A stretch of DNA of 59,568 bases, counting the filler, from Basidiobolus meristosporus CBS 931.73 (taxonomy: Eukaryota > Fungi > Basidiobolomycota), in assembly GCA_002104905.1 (NCBI GenBank). It is 3 parts of 3 records of this genome, joined end to end, with 100 filler letters (N's around TTAATTAATTAA, not from the genome) between each part and the next. Parts side by side here need not be neighbours in the genome. Positions count along the whole stretch, not along the records: positions 17,177 to 47,184 come from MCFE01000856.1; positions 47,285 to 59,568 come from MCFE01001246.1; 1 more part is not named here. The stretch is one strand, 5' to 3'. Positions within the stretch are counted from its first letter, which is position 1, and the number at the start of each line of letters is the position of its first letter. Both the position numbers and the translations under genes were made by a program. This document shows positions 1-59,568 of this stretch, piece after piece. The notes beneath the pieces were generated by a model, which saw only the letters and a program-made list of their open reading frames with translations, did no database searches and had not been told where the DNA came from.

Positions 1-8
1 CAAAAATG

Positions 9-130
9 AATGGCACTATCTTGGTCCACTGGTACTATCTGGCACTATATTTAAATATTAGCCCTAAAGTAAGATCTATACAAAGCACTAATAGTGCCAG
101 ATAGTACCAGTGGACCAAGATAGTGCCATT
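9..130. repeat. Perfect 40-bp inverted repeat (9-48 / 91-130) in a GGCACTAT-rich segment, probable DNA-transposon terminal/subterminal sequence
   Basis: aatggcactatcttggtccactggtactatctggcactat at 9-48 is the exact reverse complement of 91-130; a related copy lies at ~7776-7890. Confidence 0.8.
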
Positions 131-427
131 CATTTTTGTGATATGATACAAGCTACAGGAGCTAGATTCAGAGTGCCATGGGTATTGAGTACCAGATGCA
201 TATCTTCAGTCTGCTTGTGTTCTAACACATCCTGCACAACATTGATCCACAAAAAAAGGGCAAAAAATGGATTTTCTCCAGCACAATGGGTGAAACAAAG
301 GGGCTGCTTTACATGAAGATGCAGAGCTATGTTTCACACTCTGTGGCTAGGTAGAGGCTCACTTGGCCTCTCTGGCACACTATGGCATCATTTCGCACTC
401 ATGGCTCAATGTGGCACTATCCAACGG

Positions 428-1231
428 TGTGGTAGGGTAAACATACCTCCCACAGACAAGTTTATTCATATAGTCATTATGATATACTTATCCATATTTT
501 ATCTTATCAGTATTATCCCATTCTTCTTTTGCCCATATTATCAGTATTATCCCCATATGATGTTTACCCTGATTAGTTATTAGCATTAGTTATCCCAGAT
601 GTTATTCAGCTTTGTGATCAGTAGATGTATCTATATAAGGCAAGTACCCGCGTCAGTACCTGTGACACATGACCTAGGTCTGTGTTACCATCTCTACCAT
701 TTCAATACCATATATGGTATTTCTATGTTGCACAGGTTTCAGACTACTGATTCCTGATTGGTTGAGAGTGCTGTGCCTTTTAGAACCTTCCAGGACATTC
801 TTGGCATATTTTTAGCTCATAGTGATGTCATCAAGAATTCCACTGATACCTAGAATCTTCTAGAACCTTGTCATTAGTAATCACTTGGCAATCAGGAAAA
901 GTATTTAAGGGAAAGCAATCCCTCATCAATAAATCATCCCTTCTATCAGTAACACTTCTCCCTTATTGATTAGCAGTTGATCACTGCACCTGCCTTCAAC
1001 AGTATATCTCAGACCTGCCATCAAGGAGCTTTTCAGGGTAGTGCACAAGGCACACAGAGGCCTTTGGAAACACTTGGAGCACCTAGGAAGCTAGAGAAGC
1101 AGGAGCTTTTACCATAGTGACATATTGACAAAGACACCAGCAGTTTAGACACAGAGGTTATTGCACCCATCAGACACCTCACACACCTTGAGTTGTGTAG
1201 CTTCTCCCAGGAGTACCTCTACACCACCACA
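428..1231 (+). repeat. 5' LTR (804 bp)
   Basis: Direct repeat of 3240-4043, TG...CA termini. Confidence 0.95.
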
Positions 1232-1235
1232 TATT

Positions 1236-1252
1236 TGGCACCCAACGTGGGG
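1236..1252 (+). promoter_or_regulatory. Primer-binding site, tRNA-Lys(CUU)-type
   Basis: TGGCACCCAACGTGGGG 4 nt after the LTR; matches the TGGCGCCCAACGTGGGG tRNA-Lys complement with one CG->CA change. Confidence 0.75.
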
Positions 1253-1305
1253 GGTTTGACTGAACTGCCCCTAGAAGACTTAAGAAAGAACAAATTATCA
1301 AGACC

Positions 1306-2379
1306 ATGGATCTACCTTTACCAGGAATGCAAGGAACTCCTTTCTTTGATGGAACCAAAGTTAAAGCTTTCATCAAGAGGTGGGAGCTTTTCTGCAGAGC
1401 CCACAAAATACCTGAGGCCATTATGGCTGAAGAGATGCCCCCCTACAGCACTGATGAGATCATGCTCTCTTTATATGAAAGAAATGATCTGCTGACAAAT
1501 TGGACCCTCTTGAAGAGCTACTTGATTGATGAATATGGAGAGAGACAAGTTGACTACACACTTAAAGACTTGGAGAACTTTGCTTATAGCAAGTTTAAGC
1601 TGCTACCATTGAAAGAATACTTGAGTGGCCTTGAGCAAATTGGAGAGTCACTGAAAGCCCAAGGCATTATCACTGATCTGACTTTATCTGCCTATCTGCT
1701 CAGAGCACTACCAGAAGGCCTGGTGAGAAGGATTGAAAACAATCCTACTGTGAAAGCTATGAGTTCACTGCCTGCATTTCAGTTAGCCAAGCAGATTCTA
1801 CTTGCCCCTGAAGAAACCTCACCAATCAGAGAGCTTCTTTCAAGCCCAGAACAAATCCAAGATAGCCAAGACATACTTAATCCCAGCAATCAAAGCACTC
1901 AAATTCAGGAGCTGACACAGCAACTAGAAAAACTCTCTTTGCTACTTGCCAGCAAAGCATATGGTCAGAAGCCAGTAGAGAAAGAAGTCAAATATACATG
2001 CATGTGGTGTGACTCTGCCAACCATTCCAAGAGAAATTGCCAAGAGCTTCAGTCATTACTATCCACAGGTGATGTCCTATATAGTCCTCAGGGATACATA
2101 GTCAGTAAGCATGGTGACAAATTATCCACAGCATTTGGACAAGGAGGAATGAGAGTTCACTACAAGCAAGTCACCTCTCATACAAGAAAGGTTCAATTCC
2201 ATGAAGAAGAAGATCCTGACTACTTTGATCCAGCTGAAGTTCTGAACTTTGACTATGAGGACCCCAGAGAGGCCCAAGATCATATAGCTTCAATTTATGC
2301 TTCAAAGAGACACCATCCTGAAAAATGGCTAATCCAGGCCCAGCAACAAAAGTACCAAGATGTGAGCCAGAAGTTGTGA
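1306..2379 (+). CDS. gag: Retrotransposon Gag with zinc knuckle
   Basis: 357-aa ORF directly after the PBS; FDGTKVKAFIKRWE capsid-like start; CMWCDSANHSKRNC CCHC knuckle. Confidence 0.85.
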   Translation: MDLPLPGMQGTPFFDGTKVKAFIKRWELFCRAHKIPEAIMAEEMPPYSTDEIMLSLYERNDLLTNWTLLKSYLIDEYGERQVDYTLKDLENFAYSKFKLLPLKEYLSGLEQIGESLKAQGIITDLTLSAYLLRALPEGLVRRIENNPTVKAMSSLPAFQLAKQILLAPEETSPIRELLSSPEQIQDSQDILNPSNQSTQIQELTQQLEKLSLLLASKAYGQKPVEKEVKYTCMWCDSANHSKRNCQELQSLLSTGDVLYSPQGYIVSKHGDKLSTAFGQGGMRVHYKQVTSHTRKVQFHEEEDPDYFDPAEVLNFDYEDPREAQDHIASIYASKRHHPEKWLIQAQQQKYQDVSQKL

Positions 2380-3161
2380 TTGAGAAGAAAGCATCACCCC
2401 CATTAATTTTACAAGAGTCTGCCAAGGCCAACAACTACCACATGCAGCCTAGAGTCAAGCAAAAGGGTACCCCAGAGGCTCTGACAAGTCATATACTAGG
2501 AAGCAACATATCAATCAAGGTTGGAGAGCTACTCAGTGTATCACCATCTGTAAGAAAGACTATGGATGAGCATATCAGAATAAGAAAGCATCCAATTGAA
2601 GCCACTCAAGGCAACCAGGTTAGGACAGTTCAAGGAAGCCAAGATATCAGTAAGCTGCATCAAAGCCAGAAACACTACTACTCAGTGGCAACTGCAACAA
2701 CTACAGGAACTGTGCATAATCAAGAAATCCTATGTCATATAGACAGTGGATCTGAGATATGTGTGATGCCTTTGGAGGCTTGGAAACAACTACCATGCAA
2801 AGACTTATTGCCCATAGACACCAATATCAATTGGAGCATGAAGGATGCCAACTCAGGGCAATCAAAGCTTTTAGGAATTATTCACAGCTTCCCTCTCATC
2901 ATTGAAGGAATACCCCATGAGATCCCAGTATTCATATGTGCAAAGGCTAACTTTGAATTACTTCTTGGAAGACCATGGGAAGTAAAAGCAAGAGCAACTG
3001 CAGTGAACTACCCAGATGGTTCAGCATGGTATACTATATACTCAGAGAGCCCAGGACTAACAGCAACCTTCTGTGGTGTGGACTCAAACAATATCCGATC
3101 AATGACATCATGTAGATTTCTATCTCAAGAAAGGACAGGTGGCTTCATTGAGGAAGACTGA
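2325..3161 (+). CDS. Retrotransposon aspartic protease (-1 frame, overlapping gag)
   Basis: CHIDSGSEICVM catalytic motif and FELLLGRPW flap-distal motif; ORF stops ~80 bp before the PPT. Confidence 0.85.
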   Translation: MANPGPATKVPRCEPEVVIEKKASPPLILQESAKANNYHMQPRVKQKGTPEALTSHILGSNISIKVGELLSVSPSVRKTMDEHIRIRKHPIEATQGNQVRTVQGSQDISKLHQSQKHYYSVATATTTGTVHNQEILCHIDSGSEICVMPLEAWKQLPCKDLLPIDTNINWSMKDANSGQSKLLGIIHSFPLIIEGIPHEIPVFICAKANFELLLGRPWEVKARATAVNYPDGSAWYTIYSESPGLTATFCGVDSNNIRSMTSCRFLSQERTGGFIEED

Positions 3162-3239
3162 GAGAGCACTTTGTTCTCCAAACTTACAGTGGTTAGCTAA
3201 AAAGTTCCCTGAAACTTTTTAGCTCAAGTGGGGGGTGGA

Positions 3240-4043
3240 TGTGGTAGGGTAAACATACCTCCCACAGACAAGTTTATTCATATAGTCATTATGATATACT
3301 TATCCATATTTTATCTTATCAGTATTATCCCATTCTTCTTTTGCCCATATTATCAGTATTATCCCCATATGATGTTTACCCTGATTAGTTATTAGCATTA
3401 GTTATCCCAGATGTTATTCAGCTTTGTGATCAGTAGATGTATCTATATAAGGCAAGTACCCGCGTCAGTACCTGTGACACATGACCTAGGTCTGTGTTAC
3501 CATCTCTACCATTTCAATACCATATATGGTATTTCTATGTTGCACAGGTTTCAGACTACTGATTCCTGATTGGTTGAGAGTGCTGTGCCTTTTAGAACCT
3601 TCCAGGACATTCTTGGCATATTTTTAGCTCATAGTGATGTCATCAAGAATTCCACTGATACCTAGAATCTTCTAGAACCTTGTCATTAGTAATCACTTGG
3701 CAATCAGGAAAAGTATTTAAGGGAAAGCAATCCCTCATCAATAAATCATCCCTTCTATCAGTAACACTTCTCCCTTATTGATTAGCAGTTGATCACTGCA
3801 CCTGCCTTCAACAGTATATCTCAGACCTGCCATCAAGGAGCTTTTCAGGGTAGTGCACAAGGCACACAGAGGCCTTTGGAAACACTTGGAGCACCTAGGA
3901 AGCTAGAGAAGCAGGAGCTTTTACCATAGTGACATATTGACAAAGACACCAGCAGTTTAGACACAGAGGTTATTGCACCCATCAGACACCTCACACACCT
4001 TGAGTTGTGTAGCTTCTCCCAGGAGTACCTCTACACCACCACA
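3240..4043 (+). repeat. 3' LTR (804 bp)
   Basis: Direct repeat of 428-1231, preceded by a purine-rich tract (aagtggggggtgga). Confidence 0.95.
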
Positions 4044-4125
4044 ACGGAACAAGTCTATTAAGTGAGAAACACATAATCTACTTGTACTCCCAATCACTTC
4101 CAATATCTCCAAGACTCTCACAACA

Positions 4126-7100
4126 CTTCTGTATATGGAGGACCTTATCCCTAAGTAGTAACTGAGCTCTCCTAGGCTGGACATCTTGAGCTCTTTAGAT
4201 AAGCTGGATTTAGTCTCCTCCAATGTTATTAGGTCATTGGCAGCTATAATAAGGTCCTCCACATATAGAGCTAATAGAGCTGGATTTGCTCTGTCTGGCT
4301 CATAATATATACTATAGTCAGCATTACTCCTTTTGAAACTCAAAGAGTCAATATAAGAATCTATCTTGCAATTCCAGGCTCTCGGTCATTGTTTGAGTCC
4401 ATATAGAGACTCTTTAAGCTTGCAGACCAAATGGGGGTTATCTTGGTCAACAAACCCATCAGGCTGGTCCATATACACATCCTCATCAAGTTCTTCTTTC
4501 AAAAATGCAGTTTTTGTATCCATTTGATGAATAAAAAACTTATATTTGGCTGCAATAGCCAATATTAATCTGATAGAATTAAACTTGGCTACTGGTGCAA
4601 AGGTCTCAGCATAGTGAAGTCCTTTTGCTTGAGAGTATCCTTTGGCCACAAGTCTTGCTTTATATCTTTCAATAATACCATCAGCGTTGTATTTTGTCTT
4701 AAAGACCCATCTGCATCCAATTGATTTTTGGTTGATTGGTAATTTGACCAAGTCCCAAGTTTGATTTTCCATTAGGGCCTGATATTCCTCAGTCATTGCA
4801 GATCTCCAAAACTTTGTCTGAAGACTATTTAGGGTCTGTTTTACAGTCTGGGGTTCACAAATATGGACTGAATAGGCAAAGGCTAAGTTTGTACCCTCAT
4901 TGATATAATAATTGGGGCTATTTCTTGTCCAATTGGATATTCAGGCATATGATACTGGAATGATCCCTTCTGGGATATTCCTTTACACTGATTCAGGCTG
5001 AACCGCAGTTGTAGAGTCCTCTGGAGTGAAAAAATTCTCATTGTTTTGCTCTAATTCAATCCTGACAATTGGTGGACTTAAGATCAGGTTTTTGTCATCA
5101 TCTGATGTCATTTTTTGGAAATGTTTTGAATTTTCATCAAACAACACATCCCTGGACTTGATTAGCTTCGTTGCTTTGGTATTGTAGAGTCTGTGTGCCT
5201 TACTCTCATTGCAGTAGCCCAAAAATATGCATTTTACAATTATTGGCTCAAATTTTGACTGATTTCCAGGCAGTATCTTGGCATATGCTGTACATCCAAA
5301 TATTCTTAGATGTTCTGTACTTGGTCTGTATTCATACCATGCTTCAAATGGAGTGAAATCACAAAGCATTCTGTTATAACTCCAATTTTAAGGTATACAG
5401 CTGTGGCAACTGATTCCGCCCTAAAATCTTAGGGTAATTTTTGAACACGGATCATAGATCTTGCCATGTCAATTATTGATCTGTTAACACATTCTGCTAG
5501 TCCATTTTTGCTGTGGGGAGTATGGTACAGTAGTCTCTTGCTTTATCCTATGAATCTTGCTGAAGTGTACAAATAGTTTTGAGGTATATTCTCCACCATT
5601 GTCAGAGCGTATTTTCTTGATTTTTTCACTAGTTTCTCTCACCACAATGGCTTTAAACTCCCTGAAATTAGACAGAGCTTCTTCCTTTCTCTCCATGAAG
5701 TAAACCCACATGTATCTTGTATAATTATCAATAAAAGTGATCAAATACTTCATCCTGTCTAATGATAAATTTTGCATAGGTCCACACAGATCTAATTGAA
5801 TTAGATCTAATTTTTTCTTAGTTTTGATTAGCCCAGTGCTCTTGAACATCTGTCTGGCTTGTTTTCCATATATGCAGGCTTCACAGTGCTCCAAATTAGC
5901 TGGGAGATCAATTTTTTCTCCGGCAATTATCTGATCCTTGATCATTTTGTGCAAATAACCAAAATTGATGTGCCCAAATCTACTGTGCCAATGCATTGGT
6001 GTTTCTTCACTTAAGTTACTTATATTGGCTTCCAAATATGATGGAATATAAGTCAACTTGTATAGATTCAGATCTCTGATACCCAGAGCAGTATGGGCAC
6101 CATTTTGATCAGTGATTTTGCATCCAGAATTGTCAAAGTTGAAACTGAGTCCTTCTGCAGTGGCCTTGCTTACAGATAGTAGGTTCTTGGCTATTTCTAG
6201 TACATAGAGTACTTCCTTAAAGGTTGGTGTGTGGTTTTCTTTACTGCTTCTAAGGTATACTTGGATAGTTCCTTCTCCCACTGCATCAAGTGTTCAATTG
6301 TCACCCATGAAAACCTTCTTAATTTGAATTCCTTGATATTGGGTAAAAAGTTCTTTTTGGTGTGTAAAGTGTTGAGATGCTCCAGAGTCAATATACCACG
6401 TCTGAGAATCCTTGTTTGTGGTCATATTTAGCGCAGATATGAATAGTCTATCTTAAGTTGTGGCAGCATTTCCATATTCAGGTTTTTTCTGCTGACTATC
6501 TCTCTTTTTGAAGCACTGGTCTGATGTGTGTCCTTTCCTTTAGCAGTAGTTACAAAACAGGTTTCTGTTGCCTTTGCAGGGTCTTAGGTACCTCCTTTGT
6601 TGGTTATCATTGCATATTAAAGCTTTTTCTTCTTCATTCTTATTGGTGCTTGATTTTCTTAATTCTTCATCCAGGAGCCTTCCATATATGTAATTTAAGG
6701 TCAAATTGTCAGTCCTGGACTCTAGGGCAGATACAAGGCCCTGAAACCTGTCTGTCAGACTATTCAGGATGGTAACTATCACATCCTCATCAGTAGTTGG
6801 TATGCCCACAGATTCTATTTCATCCACCAGCAGGTTAATTCTGTTAATTAGATTTTTCATTTCTTGATCTAGCTGCATCTTTGTAGTACAGAATTTTTGT
6901 CTCAGATACAATTTTTTAGCAGCTGAACATGACTGGTAAGTGTCTTCTAATGCCTTGCAGGCATTGTTTGCTGTTTTTGCTCTTGAGCATTGAATTAGCA
7001 ATTTGTCCTTATCATTAAGGCAAATGCAGTTAAACTCACTTTGTACTTTCTTCTGGTACTTTAAGGCTTCCTCTCCTATGTTCTTAGGAGGGCATTTTTC

Positions 7101-7620
7101 TCTCATGACAATATCCCAAAGGCCTCTTTCTTGTAGCAGCAACTTTATCTTCACCTTCCACACTGGGTAGTAAGATCCATCCAACTTTTTGGCAGAGGGA
7201 AAAATTCCAGTAATAGCAGTGGTGGACATTGCAGAGAGTGATAGCTCTGGGCTCAAAACCTACTGTAAGAGTCTTGGAAATATTGGAAGTGATTTAGGAG
7301 GACAAGTAGATTATGTGGTTTTCACTTAATGATTTATTGAATGTAAAAATAGTTTTTATACTTTTACATGGTCTTGGCATAACAAACACATAGAATAGGT
7401 TAAGGATGGTCCCTAGACCATGTTTCAAAGTTTGGGGCTGTTTAGACAGCTTTGAGAACTTTCATGTTCTGGGTACATGATATTTTGGTGAAAATATTCT
7501 GAGTAAATCCCAACAAGGAATTTGGTCAGTATTCTCTAGAATTTGAAGGTAATGATCTAAGTAACCAAGTTAGGTGAATATTTAGGGGGAATTACAAATT
7601 TTGACAACATGTTCCACCTA
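4126..7620 (-). mobile_element. Degenerate, 3'-truncated Ty1/copia retrotransposon
   Basis: Broken ORFs: gag 6540-7256, integrase 5484-6281 (HSRFGH, DLCGPM, RSDNGGEY), 4983-5369, RT 4386-4796 (YKARLVAKGYSQ, HQMDTKTAFL) continuing to ~4130; PBS-like GGTTTTGAGCCC before gag; LTR ~7261-7620; no RNase H or 3' LTR. Confidence 0.88.
7261..7620 (-). repeat. 5' LTR of the degenerate copia (dispersed family)
   Basis: Abuts the PBS; homologous reverse-oriented copies at 48050-48385 and 49100-49428, fragments at 4070-4125 and 40680-40790. Confidence 0.7.
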
Positions 7621-7960
7621 CAATGCTGGAAAAAATCCATTTTTTGACCTTTTTTTTGGATCAATGTCGTGCAGGATGTGTAAGAGCACAGAAGGACTGA
7701 AGACAAGTATCAGGTGTTCATTACCCATGGCACTCTGAATCTAGCTCCTGTAGCTTGTATCATGTCACAAAAATACATGGCACTATCTTGGTCCACTGGT
7801 ACTATCTGGCACTATATTTAAGTATTAGGCCTAAAGTAAAACCTATACAAAGCACTTATAGTGCCAGATAGTACCAGTGGACCAAAATGGGCCATGCATT
7901 TATGTGTCAAGTTACAAACCTCCAGAGCTAGCTTCATAGTGCCATGGGCATTGAGTACCA
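7610..7960. repeat. Large imperfect palindrome, second copy of the GGCACTAT hairpin repeat
   Basis: 7610-7800 is a reverse-complement homolog of ~110-300; the central hairpin 7776-7890 matches 9-130; the right arm 7890-7960 resembles 128-190. Confidence 0.7.
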
Positions 7961-8199
7961 ATTACATCTCTTATTAGTTTAGTGGAAGCTTTAGTACATT
8001 GTCATCTCAAAGAATGCTGAATCCAGCACATACTTTTGTTAAGACCCCAACTAAGTTGGAGATTGTAGCTCAATAGTTTTCCCTTGACAAGCTTGTGGCT
8101 TAATTCCCCATCATGTTAGATTAGAGAGAGAGACCAAGTATTCCTAGCAAGCTTTTGCCTGAGGTTATAAAACTCAGTGAACACCACACACACACTACA

Positions 8200-9200
8200 C
8201 TTGAGAAGTGTTGAACTTATCTCTCCATTGGACCTGTACACCACCACACTGGCCAGTGGCTTATGGCTTGCCAACATTGCTGAAATTGCATGCTGACTTC
8301 TGTATATTCCCTTTGTGGAAAGATGATGTTCTTAGTGCTGGTGTTTGGGTAATAATAATGTGTGTGAGTTATGGAGTATATTCCCTGGATCTCACACATC
8401 TGACAGCAATACTGTTCATTGTGCCTGGAAAAACCAGCTATCTTGCTGATGGCTGCAGTATCTCCAATGCAGATAATAATATGCACTTTTACATGACAGC
8501 CATTTACTGTTATCCCACTGGAAAGTATACAAATTCATCAAGTAATGGATACAGGTAGCTATCCAGGTTGGACAGTGATTTGATATCCAGAGTGTGAACA
8601 ATGTTTTCCCTCAATGGTGGTGGATTCCTGACAATTTGGACATGTTGCAATGGTAGCATTTTTGGATGTGAATGCCATGCAACTGTTAACATATGCTGGA
8701 ATCCGGACAGTCTCTGGATCATATGTTGCCAGCCGCATGATGGTTGTCCACTTGTACCATGTACATGGTAAATTGCATCCTGGTATGATTTTGGCAAGAA
8801 GTAGTAATAAGTCCTCAAAGCCCCCATTACTGATATTAGTCAAAACATGCCACTTCTCTAGCCACAACATTACATCATTTACCAAAAGATGGATTACTGG
8901 GCTCACTTGGCTCCATAAAGTATCCTTTTTGGTACAGTAGTGACCAGTGAATGGTCAAATATGACTTGGGTGGCAAAACACTGGTTGCAATACTTCTAAT
9001 ACTTCCTATGCTGTCTGCATACTTCATGGCTGAGAGGCTTGCCACAATTGTCACATGGTCTTTTTTCTCTTCTCCTACAGCATTGAGTCAAGGTAGTATT
9101 GTCCATGGGGCAAACAGTTTGACCTTCTACAACATAATGCTATTATATCCATTTTTGGTCATTACTTATGTGAACTTAAGACAGTCTTGTATTTGAGACA
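8200..9200 (-). pseudogene. Decayed CACTA/EnSpm-like transposase
   Basis: Fragments with IPAYVNSCMAF...TCPNC and IGDTAAISKIAGFSRHN..YCCQMCEIQG...HYYYP, motifs typical of fungal EnSpm-type transposases; many stops. Confidence 0.65.
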
Positions 9201-11096
9201 TGCACCTACATGAATGTAAGATTCAATGATGACCTGCCATAGTAAGCTTTATAAATAAAGTTGTGGCACCATATACATACATATATGTAACACTATTTCC
9301 CCTTTGGTTTGGCTCACTTCCATATATATGCTGCCAAAAAATAAAGCAATGTTGCCTAGTCCTCAACTAAACCCCACCACTGATGGCAACAGAAGAACAG
9401 TTAGATACCAGCTTGCTTTGACAATCAGAGCAACAAGTGGTGCTACATCCAAAAAAGGCCCTGTGGACAGTGTGCCCATTGAAGGTGATAACGCAGACTC
9501 CTCAGGCTCTCAGTCCAGTAGGCAATTGAGAGCCTCTGTGGAACTACAAGCTGACTGTTATGCTCAGGCAGATGAGAATGTAGCAAACACAGTACCCTCA
9601 ATTGAAGATCAGCAAGTGGCCATTATAACATCACCACCACCCATATTAGCAAATATGTTGTCAGCACATAACAAAGCATTAATGAAGCAATTAGGTGCAG
9701 CAGCTGATAGGATAGATGCAGTGGCCTAGAGAAATCAGAAAATATTCCAGAAGCAGGATGAGCAGATAATATGTGTAGAGCAATCAATATCCCAGGTAGA
9801 GAAAGCAGTATCTTTGCTGCAAAGAAGGAACTCAAGTAGCTCAATATCACAGCCAAGAATTGAGCCATTTCCCAACGTAACAGCAGAGGAACAACATACA
9901 GTCTTTGAAGCACAATAATAGTGCCCAAAGATAAAGCTCACAGAAACACCTATTGCTGTGTGGGAGGGAGACAATGTGGAGTTTATACCAAAGCCTAAAA
10001 ATTGAAAGACATTGAAGATCTGTGAAGCAGTTGAGTGCAATAATGAAGAGTGGGCTCATATACAAGAGACTGTCAGAAGTCTAGCACACCAGCACCTTAA
10101 GGCCAGCATACCATGGGACCATCAGGAACTCAAGGCTAAGCAGAATGCACTTGACTTGTTTCATGAGCATTATCCTGGATTCAAGTGGGCAAACAGATTT
10201 TGAGCCAGCATTGATATGCTAAGAAAATATCTTAAGAATAGCAGAAACTATCAAAGGCAGAAGAACAAGGGTGCCATGGCAAAAAACCAGCAGCATCCTT
10301 AAGAGCCTGTTACAAGTAGGGCTGAAAGCTCCAGACAAGTGTCAAAGAGATGTCAGGTAGCTGGAAGAGTGCCAATTAGAGACAAGCAGGCAGACACAGA
10401 TGCACCAGCACAACATTTATTAAGGAAAAAGTGTAGGACTGCTCAAGTAGCACCCAGTCAAAGTAGCAGCAAAGGACCTGGCAGTTATAAAAATCAGCTG
10501 CGTTCACAGGAGCCTGTCACAGCTACAGTTGAGAGGTCAAAACAAGCAGAAAAGAGACGTCAGGTTGCCAGAAGAGTGCCAGCAAGGGACAATCAGGCCA
10601 AAATAGATGCATCAGAGTAGAATTTACCCAGGAGAAAACGTAGTTTATTACAAGAAGCACACCTACAAAATAGCAGTGAAAGACCTGACAGTGAAAAAGG
10701 AAAAGGTAAAGGGAAAAATGTCCACCCAAGTCTGAGATAGGAAGGCATGCAAAAGAAATTGCAGTTCTTGCCAATTAAGGCCACAAGCCCATTGCCAACT
10801 GAGTCCCATCATAGATAAGTAGAATTACCAACAAGAAAACAGCCATTTTCACAAGAGTTGGAAGTGCAGCCTGTTGAGCTACACTCCAGCAAGGTAGATG
10901 AGTTTGAGGAAAAAGGTAATGCATCTACCACAGCCTCCACATCCTTCATTGTTGACAGAGTGGAGATCCCACTGATAGACAAGGCTACAATGTCAAGAGC
11001 TCAAAAGACTATCACAATGCCTTCAGCAGAGTTTTGGAACATTAATATGCACACCAAGAGGTTGCAGCACTTCTTCAAGAGTAGTGGTCAAGAAAA

Positions 11097-14000
11097 TGTT
11101 GCAATTTAAGAAGTGATTTGGATATAAGGAACTTATCAAGAAATAGTGATAATAGTTGAACTGTTGTTTATTCATAAAGAAGCTCAGTATTTATACCTTT
11201 GTAGAAGTAATACAGCTGCAACACTAAGTAGGGAGGGTTTCTCAATATTCAGGAGCATTCTGTAACAGTTTCAGGGTTAGTACATAATGTTTGGTAATAG
11301 TGCTAATTTGATCCTGACTATAGGGGAATAATCATAAGATCATATATCTGGAGAAAGTGGCGAAGTAAAGGCAGTAAATGAGTCCTACAGTGACTAAGAT
11401 TAGCCTAGAATTGTTAAGTAAATTTTTAGCTGCTGAATGATACCAAATAGTCCAATATTTCAACACTCCCCCTCAACTAAATAATTTCTTAATCCCAATT
11501 TCTCTCTAAGGATCTCAAACTGTGGCCTAGCTAGTGGTTTTGTCAATATGTCTGCCACCATTTTGTCAGTTGGGCAGTAAACCAGCTCTACTAAGTTATT
11601 TTCTACAGCTTCCCTCACAAAGTGATGCTGTATATCAATGTGCTTAGTTCTGGCATGATTAGTAGGATTTCTAGCTAATGAAATACAACTTTGATTATCC
11701 TTGTAAATACATGTTGGTTCACCTGAATTAAAACCTAAGTCTTTGAATAATTTTCGTAGCCATATAGCCTCCTTAGTTGCTTGACATGCAGCCATATATT
11801 CGGCTTCAGTTGTAGATAGTGCCACAGTTGGTTGTTTCTTGCAATTCCAAGTAATAGCTGCACCAGCATAAAGAAATACATAGCCTGTGGTAGAGCGTCT
11901 GTCAATCAGATCTCTACCCCAATCTGAATCACTATAACCATCAAATTTTTGCCTATTAGCTGCTCCGGAGTATTCCAGTACCATATTTATGGTACCTTGT
12001 AGATATCTGAAAATCCGCTTAACTGCTGCAATTTGATCTGATCCATAATTCTGCATGAATTGACTGACTATTCCAACTGCTACTGCAATATCTGGACGTG
12101 TAGACACCATCAAGTACATTAGGCTACCAACCATTGATTGATAGGGAAAGTTTTGGTCCATATTTGAGCCGTTTTCATCCATAACTGGCTGAGATTTGCT
12201 TAATTTCAGGTTATTGTCCATAGGGGTTGCTGCAGGTTTGCAATTTTCCATTTTGAAGCGTCTAAGAATGTCCCTGATGTACTTAGACTGATTCAGCACA
12301 ATTTTCTGCGTAGGTATGTCAAATTTGACCTCAATTCCAAGAAAATAGCTCAATTTTCCAAGATCTTTCATCTCAAACTTGCTGAAGAGATCTGATTTCG
12401 TCTGTTTAAGTGCCTCTTGATCACTTGTAGCTATAATTAGGTCGTCCACATAAAGAACTAGGATGATCACACCCTTTTTGAGCTGTTTCAAATATATACT
12501 GTGATCTGCAGTGCTACGAGAGAACCCAATTTCCTCTAGATATGTGTCAATCTTGTTATACCATGCTCTGGGTGCCTGCTTAAGCCCATACAACGATTTT
12601 CTAAGTTTGCACACCTTATGGGGGCTTTTTGGATCGGTAAAACCTTCTGGTTGCTCCATATATATAGTTTCTTGCAAATCCCCATTTAGAAAGGCTGTTT
12701 TGACGTCCATTTGGTGTAGATCTAGACTGTGTACAGCTGCCAGGGCTAGAACTGTCCTAATAGAGTTAAACTTGGCAACCGGAGCAAATGTTTCCTTAAA
12801 GTCTAGTCCCTGGATCTGGGAATAGCCTTTAGCTACCAATCTAGCCTTGTACTTATCAACGGCACCATTTGAGGTTATCTTGATCTTATAGACCCATCTA
12901 CATCCTATTGGCTTTCTCCCATTTGGTAAATCTACCAGTTCCCACGTTTTTGCCTTGATCAGTGATTGGTACTCCTCCTGCATGGCTTGTTGCCACTTAG
13001 TAGCATCTGGACCTTGCATTGCCTGTTCCAGATTCTGAGGTTCGGCACATAAGGCAAGATAAGCTTCTTCATGATCATTGGATGTCTGCCACCAGGATCC
13101 AGGGGCATTTCTTATTCTGGTAGATCTCCTAACTGGGATAATCTGTTCTGATCTGGAACTGGTAGAAGTATCTTCCATCTCTGGCTGGATTTGGTACGTA
13201 TCTTCTTCATTTGTGTTGATTGCATCATCAGGCAGCTGGCCAATGATTTCTGTGGCTTTCTGATCTGAATTCTCCTCAAATACAACGTCCCTGCTATTGA
13301 TCAGCTTCTGAATTTCGCCATCATACACTCTATACCCTTTAGTACCTTCACAATACCCAAGAAAGATCCCTTTTCTACTCTTTGGTTCCAACTTTGAGCG
13401 TTTTTTGTCAGGGATGTGATAAAAAACATCACTGCCAAAGATCCTGAGGTGCTGGAGATCTGGTTTTTTGCCTGTATATGCTTCAAAGGGTGTAGAATCA
13501 CGTAGTGCTGTTGTTGGGCATCTGTTCTTGATGTATACAGCGGTAGCAAGAGATTCAGCCCAAAACTTGTAGTCCATTCCCTTATCATGTAGCATAGATC
13601 TTCCCATCTCTACTATTGTTCTGTTTGCACGTTCTGCTACTCCATTTTGCTGTGGAGTATGAGGAACTGTGGTCTGTTGAAGTATACCAGTAGACAAGCA
13701 GTATTTTGCAAGCTCCTTTGAGCAGTATTCTCCTCCATTGTCACTTTGTAGTACCTTCAATTTACACCCAGTTTGTGTTTCTGCCATGTTCTTGAAGTGC
13801 TTAAACGTCTCTAAAGCTTCATCCTTTGTTTTGAGGAAGTACACCCATGTATATCTTGTCTTGTCATCAATAAACGTCATAAAGTATCTCTTGGCTCCAA
13901 AGGACAGTGTTCTCATGGGGCCACATATGTCTGAGTGTACAATAGCCAATATTTCGGTGGTATTGATGCCTTCTGAGCTCTTGAAACGTTGCCTAGCTTG

Positions 14001-15781
14001 TTTGCCATATGAACATCCTTTACAAACATTCAATTTGATTGGAATTGAGTATTTTAGGCCCAAAACAAGCTGATTTTTCACCAATTGGCTCATTTTCTGT
14101 TCCCCTATGTGTCCTAGCCTCCTATGCCACGTCTCCCAGTTGGTTTCATCGGTTTCAGCAATGTTGACATACTCAGGTACAATGATCTTGCATTGTAACT
14201 TGTATATATTGTGATCTCTGATTCCCGAAGCTAATTTTTGTCCATTTTCACTCAATATTGAGCAGCTCAGCTTAGTAAAAACGAATTTCAGTCCCTGAGT
14301 AGTTGCTTTACTGACTGAGAGTAGGTTCTTAGCTATTCCAGGTACATAGAGTACGTCAGTCAGTTTTGCTGTTGTTGCCCCTGAGTTATCACTCATATTT
14401 AGTTGTATGGACCCACTGGCGGTAGCTTCCAATGCAGAGTTATCTCCCAGATAAACCTTTCTTACGGGAATAGTCTTTAAGTTGCTGAACCAATCCTTTA
14501 TACCACAAATATGCTGTGATGCTCCAGAGTCAATATACCATTCATTACTTCGGTTACTTGCACTCTCTTGTACAGTGACAAATAGCTGTTCATCAGTAGT
14601 TATATGGTTTGCCTGCTCTAGTTTCTGTTTTTCGTCTGCTTGTTTCTTCTTGCATTCTCTTGCCCAGTGTCCTGGCTTCTTACAGTAGTTACAGCAGCCA
14701 GGTTTTCTTCGGTTTTGTTGCTTTCCCTTCTTTTCTGTATGCCTTTCTGAACTGAATAAAGCATTATCTTCAATTTTCTCTGCTTGGTCATTACGTCTGA
14801 GTTCTTCATGGAGAAGTCTTCCTTTGACATAGTCTAAAGTCAAGTTGTCTTCTCTGCTTTCAAAAGAAAGTATGAGTGGCTCATACTCGTCTGGTAGGCT
14901 GCAAAGCAGACAGAGTATCTTTTCTTCATCATCTACACCAGCATTAATACTGTAAAGTTCTTCTGCAAGTGTCTCCATTCTGGTAATGAGTTGTAGCATG
15001 TCATCATCTGGCTTTTTCTCATGTTGAAGAACTTTCGTTTCAAATAAAGCTTGCTTGATACTGACTTTGCTCTAAAGATCTTCTCCAAGGATTCCCATGC
15101 TGCTTTGGCAGTATTTGAGGCATGGATTTGTCCAATGAAGGAGTCTTGCACATTGATGCATATTGCATTGAAGGCCTTTCTCTCCTTCTCTTGAAACTTC
15201 TCCACATCTTCTGCTGTTCCTTTGGGCTCAACTTCCTTTCCTGTTACTATATTCCAAAGCTTTCTTTCCTCAAGGTGGATCTGCATCTTGATTCTCCAAA
15301 GTCTGTAGTTCTTCCCATCAAACCTCTCCTTTACAGGGAAGATGTTGGTATTGCTTTGTTTGCTGGTAGAAGTCATCTTTAGAATAGGTTAAGGCAATCG
15401 GGGCTCATAACCTGTTGCAATTTAAGAAGTGATTTGGATATAAGGAACTTATCAAGAAATAGTGATAATAGTTGAACTGTTGTTTATTCATAAAGAAGCT
15501 CAGTATTTATACCTTTGTAGAAGTAATACAGCTGCAACACTAAGTAGGGAGGGTTTCTCAATATTCAGGAGCATTCTGTAACAGTTTCAGGGTTAGTACA
15601 TAATGTTTGGTAATAGTGCTAATTTGATCCTGACTATAGGGGAATAATCATGAGATCATATATCTGGAGAAAGTGGCGAAGTAAAGGCAGTAAATGAGTC
15701 CTACAGTGACTAAGACTAGCCTAGAATTGTTAAGTAAATTTTTAGCTGCTGAATGATACCAAATAGTCCAATATTTCAACA
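11097..15781 (-). mobile_element. Near-intact Ty1/copia retrotransposon
   Basis: 369-bp TG...CA LTRs at 11097-11465 and 15413-15781 (2 differences seen), 5-bp TSD GAAAA, PBS GGTTATGAGCCC at 15401-15412, PPT at 11466-11477, gag-pol interior. Confidence 0.97.
11460..15376 (-). CDS. Copia gag-pol polyprotein (one frameshift near 15010)
   Basis: Gag 14933-15376 joins ORF 11460-14999 with zinc knuckle CNYCKKPGHWAREC, protease WYIDSGAS, integrase HRRLGH/DICGPM/SDNGGEY, RT YVDD, RNase H SDSDWG/DNQSCI. Confidence 0.93.
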
Positions 15782-16114
15782 GAAAACTCACTGGAATATT
15801 GCAAGGATTTATTGCAAAGACTGGCAGCTGAGGTGCTAGACATTGCGGTGCTGGCTGAAGAACAGGATGTGTGGGAACCAGTGAATGAACAGTAGCATAA
15901 AGTTGTTGGGCTCCCACTAAAGTTGTGTAATCAGAATGTCAGAGCAGAAATATTTATTGAGTGGTAGATTTTGATGGAGTTACTTGTTGAGTGTGGGGTT
16001 GGGCTTAATGATAGTGTAGGGTATAGGGACTTGTATAGGTCAATACTATTGGCAAGTGAGGTATAACTGAAGTTTCAACGGAAATAAGTCAATTTGTACT
16101 CATGAAAAGTAAGA

Positions 16115-17076
16115 CTACAGTGACTAAGACTAGCCTAGAATTGTTGAGTAAATTTTTAGCTGCTGAATGATACCAAATAGTCCAATATTTCAACACTCCT
16201 CCACAACTAAATAATTTCTTAATCCCAATTTCTCTCTAAGGATCTCAAACTGTGGCCTAGCTAGTGGTTTTGTCAATATGTCTGCCACCATTTTGTCAGT
16301 TGGGCAGTAAACCAGCTCCACTAAGTAATTTTCTACAGCTTCCCTCACAAAGTGATGCTCTATATCAATGTGCTTAGTTCTGGCATGATTAGTAGGATTT
16401 CTAGCTAATGAAATACAACTTTGATTATCCTTGTAAATACATGTTGGTTCACCTGAATTAAAACCTAAGTCTTTGAATAATTTTCATAGCCATATAGCCT
16501 CCTTAGTTGCCTGACATGCCGCCATATATTTGGCTTCAGTTGTAAATAGTGCCACAGTTGGTTGTTTCTTACAATTCCAAGTAATAGCTGCACCAGCATA
16601 AAGAAATACATAGCCTGTGGTAGAGCATCTGTCAATCAGATCCCTACCCCAATCTGAATCACTATAACCATCAAATTCTCGCCTATTAGCTGCTCCAGAG
16701 TATTCCAGTACCATATTTATGGTACCTTGTAGATATCTGAAAATCCGCTTAACTGCTGCAATTTGATCTGATCCATAATTCTGCATGAGTTGACTGACTA
16801 TTCCAACTGCTACTGCAATATCTGGACGTGTAGACACCATCAAGTACATTAGGCTACCAACTATTGATTGATAGGGAAAGTTTTGGTCCATATTTGAGCT
16901 GTTTTCATCTATAACTGGCTGAGATTTGCTTAATTTCAGGTTATTGTCCATAGGGGTTGAAGAGATCCGATTTCGTCTGTTTAAGTGCCTCTTGATCACT
17001 TGTAGCTATAATTAGGTCATCCACATAAAGAACTAGGATGATCACACCCTTTTTGAGTTGTTTCAAATATATACTG
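16115..17076 (-). mobile_element. Second, deleted copy of the same copia (partial LTR + RNase H/RT end)
   Basis: Partial LTR 16115-16195; interior aligns to 11466-12500 with a ~150-bp internal deletion near 16960; runs into the gap. Confidence 0.92.
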
Positions 17077-17176
17077 NNNNNNNNNNNNNNNNNNNNNNNN
17101 NNNNNNNNNNNNNNNNNNNNTTAATTAATTAANNNNNNNNNNNNNNNNNNNNNNNNNNNNNNNNNNNNNNNNNNNN
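17077..17176. other. Artificial contig-joining linker
   Basis: 44 N + TTAATTAATTAA + 44 N; an identical structure lies at 47185-47284. Confidence 0.97.
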
Positions 17177-17500
17177 TGAAGAAGAAATAGGGAACTGGTC
17201 AGGAAAGCGAAACTAAAGTTGAGCAGGGAGTCGGCAATTTTGGATAGCTTTAAATTGATAGGTTTCCACATTGGTTTTGGTCGAGAGATAACAACCGTAT
17301 TGATGTCTATGAAGCCTTCTTTATATTTCACTATGGTGGCTAATATGTCGGAGGTTATCACCAAAAATAGAGAGAATGTTAACAAGAGTGTGATGATGGG
17401 TTTCAAATCCCCATTGACGAGTCGCTGGAGAGAAAGAAAGCCACGGATTCCAGCGGTAGAGGAGAAGACCCGGTAGAGTACCCATACAACTATTGCTAGA
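17177..17500 (-). CDS. Partial multi-pass membrane protein, truncated by the contig edge
   Basis: Open frame LAIVVWVLYRVFS...IITLLLTFSLFLVITSDILATIVKYKEGF...SLLNFSFAFLTSSLFLL with three hydrophobic segments; start not defined. Confidence 0.4.
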
Positions 17501-20500
17501 TTGCAGACGCACCTATCTGGTGAATGAAAAGGTCAGCTTCAATTCGCAACTGGAAGAGGGTAAAGAAGCAATACCCAAATAAGTGAAATCGGATTCATGA
17601 GTCATGATATATCAAAGACACTAACTGCTTCTCAGGCTATCAAAAAGACACCTTTGAGTAGATCTGAAATCAACAAGCGTTTGAAGAGAGGCTGCCATCT
17701 GCAATACCTATATATACTGGCCTTCAGATCTAAACCAGCATGGAACTACTACAGGATTCACTTCATTTAGGAGAATAGTTGCTACCAATAGTTTTGTATC
17801 GTGGATGCAGGTAGTGTTGTACTAGCTGGTAGATAGCCATGCAGTTTATAAATTGGTCGATGTTGGAGCTCAATGGAGTGAAACTGACCGAGTGACAGGA
17901 TCTCTAGAAGTGCCCTAGCTCTTTTGGATGCTTGTAGGGAGTGAGAATATCTCTAAATCACTGGTTTCTATGTTCTGGTGTGCCTATGACACGGGTGATA
18001 TAGCGGCTATGAATAGATAGCTAAGGGATTGAAAACCAGGCTATTTGTGTGTTTGGAGCTAAAAACAGCATAGAGTCCAGTGGAGCCAGTGATTAGGAAC
18101 CTGGCCAAGTAGTACGATGAATTAGGAAAGCTGTCTGCAGGGTGGTATTAAGCAATTAGGGTTAGTAGGCTGATGATTCACATTTAGGTGGTCGGGTGGT
18201 CAGTTAGTTTGTTCGTGATCAGTACTCCCAGATGTTCTTCCTTTGCTTGGTTGGAGCCCACATCTCCAGCACGTTTTGGTCCACGGGAGCTCGTTAGTGT
18301 ATCCTCTGCTGTACTACAGCCAAATGGAGACTTGTTGTCGTAGTAGCTTCATGCCTTGAATATGCTTGAGATACGACAAGGTTGTGAAGATGACGTTGAG
18401 CAAAAAGAACGGCTTGGGTCACACCATGCATCATATAAGGAAATGAATCAAACCATTCTGTACTAAGCCCAGCTAAAGGGTGAGGAATAAAGCATTGTCC
18501 AATTGGTGCTGAAGGAATCCGAGTGGCCTCCTCAGAACCAACCTCTGTTCATCGAAGCATTTAATTAGCATGGGGACCAGGAAGGTTATTGCTGATTTCT
18601 CTGAAGTAAATTGAAGTAGTGAGTCAGCACATTGAATTGGTCGCTAGATAGCTGCCTATTCTCAGACAAATGAAATCAGGTTTTGCTTAAATGGAGACTT
18701 TGCATCACGCCCCAATGTTCCCTCCGAAGCCACATCTCCGACTATCTACAAAGCCTAATGGAGCCTGCACAACCGTAGATTTGTACCTAAGTATATGAGA
18801 ATGTAGCACGCCGAAAGGTGTTGATCATCTTATGTGACGCTCCTTTGATTTTGAGAAGCAGAAAGGCCCCTTGTCCGCCACACATGGGGTAGGCTAACCA
18901 ATCATCATTGGTGTATGAAGTGAATTGATTAATTCGAGTTTGTGCGTTTGAATCTGCCACCATCCAGGCAATTACAAGTGCATGTAGGAAACTGTAAGTT
19001 TCATTCTCCCAACCTACCTCTTTGTGTGGAGCCTCGTAAGTTTGTGTCGGGTAAAGTGTCGGGCCCTCTCCTCACAATGGATTGCCGTTAAGTATCCGTG
19101 ATCATGAACGGCAGGATAACTCCAATACTTCGAGCATTTCGATGTTGGCATCTCTTGGGAAACACGAAAGCCTAACTAGGTAGCTTGATGATATACGCCA
19201 TTAAGTAAATGTAACTCCAGGAGAAGCCCTAATCCAAGTGCATGGTGCCTCACCTGAACGTTTACCTAGTCTGCCACAAAAACAACCAAACTATGGTTAT
19301 CATACTCGTATCGTTGCTGGTCTGAAATCTTTTTCTCAATTAGCCAGTGTTGGTTGAAGCCCAGATGAGACATTGTATGGTTCGCTATAATGCATATTGA
19401 TTTTTCCATCCTGAGGTTTTTATGGACTATCTCGATGCAAAATCAAACCAAACACCTTGAAACGCTGATCTCGTATCCAGTACTCATGTTTGTGATGACA
19501 AAATCCAAATATACATCTGGCCAACCATCGATACTGGTCTGGCAAGTGGCTTGGTTAGCAATCTAGCAGTTTGATCAAATTATGACGGGCTCCAGCGCTG
19601 ACGCCTGCGGGAATCGCCGGCTCCCTTGGATTGTTGTATTCCCAGGTGAGAATAACGGGTTTGCATGGCATATCAATGGGTGCAGTTTGCAGACCAAACT
19701 TATTGACAGCCCTTGGAAAGGCAGGCCGGGAGCATTACTTGTAACTCATGAAGCATCAATAAAATGCATCCATCTTTATTTGGTGTTATCGACGGACTGA
19801 CTGTTCACTATTTTGATGTGAAATATCGATGTAAACCATGAGCAGAGGAGGTCCTCGGGTAGACCGTAACCACAAAAAAACAAAGCCCATCTACATATTG
19901 GTGGCTGAAGTTTTAAAATGAGATACTGGTCTCAAGAGTATGATCAATCCTGCTGGCCATCCGCACGCTAACCGGTGCTCCTGGCCGGGGACGGTGCTTT
20001 GCGGCACCTTGGAGGAGAGTGCTTGCGACCAGTACGTATAGCCATAGTCAACAACCCACGGCCTGACTTGCTCTAGCCTTTGTTTAGCAATGAATCATAT
20101 GACCCCTACTCAACACGTGGCTCGAAGGCAGGCCCCTAATCAGCGATCTCCTAGTACATTCAAAGCACATCGTAAAAAAGGCCACTCCAATGTATCCTGA
20201 TAAAATCAGCCATGGAAGTCCCAAGAAAACCTGCAAGTCGAAGATCCGGTGAGTTGTATTCCGTCCGTTTCGACATGCCCATCGTAGGGGTGATGGCTGC
20301 GCTTATCCCAGGGATCTGAAATGGGAAGGAACAACTACGTTATGAAACAGTGTCATCACTGATAATTAAAGGCCTGGCCTGCAATTAAACAATGAATCAG
20401 TTTATTCGCCTATTTTGGTAGGTATGCAATATGGAATCTTCGAAAAACAAAATCTATTTGAACTGAAGTAATGCTTGATGTGCCTCAATCAGGTGGTGTA

Positions 20501-20548
20501 TTGCCGATGGCCAAACAGAGCGCTCCATGTTTGCCCCCAATGACATCA

Positions 20549-22070
20549 CTAGTTCGTCAACTTCTGAAGCTCTTCCTCCAGGATATCCATGCCAAGTTTT
20601 ACGTTTTCCAAAGTTGCCTGTGATCCCATATGGCCGATTCGGAAAATAACATTGGCTCCCTTGCCGTAGCTGAAAATGCATAGAATGCATTAGAACAGAT
20701 TGCTAAGAAATCCATGGAGCGCTGGCTGGTTAACTTACGATCCCCCAAGTGCAACTCCTCGAGCCTTGATTATGCTATCCAGCTTCTGCCATTCGACTCC
20801 CTCTGGTACAACCAATGCAGTAACAGAGGGAGAGTTCAGGTACTCCACCTCCCCATCAAGCCACAGTTTCAATCCCATCTTCTTAGCACGCTCGCGACAA
20901 TACTCTGCAATCTCTCTGTGTCTTTGATATTCACCCTCGACATCCTTAAGAATAAGAATCAATTGTTCATTGAGTGCATCAATGTGAGGCCAGTTATGTG
21001 TGTATGGCGCGAGTTGATCCTAGTTAACCAAGTCAGTATCACCCGGTGCAACAATATTGATCCACTCACGGTTACCTGGACAACATTCTTCCAAGGCCAT
21101 AATGCGTCATATCCAGCATAATTCACCTTCTCGATCTGCTTCCAGGCTCTCTCGCTAACAGTAACAATAGAGAGTGTGCTCTCGCATGACAACGCCTTTT
21201 GAGTGCCAAGCAAACCTTATTAGCAGGTCAATTTGTAAGTTGGCCATTTTGATTGGACAAACAGGAACTCCTATACCTAGATCAATGCACCATCCATTCA
21301 CATCTACCGGCACGGCAACACCGGCGCTAACAAAATCAACACAGTAGAGCCCATTATTTTCGCGCACGTATTTTCCAATGATTTCTACGGCCGGTGAGTT
21401 CAAAACCCCAGTAGGGGTGTCACAAAGAACCGCTATTCAAGTACAAATGAGTACAACCGAAGGATTTTGCCTCCGGGATATCCTCTTTAGTCAGAGCCCG
21501 AGAAACATACCTGTAACTAGATTGGGCTGGAACCGTTGAATTTTTTCTTTGACCTTTTCTACGTTGATGGCTTCATTGTATTCAAATGAGAGGAGCTCCA
21601 CCTTGACGTTTGGGTATCTGAGTTGTTTCACCATGTCGCTAAAACCATCTCCGTAGACCCCATTGCCAATACAAAGAACTCGAAATTCCTCAGGGAAATC
21701 GAACGGCCAAGGCAAAACACTTTTAATTGCCGACCATAGAGCAAGCATGCCTACAATCACGTTATATATTTGCCATAAGTGGCAAGATGAATGTCTAAGC
21801 TTACCCTCGCCACTCTGTATGACTACGCTAGAGCCTTCAGATGTCTTCACGTTTAATAACTCGCTCAAGTTATTACAAGTTTTCTCATACAGCGCAAAGA
21901 ATTCGGGTTCGACATCAGGACTACCATAGAATCTTTCTTGGTAGAGTTTTACAAGATGTTCTGGGACTACAGTAGGTCCTTCATTAGACAGAGTTAGCAC
22001 ATAGCTTCAAGAGGTATAACAGCGTAATATGCAGTTTACCAGGTACTAAGGCGGCAGTATATCTGTTCAT
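20549..22070 (-). CDS. Class V PLP-dependent aminotransferase (serine-pyruvate/alanine-glyoxylate-like), multi-exon
   Basis: Spliced model MNRYTAALVPGPT...; QSGEG, VDFVSA, GTQKAL (PLP lysine), FRIGHMG C-terminal motif; GT-AG introns. Confidence 0.88.
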
Positions 22071-23169
22071 GATGTAGTCTTGAAAATGAACTTTGAGCAT
22101 TTATAATCATCTGTGATCAATTCACCGAACGAAAGCTGAGAAACCTATCAATTCGTCAGAAATCGATGTTCCACAAGATTGACTTAAATCTCAAGGAAAC
22201 CCAGTTACTCCTAATAGCAATCGCAAATAAGATGGCCATTCTTGCGTAGCTAGATAAACAGTCCAGGGGTGTGGGAGTGTTATATTTGGAGCTCAATATT
22301 CTGGATATGAGCAGAATCAGGTGTGCGAAGCAACCAGTCAATTCCAGTACAAAGCAAGGGATTCTTAGTGATCCTTCCTAATAGTTGATAGACATAAGCA
22401 TGACCTGGCGCAAGTGCAATGCGGGCATTATTATTGTGTATGGAAGTGAGCCTGGGATTCAATTAGATATCTTGATACATGTGATTGTTAGGGCTACGTA
22501 TCTAAGATCAGTATATTTAGGTTGCTTCAGTATTTGTTATTCAGCAGCGTGTTAGGGATGTGCTTTCCATAAGCCTGTCATCAAGAGACATCTGCATACC
22601 TGCAAGTCTATGATGTTTGAGGTTGTTACTTTTGTAGCTGCAAGATTGTTATAGCGATTGCTTTTTGTGTTTAGTGCATCAGAATACATGGATCAGTGAT
22701 ACTGAGCCATTCAAGAAGCATTTAGCTTTGAGTATGCCCTCTATACCTCACACCAGATGGTAGTATTGAAAGCGCCAGGCCGATCTCGTGATTTGTAGCA
22801 TATATTAGTGGTTCCAGGAGAAATAGGAATAATAGCTTGATATCATCGCAAACAACGTAGGAACTAATTCCCTACAGTTCTCTCTCATCGTGCAGATGAA
22901 GGGTGTATGCTCTATGACACGATTGTTATGATGAGATAGGTTGTCATCACACTAAGGGGAAGCATTGCTGGCTTATTTAATAATATAATGTATTCAATGC
23001 TAATATTCCCTTTGGATGTAACATCTAGTTTCACAAGACGCAGACACTCAAACTGAATATATCAGATTGGAGCACACACTGTCTTCGAACGATTTGTCAT
23101 GAATGCCGGTACTAGTTAATCCATATCTGTTTCAACATTAGGGGGCAGGGGGAATCAAAACTCGACGCA

Positions 23170-23178
23170 TATAAAAGA
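23170..23178 (+). promoter_or_regulatory. Putative TATA box of the repeat polyprotein gene
   Basis: ATATAAAAG ~90-140 bp upstream of the candidate ATGs. Confidence 0.45.
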
Positions 23179-23264
23179 CGCAGATGCTCTTTGTAAACAG
23201 GCATCGGAGTCCAGCTCTTCAAGTCTCCCACTAAAGCACTTTCATTTGCACCTTCATCATCACA

Positions 23265-26200
23265 ATGACTGCCTTTATGAACAACGTTTCCACTGCTTCC
23301 AACGGAGGAATAATGAAGAAGGCTCTTATTATGATGATGATCTCCCCACTGTTCACATCAAGCAATGTCATGGCCCTACCCTCTTTCGAAAGTAACGAGG
23401 TTATGATGGCCGAGGATATGGTTGATGGTCGCAGCGATTTTCTAGGTGCAAATAATCGGGCATTCGAGCAGCTCTTCAAGAGACAACAAACTGAAGAAAC
23501 TGCAAGTGCTGATGTGGGAAGGGCTACTTCTGATATTCAAGAAGCTACCAAGCGTGATCTTTATGAAGTGGAGATGACTGATGTTGAGGCTGAACTTCTC
23601 GAGAAGTTCATGAAGCTTAATACAAAGAACATTGTACCATTGCTGAAGAAGTATGTTCCGCTCCTCAAGACTTTTGCACCCAACTACCTGAACCTCACTG
23701 TCAAGGATCTCTTGAAGAAGCTCGGTCTTCACAAGCACCTTGTCACTCTTGGTCTTGACGAGGCTCCAGCCCCAGCTCCAGTTGAGGGAGGCGAGAACTA
23801 CAGCAAGCGTGACCTCTATGAGGTTGAGATGACTGACGCTGAAGCCGAAGCTTTCGGAAAACTCAAGCAGCTCATTCCCAACGTCAAGAAGCTTGTTCCT
23901 TTGTTGAAGACATATGGTCCAATCATCAAGGCCATGGCTCCCAACTACCTGAACCTCACTGTCAAGGACCTCTTGAAGAAGCTCGGTCTTCACAAGCACC
24001 TTGTCACTCTTGGTCTTGATGAGGCTCCAGCCCCAGCTCCAGTTGAGGGAGGCGAGAACTACAGCAAGCGTGACCTTTATGAGGTTGAGATGAGTGATGC
24101 TGAAGCTGAGGCTTTCGAACGGTTCAAGAAGCTTATTCCCAACACCAAGAAGTTCATTCCTATGTTGAAGAAGTACATTCCGCTCCTCAAGACTTTTGCA
24201 CCCAACTACCTGAACCTCACTGTCAAGGACCTCTTGAAGAAGCTCGGTCTTCACAAGCACCTTGTCACTCTTGGTCTTGATGAGGCTCCAGCCCCAGCCC
24301 CAGTTGAGGGAGGTGAGAACTACAGCAAGCGTGACCTTTATGAGGTCGAGATGAGTGATGCTGAAGCTGAGGCTTTCGGTCAACTCAAGAAACTTCTTCC
24401 CAACGTCAAGAAACTTGTTCCAATGTTGAAGAAGTATGTTCCGCTCCTCAAGACTTTTGCACCCAACTACCTGAACCTCACTGTCAAGGACCTCTTGAAG
24501 AAGCTCGGTCTTCACAAGCACCTTGTCACTCTTGGCCTTGACGAGGCTCCAGCCCCAGCTCCAGTTGAGGGAGGTGAGAACTACAGCAAGCGTGACCTTT
24601 ATGAGGTTGAGATGACTGACGCTGAAGCCGAAGCTTTCGGAAAACTCAAGCAGCTCATTCCCAACGTCAAGAAGCTTGTTCCTTTGTTGAAGACATATGG
24701 TCCAATCATCAAGGCCATGGCTCCCAACTACCTGAACCTCACTGTCAAGGACCTCTTGAAGAAGCTCGGTCTTCACAAGCACCTTGTCACTCTTGGTCTT
24801 GATGAGGCTCCAGCCCCAGCCCCAGTTGAGGGTGGTGAAAACTATAGCAAGCGTAACCTTTATGAGGTTGAGATGAGTGATGCTGAAGCCGAAGCTTTTG
24901 GAAAACTCAAGCAGCTTGTCCCTTTGTTGAAGACATATGGTCCAATCATCAAGGCCATGGCTCCCAACTACCTGAACCTCACTGTCAAGGATCTCTTGAA
25001 GAAGCTCGGTCTTCACAAGCACCTTGTCACTCTTGGTCTTGACGAGGCTCCAGCCCCAGCCCCAGTTGAGGGAGGTGAGAACTACAGCAAGCGTGATCTC
25101 TATGAGGTTGAGATGACTGACGCTGAAGCCGAAGCTTTCGGAAAACTCAAGCAGCTCATTCCCAACGTCAAGAAGCTTGTTCCTTTGTTGAAGACATATG
25201 GTCCAATCATCAAGGCCATGGCTCCCAACTACCTGAACCTCACTGTCAAGGACCTCTTGAAGAAGCTCGGTCTTCACAAGCACCTTGTCACTCTTGGTCT
25301 TGACGAGGATCCAGCCCCAGCCCCAGTTGAGGGAGGTGAGAACTACAGCAAGCGTGACCTCTATGAGGTTGAGATGAGTGATGCTGAAGCCGAAGCTTTT
25401 GGAAAACTCAAGCAGCTTGTCCCTTTGTTGAAGACATATGGTCCAATCATCAAGGCCATGGCTCCCAACTACCTGAACCTCACTGTCAAGGATCTCTTGA
25501 AGAAGCTTGGTCTTCACAAGCACCTTGTCACTCTTGGTCTTGACGAGGCTCCAGCCCCAGCCCCAGTTGAGGGAGGCGAGAACTATAGCAAGCGTGACCT
25601 CTATGAGGTTGAGATGAGTGATGCCGAAGTCGAAGCCTTTGGAAAACTCAAGCAGCTTATTCCTAAACTCAAGAAACTCATTCCTCTGTTCAAGAAGAAA
25701 TCCTCTCTCAAAGCTGCCGCTTCCAAAGCAGGCAAGGGCCCAGTCAAACGCGACCTCTATGAGGTTGAGATGACTGACGCTGAAGCCGAAGCTTTCGGAA
25801 AACTCAAGCAGCTCATTCCCAACGTCAAGAAGCTTGTTCCTTTGTTGAAGACGTATGGTCCAATCATCAAGTCCATGGCTCCCAACTACCTGAACCTCAC
25901 TGTAAAGGACCTCTTGAAGAAGCTCGGTCTTCACAAGCACCTTGTCACTCTTGGTCTTGATGAGGCTCCAGCCCCAGCTCCAGTTGAGGGAGGTGAGAAC
26001 TACAGCAAGCGTGACCTCTATGAGGTTGAGATGAGTGATGCTGAAGCCGAAGCTTTCGGAAAACTCAAGCAGCTCATTCCCAACGTCAAGAAGCTTGTTC
26101 CTTTGTTGAAGACATATGGTCCAATCATCAAGGCCATGGCTCCCAACTACCTGAACCTCACTGTCAAGGATCTCTTGAAGAAGCTCGGTCTTCACAAGCA

Positions 26201-26396
26201 CCTTGTCACTCTTGGTCTTGATGAGGCTCCAGCCCCAGCCCCAGTTGAGGGAGGTGAGAACTACAGCAAGCGTGAAGTTATCCCTGGTCGTGATGATGGT
26301 CAAGAGACATCAAAAGAAACCGACTTGGGAGGCCCCACTCCTGGAAATCCCAACGATGAAGAGGCTGCCAAGAAAAAAGCTGAAGTCAAAGCTTGA
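23265..26396 (+). CDS. Secreted Kex2-processed repeat polyprotein (KEP) with 11 cationic amphipathic peptide units
   Basis: Single-exon 1043-aa ORF; hydrophobic leader from the ATG at 23313 (MKKALIMMMISPLFTSSNVMA); 11 KR-delimited units (23556-26273), each with acidic DLYEVEMxDAEAEA, a Lys/Leu-rich core and mostly an acidic DEAPAPAPVEGGENYSKR tail. Confidence 0.9.
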   Translation: MTAFMNNVSTASNGGIMKKALIMMMISPLFTSSNVMALPSFESNEVMMAEDMVDGRSDFLGANNRAFEQLFKRQQTEETASADVGRATSDIQEATKRDLYEVEMTDVEAELLEKFMKLNTKNIVPLLKKYVPLLKTFAPNYLNLTVKDLLKKLGLHKHLVTLGLDEAPAPAPVEGGENYSKRDLYEVEMTDAEAEAFGKLKQLIPNVKKLVPLLKTYGPIIKAMAPNYLNLTVKDLLKKLGLHKHLVTLGLDEAPAPAPVEGGENYSKRDLYEVEMSDAEAEAFERFKKLIPNTKKFIPMLKKYIPLLKTFAPNYLNLTVKDLLKKLGLHKHLVTLGLDEAPAPAPVEGGENYSKRDLYEVEMSDAEAEAFGQLKKLLPNVKKLVPMLKKYVPLLKTFAPNYLNLTVKDLLKKLGLHKHLVTLGLDEAPAPAPVEGGENYSKRDLYEVEMTDAEAEAFGKLKQLIPNVKKLVPLLKTYGPIIKAMAPNYLNLTVKDLLKKLGLHKHLVTLGLDEAPAPAPVEGGENYSKRNLYEVEMSDAEAEAFGKLKQLVPLLKTYGPIIKAMAPNYLNLTVKDLLKKLGLHKHLVTLGLDEAPAPAPVEGGENYSKRDLYEVEMTDAEAEAFGKLKQLIPNVKKLVPLLKTYGPIIKAMAPNYLNLTVKDLLKKLGLHKHLVTLGLDEDPAPAPVEGGENYSKRDLYEVEMSDAEAEAFGKLKQLVPLLKTYGPIIKAMAPNYLNLTVKDLLKKLGLHKHLVTLGLDEAPAPAPVEGGENYSKRDLYEVEMSDAEVEAFGKLKQLIPKLKKLIPLFKKKSSLKAAASKAGKGPVKRDLYEVEMTDAEAEAFGKLKQLIPNVKKLVPLLKTYGPIIKSMAPNYLNLTVKDLLKKLGLHKHLVTLGLDEAPAPAPVEGGENYSKRDLYEVEMSDAEAEAFGKLKQLIPNVKKLVPLLKTYGPIIKAMAPNYLNLTVKDLLKKLGLHKHLVTLGLDEAPAPAPVEGGENYSKREVIPGRDDGQETSKETDLGGPTPGNPNDEEAAKKKAEVKA

Positions 26397-26665
26397 TAGA
26401 GAATTTCTCAACATTCAAATTTCCTTCTAATAAAAATCGCTTGACACAATCATATACTTGTACTCTGAGAATTGAACTATTAAATGATGCATCCGGTGCA
26501 TGTGAGAGTGAAAGGTAGACATCAAAGGCATTTATCAATGTAAGGATTTGAAATCGAAGGAAGAAAATGGGCAAAGGATTTTGTTTCTAGCAAGCTCATA
26601 GCATATGCGCTCAAGTCAATGGTGCTTTATTGTGGTAAACCAAAGTGAGGGTAAGTTTTTGATAT

Positions 26666-27759
26666 TCATAGAATATTCGATGTATCTTTTCTGAATATCA
26701 GGCTCATTGTCCTCAAAAGCTTCATATCCCATCCAACTGAATACACCGCTCTTGGCCATTGTGCTGTCAAGGTATGAACGATTGCATTCGTTACATGCTC
26801 TGCGGTGGGGGCCAAAGATGCCATCCTTTCCATGTAGACTCTCAGCAGTTCAAGTTGTTGGATCTGTTGCCCAAAGGCAATTTTGGAAGTTGACTTCGAA
26901 GGGTCCAAGAGCTCAATCAAATCGAGAAAATCCTGTCGTAGGCCAATCAGTTGGAGCTGAAGTCGGTTACGCTGAATCATATCTTACCTCGGTAAGGATT
27001 CTACACTCTGGGAATGCGGTGCTGTATATGCCTAGTAAGGGGTATAAACATTTTGATATAGATCCGTGAATGCCAAGTGAAAGTATCACCTGCTTCAATG
27101 ATACTACACGATAGCCCCGTCTGTCTCGTACTCTCCAGCCAACGAGCAAATGTCTGCTCAAATCCCTTGAACACCGAGGTATTACTTAGTTGATGTTTAT
27201 AAAGCAGTCTCGGTGCGGTTGAGCCAAAAATCACGACCCTTCCGCTCTTATCAAGTAAAGAAATCAGCTCGTTCAGAAAACCCACACTCTTGCCTAATCT
27301 AAGCTCTAATCTGGAGGCAAGGTCACACGAATCCCACTCGTCTGGTAAGGCAGGGAAGACCCTTGAGTTGTGTATTATACCAACAAGCTGGCCCGATATA
27401 TCTTCAAGCAGCCGCTTGAGATCTTGGTGCGTTTGGTACGGCGTATGATGGGATTGGAGGTTGACCAACACCCCAAGTATCTCTTTCTTACCACCTTTTA
27501 AAGTGTGGATATTCTCCAGTTCTGACCAATTTCGAACCCCGATAATCACCGTGTAGCCTAGCTCACTCAAACAGAGGGCTATATCCCGGCCAGCACCTAG
27601 CCCTCCTCGCGTAATAAAGACGACCGGGCGCTGAGCCCTCAATGTGCTTGGTCTGGGCGGCTTCTGCCCCGATAGCAAATGTGATATGCTTTGGTTGAAT
27701 GAGTGAATCCAATCAAGCAGTTCATCCAGCAAATACAAAACGAATCCCGATAGATGCAT
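26666..27759 (-). CDS. Short-chain dehydrogenase/reductase-like protein, multi-exon, degenerate active site
   Basis: VVFITRGGLGAGRDIALCLSELGYTVIIGVR Rossmann start, GRVVIFGS, SIIEAG, and C-terminal AIVHTLTAQWPRAVYSVGWD typical of SDRs; probable ATG at 27759. Confidence 0.7.
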
Positions 27760-28696
27760 CAAGATAGATAGGCAATTGGATATCGCTGAGATGGAGACCC
27801 GAGGAAGTGACGGATTTGCAAAAAGACTAGGATGGGCCGTCCTGGGGCTGCCTAAGATGAATAATACAGCTACGTGACCTTGACCTCTGCAGTCAGTATT
27901 TAAGCAAAAGAGGCACACACGCCACATCGTACACCATCCTGACCTGAAGGGCAGCCTGTTCTATGCAACTACTCGAGGAACTCATTGAGGAGCCACAATT
28001 GAAGGGTAACCTCATATGGGAACTTGCAGAGGACACGATTGGTAAGTTTTCGCGATAACAGATGAAGCACCATTGGACAACGTAATGTATCTCATAATTG
28101 AGATCTCCCCCTTACTTGTGGATGTACGCGGAGATGATCTAGGACGTACATGTCACTGGCTGTTCCGCACGATCGTCCCAATGCGTTTTGGGACCCATTT
28201 CGCATAGACCCAAACAGCAGCGCTACGACATAGAGGAGGGCCCCCATCGAAGGCGGTTATTATTGTACTGACCTGACCTGTTTCATTCTCCGCAAAACCT
28301 ACATTATTTCCGGTAGAAACCCCTGTATTCACCATATTGTAACCATGTTTGTGAATTCCATCATTCATAGACTCAACCTGGAGCAGGGATCGGGGGAACG
28401 TGGCTCTTCCTTCTGGAATACCAGTTGTCCCGCTGCGATAGAACTGCTTGGCAAGGATCACTAACCCCATTTGGCAGGTGTGGTCGACATAGGTATATAA
28501 ATGTATGGGCATGCATGGATCGTAGAGTATTAGAGAAATCTCACAAAACCTGATTTATATAATTTACAAATCCAAGTAACTCCTACGCGAAGATACAAGC
28601 AATGGTTATATACATGAATACGTTCAAAATCTCTCTGGGATAACCAAATGTGTGGGTAGCTAGAAGTTTACATGATACTTGGGATGAGTACAGCGG

Positions 28697-29254
28697 CTAA
28701 ACCAGCCCCTTTCTTTTCTTGTAGAGCTGAGGGTACTTGATGAGAATGGCGGAGAATAGTAGGAAACTAAGGAGTTGCTGCGATTTGGTGCACGACTCTG
28801 CCACAGCAAGGAACCCGATCTCGTCGTCGGTTTTGGGCCACTCAAATAAGGCTATAAGGTTCTTCTCGATCGCGGTATAGCAGCACAGGAACTGTCCCTC
28901 TTGATAATCCCAGAGGTAGTCGATCGCATCGAGGTTAAAGGTATAGACACCGAAGTCTCCCTTGGGGTAGGTGAGGTTCAATCTTAAACCTAATGAATTA
29001 CTAGTGATTTTGATGTAGCCTAGACTGTGTCGCGTTTTGGCTGTGTAGACCTCGGTTCCAGAAGGCTGCGCTCGCAACACTACCTTGTGTTTGAACAGAC
29101 GTGTGGATTCCTTCGAGAGGGAATAGATGTCCTGATGGTCACTTTCACTGTAGATGAAGATTTTCCGCTTGTCCACAGCCTTATTGAATTTGTAGATGTG
29201 GTCTAGGTCCGGGTGCTGGGAGAGCAAGCTACTGGAACTTGATATGTTAGGCAT
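28697..29254 (-). CDS. Hypothetical protein (185 aa), possibly tubby-C/LURP-like beta fold
   Basis: Single-exon ATG-to-stop ORF with globular composition and an upstream TATA-like sequence; the family guess is weak. Confidence 0.55.
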   Translation of the reverse strand: MPNISSSSSLLSQHPDLDHIYKFNKAVDKRKIFIYSESDHQDIYSLSKESTRLFKHKVVLRAQPSGTEVYTAKTRHSLGYIKITSNSLGLRLNLTYPKGDFGVYTFNLDAIDYLWDYQEGQFLCCYTAIEKNLIALFEWPKTDDEIGFLAVAESCTKSQQLLSFLLFSAILIKYPQLYKKRKGLV

Positions 29255-31114
29255 AGGTGCAGAATGTTATGTGGTCGATGTAGCAATGGCAAGGGCTTTA
29301 CTCTGGGAAGTAAAACGAATACTGGTGTAAAGCAAAGGGGCCGAGGGAAATTGGCGGAGTAGATAGGAGTGTCAATAGAAAGGTATTTAGCTTAGTCGAT
29401 TGGAATGGGTCTCAATGGACCGAGGGGCTGCATAGTTTATATAAGCCAGTGACAACTCAGTAGGACAAAGTGGTATCAGCAGGCTAGATATGTTTCATCC
29501 CTACTGTTTATAGCATCATGACTGCTGGTGAACGAAGCTCATCTACAATCCTCGGCGAGTATTGGCTCCCCCAAGAACCAAGTAATCATCGGATACTGGA
29601 TTCGGCAAGAGAATTAAAAGCTCTCCAGCTGCTCTCAAACGTACTCCAAATTCTCAGACGAACGTTGACATCATACCTGTTGTGATCAGAGCCAATGAGC
29701 CGCCGGGATTCAGATTTTCCAAGCAATCAGTTCCTAAAGTAGAGCTGCTACACGTAAAATAGCAGAGTCTGCTCTAGACAGCCAATCCGCGTCGCCTCAG
29801 GTCATACAAGCAATCCGAAGGCTTATGATCGATAGATTGAACGGATATACATCTGCCGTCGTGTCAATACCCATCCCTTCATTTTCCGATTAGCAAGCAC
29901 CTTGGTGGCATGGCTGACAAGTCGTTTCAGACCGAATCACTTCAGAGGGATGTTCCAAGTCCGGACTCTGGCTTGGTGGACACGTGAGCAGTTCTCCACC
30001 AGTCAATGCTCTAGATACCATTTACTTTTCGATCCATGATCTAACGGGCTTCTTAATCCGGAGGGATGGCCAATATAGCCAGCGCATGAAGCGTGTTTGA
30101 GGCTGAGGCCCATGTCAAGCGACGACATAGTAGGTTTGCTGAAGCTAAACAATACTGGCACTGGATTTCGATATTTGGGAACCGATAGGTAAGCAATGCA
30201 CAATATTAGGCAACCCGATCAGATTAGGCAAATGCTTGACTTCAGATCTGCGCGCGAAATGAGGAAACCTCGATGACGCCAAAATGACCGATCTGGGAGT
30301 AAAGCATAGATGCTGAGCCGGCATCATGAGGACCGTGGATTGTGAAGAATATGAAGATGAAGGCGAAACAAGTGCCGCCTCCTTCCGCGATTGAAAATTT
30401 GCACAGCTTACGGTGGATGACGCGATTCAGTCAAAAACTCGTTTGTATAACGAGCCCTGCTGTCAACTTACCTTATTAGTGGGCAATTACCTTGCATGCC
30501 GCCATGTGTTGGTTGACAAGCAGTCACCGCCGATGTAATGTGGAATATTATATAAATAAATACACCACAAAATCTTGACTAAGAGATGCCCTTATATGGA
30601 CCAGGTAACATGACCTACATTCCTTAGTATACATAACCTGTTCACCGAACTGTGCCTCCTCTTCTTTCGTCATGTTCACTAAGCCCTGCTCCTAGACTTG
30701 CCAGAAACCAGTTTGGCTTTCGACATTCAGCTTCCATTCGGACAGCCGGAGGAGCAAAATCCGGCCGGATGCCTTGCAACATCGCTTCTGCTACAAACCC
30801 TTGTGGTTGACAACGACCCAATATAACTTGGTCAAACTACAGATTAGGCTGATTCACGACTTGCCTGATTAAAAATAGTCTCTATGGTCGAATTACAAGG
30901 CTCAATTTTGTTCTGATTCGGCTAAAATTAGCCTTATAGGCCAGAGGTTGGCCATCGTATCGACCTCGATGGTTCCAAGATCGCGATCATTGGCGAATGA
31001 CTTGAGATTGTTCCGTAGTGGTAATGCAGGATTTCGTATAATATTCGATTGTGACTTCTTTCTGGTGTTCTCTTCTACAAATTTGACCAGTATAACAATC
31101 GTTGAGAGTTTTCT

Positions 31115-31624
31115 ATGTATGTCTGACTGCTTCCTTACAAGATGACTAGTTGCCACAGAGTAACATTTCTCCCCAACCAGGTCCTCTCCCTATGATGCTC
31201 CCTCGTCTGGTGCCCCAACTGGTGGCCCCAACAAAAGCAAGGTGGTCCAACAACAGGTAGATGAAGTGGTGAACATCATGCAAGATAATGTGAACCGTGT
31301 AATGGAGCGCGGTGAGCGTTTAGATACGCTGAACAACAAAGCTGGTAAGTATACGGGAGATGTGTGATCAGATGTCACGCCAAACTAAGCTTTTTTGCCA
31401 TCTAGAGGATCTTGAAAATGGTGCTTTACAATTCCGCCGAGGCGCAAATCGAGTTCGCAAAAATATGTGGTGGAAGAACTTTCGACTGAAGTTGATCATC
31501 ATAGCCATCGTCGTAATAATTCTTCTGGTTGTAATAAGTAAGTTCCATAAGTTCACTATCCCCCCTTCATGTGATACTAACTAACACCAAAACAGTTGTC
31601 CCTATAGTGACCAAGAATAAGTAA
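31115..31624 (+). CDS. SNC1: Synaptobrevin/VAMP v-SNARE
   Basis: Spliced ...VQQQVDEVVNIMQDNVNRVMERGERLDTLNNKAEDLENGALQFRRGANRVRKNMWWKN + TM helix; the start exon is inferred (AT|gtatgt). Confidence 0.92.
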
Positions 31625-33649
31625 CAGCCTTCTTTGCTAACGCCCATCCAATTCTCTTAGCTTTCTTCACTTTCTTGAAGCTTTTGTCTATAATTTTTTT
31701 TCTCAATATGTTAATCCAACATTGATTTCCACTTGATGATAGTTTTCAATTTGCTTTGCCACAGAATGAAGCTTTACAATAAAACACCCCAGCTATTCCG
31801 TCGCCGTTTACCGCTAATCCCATTTTTGATGGATTTTCATAACACCCGTAATGACTAATGACGTACTCTACCTTCTCTACCATTCTTACGCCAAGCAATG
31901 TTACCCAGCCCATTAATTGGCTGAGCATTTGTCTAGGCCGATCCTGTTTTTGTTACATGAGTTACCTCAAAGGTGTGGATTTGTTTAAAAGGTACGCACT
32001 TTGGCAATCAATCAAAAGCTCAGGAGCCTTGCCCATTTATTTCAAGGATGTATTCTAAATCCATGGCTCACTAAAAAGGAAACCCAGACATTAGAACCAT
32101 TTTTGCAGAACCAAGCACGCAGTAAAGGATGGTTTCATCACCATAAACTGAAATTCCTTTCAAATATTCAAGCACCCTTCACTTTCAAAATCGTACACAA
32201 GGTTCATTCCAAAAAATGAAACACCTCTAGCCTGATGCTTGGGTTAAAGGGGATAACTATGGAGGGTAATCTTTACTCAACGGACAGGATAAACGAGCCA
32301 GATTTAAGCTAGAAATAATCAAGTAATAAAGACGATCAAACAACGAGAAAAAGCTTGCCAATTTCTATGTATTCTCTATTAAATCCCAAACTGCACCAGT
32401 ACAGGAGTTAACCTAATGATAAATACCGAGTGCTCATGCCAGCTTAAAACAGGCAACTATTAGTTTAGAAGGAAATCAAGCAAGATAGTCTTCCGGTTTT
32501 TGGACCGTACGAACCAGTTATTGCTAAAGAGCATGCTGGCGAGTTTGTCGGCTTCTCTGAGAAGAGCGTAGAAGCTATCACACCTACTCCCCCATTGGTG
32601 CTGTCGTAGTGGAAGCTATTATTACCACTTGGCAATCTATGGCTAGGCGTCACGAAGGGTATGCTGGAGAGATATTGGGGGAATGGGCGCAACGCCCGAG
32701 TTGATTGCTCCCAAATCAAATGCACTAAAGACGTGTGGGCTTGTTACATCAGCTGAAGCACCTTGACTGGGTTGCCATAGTTTTTACCGAAGCTGCAGCT
32801 GCAGGAAAGAAGTATAAAATCTACCTTTCTGGCTTCGGAGAAAATACGCTGGTATGGACGGTTGTTGCTCTGAAAATCGAGCGGAAACATAAGCTACAGG
32901 TAGTTCTAGCATCTAGCAAGGTCCATTGATCACGAAGTGGTTTCTTTGACATGTGGTACTTTAAAGATGGCTCAGTTATGTCAACATTTGACCCGTACAC
33001 TCATCCAGCTCCAACCTTCACGTTTAGGCCCAAATTGATAGGATTGTGGCCATTCCTAGGTTGACTGGTTCAAAGACTTGAGCCCTGCCTTGCATTAAAA
33101 AGATGGTAATTGATATTTACAGTATAGTTTCGTGAATATTCGGGAATAGATGGCAGGCTTTCATTCATAACTTTCACATTTCTCCAATCTAGTGGAGATG
33201 GAGATGCAATCGTATCAAACAAATTTTGCTTTTTTTACATGGTCATATGAAGCTTCCCAGTTGTCACCAAAGTCATTCGTGCAGTGCCTGATGTGTAAAT
33301 TCCAATCTGGGCCGAATTTATTTTTTATACACAATTCATTGAGACAATTACTATGTTCATTATTCGTAGGTGTGATCTAGCGGTTTTTTTGGCACGGAAT
33401 TGGTTTAGGTGAAGCGACGAGCAAATAAATGTCACCGATGAAAGCACCATAGCCAATCCTGCAAGTTCCGGAGGGAGTGGATGTAACCAGAGAGGATAGA
33501 ACACTGGTATGGCCAGGAAATTGTAGAAAAAGGCCCACGCGAAATTGTAACGGATTCTGCGTAATACTTTCGCCGAAAGTGATATACTTGGGCGTGTTTA
33601 GAATGATAGATGCTGCTTCTGTAGCACGAAAATTCCGGAGGAAGGTGGA

Positions 33650-35340
33650 ATACCGATGTCAGCCTGGCCAATTGATTACATCTCCCACCATTGCTACCAC
33701 TGCGTTTCTTTGATCGAGCATGCCATTGCGAAGCCATGTGAAGTAACGCCCTTTGAATGTACGAGCCGGGTCGATCGAGACACCTCGAGTTGAGAGAGGC
33801 TACTTTGGAAGCCTTCTCTTCAGGCACAACCCGAGCCGTCACTCTCTCGGGTTTAATACCAATCTTAAGGGCGATCACTGTAGCAGAGATACGATGACGG
33901 TCACCATTTTCGGCGCTCTTCCAGATTGGGATGGATTCACCGGTGATGGTAGATTCGTCAAACGTGGACGTTCCATGGTAGAGGGTACTATCACAAGGAA
34001 TACGTATACCAGGGTTGACTTTTAGTATATCTTCCTGTTGAACAAGTGCAAAATTGATCTCCTCCTCTTGAGAGTTTTAAATGGGCTGCCCCTCCTTGGT
34101 TGTCACAAGGGTGGCAGTTTCTGCCTGCAGCTCCATAAGCTTACTGATGGTATAAGCCTCAAGGAATTTCCCAAGCAGAATGAGTGTAATCAGGTAGATA
34201 ATTGTGCCGAAGAATTGATGTCTCTCGGAGCAGCTTTTCTCAACAATGTCGGCAATACAAGTTCCAACCAAAGCAAAGTAGGCCACACCAGTACCCAAAG
34301 AGACTGGCACATCCATGTTTGCCGTATGCGCATATCACAATGATTTTTACGCTTTTCGATGGAATGGCCATGCGAGGATGAACAGGGGTAGCCAGGATTC
34401 ACATAATGAGAAATGATACACTGAGTCCTGGGCAAACCTCGGAGGCAAAAGCTCTGCGGACTCTATTTTCCTTAAAGAGCGCAACATCGAAGATAATTCC
34501 GATAACGAAGGCTGGAATAGCGAAGCTGAGGGCCAAAAGAAAACGGATAAGTAGGGAACGTGTTTCATGCGAGTGGCACTCCTGAGTGGATGGCCAGGGC
34601 AGATTCGCTTGAATATTTCGTGGGCCAACCTTTGTAGGATCATGTACTACCACGCCAGATTGCATAAGAAGGTTGATCTGGCAGGATATGATACCATCAC
34701 ACTCTCGGAGGTTGGATTCTATACTATTTACACGAGAAGAACAGGCCATGCCAGTGATGCTCAAATTGGTGATAAGGGTGGGGTTTACGCTGTATTCTTC
34801 TTTATCAGATGTGTCGCTTCACTGAACAGTCACCCACTGTAAATCGACTAGATCAAAGCTGATGTTAGAAATCGCTTCTTCGATAATCTTTCCGAGTTCT
34901 TCTTGATCTTCGCTAGCGAATACCGCCACACCGCGGCCAGTGGGTGCACTGCCACCAATGGTCCCTTCAACGATGGTTTCAACCGCAGAAAGTGCCTTTT
35001 CGGTGGTCATCCCTTTGATCTGCATCATAACACGGTATTCTAAAGATTCCTCGCCCTCTTAGGCATAGGAGATGTGTTCTGTGAATGATTTGGGACCGTC
35101 TCCCATTGGAGATCGCCCAGACCATAGCCAATGTTTAAGATAGACCTCTCTATGACTTTGCTTAACCGCTCACGATCGTCTGACGTGGAATCAGCTATGC
35201 CGCGGCCAGTGAATGAACTGACGCTTATGGAATCCATGACGATTGAATCGATTGCCGCCAAGGCCTTTTCCGTGCTTTTGACACAGGATGAGGAGCTCAT
35301 CCCCTCTATTTGCATAATTGCCCGATATAGCAAGCTCTGT
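33650..35340 (-). pseudogene. Copper-type P1B-ATPase pseudogene
   Basis: Three HMA-like repeats with broken GMxCxxC, TM segment LITLILLGKFLEAY, DESTITGES, then a jump to IALKIGIKPERVTARVVPEEK; no CPC or DKTGT seen; frameshifts. Confidence 0.8.
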
Positions 35341-37953
35341 CCAGGCTGGGAAACCTTAATGCTCTACAACTCCGAAGACATTTCAGTCTGAAACAGTTTA
35401 TATAAAGAGCGTGGATTGTTGAAAAGAAGAAATGAGGCAACTGAGTGGTAATGAATGCTAATTTGGATGTTACGTGGGCAACTCTGGTAAATTTATAGTA
35501 TTCTCAGTGCCGCGAAGCTTGCCCGATATAGCATTTCCAAACAAAGTGAATAAATTTCTGTTCCTGGATTAAGGAATTAGGGCGCAAGAGCGAGTTCAGT
35601 CATTGGTCACAAAGCTCAGTATTTACTAAATTGAGATAGCCATAACAGATCCTCTTGGAACTTCGAACATATATAATGATGATCCCCAAATTATCAAGGA
35701 TTTGTTATCAGATTGAATAAACTGAAAAGAAAAAGCTTTCGAGTTCTATAATAGTACCTCAAAAAAGCGGCCAAAATCCCTCATATTTACGGTTACTTTA
35801 CTTTTCGTTAACATTGAATGTTATTCACAGAACAAAATACTGGCCATAGACTTTAGTTTGCAAAAGAGGGGGGGGGGCTATGTGGATTTTGTTCGTACCG
35901 ATCTAGCTTGTATCTACGTTCAGGGATGGCCAATCAAAAAATATATCTGGGTATATCATTCTTTTTCATTAAATGCTTACATCCCCATAGATGAAGATTC
36001 ATACACTTGCTTTCAGGTTGAAGGCATCCTGGGTGCATACAACAAAGCCATTTCCACTCCATACACGATCTTTTCAAATACTATGCAACGCAAGAGTAGC
36101 AGTGGTAAGCAAACGTGCAAGGGGTTACAAAATTATACAAGATAAGAGTGTCAACAGATTAGACATCCATTATAGGGATAGTTGGTAGGATGTACATGCG
36201 CTTCGTTATGCTATAATTCTATTAGTACACTAGTCAAACTTGTGCGAAATAAGGGGGTTTTTAGCCTTGTGGAACTATTTGTTCGCAAGGCGATAGGTAA
36301 ATGGCGATATACATATTTTCACAGATTGCAAGCCAACTGCTGAACAAGTAAAGATAAGATCATAAGAAGTTGATACTAGAGATGGTTTTGATCACTACTC
36401 AATCGTTTATAAAATGCAGTGCTAGCAATGCCTTTTCACAGACAGAACCGTGCTGTTGCCATTGAATTCCATTACGGTCTGACTGATAGAGATAACGAAT
36501 GTGGTGAAGAACGCTAGAGTACGTCAGCAAATACGGAAGAAAGTTCTCACAGATGACCACCATCCCTATCCTTATGTTCTGATCACCAATATAATGAAGA
36601 TAGATACGGTAATGAATGCGATGGAGATGTTTCTCGCTACGACCACAAACATATCAACGAGTATCGGAGAGGAACCTGTCATAGAAATGTATATCAAAGT
36701 CACTTCCTTGGTTGCCTAAAAACTGACATAAAAATTCGTTAAAAAACTGGCATCTCAAAGATTTCAAACGACTTTATGTATTCAGTGAATGAATTTGGGC
36801 GAAACCAATCACATTGATAAAATTCTATGAATCAGGCAGAGATTGGGAAGGAGTTGACAGAGCCTCTGAGTTCAGTACGATGCATATCAGGTTGTGCAGA
36901 ATTCTAAAATCAAGGCTGAAATTTTTAAGAATGTATTACTTGCAAAATGTCGTACATCCCTTCCTGCTACAAGGTGGCTTGCCGCTTCATCACGTGCACA
37001 CTCAGCCGAATTCACAGCATTTGACTTGGCTACTATCTAACATACAAAGCAATATCTTCAATAACAATAAATATAGATCCAATAATAGTGATAGCCAGTA
37101 CTTTAGTTATTATTTGCAAAAAAATCGCTTATTGGGAGAATCATGGATACTGGGGATTGAGGATACCTCATGTATAGTGAAATATACACCCACTCCAGAA
37201 GCATCACCCAACTCTATTTTCAATGCTGGCTTGGCTGCAATACCTGTGAACAAGGCCACGATATATCAAGTGGGTTACACCGGAAATACCAAATAGATTG
37301 ATAGTGCACACATATATTTATCATTAGTGGTTTGCAAAATAGGGCCAACTTGCGCAGTTCATATATTACATACTATCGCCCACACCATGCTTGTTCCCTC
37401 ATTCCCAAGCGTTGATCAGACCATTTTCGGCAAAAAGGATTGTGTGTGGAGGTGGTTGGATCCTTTCCTGCATCAACTGAAGCAAGGACAGTTAAAGGAT
37501 TGATCACCTGCTGAGAAAAATATTCGTCTCACTATTCGTGACTTTAATGGATATCCAAACGGTTAGCGTTTCGATGTTTAGTAATCTCATTGAGAAGGCA
37601 GTAGTTTAGTCGTATTTGTGGTTGCTGTGTCACTAACAGGTCAAGTATTGGAAAAACTGACCAGCTGCCTATATAATACAGCATGTTCAGTTGACAAGTA
37701 TGAGTAGGGCATTGTGTGAGCTTTACTACGCGCTAGTATGTATTCCTAATTTGTCAAGTGCCGATGCCTCCTAAATCAATATTCTTTTTTTTTCATGTGA
37801 ATATTGTCTAGTATAAGTTGCTCAGAGCATACTGCTGGTTAATGCTAGCTGGCCTTAGTATGCATCAACCTTATTGCTGGAGCCCACATTCAATGATTCA
37901 TAATATACCATTGGATCTCGTTAGTAGTATGAACATACAAAGGTTCTAAGCAA

Positions 37954-38352
37954 TTAGCTACATTTTCCTACGTAGTTGACAGTCAATTCACCATGTTTAA
38001 CGTCATTATCCTCAGGATACCCCAATGGAACACTGCCACATTCATTGCAGCCATGATTTTGCAGTTCATGGAGTAATGACCAGGCTTTAGAGGTAGTAAT
38101 TGAACTACCAGTTTTTTGTGTAAAAGCAGTAATATCACCAAGGATACGGCAGTTAGCTGTAATTCTTACTCCAGGCCCATAAGAATTTCCGCTTGGAAGA
38201 CTACAAATCTTAGCCACCAGTTGGTTCGAACTATTTACAGTAATAGCACATTCACTACCACCACGGTAGTTAATTCCGAGACCGTCTACTACACTTAGTA
38301 CCACCATGCTGAAGAAAGCAGTGCCTCCAAAGGTGATGGTTGATGTTTTCAT
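37954..38352 (-). CDS. KP4 killer-toxin family secreted protein
   Basis: Signal peptide, then LGINYRGGSEC ... HGCNECGSVP ... NDVKHGELTVNYV, matching KP4 (LGINCRGSSQC...HGCRVCGSDP...NDVSRGQLTVNYV). Confidence 0.88.
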   Translation of the reverse strand: MKTSTITFGGTAFFSMVVLSVVDGLGINYRGGSECAITVNSSNQLVAKICSLPSGNSYGPGVRITANCRILGDITAFTQKTGSSITTSKAWSLLHELQNHGCNECGSVPLGYPEDNDVKHGELTVNYVGKCS

Positions 38353-39413
38353 GGCAAGCTAGGACGATATGTTGAACTTCTGGATGGTGAGAATAATCCT
38401 TTAGATAGTCGTATCATTATCAACCAGCTGGCCCGTGTTTGAAGGTTGCTTGACATTAGACAACATATTGGAATCTAATGATAATGATAGAAATAAAGAC
38501 AAGCGGCATTTGTATCAGAGTTATTGCTTTAACCATTAGGCTGCTTGGTCCACTTAGGTTGTAACCCGTCATAGACAATGTACTTGGCGTGTCTCCTAGA
38601 CTCGGATCCTCGTCATCGTACCCAAATTTTGATCAGAACAGTGGGGACCATGTGCGGTTTGTTTACACTCTTTCGGGATGCACCGATACATACAAAGACC
38701 GAGAATATTAGATAAGTTTGGTTCGAAAAGTTTCTTCGTTGATACGGATGTACCGGAGAGGGGAATTCTGGCATTGACGTGATATTATTTCGAATAATAC
38801 GACAACCCCCGCTCTCTCGGTATCTGCAGATCTCATATATAGAGCGCTTTGTCAATGGCTGCAGGGTATTTGAAGAATCCTGAATCCATCAACAGGATAA
38901 GTGCTCCATGAAATCAAATCAAAGAGCGCAATCTCAATGATTAGTATAGTTAGGTTAATATTCAAATCCAGCATTATACAAGTTACCACGGTAATTACTA
39001 GTTTCAGTGGAGGTGGGAATTGGCGCAAACGGTTGCGCCTCCCGGTTTGATGTGGTCTTGATATGCATAGTAGCTGCATGGCTCCATGGCACATGTGTTT
39101 CTGCCAAGAAGGGAATTCCTATATCAGAGTAGCCCACAGTTGCCTAGCCTCATGGAAACTATCAGTAGTTGTAGGTTAGACAGAATCAGGTTTTGGCAAA
39201 ACCTAGCAACCGTTGAGGCTGCTTGGTGTTGATTGGCTGTTCTTCAAGTTCTGTCGTACAACCGGATCTTCTCTGAATACCAACGATAAATCTCGTGTAA
39301 CGAACAAACATCACAGGGTTTCCAGGTTTTTGGAGGCCGCACTTATATAAGGTCAGAATGGTTTCTCCATCTCGATCCATCCCAGCTTTTATCCAACACA
39401 TCCTATTTGTTCA

Positions 39414-40328
39414 ATGTCCAAGAAGCCATCTACATCTCACAGCCAAGCTGAAGTCTTTACTACTCAGCCAACTAGCAATGTAATGTCAAAGACGTTCGCC
39501 AAAGAAATCCCGGTAAAGCCTGTCACTGGGTTCTATGGGGTTGCCATGCAGAACTTGGGAAGCATATTTGGAGCATTTGGCTCGATTCCTGGGTGTTTCT
39601 GCTGCCCCAATCCCAACAAGGAGGTAGATCAAGGGTATGTTGGTCTAGTCTCTCGATTTGGCCGAGTCTACAAATGCGTGGATCCGGGCCTCACCACTGT
39701 GAATGTCTTCACCGAGAGACTTCATAGAGTCGACGTTAAAGTGCAAATTGCCTTGATTGAGGACATACGCATTATGACTAAGGATAATGTGAATATCAAA
39801 ATTGACGCGGTTGTCTACTATCACGTAGTGGACCCATATCAGGCATTATTCGGGGTTAGCAACGTTCGCCAAGCTCTGATTGAGCGCACACAAACCACAC
39901 TTAGAGGGGTGCTCGGAACAAGAGTCCTCCAAGACTGTATCGAGAATCGGGAGACAATTGCGGATGACATCCGTGAGATGATCGACATCCCAGCCAGAGA
40001 GTGGGGTGTCACCATTGAATCCATCTTGATTAAGGATCTTGAATTCTCCAAGGAGCTGCAAGAGTCGCTTTCTAGTGCAGCCACTCAAAAGAGAATCGGT
40101 GAATCGAAGGTGATATCTGCTCAAGCCGAAGTTGATTCGGCTAAGCTGATGCGCGAGGCAGCTGAAATTCTCAACACTCCGGCAGCTATGCAAATTCGTT
40201 ATCTCGAAACTCTAAGTTCGATGAGCAAGAACACTGGGACAAAGGTGATTTTCATGCCCCTTGAGCATGGTTCGAGTAGTAATGCTGTCCACAAGGCAGT
40301 ACTCCAAAACCAAATGACCGAGTTGTAA
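39414..40328 (+). CDS. Stomatin-like SPFH/band 7 protein
   Basis: 304-aa ORF; VDQGYVGLVSRFG, TKDNVNIKIDAVVYY, AQAEVDSAKLMREAAEIL, AMQIRYLETL. Confidence 0.95.
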   Translation: MSKKPSTSHSQAEVFTTQPTSNVMSKTFAKEIPVKPVTGFYGVAMQNLGSIFGAFGSIPGCFCCPNPNKEVDQGYVGLVSRFGRVYKCVDPGLTTVNVFTERLHRVDVKVQIALIEDIRIMTKDNVNIKIDAVVYYHVVDPYQALFGVSNVRQALIERTQTTLRGVLGTRVLQDCIENRETIADDIREMIDIPAREWGVTIESILIKDLEFSKELQESLSSAATQKRIGESKVISAQAEVDSAKLMREAAEILNTPAAMQIRYLETLSSMSKNTGTKVIFMPLEHGSSSNAVHKAVLQNQMTEL

Positions 40329-40938
40329 CAATGTATATGTAAGCTAATTTTGTAGCTGTTGATTCCCCTTTATTCTGCTGTACCTCTCGTAGTATACTTG
40401 TTTATGATGATGTAACTATGCCATATTTACCTAGCTGTACACCAAATAGCTCTAATAGTTACCACCTATATGTATATTAATTATACCCAGCTATAACTGC
40501 ATTTTAATCCCGGCTTTTGAATACTCTTCTTGTCTGCATTAGGTATAGCAGTGTTTTATCAGGTATTCATATATTAAATTTGTCATATATTTAGCACAAG
40601 AAAGTAGGTAGTATACTGAGTACTGTACTTGCATTATGAGGGTGCTATATATCACATGGGCTCTTTGGCCATCTCTGGGGCTTTTCATGTTCTGGGTACC
40701 TGATGTATTGGTGAGATATTCTAAGTAAATCCCATCAAGCAATTTAGGCAGACTTCTCTAAGATTAGTAAACAATGATCCAAGTGACTAAGTAAACGGAG
40801 TATATAGGTGTAAAGCAGTATGTACAGCACTCCCAGTCACCTGACTATTCCTATTAACTAGGCCTAACTATAATATAGGTGTTCAGATCTGTCTCTGGTT
40901 TACAGCTTTAAGATAGCCTCATTACAGCCAGCCACTTG

Positions 40939-41945
40939 GGGTTAGGGGAGGGAGACAGACACCAACAGGTGGAATCTTTATTTCAGTTGAAACAAAGTAG
41001 CCAGCACTACTGTTGTAGCTTTGATACAAGAGTGTGTAGCTGAGGGGAATTTGTAGGTAAGTTAATAAGAAGTGATGATAGTTCTTCAGTGCTCAAGACA
41101 CTGTTCAGTGGGAAGGGGGTAGCAAGAGAGGTAAAAATGACTTGTGAACAACATTAATGAGGGGAATGTGATAAGGATTGATATTCATCATAAAGGGAGT
41201 GTGCTGCTGCAGATATTGCTGCCAAAGGTCTGTCAAGTACTTCAGGTAGGCCAGCTTGGGTTTTCTGACTGCAGAATATAATGAGCAAACTTCTTGACTT
41301 CAGGATCTCCAAGTATAGTTCTCCAGCAGGAGCCAGGTGTTGTGTGGTGTGTTCTCTTCCAGGCCTTAATCAGTGGGTTGTTGCAGTTGTGAAGTCTGAG
41401 GTATAATCTGGTTCTAAGGTAGAGAAGTCTGATCTTATAGAGCATAAACCCAAAAGCACCAAGAATAGCATGTCTGTAGGGGCATTCAGGCAGATGAGGC
41501 ACCAAGGAGGTAATGCACCATACTGCAAACTTGTCAAGCTTAGTGCAGTCTCTAGAAGTAAGAGAGAGAAGTGGTAAGCCAAATTCCAGGACAGAGAAGA
41601 CAAACTGCTTGAGTAGAAGGAGGCAGCTGGGAGCTGAAGTTGTAGGAGGAGTAACAGCCAGTAGCTTGTGGAGTGCCTGTCTTGCCAGGATAATTCTCTT
41701 CTTCAGGTGTGCTCCAGAGTCTAGTCCAGTAGGAAGGAAAGGAAAGCCAAGATATGTAGCAGAAACCTGAGCAGGTAGAGTGGAGTTCTCCAAGTTGATG
41801 GGAGAGCCCAAAGGTACTGTCTTTGCAATGGAAAGCTGGAGATTATTCTTCTGCAGATACTGGTGGATGGTCTGGGAGTCTTGTTGCACATTGGAGGAGG
41901 ATATTCTGATGTCATCAGCAAAGAGAGTAACCAGGCAGTCAGCTG
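40939..41945 (-). mobile_element. Telomeric non-LTR unit D (5'-truncated RT, frameshifted)
   Basis: SLFADDI...YLGFPF... homologous to units B and C; 3' motif at 40939-41003 ending CCCTCCCCTAACCC on the minus strand. Confidence 0.8.
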
Positions 41946-42878
41946 AGAGGGTGTAGGTGTTATAGTAAGGGCTAGGAAAAGGTTAGAAGAGTAGGGGGTC
42001 TGGGGGATGCAGTCCCCTAGAGAATAAAAAAGCAGGGGGTTTGGGGGATGCAATCCCCCATACTGCTCCCATACTCTTTAAATTCCTGTTGGATTACTTT
42101 TCTCTCATTCTTGGTTCTGGTCCCTTAGGGTTAGAATTCCTCCTCCTAACCCTTATCACCCTAACCATAAATATTTTTACCCTACAATTGGCACATTGTC
42201 TGCTCATATAGTGGGCATGTCTGGGCCAATATTTGTCTCCCTATACTGTCCATATGCTCTGTATAAGTCTTGATGACTATTTAATTAATAAATTGTTACT
42301 TTTAATGTATATGTAATAATTAATGGGATTCATCCCAATCTGGCCACAATCCCATATTTTGATAAGCTTTGGGCACCATAAATTGCGTGGCCCTAATATG
42401 ATAAAAAAATTCATGGCCAAGACAAATTTTCTGTAACCCGATTGCTTTTACCAAATATAAAGTGTATCCCAAAGTTCAATATATATTATGGCTATAATAG
42501 AAACTTTATTTGACACCATTGCAACTACTACTTATGTTCTATGTGCACATGTATCCCGCAGGAATTGTAAAACTTAGCCATGTGGTACAAAAGTGCTTTT
42601 ATTTTTCATCATGATAGTTTTACATGAGTCCCTAACATACTTTTATAGTGCGCAGTAACCATACCCCCAGAAAGTAGTGTGGATGCTTACTTTAAACGCT
42701 CACTTGTGTATTGTACAAACTATCAACAAACAGCTGCGTGGGAATGGAACATCATAGAAAAGCATTGCTTTGTTGTTAGCAAGTATTGATGCGCAAATAG
42801 TGGTACTATGTGAATTATTGAGTAACTATTTACTCTAGTTGGTTCCAAGATATTCCTAGACAATATGCTCAAAATCAC

Positions 42879-44201
42879 TTAGGAGGGGGGGGGGAACCAC
42901 CGGTTGGTGTAATCTTTATTGTCAATCATTGTGAAAATAAAGAAGTCAGGGATTGATTCTGGAGTCTTGTAACATATTTGTACAGACACTTTGGGTTAAT
43001 ATGTAGATAGGTTGCTATTTCTTGTAGTTCCTCTGCATTGAATAGAGTGTTGAGAGGGAGTGGCGGTAGCACTAGTAATAATAACTGATGATCTATGTAT
43101 TGTGATGTGCTTTTGCCAATTGGTGATATAAAGCAAAGAAATGGGGTTTGCTGAGTTACATACTCTTGCCATAGTTGATTAAGATACTTGCTATATGCTT
43201 CTTTGGGGTTTTTACTCCCCTCTATTGCTTTGGCAAATTGCTGGACTTTTGGGCACCCAATGATAGTTGCCCAACAGGAGTTATTTTGAAGCATCTTGCA
43301 AGAAATCCATGCTTGTATCAACTCATTTGTTGATTTATGGAGTTGAATATGTAGTCTTGTACGGAGGTACAAAATTCTAATTGAATAAGGGAGTAGTCCA
43401 AAAGTTGCCAGGACTGCGTGGTGATACTGTGTTGGTGGGAGCCATGGTAATAAAGTATAAATGCTGTGAGAAACAAACTTGTCCAGTTTTGTCAGGTATC
43501 TTGTTGGAATAGGCATTATTGCCAATCCAAACTCCAGTACTGGGAGCACAAACTGCTTGAGTAACAAGTGACATTGGCTCAAAGGTATATCTGGTGGTGT
43601 AACAGAGACTAACTTGTGTAAAGCATGCCGTGCAAGTGCTATTTGCCTCCACACATGTGCTTTTACATCCAGACCAGATGCAGTAAACAGAAGCCCTAGA
43701 TAGATGACAGTTTCTGCTGGGCGTAGAGTTTGAGAGTTCAGCATAATACTGCATCCAACTGGCTTGGTTTTTGCCATTGAGAGACTAAGATTGTTTTGTG
43801 TAAGGTAGCTGACAATCAGGTTAGAGTCTTTTTCCAAATTACTGGAAGAGATACAAATATCATCTGTGTATAAGGTTGTAAGCGCAGAGGCTTCTAAGGC
43901 AGGAAAGTTGTTCATAAAGATGGCAAATAGTAGAGGGCCTAGTACAGATCCCTGCACTACCCCATTTGGAACATCATAAGTGGTAGATTGCATATTTGGA
44001 TGCAAAATGTAGGCCTTTGAGTCCTGATATAAAGCCATGATAAGAGCTGTAATTGTAGGTCCAGCAAAAGCTTCAGGTTTTCTCCAAAGTAGGTTACGGT
44101 CAACTGCATCAAATGCATGGGTAATATCCAAGAGTACTGCTGGAAATTTGTTACAGAGTGTGTGGTCATGGCTTAGCATGACAGCCATTTCTAGCAAGAC
44201 T
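42879..44201 (-). mobile_element. Telomeric non-LTR unit C (5'-truncated RT)
   Basis: ORF 42926-44197 with DITHAFD, GVVQGSVLGPLLF, LYTDD, YLG; 3' motif at 42879-42947. Confidence 0.87.
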
Positions 44202-45926
44202 TTAGGGGAGGGAAAGTCACCAAGTCGGTGAAATCTTTATTTGAGTTAAGAACTAATCTAAGTACAAATAAAGAAGCCAATTAAGAGGTCTAGAACCTCT
44301 CTAATAAGTAATCTAATTTATGTTTTGTTTCATCTCTAATGTTTGTTTCAATAAAGTAAAGCTCATCAGGGGTAAATATAAAATTCAGGGGTTTTGGGGG
44401 AAGTACAAATTGTAGATGTTTCTGATCAATATAATCCAAGACTGGAACCCAGCCTGGGATTAGGTGTAGTAGGAAAGGTGTGTGGACTTGTAAGTAGCTC
44501 TGCCACATAGATCTTAGATGGTTCTGAGCCAGTAGTCTTGGTTTCTCAGCTTTTTGAAGTTTTGAAGCAAGCTCTGTTACTACAGCAGAGCCAACCAGGT
44601 TGTGCCAGCAAGAAGATTTTAGGGAGGAGTTAGATTGAAGCCATTGTTTGATGGAGGGGTTATGTGATTTCTGATGTTTGACTAGGAAGGAAGCACGGAG
44701 ATAGATCATTCGGATTTGGTATGGGTAGAACCCAAAGGCTCCATTAGTTGCATGGATATAGGGAGATACTGGAAGATAAGGTACCAAGGATCTGATACAC
44801 TGATGGAGAAATTTATCCAGGCGGTGAAGCTCTCTGGAGGTTAGGGGTATAATGTGGAGACCAAATTCAAGTACCGGCAGTACATACTGCTTCAGAAGTA
44901 TAGGGATCTTTTGAATTGGAGTGTCTGGAGTGACTACTACTAGAAGCTTTTTGAGAGCCTGTTGGGCAAGACGGATCCTATTATTCAGGTGGAGCTTTGA
45001 GTCAATCCCATGTTGACAAAATGGCAGACCTAGATACATTGCAGTTTGTTGTGGCAGAATGCTAGTGTTCTGTATAGTTGTAGTGCACCCAATTGGGACT
45101 GTCTTGGAAATTGAGAGTGAGAGGTTGTTGGCAGCCAAGTACTTCTCAATGTTGGCAGTGTCTGCTATGGGATTAGGAGTAGCAATCTTGATATCATCCG
45201 CATAGAGAGTTAGTAGTGGATAGGGAGAGTCTGGTGAGGGGCCTTTTGGAAATAAAGGAAAGTCATGTAGGAGTATCACAAATAGTAAGGGACCTAGTAC
45301 AGATCCTTGGACTACTCCATTTGGAACCTCATAAGTCTCTGATGTGCAACTTGGATGCAAAATTTTGGCTGAGTTCTCACAAAATAGAGAACGTACAAGA
45401 AGGGTCATTGGTAGTGTGGTAACTGCTAATAGCTTTCTCCAAAGCAGAGCTCTGTCCACAGAGTCAAAGGCTTTAGTAATGTCAAACAGAATGGTTGGCA
45501 ATGAGAATTGAAGTGAATGATCATGGCTTAGCACTACAGCCATATCCAAGGAGAGTTTGGGCATGAAGCCAAACTGAGAAGGATGGAATGGATATAGTTG
45601 AGATTGCAAGGATCTTGCTATTATAAGCTCAAAGATTTTCAGGCAGGTTGGTAGGAGTGAAACTGGCCGGTAAGAACCTGGGAGTGAGTGTTTCCCCTTC
45701 CTTTTGTATAAGGGTATTACATTTGCCTGTGACCAGGCCTTTGGGGTAGTCAATTGTTGGGCACAGATAGAGTAGAATGGGATAAGTAAGTGACTCATTT
45801 TGGAGTAGCACACCCGGAGTAGATTGTAGGTAATCAAGTCATGTCCAGGTGCCGTATTTGCAGGAAGCTTCTTTAAAATTTTCTCCAGAAGCTTTGCTGA
45901 AATCAAAATTGGAGATGTTGGACTGC
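44202..45926 (-). mobile_element. Telomeric non-LTR unit B (LINE-type reverse transcriptase, no endonuclease present)
   Basis: Open frame 44290-45926: APGHDLITY, YRPVSLL, QFGF, DITKAFD, GVVQGSVLGPLLF, LYADD, YLG; 3' motif at 44202-44279. Confidence 0.9.
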
Positions 45927-46955
45927 TTAGGGTTAGGGGAGGGAAAGTCACCAAAGTAGGTGAAATCTTTATTTGATTTCAGACAAGTCTAACTACAAAT
46001 AAAGAAGCCAGCTGGGAATAGAAGATTCCCAAAGTAAAAACTAAGTTGAATATGAATAAATCTAAGCTAAAGTTAAGGCAGTATCCCAGAGTACACTGGA
46101 GTTCAGGTTCATGGGGGAGTGAAGTAGATAAGCTTGAGAGATATAATAATCTTTCAGGAAGTGGGTAACAGCAGGTGAAGGGGAGTTTTTGATAAGTGAA
46201 GTGAATCTTGAGAGCAGAGATTCCTCTAATGAGAAGGTCTTGTAAACTGGAGAATCAGGAAACTCTTTAAAGGCATGGTCAGTAGGTTCCCAGTAAAACT
46301 GGTCAGAGACATTTTCAGAGAATTGTGTTGCAATACTTTTGTCAAGTACTACCTCCAGAGTGTGATGGTTGATAAATCTCATGTTAACAATTTTGGATAA
46401 ATTGTAACCTTGTTGCTTGAGATACATCCTATGCTCAGATATGGGAATAAACTCCACATTGGCAAAGTAGCAGACAGTCCAGTCTGTAGCAGGAGGTAAA
46501 TCAGAAGTGGCAGGAAACTTTCTTTTAGTCTTGGGAGGAGCAGCAGCATGTCTTGAGGAAGCAGGAACAGGCTTTTTGACAGCTTCAGAGTAGGAAGAGT
46601 GAGCAGGAGCAGGTGATTCTTGGGGAGTCTTGTTGACAGGAAGAGTTGGCACAGGGACAATAGATTCTTGCAGATCAGAAAAGGCAGAGAACAGCTTTTG
46701 AACTTGTTTCTTGAGTAAAGCATTTTCAGCTTCAACAAGTGCAAGCCTTTCCTCAAGGAAGGAAATCTGAAGGGAATGGAGTGAAGGCATAAGATATAAG
46801 AAGAAGAGGGTTGGATGGGGTGGGTGGGTGGGAAAATTAGCAGGGAGAAGAGAAGGAAGGAGCAAAAATTCCAGAAGTCAGAATTTATAGATGGATGGAC
46901 AAGGGTAGATGGATGGATTATTCCTGGGTTAGGAAAATTAGCAGGGAGAAGAGAA
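45927..46955 (-). mobile_element. Telomeric unit A carrying only an ORF1/gag-like gene
   Basis: ORF1-like CDS followed directly by the shared 3' motif (45927-46010) ending in CCCTAACCCTAA; abuts the telomere. Confidence 0.75.
46062..46790 (-). CDS. Non-LTR ORF1-like protein (coiled coil + SYSEAVKK + RRM-like region)
   Basis: ATG at 46790; LEERLALVEAENALLKKQVQKL heptads; SYxxA motif common in LINE ORF1; no CCHC knuckle. Confidence 0.65.
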   Translation of the reverse strand: MPSLHSLQISFLEERLALVEAENALLKKQVQKLFSAFSDLQESIVPVPTLPVNKTPQESPAPAHSSYSEAVKKPVPASSRHAAAPPKTKRKFPATSDLPPATDWTVCYFANVEFIPISEHRMYLKQQGYNLSKIVNMRFINHHTLEVVLDKSIATQFSENVSDQFYWEPTDHAFKEFPDSPVYKTFSLEESLLSRFTSLIKNSPSPAVTHFLKDYYISQAYLLHSPMNLNSSVLWDTALTLA

Positions 46956-47184
46956 GGGTTAGGGTTAGGGTTAGGGTTAGGGTTAGGGTTAGGGTTAGGG
47001 TTAGGGTTAGGGTTAGGGTTAGGGTTAGGGTTAGGGTTAGGGTTAGGGTTAGGGTTAGGGTTAGGGTTAGGGTTAGGGTTAGGGTTAGGGTTAGGGTTAG
47101 GGTTAGGGTTAGGGTTAGGGTTAGGGTTAGGGTTAGGGTTAGGGTTAGGGTTAGGGTTAGGGTTAGGGTTAGGTTAGGGTTAGG
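46956..47184 (+). repeat. Telomere (TTAGGG)n, ~38 units
   Basis: Uninterrupted GGGTTA array at the contig end (one TTAGG variant), G-rich strand pointing outward. Confidence 0.98.
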
Positions 47185-47284
47185 NNNNNNNNNNNNNNNN
47201 NNNNNNNNNNNNNNNNNNNNNNNNNNNNTTAATTAATTAANNNNNNNNNNNNNNNNNNNNNNNNNNNNNNNNNNNNNNNNNNNN
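47185..47284. other. Artificial contig-joining linker
   Basis: 44 N + TTAATTAATTAA + 44 N. Confidence 0.97.
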
Positions 47285-47679
47285 CTAAACCAAAAGGTTC
47301 AGTAAGCTTTATTTATACTCTTCTGACTGAGTTGCATTAGTAGGTGCCAAGAGACTGGACTAATGGAAATCTGTTGGGGTGCTGATAGGTGCATAAAATA
47401 AATGAAAAATTGCATCATTCATCAGCTGATGTCTTGGCAACTGCTAAGTGGTTGGATAAATCTCAGATGACCAATCACTTGGAAAGGCTTAGCAGATCAG
47501 TTGAGGATGTAATGACCACATGAAAATTGATCAGGTGTGACAGCTAAATATAGATTCTGAGAAGTGATAAAATAAACCATAACAGGGATTAGTTATGTTT
47601 GGGTTAGGGAAAATCAGTTAGGGTACTAGATTTTCTAACCAAGTGAAATTGGCCAAGTTTTAAATGTTGATGCACAACA

Positions 47680-47972
47680 AGAGGAATCTCTGCTCTCAAG
47701 ATTCACTTCACTTATCTAAACTCCCCTTCACCTGCTGTTACCCACTTCTTGATAGATTATTATATCTCTCAAGCTTATCTACTTCACTCCCTCTATCAAC
47801 CTGAACTCCAGTGTACTCTGGGATACTGCCTTAACTTTAGCTTAGATTTATTCATATTCAACTTAGTGTTTACTTTGGGAATCTTCTATTCCCAGCTGGC
47901 TTCTTTATTTGTAGCTAGACTTGTCTGAAATCAAATAAAGATTTCACCTACCTTGGTGACTTTCCCTCCCCT
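47680..47972 (+). mobile_element. Dispersed fragment of telomeric unit A (ORF1 3' end + 3' motif)
   Basis: Near-identical reverse complement of ~45936-46226; homology stops at ...GACTTTCCCTCCCCT. Confidence 0.88.
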
Positions 47973-48049
47973 GAGACAAATTTGAATATCTTAAGTCCAA
48001 ATTAGGCCTAATCAGCATAAACATTTAGTTGTGTGGGAGTGTTATAAGA

Positions 48050-48385
48050 ATTTGTAATTCCACTTAAATATTCACCCAGCTTAGTCACTTAGATCATTAC
48101 CTACAAATCTTAGAGAATAGTGACCTAATTTCTTGTTGGAATTTACCTAGAATATCCTCACCAAAATATCAGGTACCCAGAACATAAAATTCTTAAAGTT
48201 GTCTAAACAGCCTCAGACTTTGCACACATACTCTTGGGAATTTTTTGAGCCTATTTATGTGTTTGCTATGCCAAGACCATATATAAGTATAAGTACTACT
48301 TTACATTCAATAAATCATGAAGTGGATACTACATAATCTACTTGTTTTCCCAATCACTTCCAATATCTCCAAGACTCTTACAGCA
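48050..48385 (+). repeat. Solo LTR of the degenerate copia family
   Basis: Reverse-complement homolog of 7261-7600. Confidence 0.7.
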
Positions 48386-49099
48386 ATACAAAGTCAGAGA
48401 AGTTTTGCCTAAGAGTGGTACAAATAGGAGTGTCAAATAATGAGCAAATCTCAGGCAAAATCCAATTATTACAATGTTTTTGACTGGCCACAAGTACCTT
48501 GTTAGTATACAGCTCTTTAGCCTCATTTCCTAGGTATCTTTCAGTCAAGGTAGCTTAGACAGCTCATTATTGGAGTGGACAGTGCTCATCAAATAAGCAC
48601 TCATTAGTGACAATAGTTTAAATGCAAAATGTTGTAAATTTGGTAATTATACTTGGATGTTCACCCAACTTAGTCACTTGGATCATAGTTAACAAGTACT
48701 GGACAGACCGACCCAAGCTTCTTATTTGAGTTTATTTAGAATTTTTTCAACAAAACTTTAGGTTAACAGAATCAAATATATGCCAAAGTTACCCAAACTG
48801 CCTGAAACTTGGTACATGGACTGTTTTTACCTTTTCAATTTGTTTTACATGTTTTCTTTGTCAATGATGTGTAAAAGTATCAATATTACTTTTGCATTCA
48901 AGCAATCCTCAGGTGAAAGACCATGTATTGACTTGTCTTGCAATCACTTCCAATATCTCCAAGACTCTAGCATCATCAAAGAAGCTGAATAGGATTCTGC
49001 TACAGATTTCTTGTATGAAATCTTGGGATTTCAATAAAACCTCTGTAAGGCTCACCTCTGTGTATATTTTCTAAGTTCTTGTTGGGCTGTATACCTTGA

Positions 49100-49428
49100 G
49101 ATTACACCTAAATATTCACTTGACTTGGTCACTTAAATTTTAGCGTAAAAGTCTTAGAGTACTCAACTGAAATTCCTTGTCAAGGCTCAATAATATTTCA
49201 CCAAAATATTAGGTATGCACAATATTAAGAATAGACAGGCTGTTCAAAGTGCCCCAAGCTTTAAATAAATGTTCTTGAGACCTTTTTAAGCATTTTATAT
49301 GTACATACTTTTCCAAGACCATGTAAAATTATAAATACTACTTTCACATTCTATGAATCATCAAGCAAGAGCCACATAGTCTACTTGTTCTCCCAATCAC
49401 TTGCAATATCTTTGAGACTCTTGCAACA
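49100..49428 (+). repeat. Solo LTR of the degenerate copia family
   Basis: Diverged homolog of 48050-48385 ending ...GACTCTTGCAACA. Confidence 0.62.
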
Positions 49429-49873
49429 AGTTAGTGGTGTATGGTGGTAAGTTAAGGGCAAAACAATGAAATCAACTTAATGGATTCACCAAGTAATGAA
49501 TAGAGTTATATACACATATGATAAGGCCCCATATAATATTTCTGATTTGGATTGAAATCTCTTATTTGTTGAATCGAGGCAAAAGACACGCTGCATCAAC
49601 ATTTTCCTCGTGCACTTCATTGAATCAGAAGTAATGTCATAGGGACTCCAATGTAGCACTAATGATCAATAGTTAATGGAATTCACCACATGCCCTGAAT
49701 CAAAAAACCTCCTTCATTGCGCCAATCCCCATCGGATGGTCAACCACCCAAGATCAACATCTTAGGGCAAATGTGCTATTTATTGGGAGCGACCACTACC
49801 AAGGGCCAAGCTTACCACATGTTGTGATACAATAGGAGGAGCTTTAGGACTCGTTTCCTCTTACATAAGAGAC

Positions 49874-50806
49874 TTATTCATACTGGCGGCCGGATCGAGA
49901 ACGAGGATAGTTCTGTTGTCCATTTCTACGGGAAACACCTCTCTCGTACTCATCGTTGTCCAGCTCATCCTGCTCATATTGGTGCCCATAGCGAGAACGA
50001 GGAGAGTTCTGTTGTCCGTTTCTTCCTAAGAATCCTCTCTCGTACTCAGTGTCAGACTCATCTTGCTCATATTGGCGTCCTAAGTGAGAACGAGGGTAGT
50101 TCTGTTGTCCATTTCTACGAGAAATGCCTCCCTCATACTCGTTGTCAAGTTCATCTTGGCGAGAACGGGGGTATTTCTGATGTCTGTTTCTGCCTACGAG
50201 TCCTCTCTCATATTCATCTCGGGAATGGGGATAGTTTTGCTGGCCACTTCTTCCTCTTTGATACTCGTTGTCATAATCATCCTGGTCATACTGACGTCCA
50301 TAGCGAGAGCGAGGATAGTTTTGTGGACCATTTCTGCGGGAATCGTACTCATCATCCTCCTCATACTGGCGGCCAAAGCGAGAACGGGGGTAGTTTTGCT
50401 GGTCGTTTCTTCCTCTTTGGTACTCGTTGTCATACTCATCTTGCTCATACTGACGACTAAAGCGAGAGCGAGGATAGTGTTGCTGGCCATTTCTGCGGGA
50501 AAGACCCCTCTCATACTCATTGTCGAGCTCGTTTTGCTCATACTGACGACCAAAACGCGGGCGAGGATAGTTTTGAAGACCATTTCTACGAGTAACGTCT
50601 CTTTGGTACTCATCATCATACTCACCTCGCTCGTATTTGCGGCCAAAGTGGGAACGGGGGTAGTTTTGCTTACTATCGTTGCCATACTCATCTTGCTCAT
50701 ACTGACGTCCATAGCGAGAGTGAGGGTATTTCTGTTGGTTATTTTTACCGGTCAAGCCATTTTGGTATTCACCGTCAAATTCAAGATGTTGTCTGTTGGA
50801 AGCCAT
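49874..50806 (-). CDS. Low-complexity R/Y/Q/E/D/N-rich repeat protein (310 aa)
   Basis: ATG-to-TAA ORF with ~11 NYPRSR(F/Y)GRQYEQDE repeats; TATAAAAAG ~60 bp upstream. Confidence 0.75.
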   Translation of the reverse strand: MASNRQHLEFDGEYQNGLTGKNNQQKYPHSRYGRQYEQDEYGNDSKQNYPRSHFGRKYERGEYDDEYQRDVTRRNGLQNYPRPRFGRQYEQNELDNEYERGLSRRNGQQHYPRSRFSRQYEQDEYDNEYQRGRNDQQNYPRSRFGRQYEEDDEYDSRRNGPQNYPRSRYGRQYDQDDYDNEYQRGRSGQQNYPHSRDEYERGLVGRNRHQKYPRSRQDELDNEYEGGISRRNGQQNYPRSHLGRQYEQDESDTEYERGFLGRNGQQNSPRSRYGHQYEQDELDNDEYERGVSRRNGQQNYPRSRSGRQYE

Positions 50807-51571
50807 GTTGGAAATGTGTTGCGAAAATAGTCAGTTGATGACAAGTAGAGTCACCAAGATGGACTTTTTATACCGAGAATGAGGCTTAGAGGTAGGTAGT
50901 TGAGCCGAATATCTAAGCCACTTTGACCAGTGGCATTTTCAAGCCAAATTTCCAACAAACCGTAAATTCTATCACGTAATTATCAACTGAGTGGTGCACA
51001 TCATGATTAGAAGGAAATTTATGGCATGAACTCTGAATGATCGCCTTATTAGTGACTAGCACACCCATCCAATTGATATATACTGATACAAATCATCGGT
51101 TAAGTACCATTGCTTGGTTTTTTTGTACTTTGCAAATACCGTGTGCGATACATATCTATCAATGGCTTTTTCTAAACCCAAAATTCACCAATGCAAGGAA
51201 TCCATCAATTCATGTCAACCCCCCCCCATCAGCCGGAACTAAGATTTCTTGGCTCAAAGCACAACTCGCCTTCGGCCTTGACTATTGCTGGCCCTTCGTG
51301 GTTGTTAGAGACTTGATGTTGATTATGACAACGCTTACATCCAAAGTATATTGATGATGTAATATTGTCGGGATGAGATTATTGTCTATCCCGTCCTCAC
51401 TACCGTCCTCACTACACCTATTTGGATAGCGAAATATAAGATTATTGGAGGAATTTGCAAGCATAAACAAATGGTTGATTACATCTGACTAAAAAGGCAG
51501 CATGTGCGAGCATTAATCAGGATAAGATTTAGTATAAATTCTGGGTTCGAGTGCAAGGTTCGTCAATCAAA

Positions 51572-52150
51572 ATGAACTTGGCTATTCTTGTGTTTATATC
51601 CACACTGCTCGCATTTGCGAATGCTCAGTTTTTCGATGAGGATTTACGACGTGAAGGCTACGACATCCCGGTTTCTCCCAGTCAGCCGCTCTACCGCGAT
51701 AGCTTGAGGTTTGCCAGAAGGAAGGTGTGCAAGTACAACCCAGGTGCCAAGCCTACTACGCACACCACGAAGACTTCCCAAACAACTACCAGGACGACAA
51801 AGACAACCTCCAGGACCACGAAGACAACCACCAGAACCACGAAGACAACTACAAGGACCACAGAAACAACTGCAAGAACCACAAAGACCACTACCAGGAC
51901 TACTCACAAGCCTAGCCAAACAACAGAAACCCCAACCGAAACACCATCGTGTCCAGTGCCAGGTGGGCCATGTCATGTCAACGAGCTTCGCTGCAGTGGC
52001 TATGCCTATGCTCAGTGTAACCTTGGTCGTTGGACCTTGAGAGACTGCTCCAAAGATGGATCGATGATCTGTGTCGAGGCTGGAGCAAGTTTATTCTGCG
52101 GCCCTTCCCGCAATTATGTTCTTAGAGGTTGTTCAGGAGTTCCCAAATAG
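51572..52150 (+). CDS. Secreted Thr-rich protein with a C-terminal Cys-rich (CBM19-like chitin-binding) module
   Basis: Signal peptide MNLAILVFISTLLAFANA, TTRTTKT repeats, CPVPGGPC..LRCSG..YAQC..GRW..RDC. Confidence 0.75.
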   Translation: MNLAILVFISTLLAFANAQFFDEDLRREGYDIPVSPSQPLYRDSLRFARRKVCKYNPGAKPTTHTTKTSQTTTRTTKTTSRTTKTTTRTTKTTTRTTETTARTTKTTTRTTHKPSQTTETPTETPSCPVPGGPCHVNELRCSGYAYAQCNLGRWTLRDCSKDGSMICVEAGASLFCGPSRNYVLRGCSGVPK

Positions 52151-52310
52151 CTTATTATATTTTAGAGTAAATATGTACATAATCATCGATTACATATTGT
52201 GGAGCGAGAATTTCCCAGGTTGGGTCTCCGCAGTTAGATGTGGGCCAATCAATATTCACGAAAATATATAAACATGAGGTCCTAGTTGAGCAGCATTTAT
52301 TGTTTAGAAT

Positions 52311-53577
52311 ATGTGTGGAAGAATAGTCCTGTCACAGGTACGCGAATATCAAGTTTCTTTTCCAGGTAACGCATTTAAACGGGCTTTCTTGCCTCTGTTT
52401 TCTAGAACCCCGAGACTATACAGAACAACTTGCATATCCAGCGATGGCAAGGACGAGAGCAGTTCCGGCCCAGGTTTTATTGACCTAGTATTCTTGCGAA
52501 GACTAGCCCGTATTAAATGTCTGGTTCAGTTTCAACGTAGCACCAACCAGTAACTGCCCGATCATTGCAGTAGAGCGTACAACAGAACCGCAACAAAATC
52601 CCGGTGGAGAACCGGTGTTGATCTCAATGGTACAGAGTATCGAGCCTAAGCAATGAAACCACCTTCTCATGAAATTTCCTAGAAATGGGGTTTATCGTCT
52701 CCCTATATGAGCCACCAACCCATTAACATTCGTAGCGACAACAAAGGTTTGAAAATGCAAAAGAGATGCATAGTACTGACCGAAGGGTACGCCGGACTCA
52801 AATTTGTAAACTTGGTGGAAAGGAAGAGTAACCAATCTTGTTGGTCTAAATTCAGGTTCTACGAATGGTACAGAAAGGGCAGCCTACGACAACCGTACTA
52901 CATTTTTAGAGAGGGCTCCCCTTATGTTCTTATGGCAGGAGTTTATGAACAACAAACGGGCGCGAATGGTATTGCCAATACCTTACACCAAGAGTCATTG
53001 CCGGACACGCCATGTCATTAACAGCGAGTTGAATTTCAGGCGATCAACAGTTCACTTTCGCTGTTGTTACTACGGATGCTTCCAAGCCAATGACCGCTTT
53101 ACATCATCGGATGCCAGTAATTTTCTCCTCACTTTCTTCGCCAGAGGCGCAACTATGGTTGAACCCAGAGAACAAATGGAGCCAAGAGTATGAGGATCTT
53201 CTAAAGCCTTTTGAAGAAGACCTTACATGGTAGCCTCATCTATTCTATCAAGTGTGCGCATGTCTTCTCATGGAAAGCATTTTGAAAGGTACAAAGTGTC
53301 TCAAGAGGTCAACAAGGTCTCAAACGACTCCAAGAGATGCATCGAAAAATTAGAGGACAGTAAGATGAACATCAAGAATTTCATGCGCCGAAAGGAGCCC
53401 CTCCCGAGCGATGACCAGGTAAAGAAAGAGCCCGCTCGTGACGAAAAGGTACCAGTACCAGTGCAGCAGGATCAAAAGCCACCGCTCAAAAGTGTCAAGC
53501 GTAGCCTTGTCTCGACTCAACCAGAAACAGAAAAGAAGAAGTCGCAGAAGATCACGCACTTTTTCCAAGCAAAATAG
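52311..53577 (+). CDS. SRAP-domain abasic-site sensor (HMCES/DUF159 family), multi-exon
   Basis: MCGR N-terminus, RCIVLTEGFYEW-like motif (spliced), QPYYI, H..HxRMP-like segment, C-terminal QKITHFF PIP-like motif. Confidence 0.88.
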
Positions 53578-53648
53578 TTTATTTGAATCTAAGGTTTCGG
53601 AGCCAAGGTTTCGAGCATTTGCAGCCAATATCAATAAATCAATGCCAC

Positions 53649-54471
53649 TTAAGCTGTCCAAAGCTTTATGACCGTTTCGGTGAGACCTATGTCATTTGTG
53701 TTGAGCTCGTAGCAACCATACATCGCCCCAGCGGTGGCTAGTCGCAGGCCTATGACGGAAGCACGGTTGGCTCTTGGGAATTTGCGTTTGGGGAAATAGT
53801 CCTGAATCATGGCACCAAAGCCCATATGGCAATGAATGGGAAGTATAAATCCTAGTGCAAAGTCAACCATAGGATGTGAGCCGAACGCGCAAGGATAAGT
53901 GAGTAAAGGAAGCAAAGAGATTGAGACAGCTCTTTCGAAAACCCAATGAAAGGAACCATGCAAGTAGTCGGGTGGGTAAACGGTGATCCCATCTGAAAAG
54001 GAACAAGTTAGGCTTTTGACAACCGAGGGCAGCAAATATCCACGAAAGGTCGTTACCAGCATTCTTATAAGGGACTAGAAGTTGACGAAAAGTTGGGAGC
54101 CAAGTTAGTTTTCGTGTAGTTTTAACAGATGGGTCCTGGCAATTTACCTGGCTTCACGAATTCTACGGGCTCATTCGAAGAGTCGGTATTGGTGGCTTCA
54201 GTAACACTTGCTTGCTTGCTTTCGGTAACCGCCTTGGCTGCATCGGCCACGACTTTGACTTCTTCGGTAGGTTTCTTCTCGTTCCAAAGTGAGCGGGCTG
54301 TTAGGATCAAAAAAGAATGGAATTAAGATATTTGAACGAGGCAACTGGTGAATAGACAATGCAGCGTATATTACCAGTATGGAACGGTGCAAGCTTGTAT
54401 AAACTTGGCTGGGTGCCGGTGACTCTTACAGAGCGCAGGGCTTGGCAACCTAAAAGCCTTCTAACAGACAT
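53649..54471 (-). CDS. SDH4: Succinate dehydrogenase cytochrome b small subunit (CybS), multi-exon
   Basis: Mitochondrial presequence MSVRRLLGCQALRSVRV; HGSFHWVFER, PIHCHMGFGAMIQDYFP, NDIGLTETVIKLW. Confidence 0.9.
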
Positions 54472-54739
54472 GATTTTTGATAATCATGTTAATAACCACC
54501 AAGTATCACTTTTTATTCACTAAATTTTGCGTTTCAGGTAATAATCTGGGGGAGAGATGAAGTCAAGAGGGGATAGGATCGAACTCACGAAATTCCAAAT
54601 CTGGTATTCATCAATCCGTAGGTTGGTAAGAGATTTTGGACATTAAGAGTCTGTACCTGTTTGCCTCACGACACGTACTCTCCTTCTGAACCTTAGCCCC
54701 ACGGATAAGCTTCACGTCAAAACTCCACAATCTTAAGGT

Positions 54740-55040
54740 TTTGGCTAAACCTCGTTCGAAGAAGCATCCCACATGGTTCTCTCGTTGTACGTTGAGCTTG
54801 TGTGTGAATTTCCTACCAGACGCCCCAACAAGTAGGCACAACCGGGAGAGTTTCTTGTCGTTTTGTTTACTCTATTCGGGTTGGTTGGTGCTTCCCCGTC
54901 ACCAAACGTTGCATGCTGTTGTTCTTCTTTGGGATGCTCGCAACCCTTAACGGCTACGTTCGGTATGTTGGTAGAAGCGGCAGTCTGAATAACAACATTG
55001 CTCCCCAACGATAATTGATATATATGCATCAGTCTGGCAA
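54740..55040 (-). pseudogene. Degenerate partial duplicate of the adjacent F-box/RCC1 gene
   Basis: LCLLVGASGRKFTH and EHPKEEQQH match LCLFDGASGRKFTH and NDPTKQEQEQ at 55540-55750. Confidence 0.65.
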
Positions 55041-55149
55041 GGCCCAAAAAGTTAAGCGGTAGAATATTTACGTTTCTGTACAGTTATGGGACATTTTATT
55101 ACCAGAATGTACGGCAGGTGGATAGAAAATTTCAAAAGCTAGTGCAACA

Positions 55150-56545
55150 TCATATACCAAATTGCTGTATCCATTTCCAAAAGGACTTGGCTATAGTTGA
55201 AGTTGAGGGTTCTTTTTGCTTCAGAGGAACTGCCAACGCCGCTGAATGCCAACCAGCGAAAGAGATACTAAATATGTAATAGCCTGCTAGGCTCGGCACC
55301 TGGGTTGGACATTTCACCTCACGATGCATACTCCCTTGTCCTAAAGCTCCACCCGATGCTTGGCCCCACGTATATAGCTTGCCGTCATTCGTCAGAGCTC
55401 CAAAATGCCAATCGCCAAAGGTGACTTGGTTCACTCCACAATCCTGAAGCTCGGGATAAACCTCCTCATTCCCAGAACCATCCCATATGGCCACCTTCCC
55501 ATCCTCATTGAACGCCGCAAACCGACGGAATGCTGAGCTGATATGAGTGAATTTCCTACCAGATGCCCCATCGAATAGGCACAGTCTGGAGAGATTCTCT
55601 TCACTTGTCGATTTATATATTCTGCCCAGGTTGGTCAGTGCAATGGTAAAGGCTTCTCCTCCACCAATCATGACATACTGTTCTTGTTCTTGCTTTGTGG
55701 GATCGTTCGCAACCTCTCCCTCGAAAATCACGCTCGGTGTGGTGGAATGCCAGGAATAGACTCGGCCGTCCTTGGCTAAGGCTAGGGAATGGGACCAGCC
55801 TGCAGCAATCTGGACAATTTTGCTAACACACGGCAGGTTAATGTGCCGTACCTTGTTCAATGTTCTCCATTGATAAACTTGGCCTATTCAAATGGATGTT
55901 AGAGTAGGGGAACTTGTTTACTGAGTTCATAACACCTCTACCATTGTCAGTCAGAGCCAAACTGTGCGCTCTTCCAGAGGCGATGGCTTTTACTTTTTTT
56001 CCCCGTAGTCCCTCAACCTGCACTGGCTCCTCATGAATAAACCCTGGTCCAGTTTGCAGTGCTCTGTAGAAATCCGCCGGGGTAGTGATGGAATCGACGT
56101 CGAAATCGTCGGCATTTGTGTGCAAAGTGGCTTCAGGATTCATCGTGCCCCAAGTCCAAACCTCCCCTTGTTTGGTCAAAGCGGTCATTGACCAACCGCC
56201 GCACGCTATTTGAACAACTCCTTTACCATTCATAGATTCTACCATCCTGGGTCCTGTGTTGTAGAGGTCAACCTCACGGCCCAGACGACCCTGGCCAGGA
56301 TCGCCCCACGTGAAAATAGAAGGGTTGATTAAAGCTTTATACAATGTTTTCCAACCGAGCAGACGAAACGTTTGTGTTGGGGAGATGTTGAAATCAGTGT
56401 AGCAACGCTGCTTCCAGAGCGTCTCATTTTCCACCAGAGTGTGGAGTTCTCTGCACGCCAAACCCAAGTTCGTAAGCTCGGCGATAGAAAGGTAGTCTAC
56501 GATCCCTTCCAGCACCTCCTGCGGTAAAAGGAGTAGAGTGACCAT
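55150..56545 (-). CDS. F-box + RCC1-repeat SCF substrate receptor (Saf1/Pof9-like)
   Basis: LPQEVLEGIVDYLS F-box; RCC1 blades (QIACGG, AIASGRAHSLAL, QIAAGWSHSLAL, ISFAGWHSAAL); one intron near 55850-55900. Confidence 0.9.
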
Positions 56546-56766
56546 GTTCGCTTGCCTGGTGTCGTTGATTCAGCGTTAATGTGACGGTAGTTGTCGATAT
56601 ATGCGCATTTGAGACATGCTATTAAATCTGGGTTATTGATCGCTACTCTCCATCGTCTTTTTCGGCGTTTCCTATTGGTTACGTCAACAAATCTTGGCTT
56701 AGGTGTGGAATGTGCAACCGGGCTTAAAGCACTTCTCAGACCACTCTACATTCCAGTACTTTCAAC

Positions 56767-57673
56767 ATGGGGGTAAGCCATTTCCTTTACGAGCGGGTGG
56801 GACCGAGGTTTTTACTTACCACGTGGGGTCTAGATTAATTACATGTTATTGGTAAGCCGTCAAGGCAAAGTTCGCCTGACCAAATGGTTCGTCACCCTGT
56901 CCCAAAAAGAAAAGACCAAGATTGTCAAGGACGTATCACAGATGGTACTTGCTCGTAGAGCCAAGATGTGCAACTTCCTAGAATACAAAGGTGCTTGTTG
57001 GATAGTTGGAGTAACTTGAGGAGATGTGTTTTTTAATGTTTTCCGTTTGTTTGTTGATAGATACGAAAGTGGTATACAGAAGGTAGATATCTTATCCCGG
57101 GCGAGGAGACGTTTGCGCAGCACTAACCCGCGAATTTTTGTGCCTCTTCTTCTGCTGACCCTAGATATGCCAGTCTGTTCTTCATCGCTGGCATCGACCA
57201 AGACGATAACGAACTCATCACACTCGAGATCATTCACCGTTATGTGGAAATCCTTGACAAATATTTCGGCAACGTAAGTACCCACAACACTTCTGAGATA
57301 TCGTGAGTGTTCACTCAGACCCTCCATTTTGTTTAGGTTTGCGAATTGGATTTGATCTTCAACTTCAACAAGGTAACCCCCCCCCCCCCATTTGGACCAC
57401 TTGCACATGCACATTCAACACTCACACCGCTTATTCCAGGCCTATTTCATCCTGGACGAGCTACTTATAGTCGGAGAGCTTCAGGAATCCAGTAAGAAGT
57501 CGGTTCTGAGAATCATTGGACAACAAGACTCCATTGAGGATACTGAGAACGAGAAGCTCGAAAAGAAGTGGAGTGACCTGAAGTACGTACAATGCTCCAC
57601 CTTTACTCTCTTGAACTCACCTAACCTAACTCTGCTCCCCAGAAACGAATTCATCGAGACATTTACTTCCTAA
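56767..57673 (+). CDS. APS1: AP-1 clathrin adaptor sigma subunit, multi-exon
   Basis: Spliced [21 protein letters not shown]...KVVYRRYASLFF...[36 protein letters not shown]. Confidence 0.93.
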
Positions 57674-57762
57674 TATCACTTCCATAATGACGGCTACAAA
57701 TGAATAAACCATCATCCACTATCCAACTGATTACCGAGGTTTTTACTAAAAATTACATGGGA

Positions 57763-59568
57763 TTACACGGTCAAAGGGAGGTCATGTTCAAATGATCTCA
57801 TGGCAAGATCTCGGCCCTCCTTCAATTTACGATAGACTTTGGCGAACTTGTTACGCTCCGCAATTAAGCCCATTTGATGATAAATCCTGGATTGCAGATA
57901 TGCGCATTCCAGCCTCTCCTCTAAACACTCCAGCCGCTCAAAACCGGCATTGGCCTTCTGGAGGAACTTGAGGATGGACTCCAGTTCGACTCCCACTACT
58001 TTACCTTCTTGTGAAAATCTCAGTTAGCTTTCGGTTATTTAGATGGGAAGATTGAGTAACCATGAATACCCTTCTCCAAGGCCAGTAGCTGCGCGTATTG
58101 TCCTTTGGCATACAACAAATGCGTGGTGGATTGCAGATGAAGTGAGCCGGTGCTCAGAACCTAGAGGCAGGCGTTAGCGAGTGTACACGAGTCGCTGGAA
58201 GCTAAGGCCAGACTACCTGTGACATGATTCGGTCAATGATTTCGATTGCTCGCTCGGCCATGCCCAGGCATAGAAATATTTCAGCCAGACGCACTTGGGT
58301 CATGTACAAGTCCTCCATAACATGGAACTTCTCACTCAATGTCAGGCACGTCAGAACCAGGGGAAGGGCAGGGATCGGATTCCCAGATTTCTAAACAATG
58401 CGGCATCAGGATGGAGTTCAATTGGCAGCAAACGAGAAGTCGTACCAGATGATACTCCGCAAACTTGAGTAGGTATTGCGTTTGATTTTGATGGCGAATG
58501 GTGGTGTTGCTATGTTCGGTGCTTCCATCGATCATGGCGTAGAGCTTGCCCACGGCACGAACAACGTCCCCGCATTGCAGGCCGTTTAGCACATCTCTGT
58601 ATTCAGCATCGGTGCCCATGGGGGTGTTTTCGTCCATCACGGTTCTAAGCCATCTAGTGATACTACTGGCTACCAGCCGCTCTTCCCTGCAACCGCATTC
58701 AACCAGTCAGTGCGAAGCCAATAGGCATGGTCAAGCAACCAACCTCACCTGAAGTATGCACGCTGGTGCAAGATTTGCCCCAAGCACTGGGCCCATGGGA
58801 AGAGTGCCCCATGCTCATGGCCGAATTGCTCCTTGACTGCATCCAAGATCTCGATGGCTTGGTCGTATTGTCCTTGCAAAGCGTGCTGGTTTCACCAATC
58901 TCAGTACCATTCCTGGGCCAGATTCCCTACGATCTCTTACCTGATACGCAAGCTTGCAATGGCCTATGGCTGCGTCATCCGCGACAACGTCTTTCTCATG
59001 ATACGTGATTTGTAACTGGGTGTATAGTGAAGATAATGCTGCGCTACCTGCCAGACAAACAATTCAGTCTCGCTTCGCTCAAGAATTGCTGCCTCCTACT
59101 CACCATATACGCTCCAAGCACTAGCATACATCAAATCAGTGGTCCCAACTATCCCCTGCAATCCATTGTTGATGTTCAGCGAGGAGCTTTTGATCAGGGA
59201 CTCAAAGCATTCCACCGGGTCGTGTTTCTGAAGAGCAGAGGTTCGTTAGAGTGGGCGGAGACGGATTGAAGCGTGAGGGAAATACGCACGACTTCCAGTG
59301 CAAGGCGTGCTTTGGACAATTCACACATGGTTTGTATGTATGTTAGGTTCAACTGCTTGCTCTTCTCAATCAATGAGTCGATCTTGGTCATTTCAGAGTT
59401 CTTGTCGTCATTGGATTTACTGGAAGAACGGGTACGCTCGAGTCGATACAGCCAACTGATGGGTGGGTTAGCTGGAATTGATGGGTGAAGTGTGCAGTTC
59501 AGCACGCATACCTGGAGAGCATGGCTGAGGCATTCTTCGTCCTTGTTTTCGTGGGCAATCTCAATGGT
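57763..59568 (-). CDS. APC5: Anaphase-promoting complex subunit 5 (3' part; the gene continues beyond the window)
   Basis: TPR exons GQYDQAIEILDAVKEQF..W, LAEIFLCLGMAERA and C-terminal AYLQSRIYHQMGLIAERNKFAKVYRKL resemble APC5 (YFQARLYHTLGKTQERNRCAMLFRQL). Confidence 0.75.

Follow-up and report, generated by a model that had tools for sequence, protein, structure and literature searches.

A putative Kex2-processed repeat protein precursor of eleven long tandem units in Basidiobolus meristosporus

Introduction

The Kex2-processed repeat proteins (KEPs) constitute a described class of fungal precursors in which a signal-peptide leader is followed by at least three tandem repeats bounded by dibasic Kex2 sites (KR, RR, or KK) (Le Marquer et al., 2019, PMC6339444; Umemura, 2020, PMC7329392), the repeat units ranging from 3 to 352 aa (PMC6339444). 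The class is widespread in fungi, and very few of its products have a known function (PMC9769878). In Ustilago maydis, the precursor Rep1 carries 12 repeats, from which KEX2 generates 10 peptides of 34–53 aa that form amphipathic fibrils on the hyphae (PMC3133707). The Ece1 precursor of Candida albicans, for its part, is secreted and cut at KR into several peptides, of which one—candidalysin—damages membranes; repetition is confined to some of its eight moieties, a single one of which is the toxin (PMC7329392). The alpha-factor-type precursors and the ustiloxin-type precursors of ribosomally made, modified peptides (RiPPs) share with these proteins the KR- or Kex2-site-bounded plan.

Basidiobolus meristosporus is a zoopagomycete that inhabits the frog gut, and the genus has an occasional human pathogen among its members. 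To our knowledge, almost nothing is known about KEPs in early-diverging fungi. One survey gives B. meristosporus CBS 931.73 as the most KEP-rich of the 1461 surveyed, with 43 KEPs, among which the present protein may be included (PMC7329392). Our literature search returned no paper tying Basidiobolus to the KEP protein described here, or reporting its expression, secretion, or peptides.

We analyzed one gene within a window of 59,568 nucleotides—the whole stretch of DNA under consideration, filler included—from that strain (GCA_002104905.1). A first-pass annotation had taken the locus for a candidate new peptide-toxin system, in which a Kex2-cut polyprotein would deliver cationic lytic peptides masked by removable acidic flanks.

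Results

The gene and its locus

The plus strand contains a single intact ORF, 23265..26396, encoding 1043 aa plus a stop codon with zero internal stops; NCBI annotates a gene with identical bounds on MCFE01000856.1. Outside unit codons 15–44, 17 nucleotide columns vary, and 15 of these fall at the third codon position of the plus frame; the repeats show a stronger codon bias than the neighboring ORFs, with an AAG:AAA ratio of 109:20 and not one TTA among 164 Leu codons. The ORF represents a true coding gene of B. meristosporus. An antisense ORF of 953 aa (23442..26303, minus strand) was rejected as an artefact that mirrors the repeat, given that the variable sites track the plus frame; and an alternative start at Met17 was likewise discarded, since the Basidiobolus ranarum protein P0002 has Leu at that position and the 16 preceding residues are conserved.

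The gene is subtelomeric, at ca. 20 kb from a telomere, and its neighbors comprise an Aminotran_5 gene, two unknowns, a synaptobrevin, a P-type ATPase fragment, a Band_7 gene, and reverse-transcriptase ORFs. Among those neighbors we found no DUF3328/UstYa, tyrosinase, P450, or methyltransferase gene, so that no RiPP-type enzyme gene adjoins the locus, as had been remarked upon in the first-pass annotation.

Architecture of the precursor

When the ORF was split after each of its 13 KR sites, a 73-aa leader, a 24-aa spacer, eleven units, and a 40-aa tail resulted (Table 1), in confirmation of the leader and the eleven KR-delimited units originally claimed. The typical 87-aa unit that had been described, with an acidic 14-mer of charge -6 and a core containing 10 Lys, 1 Asp, and no Cys, proved exact for units 2 and 5. 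Seven units measure 87 aa, one 85, two 80, and one 52; the Tandem Repeats Finder returned a period of 261 with 7.9 copies, 88% matches, and a score of 3033. Neither Cys nor Trp occurs anywhere in the 1043 residues.

Table 1. Positions of the features of the KEP precursor gene, counted from the first nucleotide of the window.
Feature	Positions	Strand	Basis or remark
TATA-like box TATAAAAG	23170..23177	+	88 nt 5' of first ATG; read directly, function putative
KEP precursor CDS, complete, single exon	23265..26396	+	ORF and NCBI gene call; class assignment probable
Signal-peptide-like leader, residues 1–37	23265..23375	+	Manual reading of sequence
Conserved 36-aa pro-region, F-K-R end	23376..23483	+	Sequence and species comparison
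Acidic 24-aa spacer, K-R end, weakly conserved	23484..23555	+	Sequence and species comparison
Unit 1, 85 aa, divergent, type B core	23556..23810	+	
Unit 2, 87 aa, type A	23811..24071	+	
Unit 2, acidic block	23811-23852	+	
Unit 2, core N-half, amphipathic Pro-heptad	23853-23942	+	
Unit 2, core C-half with NLT sequon	23943-24017	+	
Unit 2, acidic tail	24018-24065	+	
Unit 2, KR	24066-24071	+	
Unit 3, 87 aa, type B core N-half	24072..24332	+	
Unit 4, 87 aa, type B core N-half	24333..24593	+	
Unit 5, 87 aa, type A	24594..24854	+	
Unit 6, 80 aa, type A minus one heptad	24855..25094	+	
Unit 7, 87 aa, type A	25095..25355	+	
Unit 8, 80 aa, type A minus one heptad	25356..25595	+	
Unit 9, 52-aa variant	25596..25751	+	
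Unit 10, 87 aa, type A	25752..26012	+	
Unit 11, 87 aa, type A	26013..26273	+	
C-terminal tail, 40 aa, non-repeat, net -4, and stop codon	26274..26396	+	

Upon manual reading, the leader resembles a signal peptide: a conserved n-region of 19 aa—unusually long for such a peptide—is present, and a basic K-K is followed by a hydrophobic core of 11 aa, small residues at -3 and -1 (V-x-A, V-x-A, and A-x-A in the three homologues), and then L-P. Within the units, the N-half of the core is itself a sub-repeat of 7 aa (21 nt) in which every seventh residue is Pro, and the linkers around the KR are of low complexity and rich in Pro, Ala, and Gly. Two N-glycosylation sequons (N-X-S/T) are present in each full unit, with NLT and NYS among them, and 20 occur across the repeats; one per unit is conserved in mid-core and is retained as NL[TS] in P0002 of B. 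ranarum. Unit 9 possesses the acidic block and a Lys-rich segment; the C-half of the core is missing from it, as are the acidic tail and the two sequons. The first-pass annotation had not mentioned the 80-aa units that lack one heptad, the 52-aa unit 9, the 7-aa sub-repeat, or the pair of sequons in every full unit. The 40-aa tail lacks a hydrophobic end and therefore a GPI-type signal, and no Ser/Thr-rich, GPI-signal, or wall-anchoring feature was seen in the precursor sequence.

Homologues and selection

An exhaustive phmmer search of 1.84 billion representative proteins gave four matches, with only two relatives among them, both from B. ranarum; the fourth match (P0004, 908 aa, E 6e-7) was rejected as an unrelated repeat protein with Cys and Trp. 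Word-based searches with the whole protein, P0002, and the unit profile retrieved nothing beyond the queries themselves. In the PDB, neither a single unit nor the unit profile gave a significant match as query; the best one, OppA, with an E-value of 0.04, was dismissed as chance. The 20 Pfam families indicated by a scan of the whole protein (SAMP2, MarR_2, SUFU, and others) were regarded as spurious because they sum weak matches to the repeat, with no stretch passing alone.

The B. ranarum homologues match the B. meristosporus precursor in leader, unit plan, and F-K-R pro-site. One of them, a truncated copy, is syntenic with the present locus, with an Aminotran_5 gene as neighbor, and its contig ends inside the first unit. 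The two species together have 13 complete units, every one of which retains the KR unchanged, and the best-conserved stretch is the junction Y-S-K-R / D-L-Y-E.

Within the array, synonymous changes greatly exceed replacements in the unit flanks, with a pS of 0.5–0.63 versus a pN of 0.03 in the acidic block and of 0.16–0.39 versus 0–0.02 in the acidic tail; the replacements are concentrated in the core N-half (pS 0.43 versus pN 0.16–0.25). The comparison between species, in which the reading frame L003 was included—that frame being omitted from the AlphaFold alignment—showed the leader, the pro-region, and the acidic block to be conserved and the cationic core to evolve faster (pN ~0.31 in its N-half), with the lowest replacement rate in the pro-region (pN 0.13) and values of 0.36–0.60 in the 24-aa spacer. 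The most constrained part of the unit is the acidic block. These substitution patterns indicate that the eleven tandem units are under purifying selection at the protein level.

Class assignment and proposed processing

With a signal-peptide-like leader (as read manually), eleven tandem repeats where at least three define the class, and a KR at every unit end, the protein is very probably a KEP precursor. KEPs having already been described, the gene is therefore an addition to a known class, and the notion of a new system found no support: the recorded range of unit lengths embraces the present ones, and the strain itself has been reported as the richest in KEPs. The idea of a secreted-type, Kex2-type polyprotein, in contrast, gained support from the selection within the array and from the distribution of the basic residues, which pattern would fit a kexin specificity: 120 Lys are found in the repeats versus only 12 Arg, of which 11 lie within the unit-ending KR, and dibasic RR or RK is absent.

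In the processing that we propose, the precursor would enter the ER and the leader would be cut off after residue 37; a late-Golgi kexin would then cut after each KR, and a Kex1-type carboxypeptidase would trim the KR away, thus releasing the 36-aa propeptide, the spacer, ten peptides of 78–85 aa, one of 50 aa, and the tail. The main peptide would consist of the strictly conserved acidic 14-mer, a cationic Lys/Leu/Pro-rich center, and the acidic low-complexity tail. Inspection of the units revealed no dibasic or other recognizable site between the core and its flanks and, since the blocks have no site at which to be separated, the exported product would most likely be the whole peptide, near neutral (0 to -3) and the bulk output of one transcript; such peptides would probably be N-glycosylated. 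A different protease could still free the core, which consideration counts against the whole-peptide view.

Charge, amphipathicity, and the supposed release of the core

The blocks of the typical unit have charges of -6 (acidic 14-mer), +9 (55-aa core), and -4 (tail). As computed for kexin and carboxypeptidase processing only, the net charge of the peptides minus KR lies between 0 and -3 for 10 of the 11 units and likewise for both complete B. ranarum units, which values lend no support to the cationic product that had been claimed; a positive charge would require some further protease to remove the flanks. Unit 9, at +5, is the sole cationic one.

If, alternatively, Ste13-type or other proteases removed the acidic parts as masks after the action of Kex2, so that the 55-aa core of +9 were freed, the gene would be a multi-copy factory of linear cationic membrane-lytic peptides. 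The composition of the cores would suit that function: they bear charges of +7 to +10 and are about half hydrophobic. The amphipathicity attributed to them in the first-pass annotation held, at helical periodicity, for the first 30 residues, in both species (muH 0.42–0.56; p 0.002–0.05 versus shuffles) and despite the divergence of that half in B. ranarum, but not for the C-half (muH 0.25; p ~0.93), which discrepancy weighs against the lytic reading, as do the Pro every 7 residues and the conserved sequon within the core. Moreover, 55 aa is long for linear cationic lytic or antimicrobial peptides.

AlphaFold2 gave a pLDDT of 55 for one unit (from an alignment of 13 rows) and of 47 for two; the core was predicted to be helical, at a pLDDT of only 45–65 with its recurrent Pro, as lytic peptides might be, but the helix at residues 9–21 spans the acidic/basic junction and thus crosses the supposed cut point. 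Residues 67–95 of the two-unit model—the tail, the KR, and the first 8 residues—form a coil between helical parts, which would leave the cut site accessible. Because of the low confidence of AlphaFold2 here, the models served solely to indicate secondary-structure tendency, and all these structural statements are weak. Foldseek found no matches in the PDB.

The combination of conserved prepro and acidic parts with a faster-evolving core, in whose N-half the replacements of the array are concentrated, is also typical of the precursors of antimicrobial peptides and toxins. The lytic reading is further favored by the subtelomeric location of the gene, by unit 9, which is cationic with its acidic block still attached, and by candidalysin as an example of a lytic peptide from a Kex2-cut fungal precursor (PMC7329392). 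Against these points stand the near-neutral kexin products, the strong constraint on the acidic block, and the absence of a cleavage site at the flank/core boundary. The DA-EA-EA dipeptides said to be in register with the KR are so arithmetically (positions 9–14), but four dipeptides that are neither X-Ala nor X-Pro precede them: D-L, Y-E, V-E, and M-T/S follow the KR and leave Ste13 without an entry point under the definition of PMC6339444, and position 14 is Leu instead of Ala in unit 1 and in all the B. ranarum units. The acidic safety flanks supposedly removable by Kex2 and Ste13 accordingly find no support, lying as they do inside the KR-delimited unit. Acidic stretches around a cationic core do not by themselves make a toxin precursor; there must also be a means of parting the two. 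We consider the lytic factory unlikely, and the toxin reading is, as judged from the sequence, only partly supported.

A related scheme, which we hold to be quite improbable, would keep the blocks together: the products, of 85 aa each, would be Basidiobolus-restricted, self-neutralized membrane-active peptides, in which the conserved acidic block acts as an inhibitor fused to a Pro-punctuated cationic amphipathic helix and activation occurs extracellularly, by a further cut or under changed conditions, with eleven copies supplied per transcript of a subtelomeric gene.

A further alternative is that the protein remained uncut or only partly cut and served, secreted or attached to the wall, as a long glycoprotein of repetitive sequence whose KR linkers were no more than flexible spacers. 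The 20 sequons, the low-complexity linkers, and the partial Kex2 processing of the repetitive effector Rsp3 (PMC7329392) would agree with that arrangement; but the near confinement of Arg to the KR amid so many Lys and the invariance of the KR in both species make a site-specific function hard to avoid, the best-conserved stretch is precisely the junction, and a wall-anchoring feature is missing, so that we judge this possibility very unlikely. Diffusible signals of the pheromone or hormone kind, as from the alpha-factor-type KEPs, are the least probable products, for although the multi-copy KR-delimited plan and the EA-rich stretch near the peptide N-terminus recall them, the peptides of 78–85 aa far exceed the 9–24-aa class dominant in signaling KEPs (PMC6339444), no Ste13 signature comes right after the KR, and the sequence is compositional and amphipathic, with a core that diverges fast between species, rather than a compact conserved epitope.

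Discussion

Regarding the KEPs as a whole, the 87-aa unit belongs to the rare class of more than 51 aa, and the protein differs from the others in the internal three-block charge plan of the unit, in the heptad sub-repeat of its own, and in a family with members from Basidiobolus alone among the databases searched. The likeness to the alpha-factor-type precursors lies in a KR followed by an acidic stretch with D/E-A dipeptides in even register; the X-Ala run, however, begins only at residue 9, the first four dipeptides not being Ste13 substrates in the sense of PMC6339444, and the unit is some six times as long as that of a pheromone. From the ustiloxin-type precursors, with which it shares repeats bounded by Kex2 sites, the precursor is separated by the lack of an adjoining tailoring-enzyme gene and by long cores instead of ones of 4–15 aa. 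In comparison with Ece1, to which no homology was found, it contains ten near-identical copies, each with acidic blocks that neutralize it.

The plan also resembles that of Rep1. Both are secreted-type precursors with about a dozen repeats and with KEX2 sites, the cutting of which yields in Rep1, and would yield here, some eleven amphipathic peptides in bulk, and neither has a Ste13 signature or a Cys-based fold. The Rep1 peptides, however, are shorter, at 34–53 aa, and amyloid, whereas those proposed here would have 78–85 aa and are predicted to be helical; the Pro at every seventh residue of the amphipathic part argues against a beta-amyloid there. No Ustilago protein was among the four phmmer matches, and the phmmer, PDB, and Foldseek searches detected no similarity in sequence or fold to Rep1 or any other characterized protein, because of which the analogy is one of architecture alone.

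By that analogy, the peptides would be at least as likely to coat the fungus itself, or to be active at its surface, as to be toxins, and we favor the former. In such a role, the amphipathic segment would act at an interface, and the acidic blocks would pair with the basic ones within or between molecules. We propose the coat-like function only tentatively, as one possibility; the statement as a whole, which joins the processing of a KEP precursor to that role, we would place somewhat below an even chance.

Within a class so widespread and with so few products of known function, this gene is an unusually clean case, with eleven long units, clear signatures of selection, a conserved acidic block, and an amphipathic pattern that is held across species while the sequence drifts. 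If the scheme of self-neutralized peptides were true, the design of their precursor would have no described counterpart among fungal KEPs. The identity of the product would, in any event, reveal whether a zoopagomycete uses a large-unit KEP to coat its surface, to adhere, or to act on membranes.

Structure and Coding Evidence of the Repeat Gene

One ORF of 1043 codons, free of interruptions, encodes the polyprotein; its bounds are identical to those of the public gene call on MCFE01000856.1 (assembly GCA_002104905.1), and a TATA-like box is located 88 nt 5' of the first ATG. Upon splitting after each K-R, the product—devoid of both Cys and Trp—yields a 73-aa leader, a 24-aa spacer, eleven units (in order, 85, 87, 87, 87, 87, 80, 87, 80, 52, 87, and 87 aa), and a 40-aa tail; the intact frame and this splitting confirm the KR-delimited, 11-unit polyprotein recognized in the first-pass annotation, whose description of the typical unit as an acidic 14-mer, a core, and an acidic tail was also exact (block charges of -6, +9, and -4, respectively). 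Tandem Repeats Finder assigned to the array a period of 261 nt (7.9 copies, 88% matches, score 3033) with a nested 21-nt period. Residues 1–30 of the core form a heptad repeat with Pro at every seventh position, units 6 and 8 having exactly one heptad fewer. Two core types can be distinguished (units 1, 3, and 4 versus units 2, 5–8, 10, and 11), and each full unit contains two N-X-S/T sequons, with 20 across the repeats. Unit 9, whose KR codons are AAACGC instead of AAGCGT and in which some 100 nt are missing relative to the neighboring units, is taken to be an old, divergent short unit.

Positions of the features described, in window coordinates unless a B. ranarum contig region is named
Feature	Position	Strand	Description
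Repeat polyprotein gene	23265–26396	+	
Core C-half (example)	23943–24017		nucleotide sequence almost identical between units
Unit 9	25596–25751		52 aa; acidic block plus Lys-rich stretch only
Antisense ORF	23442–26303	-	953 aa; spans the array
Downstream gene	26666–28470	-	428 aa; no Pfam match
Largest exon ORF of downstream gene	27001–27927		contains a glycine-rich stretch
Synteny interval	20549–31584		compared with L002 and L003, the contig regions with P0002 and P0003
Reverse-transcriptase ORFs	42926–45954	-	two adjoining ORFs, each matching Pfam RVT_1 (E 2e-16 and 1e-21)
Interstitial telomere repeat	45927–45938		perfect, 12 nt
Interstitial telomere repeats	40936; 42159		degenerate
Terminal telomere repeats	46955–47184	+	38.5 copies of AGGGTT (TTAGGG type, G-strand on +)
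P0003 locus	L003:10001–10455		on JASJQH010000276.1
Small gene	L002:16484–16962		weak ShK-domain match; ~5 kb downstream of P0002

When substitutions were compared among the seven 87-aa units, pS and pN were, respectively, 0.5–0.63 and 0.03 in the acidic 14-mer, 0.16–0.39 and 0–0.02 in the tail, and about 0.43 and 0.16–0.25 in the N-half of the core; in the C-half the pS was 0–0.05, which near-identity, with synonymous changes in both flanks, suggests that gene conversion acts locally or that the nucleotide sequence itself is constrained. The repeat gene is genuinely protein-coding and is subject to selection. The antisense ORF is a mirror artefact of a stop-free repeat, since 15 of the 17 variable columns outside codons 15–44 are third positions of the + frame. 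The codon bias, stronger in the repeats than in the neighboring ORFs, is weak evidence that the gene may be highly expressed.

Relatives and Genomic Setting

A homologue search, which the first-pass annotation had proposed, was run exhaustively with phmmer over 1.84 billion representative proteins and returned only two true relatives, both from B. ranarum (GCA_040143965.1); word-based searches found no further ones, and Pfam, PDB, and Foldseek yielded no relative. The first, P0002 (K7432_002218, 389 aa), has the same leader and F-K-R pro-site and contains two full units plus a degenerate third. The second, P0003, is a mis-modelled gene: the public 126-aa model fails to translate from its locus, where the plain reading frame passes from the leader into a first repeat unit and then off the contig end, so that this copy is truncated by an assembly break in the repeats. 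Since P0003 adjoins the same aminotransferase as the gene in the window, it is the syntenic copy. The synteny is split, the upstream Aminotran_5 being shared with the truncated copy and the downstream synaptobrevin with the P0002 contig, which arrangement suggests a segmental duplication or a rearrangement of the locus. Between the species, synonymous sites are near saturation, and the pN was 0.13 in the pro-region, 0.13–0.18 in the acidic block, 0.31–0.44 in the core, 0.40–0.45 in the tail, and 0.36–0.60 in the spacer.

Because telomere repeats terminate the piece, the contig reaches a chromosome end, with the gene lying some 20 kb from it. The GC skew rises steadily from ~41 kb of the window onward. 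The neighbors are a class-V aminotransferase, two unknown genes, a synaptobrevin, a P-type ATPase fragment, a Band_7 gene, and the telomere-proximal reverse-transcriptase ORFs; no RiPP tailoring enzyme was found among them, as the first reading had noted of modifying enzymes. The two RVT_1 ORFs overlap in the portion of the profile covered, and so resemble a tandem pair of retroelement copies next to the telomere, read from it inwards. The glycine-rich stretch of the downstream gene might be read as a dinucleotide-binding motif.

Proposed Processing of the Precursor

The repeat region contains 120 Lys versus 12 Arg, 11 of the latter being the R of a unit-ending K-R, with neither R-R nor R-K found there; the K-R does not vary among the 13 complete units that the two species provide, and conservation is highest at the junction around it, Y-S-K-R / D-L-Y-E. 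In a low-confidence two-unit AlphaFold model, helical parts flank a coil of 29 residues made up of the tail, the KR, and the eight residues after it, so that the site would be exposed. These KR sites look functional. We propose that the precursor would enter the ER, lose its leader after residue 37, be cut by a kexin after its 13 K-R sites, and then have the K-R removed by a carboxypeptidase, thus releasing ten peptides of 78–85 aa and one of 50 aa.

All the testable features of the KEX2-processed repeat proteins (KEPs) are present: a signal-peptide-like leader, at least three repeats, and dibasic boundaries; the reported units range from 3 to 352 aa (PMC6339444). Since the class is well described and CBS 931.73, with 43 KEPs, had already been reported as the richest strain among 1461 assemblies surveyed (PMC7329392), the locus does not represent the new system for which it had been put forward as a candidate; judged by its sequence, the gene is instead an apparently new, uncharacterised, genus-restricted KEP.

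Putative Function of the Peptides

The 30-residue N-half of the core has a hydrophobic moment of 0.42–0.56 at helical periodicity (p 0.002–0.05 versus shuffles, both species), whereas the C-half, where the conserved NL[TS] sequon sits, is not amphipathic (moment 0.25, p about 0.93). As the moment is kept in both species despite sequence divergence, what is conserved in the N-half is the amphipathic pattern and not the sequence.

The first-pass annotation had read the cores as cationic membrane-lytic peptides masked by acidic safety flanks, a reading that we consider unlikely. The prepro and acidic parts are indeed conserved while the cationic core evolves faster, the gene is subtelomeric, and the product of unit 9 would be strongly cationic (net +5), all of which would suit this reading; but that product is the only such one, the net charge of the kexin products being 0 to -3 for 10 of the 11 units and likewise for the two complete units of B. 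ranarum. Moreover, the flanks are situated inside the KR-delimited unit, within whose sequence no recognisable separation from the core was found; within the unit, constraint is strongest on the acidic block, unit 1 and every B. ranarum unit have Leu at position 14, and a helix predicted at 9–21 in low-confidence models passes directly across the supposed cut point. The dipeptides following K-R (D-L, Y-E, V-E, and M-T/S) include no X-Ala or X-Pro and hence do not make up a Ste13 signature by the definition of PMC6339444, a finding that argues against the dipeptidyl trimming invoked. The original interpretation is partly supported: the KEP polyprotein and an amphipathic cationic segment are real, but the toxin function and the removable flanks remain hypothetical.

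The product would be a peptide made in bulk, roughly neutral and probably glycosylated, in which blocks of opposite charge accompany a single long amphipathic stretch. Its nearest precedent is the Ustilago maydis repellent precursor Rep1, with 12 repeats that are KEX2-cut, amphipathic, and wall-bound (PMC3133707), the likeness being one of architecture since no homology exists; and a surface-active or self-associating coat is the role that would best fit these peptides.

What the first reader, a model, noticed from the sequence alone, without database searches (positions are those of the whole stretch)
40939..47972. Conserved two-hairpin 3' RNA motif ending in a telomere-complementary tail, five copies
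Seen at 40939-41003, 42879-42947, 44202-44279, 45927-46010 (minus) and 47897-47972 (plus). The sense strand reads stem1 CTTTATT...AATAAAG (loop 2-21 nt, variable), ATT, stem2 CACC-loop-GGTG, then a pyrimidine tail ...CCC(T)CCCCTAA(CCC). Stems are kept while loops diverge. In unit D a G-U pair works only on the sense strand. Inference: the cis-element that RT recognises, with the CCCUAA tail annealing to the TTAGGG overhang much like a telomerase template.
Basis: partly seen in the sequence, partly recalled or inferred. Interest (0 to 1): 0.78.

Follow-up and report, generated by a model that had tools for sequence, protein, structure and literature searches.

The report
Shared RNA tail of telomere-stacking retrotransposons
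Five copies of an 80-base motif, predicted to fold into two RNA hairpins, end retrotransposon pieces stacked head-to-tail under a chromosome end of what is likely a Basidiobolus fungus, and the motif likely is the handle by which the reverse transcriptase grips both its own RNA and a partner RNA, while its short telomere-matching tail likely starts copying on G-rich DNA ends through only a few paired bases.

Summary
The motif is real. Its core occurs 5 times against 0.01 expected, all five sense copies fold into the same two hairpins, and a model built from four copies finds the fifth. It ends three 5'-truncated LINE RT pieces, a unit coding only an ORF1-like protein, and a fragment of that unit on another contig. 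Four copies face away from a 38-repeat TTAGGG tract. In a second organism's contigs only the motif matched the stretch tested, and changes fell mostly in loops. Full-length relatives carry an APE-type endonuclease; named relatives are Basidiobolus. The cis-element reading is well supported, by analogy with stringent LINEs and MoTeR1/2. The telomerase-template part is weaker. Tails hold 0-2 repeats, copy E lacks TAA, and many copies abut non-telomeric DNA. Junction overlap is 0-3 nt (P=0.07), so telomerase may have laid the junction hexamers. This scan noted the same system earlier on two other pieces of this genome. Verdict: new variant of a known kind; no listing from three paper searches describes it.

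The parts
40939..41003 (-). motif copy A: 9-bp stem 1 with a G-U pair and a C-G top pair, 4-bp stem 2, tail with about 1.5 telomere repeats
41004..41947 (-). unit A body: 5'-truncated, frameshifted 3' part of a LINE ORF2 (RT thumb and C-terminus)
41948..42070 (-). unit X: short non-coding repeat with about six degenerate telomere-like hexamers at its 3' end and two G/C hairpins; lacks the two-hairpin motif here; right end approximate
   Evidence: no tRNA
42071..42878 (.). unrelated repeated DNA interrupting the stack; no Pfam match, opposite G skew
42879..42947 (-). motif copy B; overlaps the ORF2 stop codon; tail ends in CCTAA
42926..44201 (-). unit B: 5'-truncated LINE ORF2 (RT core to C-terminus)
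44202..44279 (-). motif copy C: 10-bp stem 1, 5-bp stem 2, one repeat
44290..45926 (-). unit C: open 545-codon piece of LINE ORF2 with the whole RT domain, cut before the endonuclease; longer copies exist in the same organism's contigs
   Evidence: loose end at 45927
45927..46010 (-). motif copy D with two telomere repeats
46062..46790 (-). unit D ORF, 242 aa, no RT; predicted long helix, disordered linker, RRM-like domain and helical end (ORF1p-like layout, low confidence)
46791..46957 (-). 5' leader of unit D with a 26-nt direct repeat (46831 and 46932) and a TATA-like TATAAAT between the copies
46955..47184 (+). (TTAGGG) x 38.5 tract at the contig end, joined directly to the 5' end of unit D
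47680..47972 (+). unit E: 3' 293 nt of a D-type unit (97% identical) with motif copy E at 47897-47972, no TAA, on the next contig

Best explanation
The motif is the shared 3' end of a LINE family and of a partner unit that has no RT; its two predicted hairpins likely are what the LINE's ORF2 protein binds, and its unpaired C-rich tail likely pairs by one to five bases with a G-rich DNA 3' end at or near a chromosome end to start reverse transcription. Shown: the motif ends every unit; units A-D point the same way, with their 3' ends towards the centromere side; bodies are cut at many different 5' positions and followed directly by another unit's tail; a TTAGGG tract caps the stack. Inferred: ORF2 binds the stems in cis and in trans, as in stringent LINEs. 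The primer is an eroded, broken or freshly telomerase-seeded end, or a nick made by the element's own APE domain. Copying starts in the last CCCU(AA) of the RNA. Rounds of addition, truncation and telomerase capping build the array. Copies beside ordinary DNA would be innermost units or internalised relics.
For: Motif, fold and held-out model test. A top pair swaps C-G (A) for G-C (C, D, E), and the G-U changes work on the sense strand only. In contigs of a second organism (X5-X7, one sample) depth is non-zero in 13 of 27 bins, all over the motif (45920-46023), and zero over the RT and ORF flanks. Listed changes there fall mostly in the loops and linker. One loose-end consensus shows stem 1 with one extra U-A pair in both arms and another loop. 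12 of the 15 joints shown (of 140) land in a tail, 10 of them from different body positions, and none of the 15 changes strand. The no-RT unit D is unrelated to ORF2, has a 49%-identical relative in Basidiobolus ranarum and carries the motif. Units have G skew 0.21-0.37 on the telomere G strand against 0.00 upstream. New DNA is compatible with a start at the first T of TTAGGG in 10 of 13 junctions, 4.8 expected, P=0.002. Precedents, read as passages: stem-loop binding by ORF2 (PMC4176376); telomere-like annealing sites after a stem-loop in SART1 (PMC7265360); the MoTeR1/2 shared 77-bp 3' end (PMC7367193).
Against: In-register overlap at 13 junctions is 0-3 nt and not clearly above chance (P=0.068). 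The phase test is biased because the reference tails begin at that T; in three loose-end rows, 11 of 16 contigs start at the A instead. E has no TAA. Loose ends before the tail are varied, A-rich and non-telomeric (agreement mostly 0.5-0.67), so targeting is not strictly to TTAGGG arrays; contigs rich in TTAGGG may however be filtered out as human-like. Only one two-sided pair change is seen among the window copies, too few for a covariation statistic. X1-X3 may be the window's own source sample. Many joint sides are under 30 nt at 80% likeness, which the tool flags as less reliable.
Confidence: 0.55

Rival explanations
1. The hairpins are the RT handle, but the TTAGGG units at junctions come from host telomerase. 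A truncated unit is healed with telomere repeats, the APE domain nicks that tract as TRAS1 does, and only insertions within about two repeats of the boundary survive. The RNA itself would end at CCCUCCCCU.
For: Full-length relatives have an N-terminal APE-like domain. 9 of 13 junctions have a 1-3 nt in-frame seed and 2 of the 4 others end in C. This resembles telomerase healing at truncated MoTeRs: 17 of 23 with seeds, C in five of six exceptions, long interstitial tracts fragile (PMC7367193 passages). The same D position carries the telomere in the window and a C-type tail in another contig.
Against: No junction seen has more than two perfect repeats. An element-encoded degenerate hexamer tail recurs in separate contigs (unit X tail), which shows that telomere-like repeats can be part of the element.
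Confidence: 0.2
2. An ordinary dispersed stringent LINE with a microsatellite-like tail. Head-to-tail chains arise when the RT jumps from the end of one RNA to the 3' end of the next, and the telomere position is incidental.
For: Very high summed depth over A, C and D bodies against 55 on the unique flank (not a copy number). Many non-telomeric flanks. Short or absent overlap and one extra base at the B junction. Copy E lies beside ordinary repeats.
Against: The tail matches this organism's telomere repeat exactly, the stack is capped directly by the telomere tract, and its orientation and G skew match the telomere G strand.
Confidence: 0.15
3. The conserved element controls RNA 3'-end formation rather than RT binding. 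The 3' arm of stem 1 is an AAUAAA hexamer about 35-45 nt before the end, either used as a cleavage signal or hidden by the stem so that transcripts run into the tail unpolyadenylated.
For: AATAAA is invariant in all five copies and the arms are conserved in sequence, not only in pairing.
Against: No poly(A) at any of the five window junctions or in the junction letters shown. Stem 2 and the 5' arm are also kept. The role is compatible with RT binding rather than exclusive of it.
Confidence: 0.1

Closest known systems
MoTeR1/MoTeR2 of Pyricularia (Magnaporthe) oryzae and FoTeRs of Fusarium oxysporum (PMC7367193, PMC12857005; passages read)
   Same: Fungal non-LTR elements in head-to-tail arrays at TTAGGG telomeres, separated by as little as half a repeat; a non-autonomous partner shares a 77-bp 3' end; 5' truncations; telomere-like 3' terminus; internal relics.
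   Different: MoTeR and FoTeR use a REL endonuclease (C-terminal in FoTeR). Here full-length relatives have an N-terminal APE-like domain. MoTeR2's middle has no evident function, while unit D holds an ORF conserved in another Basidiobolus species. The passages read describe no two-hairpin 3' structure.
Stringent-type LINE 3' tails: zebrafish ZfL2-1/ZfL2-2 and eel UnaL2 (PMC4176376; passages read)
   Same: A stem-loop in the 3' tail is needed for retrotransposition and is bound by ORF2; stems are conserved and loops variable; short repeat units follow.
   Different: One stem-loop there, two hairpins here; the terminal repeat here is the host telomere repeat; those elements are not telomeric (recalled).
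TRAS1/SART1 of Bombyx mori (PMC7265360; passages read)
   Same: Endonuclease-bearing LINEs at telomeres; TRAS orientation (C-rich sense strand); in SART1, short telomere-like sequences downstream of a 3' UTR stem-loop are proposed to anneal to the target.
   Different: They insert inside long repeat tracts and SART1 ends in poly(A). Units here abut each other with 0-2 repeats and no poly(A).
HeT-A/TART/TAHRE of Drosophila (PMC5537684; passages read)
   Same: Same-direction arrays with 3' ends towards the centromere; a partner without pol that needs an RT in trans.
   Different: Poly(A) tails and no telomerase in Drosophila; here a perfect TTAGGG tract caps the stack and the shared 3' end is a short structured module.
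Athena (endonuclease-deficient Penelope-like elements; PMC5537684 passage; Coprina recalled)
   Same: Short telomeric repeats at the element 3' end, 5' truncation, addition at uncapped ends.
   Different: The RT here is of non-LTR type (best solved match LINE-1 ORF2p), relatives have an endonuclease domain, and Rfam shows no ribozyme.

Membership tests
APE-type non-LTR retrotransposon (LINE) | non-LTR RT domain | tested here: met
   RVT_1 E 1e-21 in unit C; family profile matches LINE-1 ORF2p at E 2e-22
APE-type non-LTR retrotransposon (LINE) | N-terminal APE endonuclease | tested here: met
   4 of 7 close relatives hit Exo_endo_phos families; only P0001 reaches the curated cut-off (27.5 against 27.4 bits), the others score E 7e-5 to 3e-3. 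GDxN and SDH motifs are visible. The window's own pieces are cut before this domain; activity untested.
APE-type non-LTR retrotransposon (LINE) | variable 5' truncation with a fixed 3' end | tested here: met
   units A, B, C and E, plus 10 further body-to-tail joints
APE-type non-LTR retrotransposon (LINE) | ORF1 upstream of ORF2 on one element; target-site duplications | not testable with these tools
   no genome held and no DNA could be fetched for full-length relatives
stringent-type LINE 3' tail | conserved 3' stem-loop shared with a non-autonomous partner | tested here: met
stringent-type LINE 3' tail | ORF2 binds the stem-loop and needs it to transpose | not testable with these tools
   needs binding and transposition assays
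MoTeR/FoTeR | C-terminal REL endonuclease | tested here: not met
   relatives have an N-terminal APE-like domain and no further Pfam family after the RT near cut-off
MoTeR/FoTeR | head-to-tail telomeric arrays with short TTAGGG spacers and a partner sharing the 3' end | tested here: met
TRAS/SART | insertion inside long telomeric tracts; poly(A) tail | tested here: not met
   0-2 repeats and no poly(A) at all five window junctions; telomere-rich contigs may be filtered out
TRAS/SART | R1-clade RT phylogeny | not tested
   no clade-labelled references were available from the searches
HeT-A/TART/TAHRE | ORF1-only partner | tested here: inconclusive
   unit D has no RT; its model (pLDDT 55) matches RRM folds at Z 7.1, rmsd 2.2, 68 aligned, below the tool's Z 8 bar, and no LINE ORF1p is listed
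HeT-A/TART/TAHRE | replace telomerase repeats; poly(A) tails | tested here: not met
   a 38.5-copy TTAGGG tract caps the array; no poly(A)
Athena/Coprina Penelope-like elements | Penelope-type RT without endonuclease | tested here: not met

The most novel reading that the evidence does not exclude
A split retrotransposon that lengthens chromosome ends beside telomerase. ORF2 and an RNA-binding ORF1 travel on separate RNAs that share a telomerase-RNA-like 3' module: two hairpins for the RT plus a CCCUAA template-like tail. Stem 1 hides an AAUAAA signal so that the RNA ends in the telomere sequence instead of poly(A). This would be an independent fungal origin of the HeT-A/TART layout from an APE LINE.
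Probability: 0.3. Interest if true: 0.75.

Novelty: new variant of a known kind. Interest (0 to 1): 0.52.

Why it matters
Telomere-targeted retroelements in fungi are described from REL-type MoTeR and FoTeR and, as recalled, Penelope-like Coprina. This is an APE-type lineage in an early-diverging fungus with a coding partner that has no RT. The 80-nt module is small, has natural loop and stem variants, and follows a 920-residue ORF2. That makes a long-standing question directly testable in vitro: whether a LINE RT can prime on a telomere end through a few RNA-DNA pairs, as proposed for HeT-A/TART, Athena and the origin of telomerase. Each ingredient has a precedent, which limits the surprise.

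Tried and rejected
No whole genome is held, so the genome-wide placement of copies is open. Related-locus scans found only 6 distant loci (25-47% identity) among 264 stretches in metagenome contigs (not used further) and none among 61 in prokaryote genomes. No RNA holder was listed. Rfam gave no match near gathering score in 40000-49000 (5 weak rows). ARAGORN found no tRNA, so a tRNA head for unit X is not shown. Six-frame read-through of 41990-42878 gave no useful Pfam match; a gag or protease relic there was considered by eye and dropped. An endonuclease-less family was considered from the window alone and rejected once relatives showed the APE domain. D plus C as one ORF1-ORF2 element was rejected: C is cut inside ORF2, and D-type tails join many other positions. 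Global DNA identity between unit bodies (0.54-0.60) was at the shuffled baseline (0.56-0.57) and is uninformative beyond showing divergence. A conserved three-way junction closing both hairpins was looked for by eye and not found. Foldseek gave no match at E <= 0.001 for the D protein; the Atlas search with its homologue gave only unnamed fungal clusters. The sequence look-up among earlier findings was empty. No clade tree was built. No supplementary files were read; MoTeR junction tables there may bear on the telomerase-seed comparison.
Full report
Setting. The window is three contigs joined by N linkers (17077-17176, 47185-47284). The second contig ends in 38.5 copies of TTAGGG. Named relatives of the elements are from Basidiobolus meristosporus (P0002 and P0007, nearly identical to parts of units C and A) and B. 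ranarum (P0276), so the host is likely a Basidiobolus. No genome is held.

Observation. The motif core has 5 exact matches, 0.01 expected. On the sense strand all five copies fold as stem 1 (8-10 bp), a short linker, stem 2 (4-5 bp) and an unpaired pyrimidine tail, z -2.15 to -4.29. The antisense strands score +0.27 to -2.01. With wider flanks the scores were weaker, and E took another fold. A structure model trained on B-E recovers A at 40.3 bits, 10 bits above a sequence-only model, and no sixth copy; the other hits are antisense readings of the same palindromic stems. The pair ladder shows one two-sided change (C-G in A, G-C in C/D/E), a G-U in A, a U-G in D's upper hairpin and a U-C mismatch in B. 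That is consistent with structure but too few events for a covariation test, since D and E are one family (97%). Tails differ: two repeats in D, about 1.5 in A, one in C, CCTAA in B, none complete in E.

What the motif ends. On the minus strand, running towards the telomere, come A (RT 3' piece), X (short repeat), an unrelated repeat, B and C (RT pieces), then D (242-aa ORF, no RT), and the TTAGGG tract on D's 5' end. The motif follows or overlaps the ORF2 stop, so in RT units it is the whole 3' UTR. The homologue search gave 7 close relatives above a background of 24-35% identical LINE RTs; the 50%-cluster search showed the same gap. Four of the seven hit APE-like endonuclease families, one at the curated cut-off, and a loose end shows that C-type copies continue 5' of 45927. 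So the pieces are truncated copies of an APE-RT LINE of about 920 aa, not an endonuclease-less family. The D protein is unrelated to ORF2 and 49% identical to a B. ranarum protein. It is modelled at low confidence (pLDDT 55) as a long helix, a linker, an RRM-like domain and helices (best Z 7.1, under the tool's bar of 8). This is the layout of LINE ORF1p as recalled.

Other copies. Contigs of runs X1-X3 (one sample, possibly the window's source) show 140 joints, 15 listed. Twelve land in a tail, 10 from different body positions, and none of the 15 changes strand. Many sides are under 30 nt. P0002, a gene model from a named 176-kb contig, strings a C-type and two A-type pieces and contains a peptide like the one read through unit X's tail, which suggests another such stack (inference). 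In runs X5-X7 (one sample of a second organism), laid on 45880-46090, depth is confined to the motif (13 of 27 bins). The 3-4 listed substitutions and the 12 of 30 indel rows shown fall in loop 2, loop 1 and the linker, apart from a minor deletion at the edge of stem 2 and one A-to-G in stem 1 that would give U-G, in a contig with 9 gaps. Two contigs match both arms of stem 1 with a shorter loop, and a consensus of 6 contigs (agreement 0.8 in X7, 0.74 in X5 and X6) has one extra U-A pair in both arms. In one search, X5 also matched parts of unit A, unit X and short RT stretches, so the motif is not the only conserved part of the whole stack.

Against a strict telomerase-template model. Loose ends before the tail start at several positions and are varied, non-telomeric DNA (agreement mostly 0.5-0.67; 24 of 108 rows shown); TTAGGG-rich contigs may have been removed as human-like. 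I scored 13 junctions: 10 in the window. Two of the 10 had unknown letters between and were taken as direct. I left out joints at 40988, 41593, 41885, 41982 and 44559, the three non-tail joints, and the window junctions at 40938, 44201 and 47973. In-register overlap was 0-3 nt, sum 16 against 9.9 +/- 3.6 (P=0.068). Ten of 13 fit a start at the first T (4.8 expected, P=0.002), but the references begin there, and 11 of 16 contigs in three rows start at the A. At the B|C junction the tail's CCTAA may also be B's own Pro-Lys codons, since several relatives have P-K at that place; this would be a 5-nt overlap, is inferred, and was not counted. Short seeds and C-ending exceptions are what telomerase healing leaves at truncated MoTeRs (PMC7367193, passages), so the junction hexamers may be host-made.

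Mechanism. Best reading (0.55): a stringent-type 3' handle bound by ORF2 in cis and trans, with priming through a few base pairs on G-rich ends at or near telomeres, and cycles of addition, truncation and capping. The handle part alone I put at about 0.8. Rivals are APE insertion into telomerase-made tracts (0.2), a dispersed LINE with template jumping (0.15), and a 3'-processing role for the AAUAAA inside stem 1 (0.1). Structure is predicted; binding, priming and expression are untested.

Literature. I read passages (term look-ups) of PMC7265360, PMC12857005, PMC10088271, PMC4176376, PMC7367193 and PMC5537684; other papers were seen only as listings. Three searches for Basidiobolus or early-diverging fungi with telomere and retrotransposon terms listed no paper on such elements (3 of 3, 20 of 774 and 20 of 59 listed); the library is limited to open papers. 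Two earlier notes of this scan describe the same LINE, partner and SINE stacks on other pieces of this genome. They are unchecked, gave me the SINE reading of unit X, and are not counted as support.

Verdict. New variant of a known kind; interest 0.52.

Noticed in passing
window 41948-42070: Unit X: a short repeat with about six degenerate telomere-like hexamers and two G/C hairpins. The same degenerate tail is fused to the two-hairpin motif in other contigs and joined to A and D bodies at other positions; it is also matched in the second organism. SINE-like; no tRNA head found.
   Followed up: partly
window 46831-46957: 26-nt direct repeat 101 nt apart at the 5' end of unit D with TATAAAT about 30 nt before the inner copy; may be a self-renewing promoter monomer. 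The end of this repeat carries the telomere here and another unit's tail in a different contig.
   Followed up: partly
window 23235-26396 (+): 1053-codon ORF with about ten 80-87-aa repeats ending in Lys-Arg and rich in Lys/Leu helices; looks like a Kex2-processed repeat precursor of secreted amphipathic peptides. Pfam hits are repeat artefacts.
   Followed up: no
window 49877-50830 (-): Repeat protein with about 31-aa Arg/Gly/Tyr/Gln/Asp-rich units.
   Followed up: no
window 1264-17005: LTR retrotransposon pieces: a long copia pol ORF at 11463-15071, a broken copia at about 4389-7259 and a gag/protease-like pair at 1264-3158.
   Followed up: no
window 40658-40813, 48040-49429, 7263-7616: One repeat family of about 350 nt lies within 70-130 nt of the 3' ends of both unit A and unit E, in the same orientation relative to the unit; a subtelomeric repeat or a preferred neighbourhood.
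   Followed up: no
P0121, P0127: Two members of these LINE protein clusters are labelled Bacteroides fragilis on contigs of 1561 and 727 nt; probably eukaryotic contamination in a bacterial assembly.
   Followed up: no
window 39351-40328 (+): An intact stomatin (Band 7) gene lies about 600 nt from the innermost unit, about 6.6 kb from the telomere tract.
   Followed up: no
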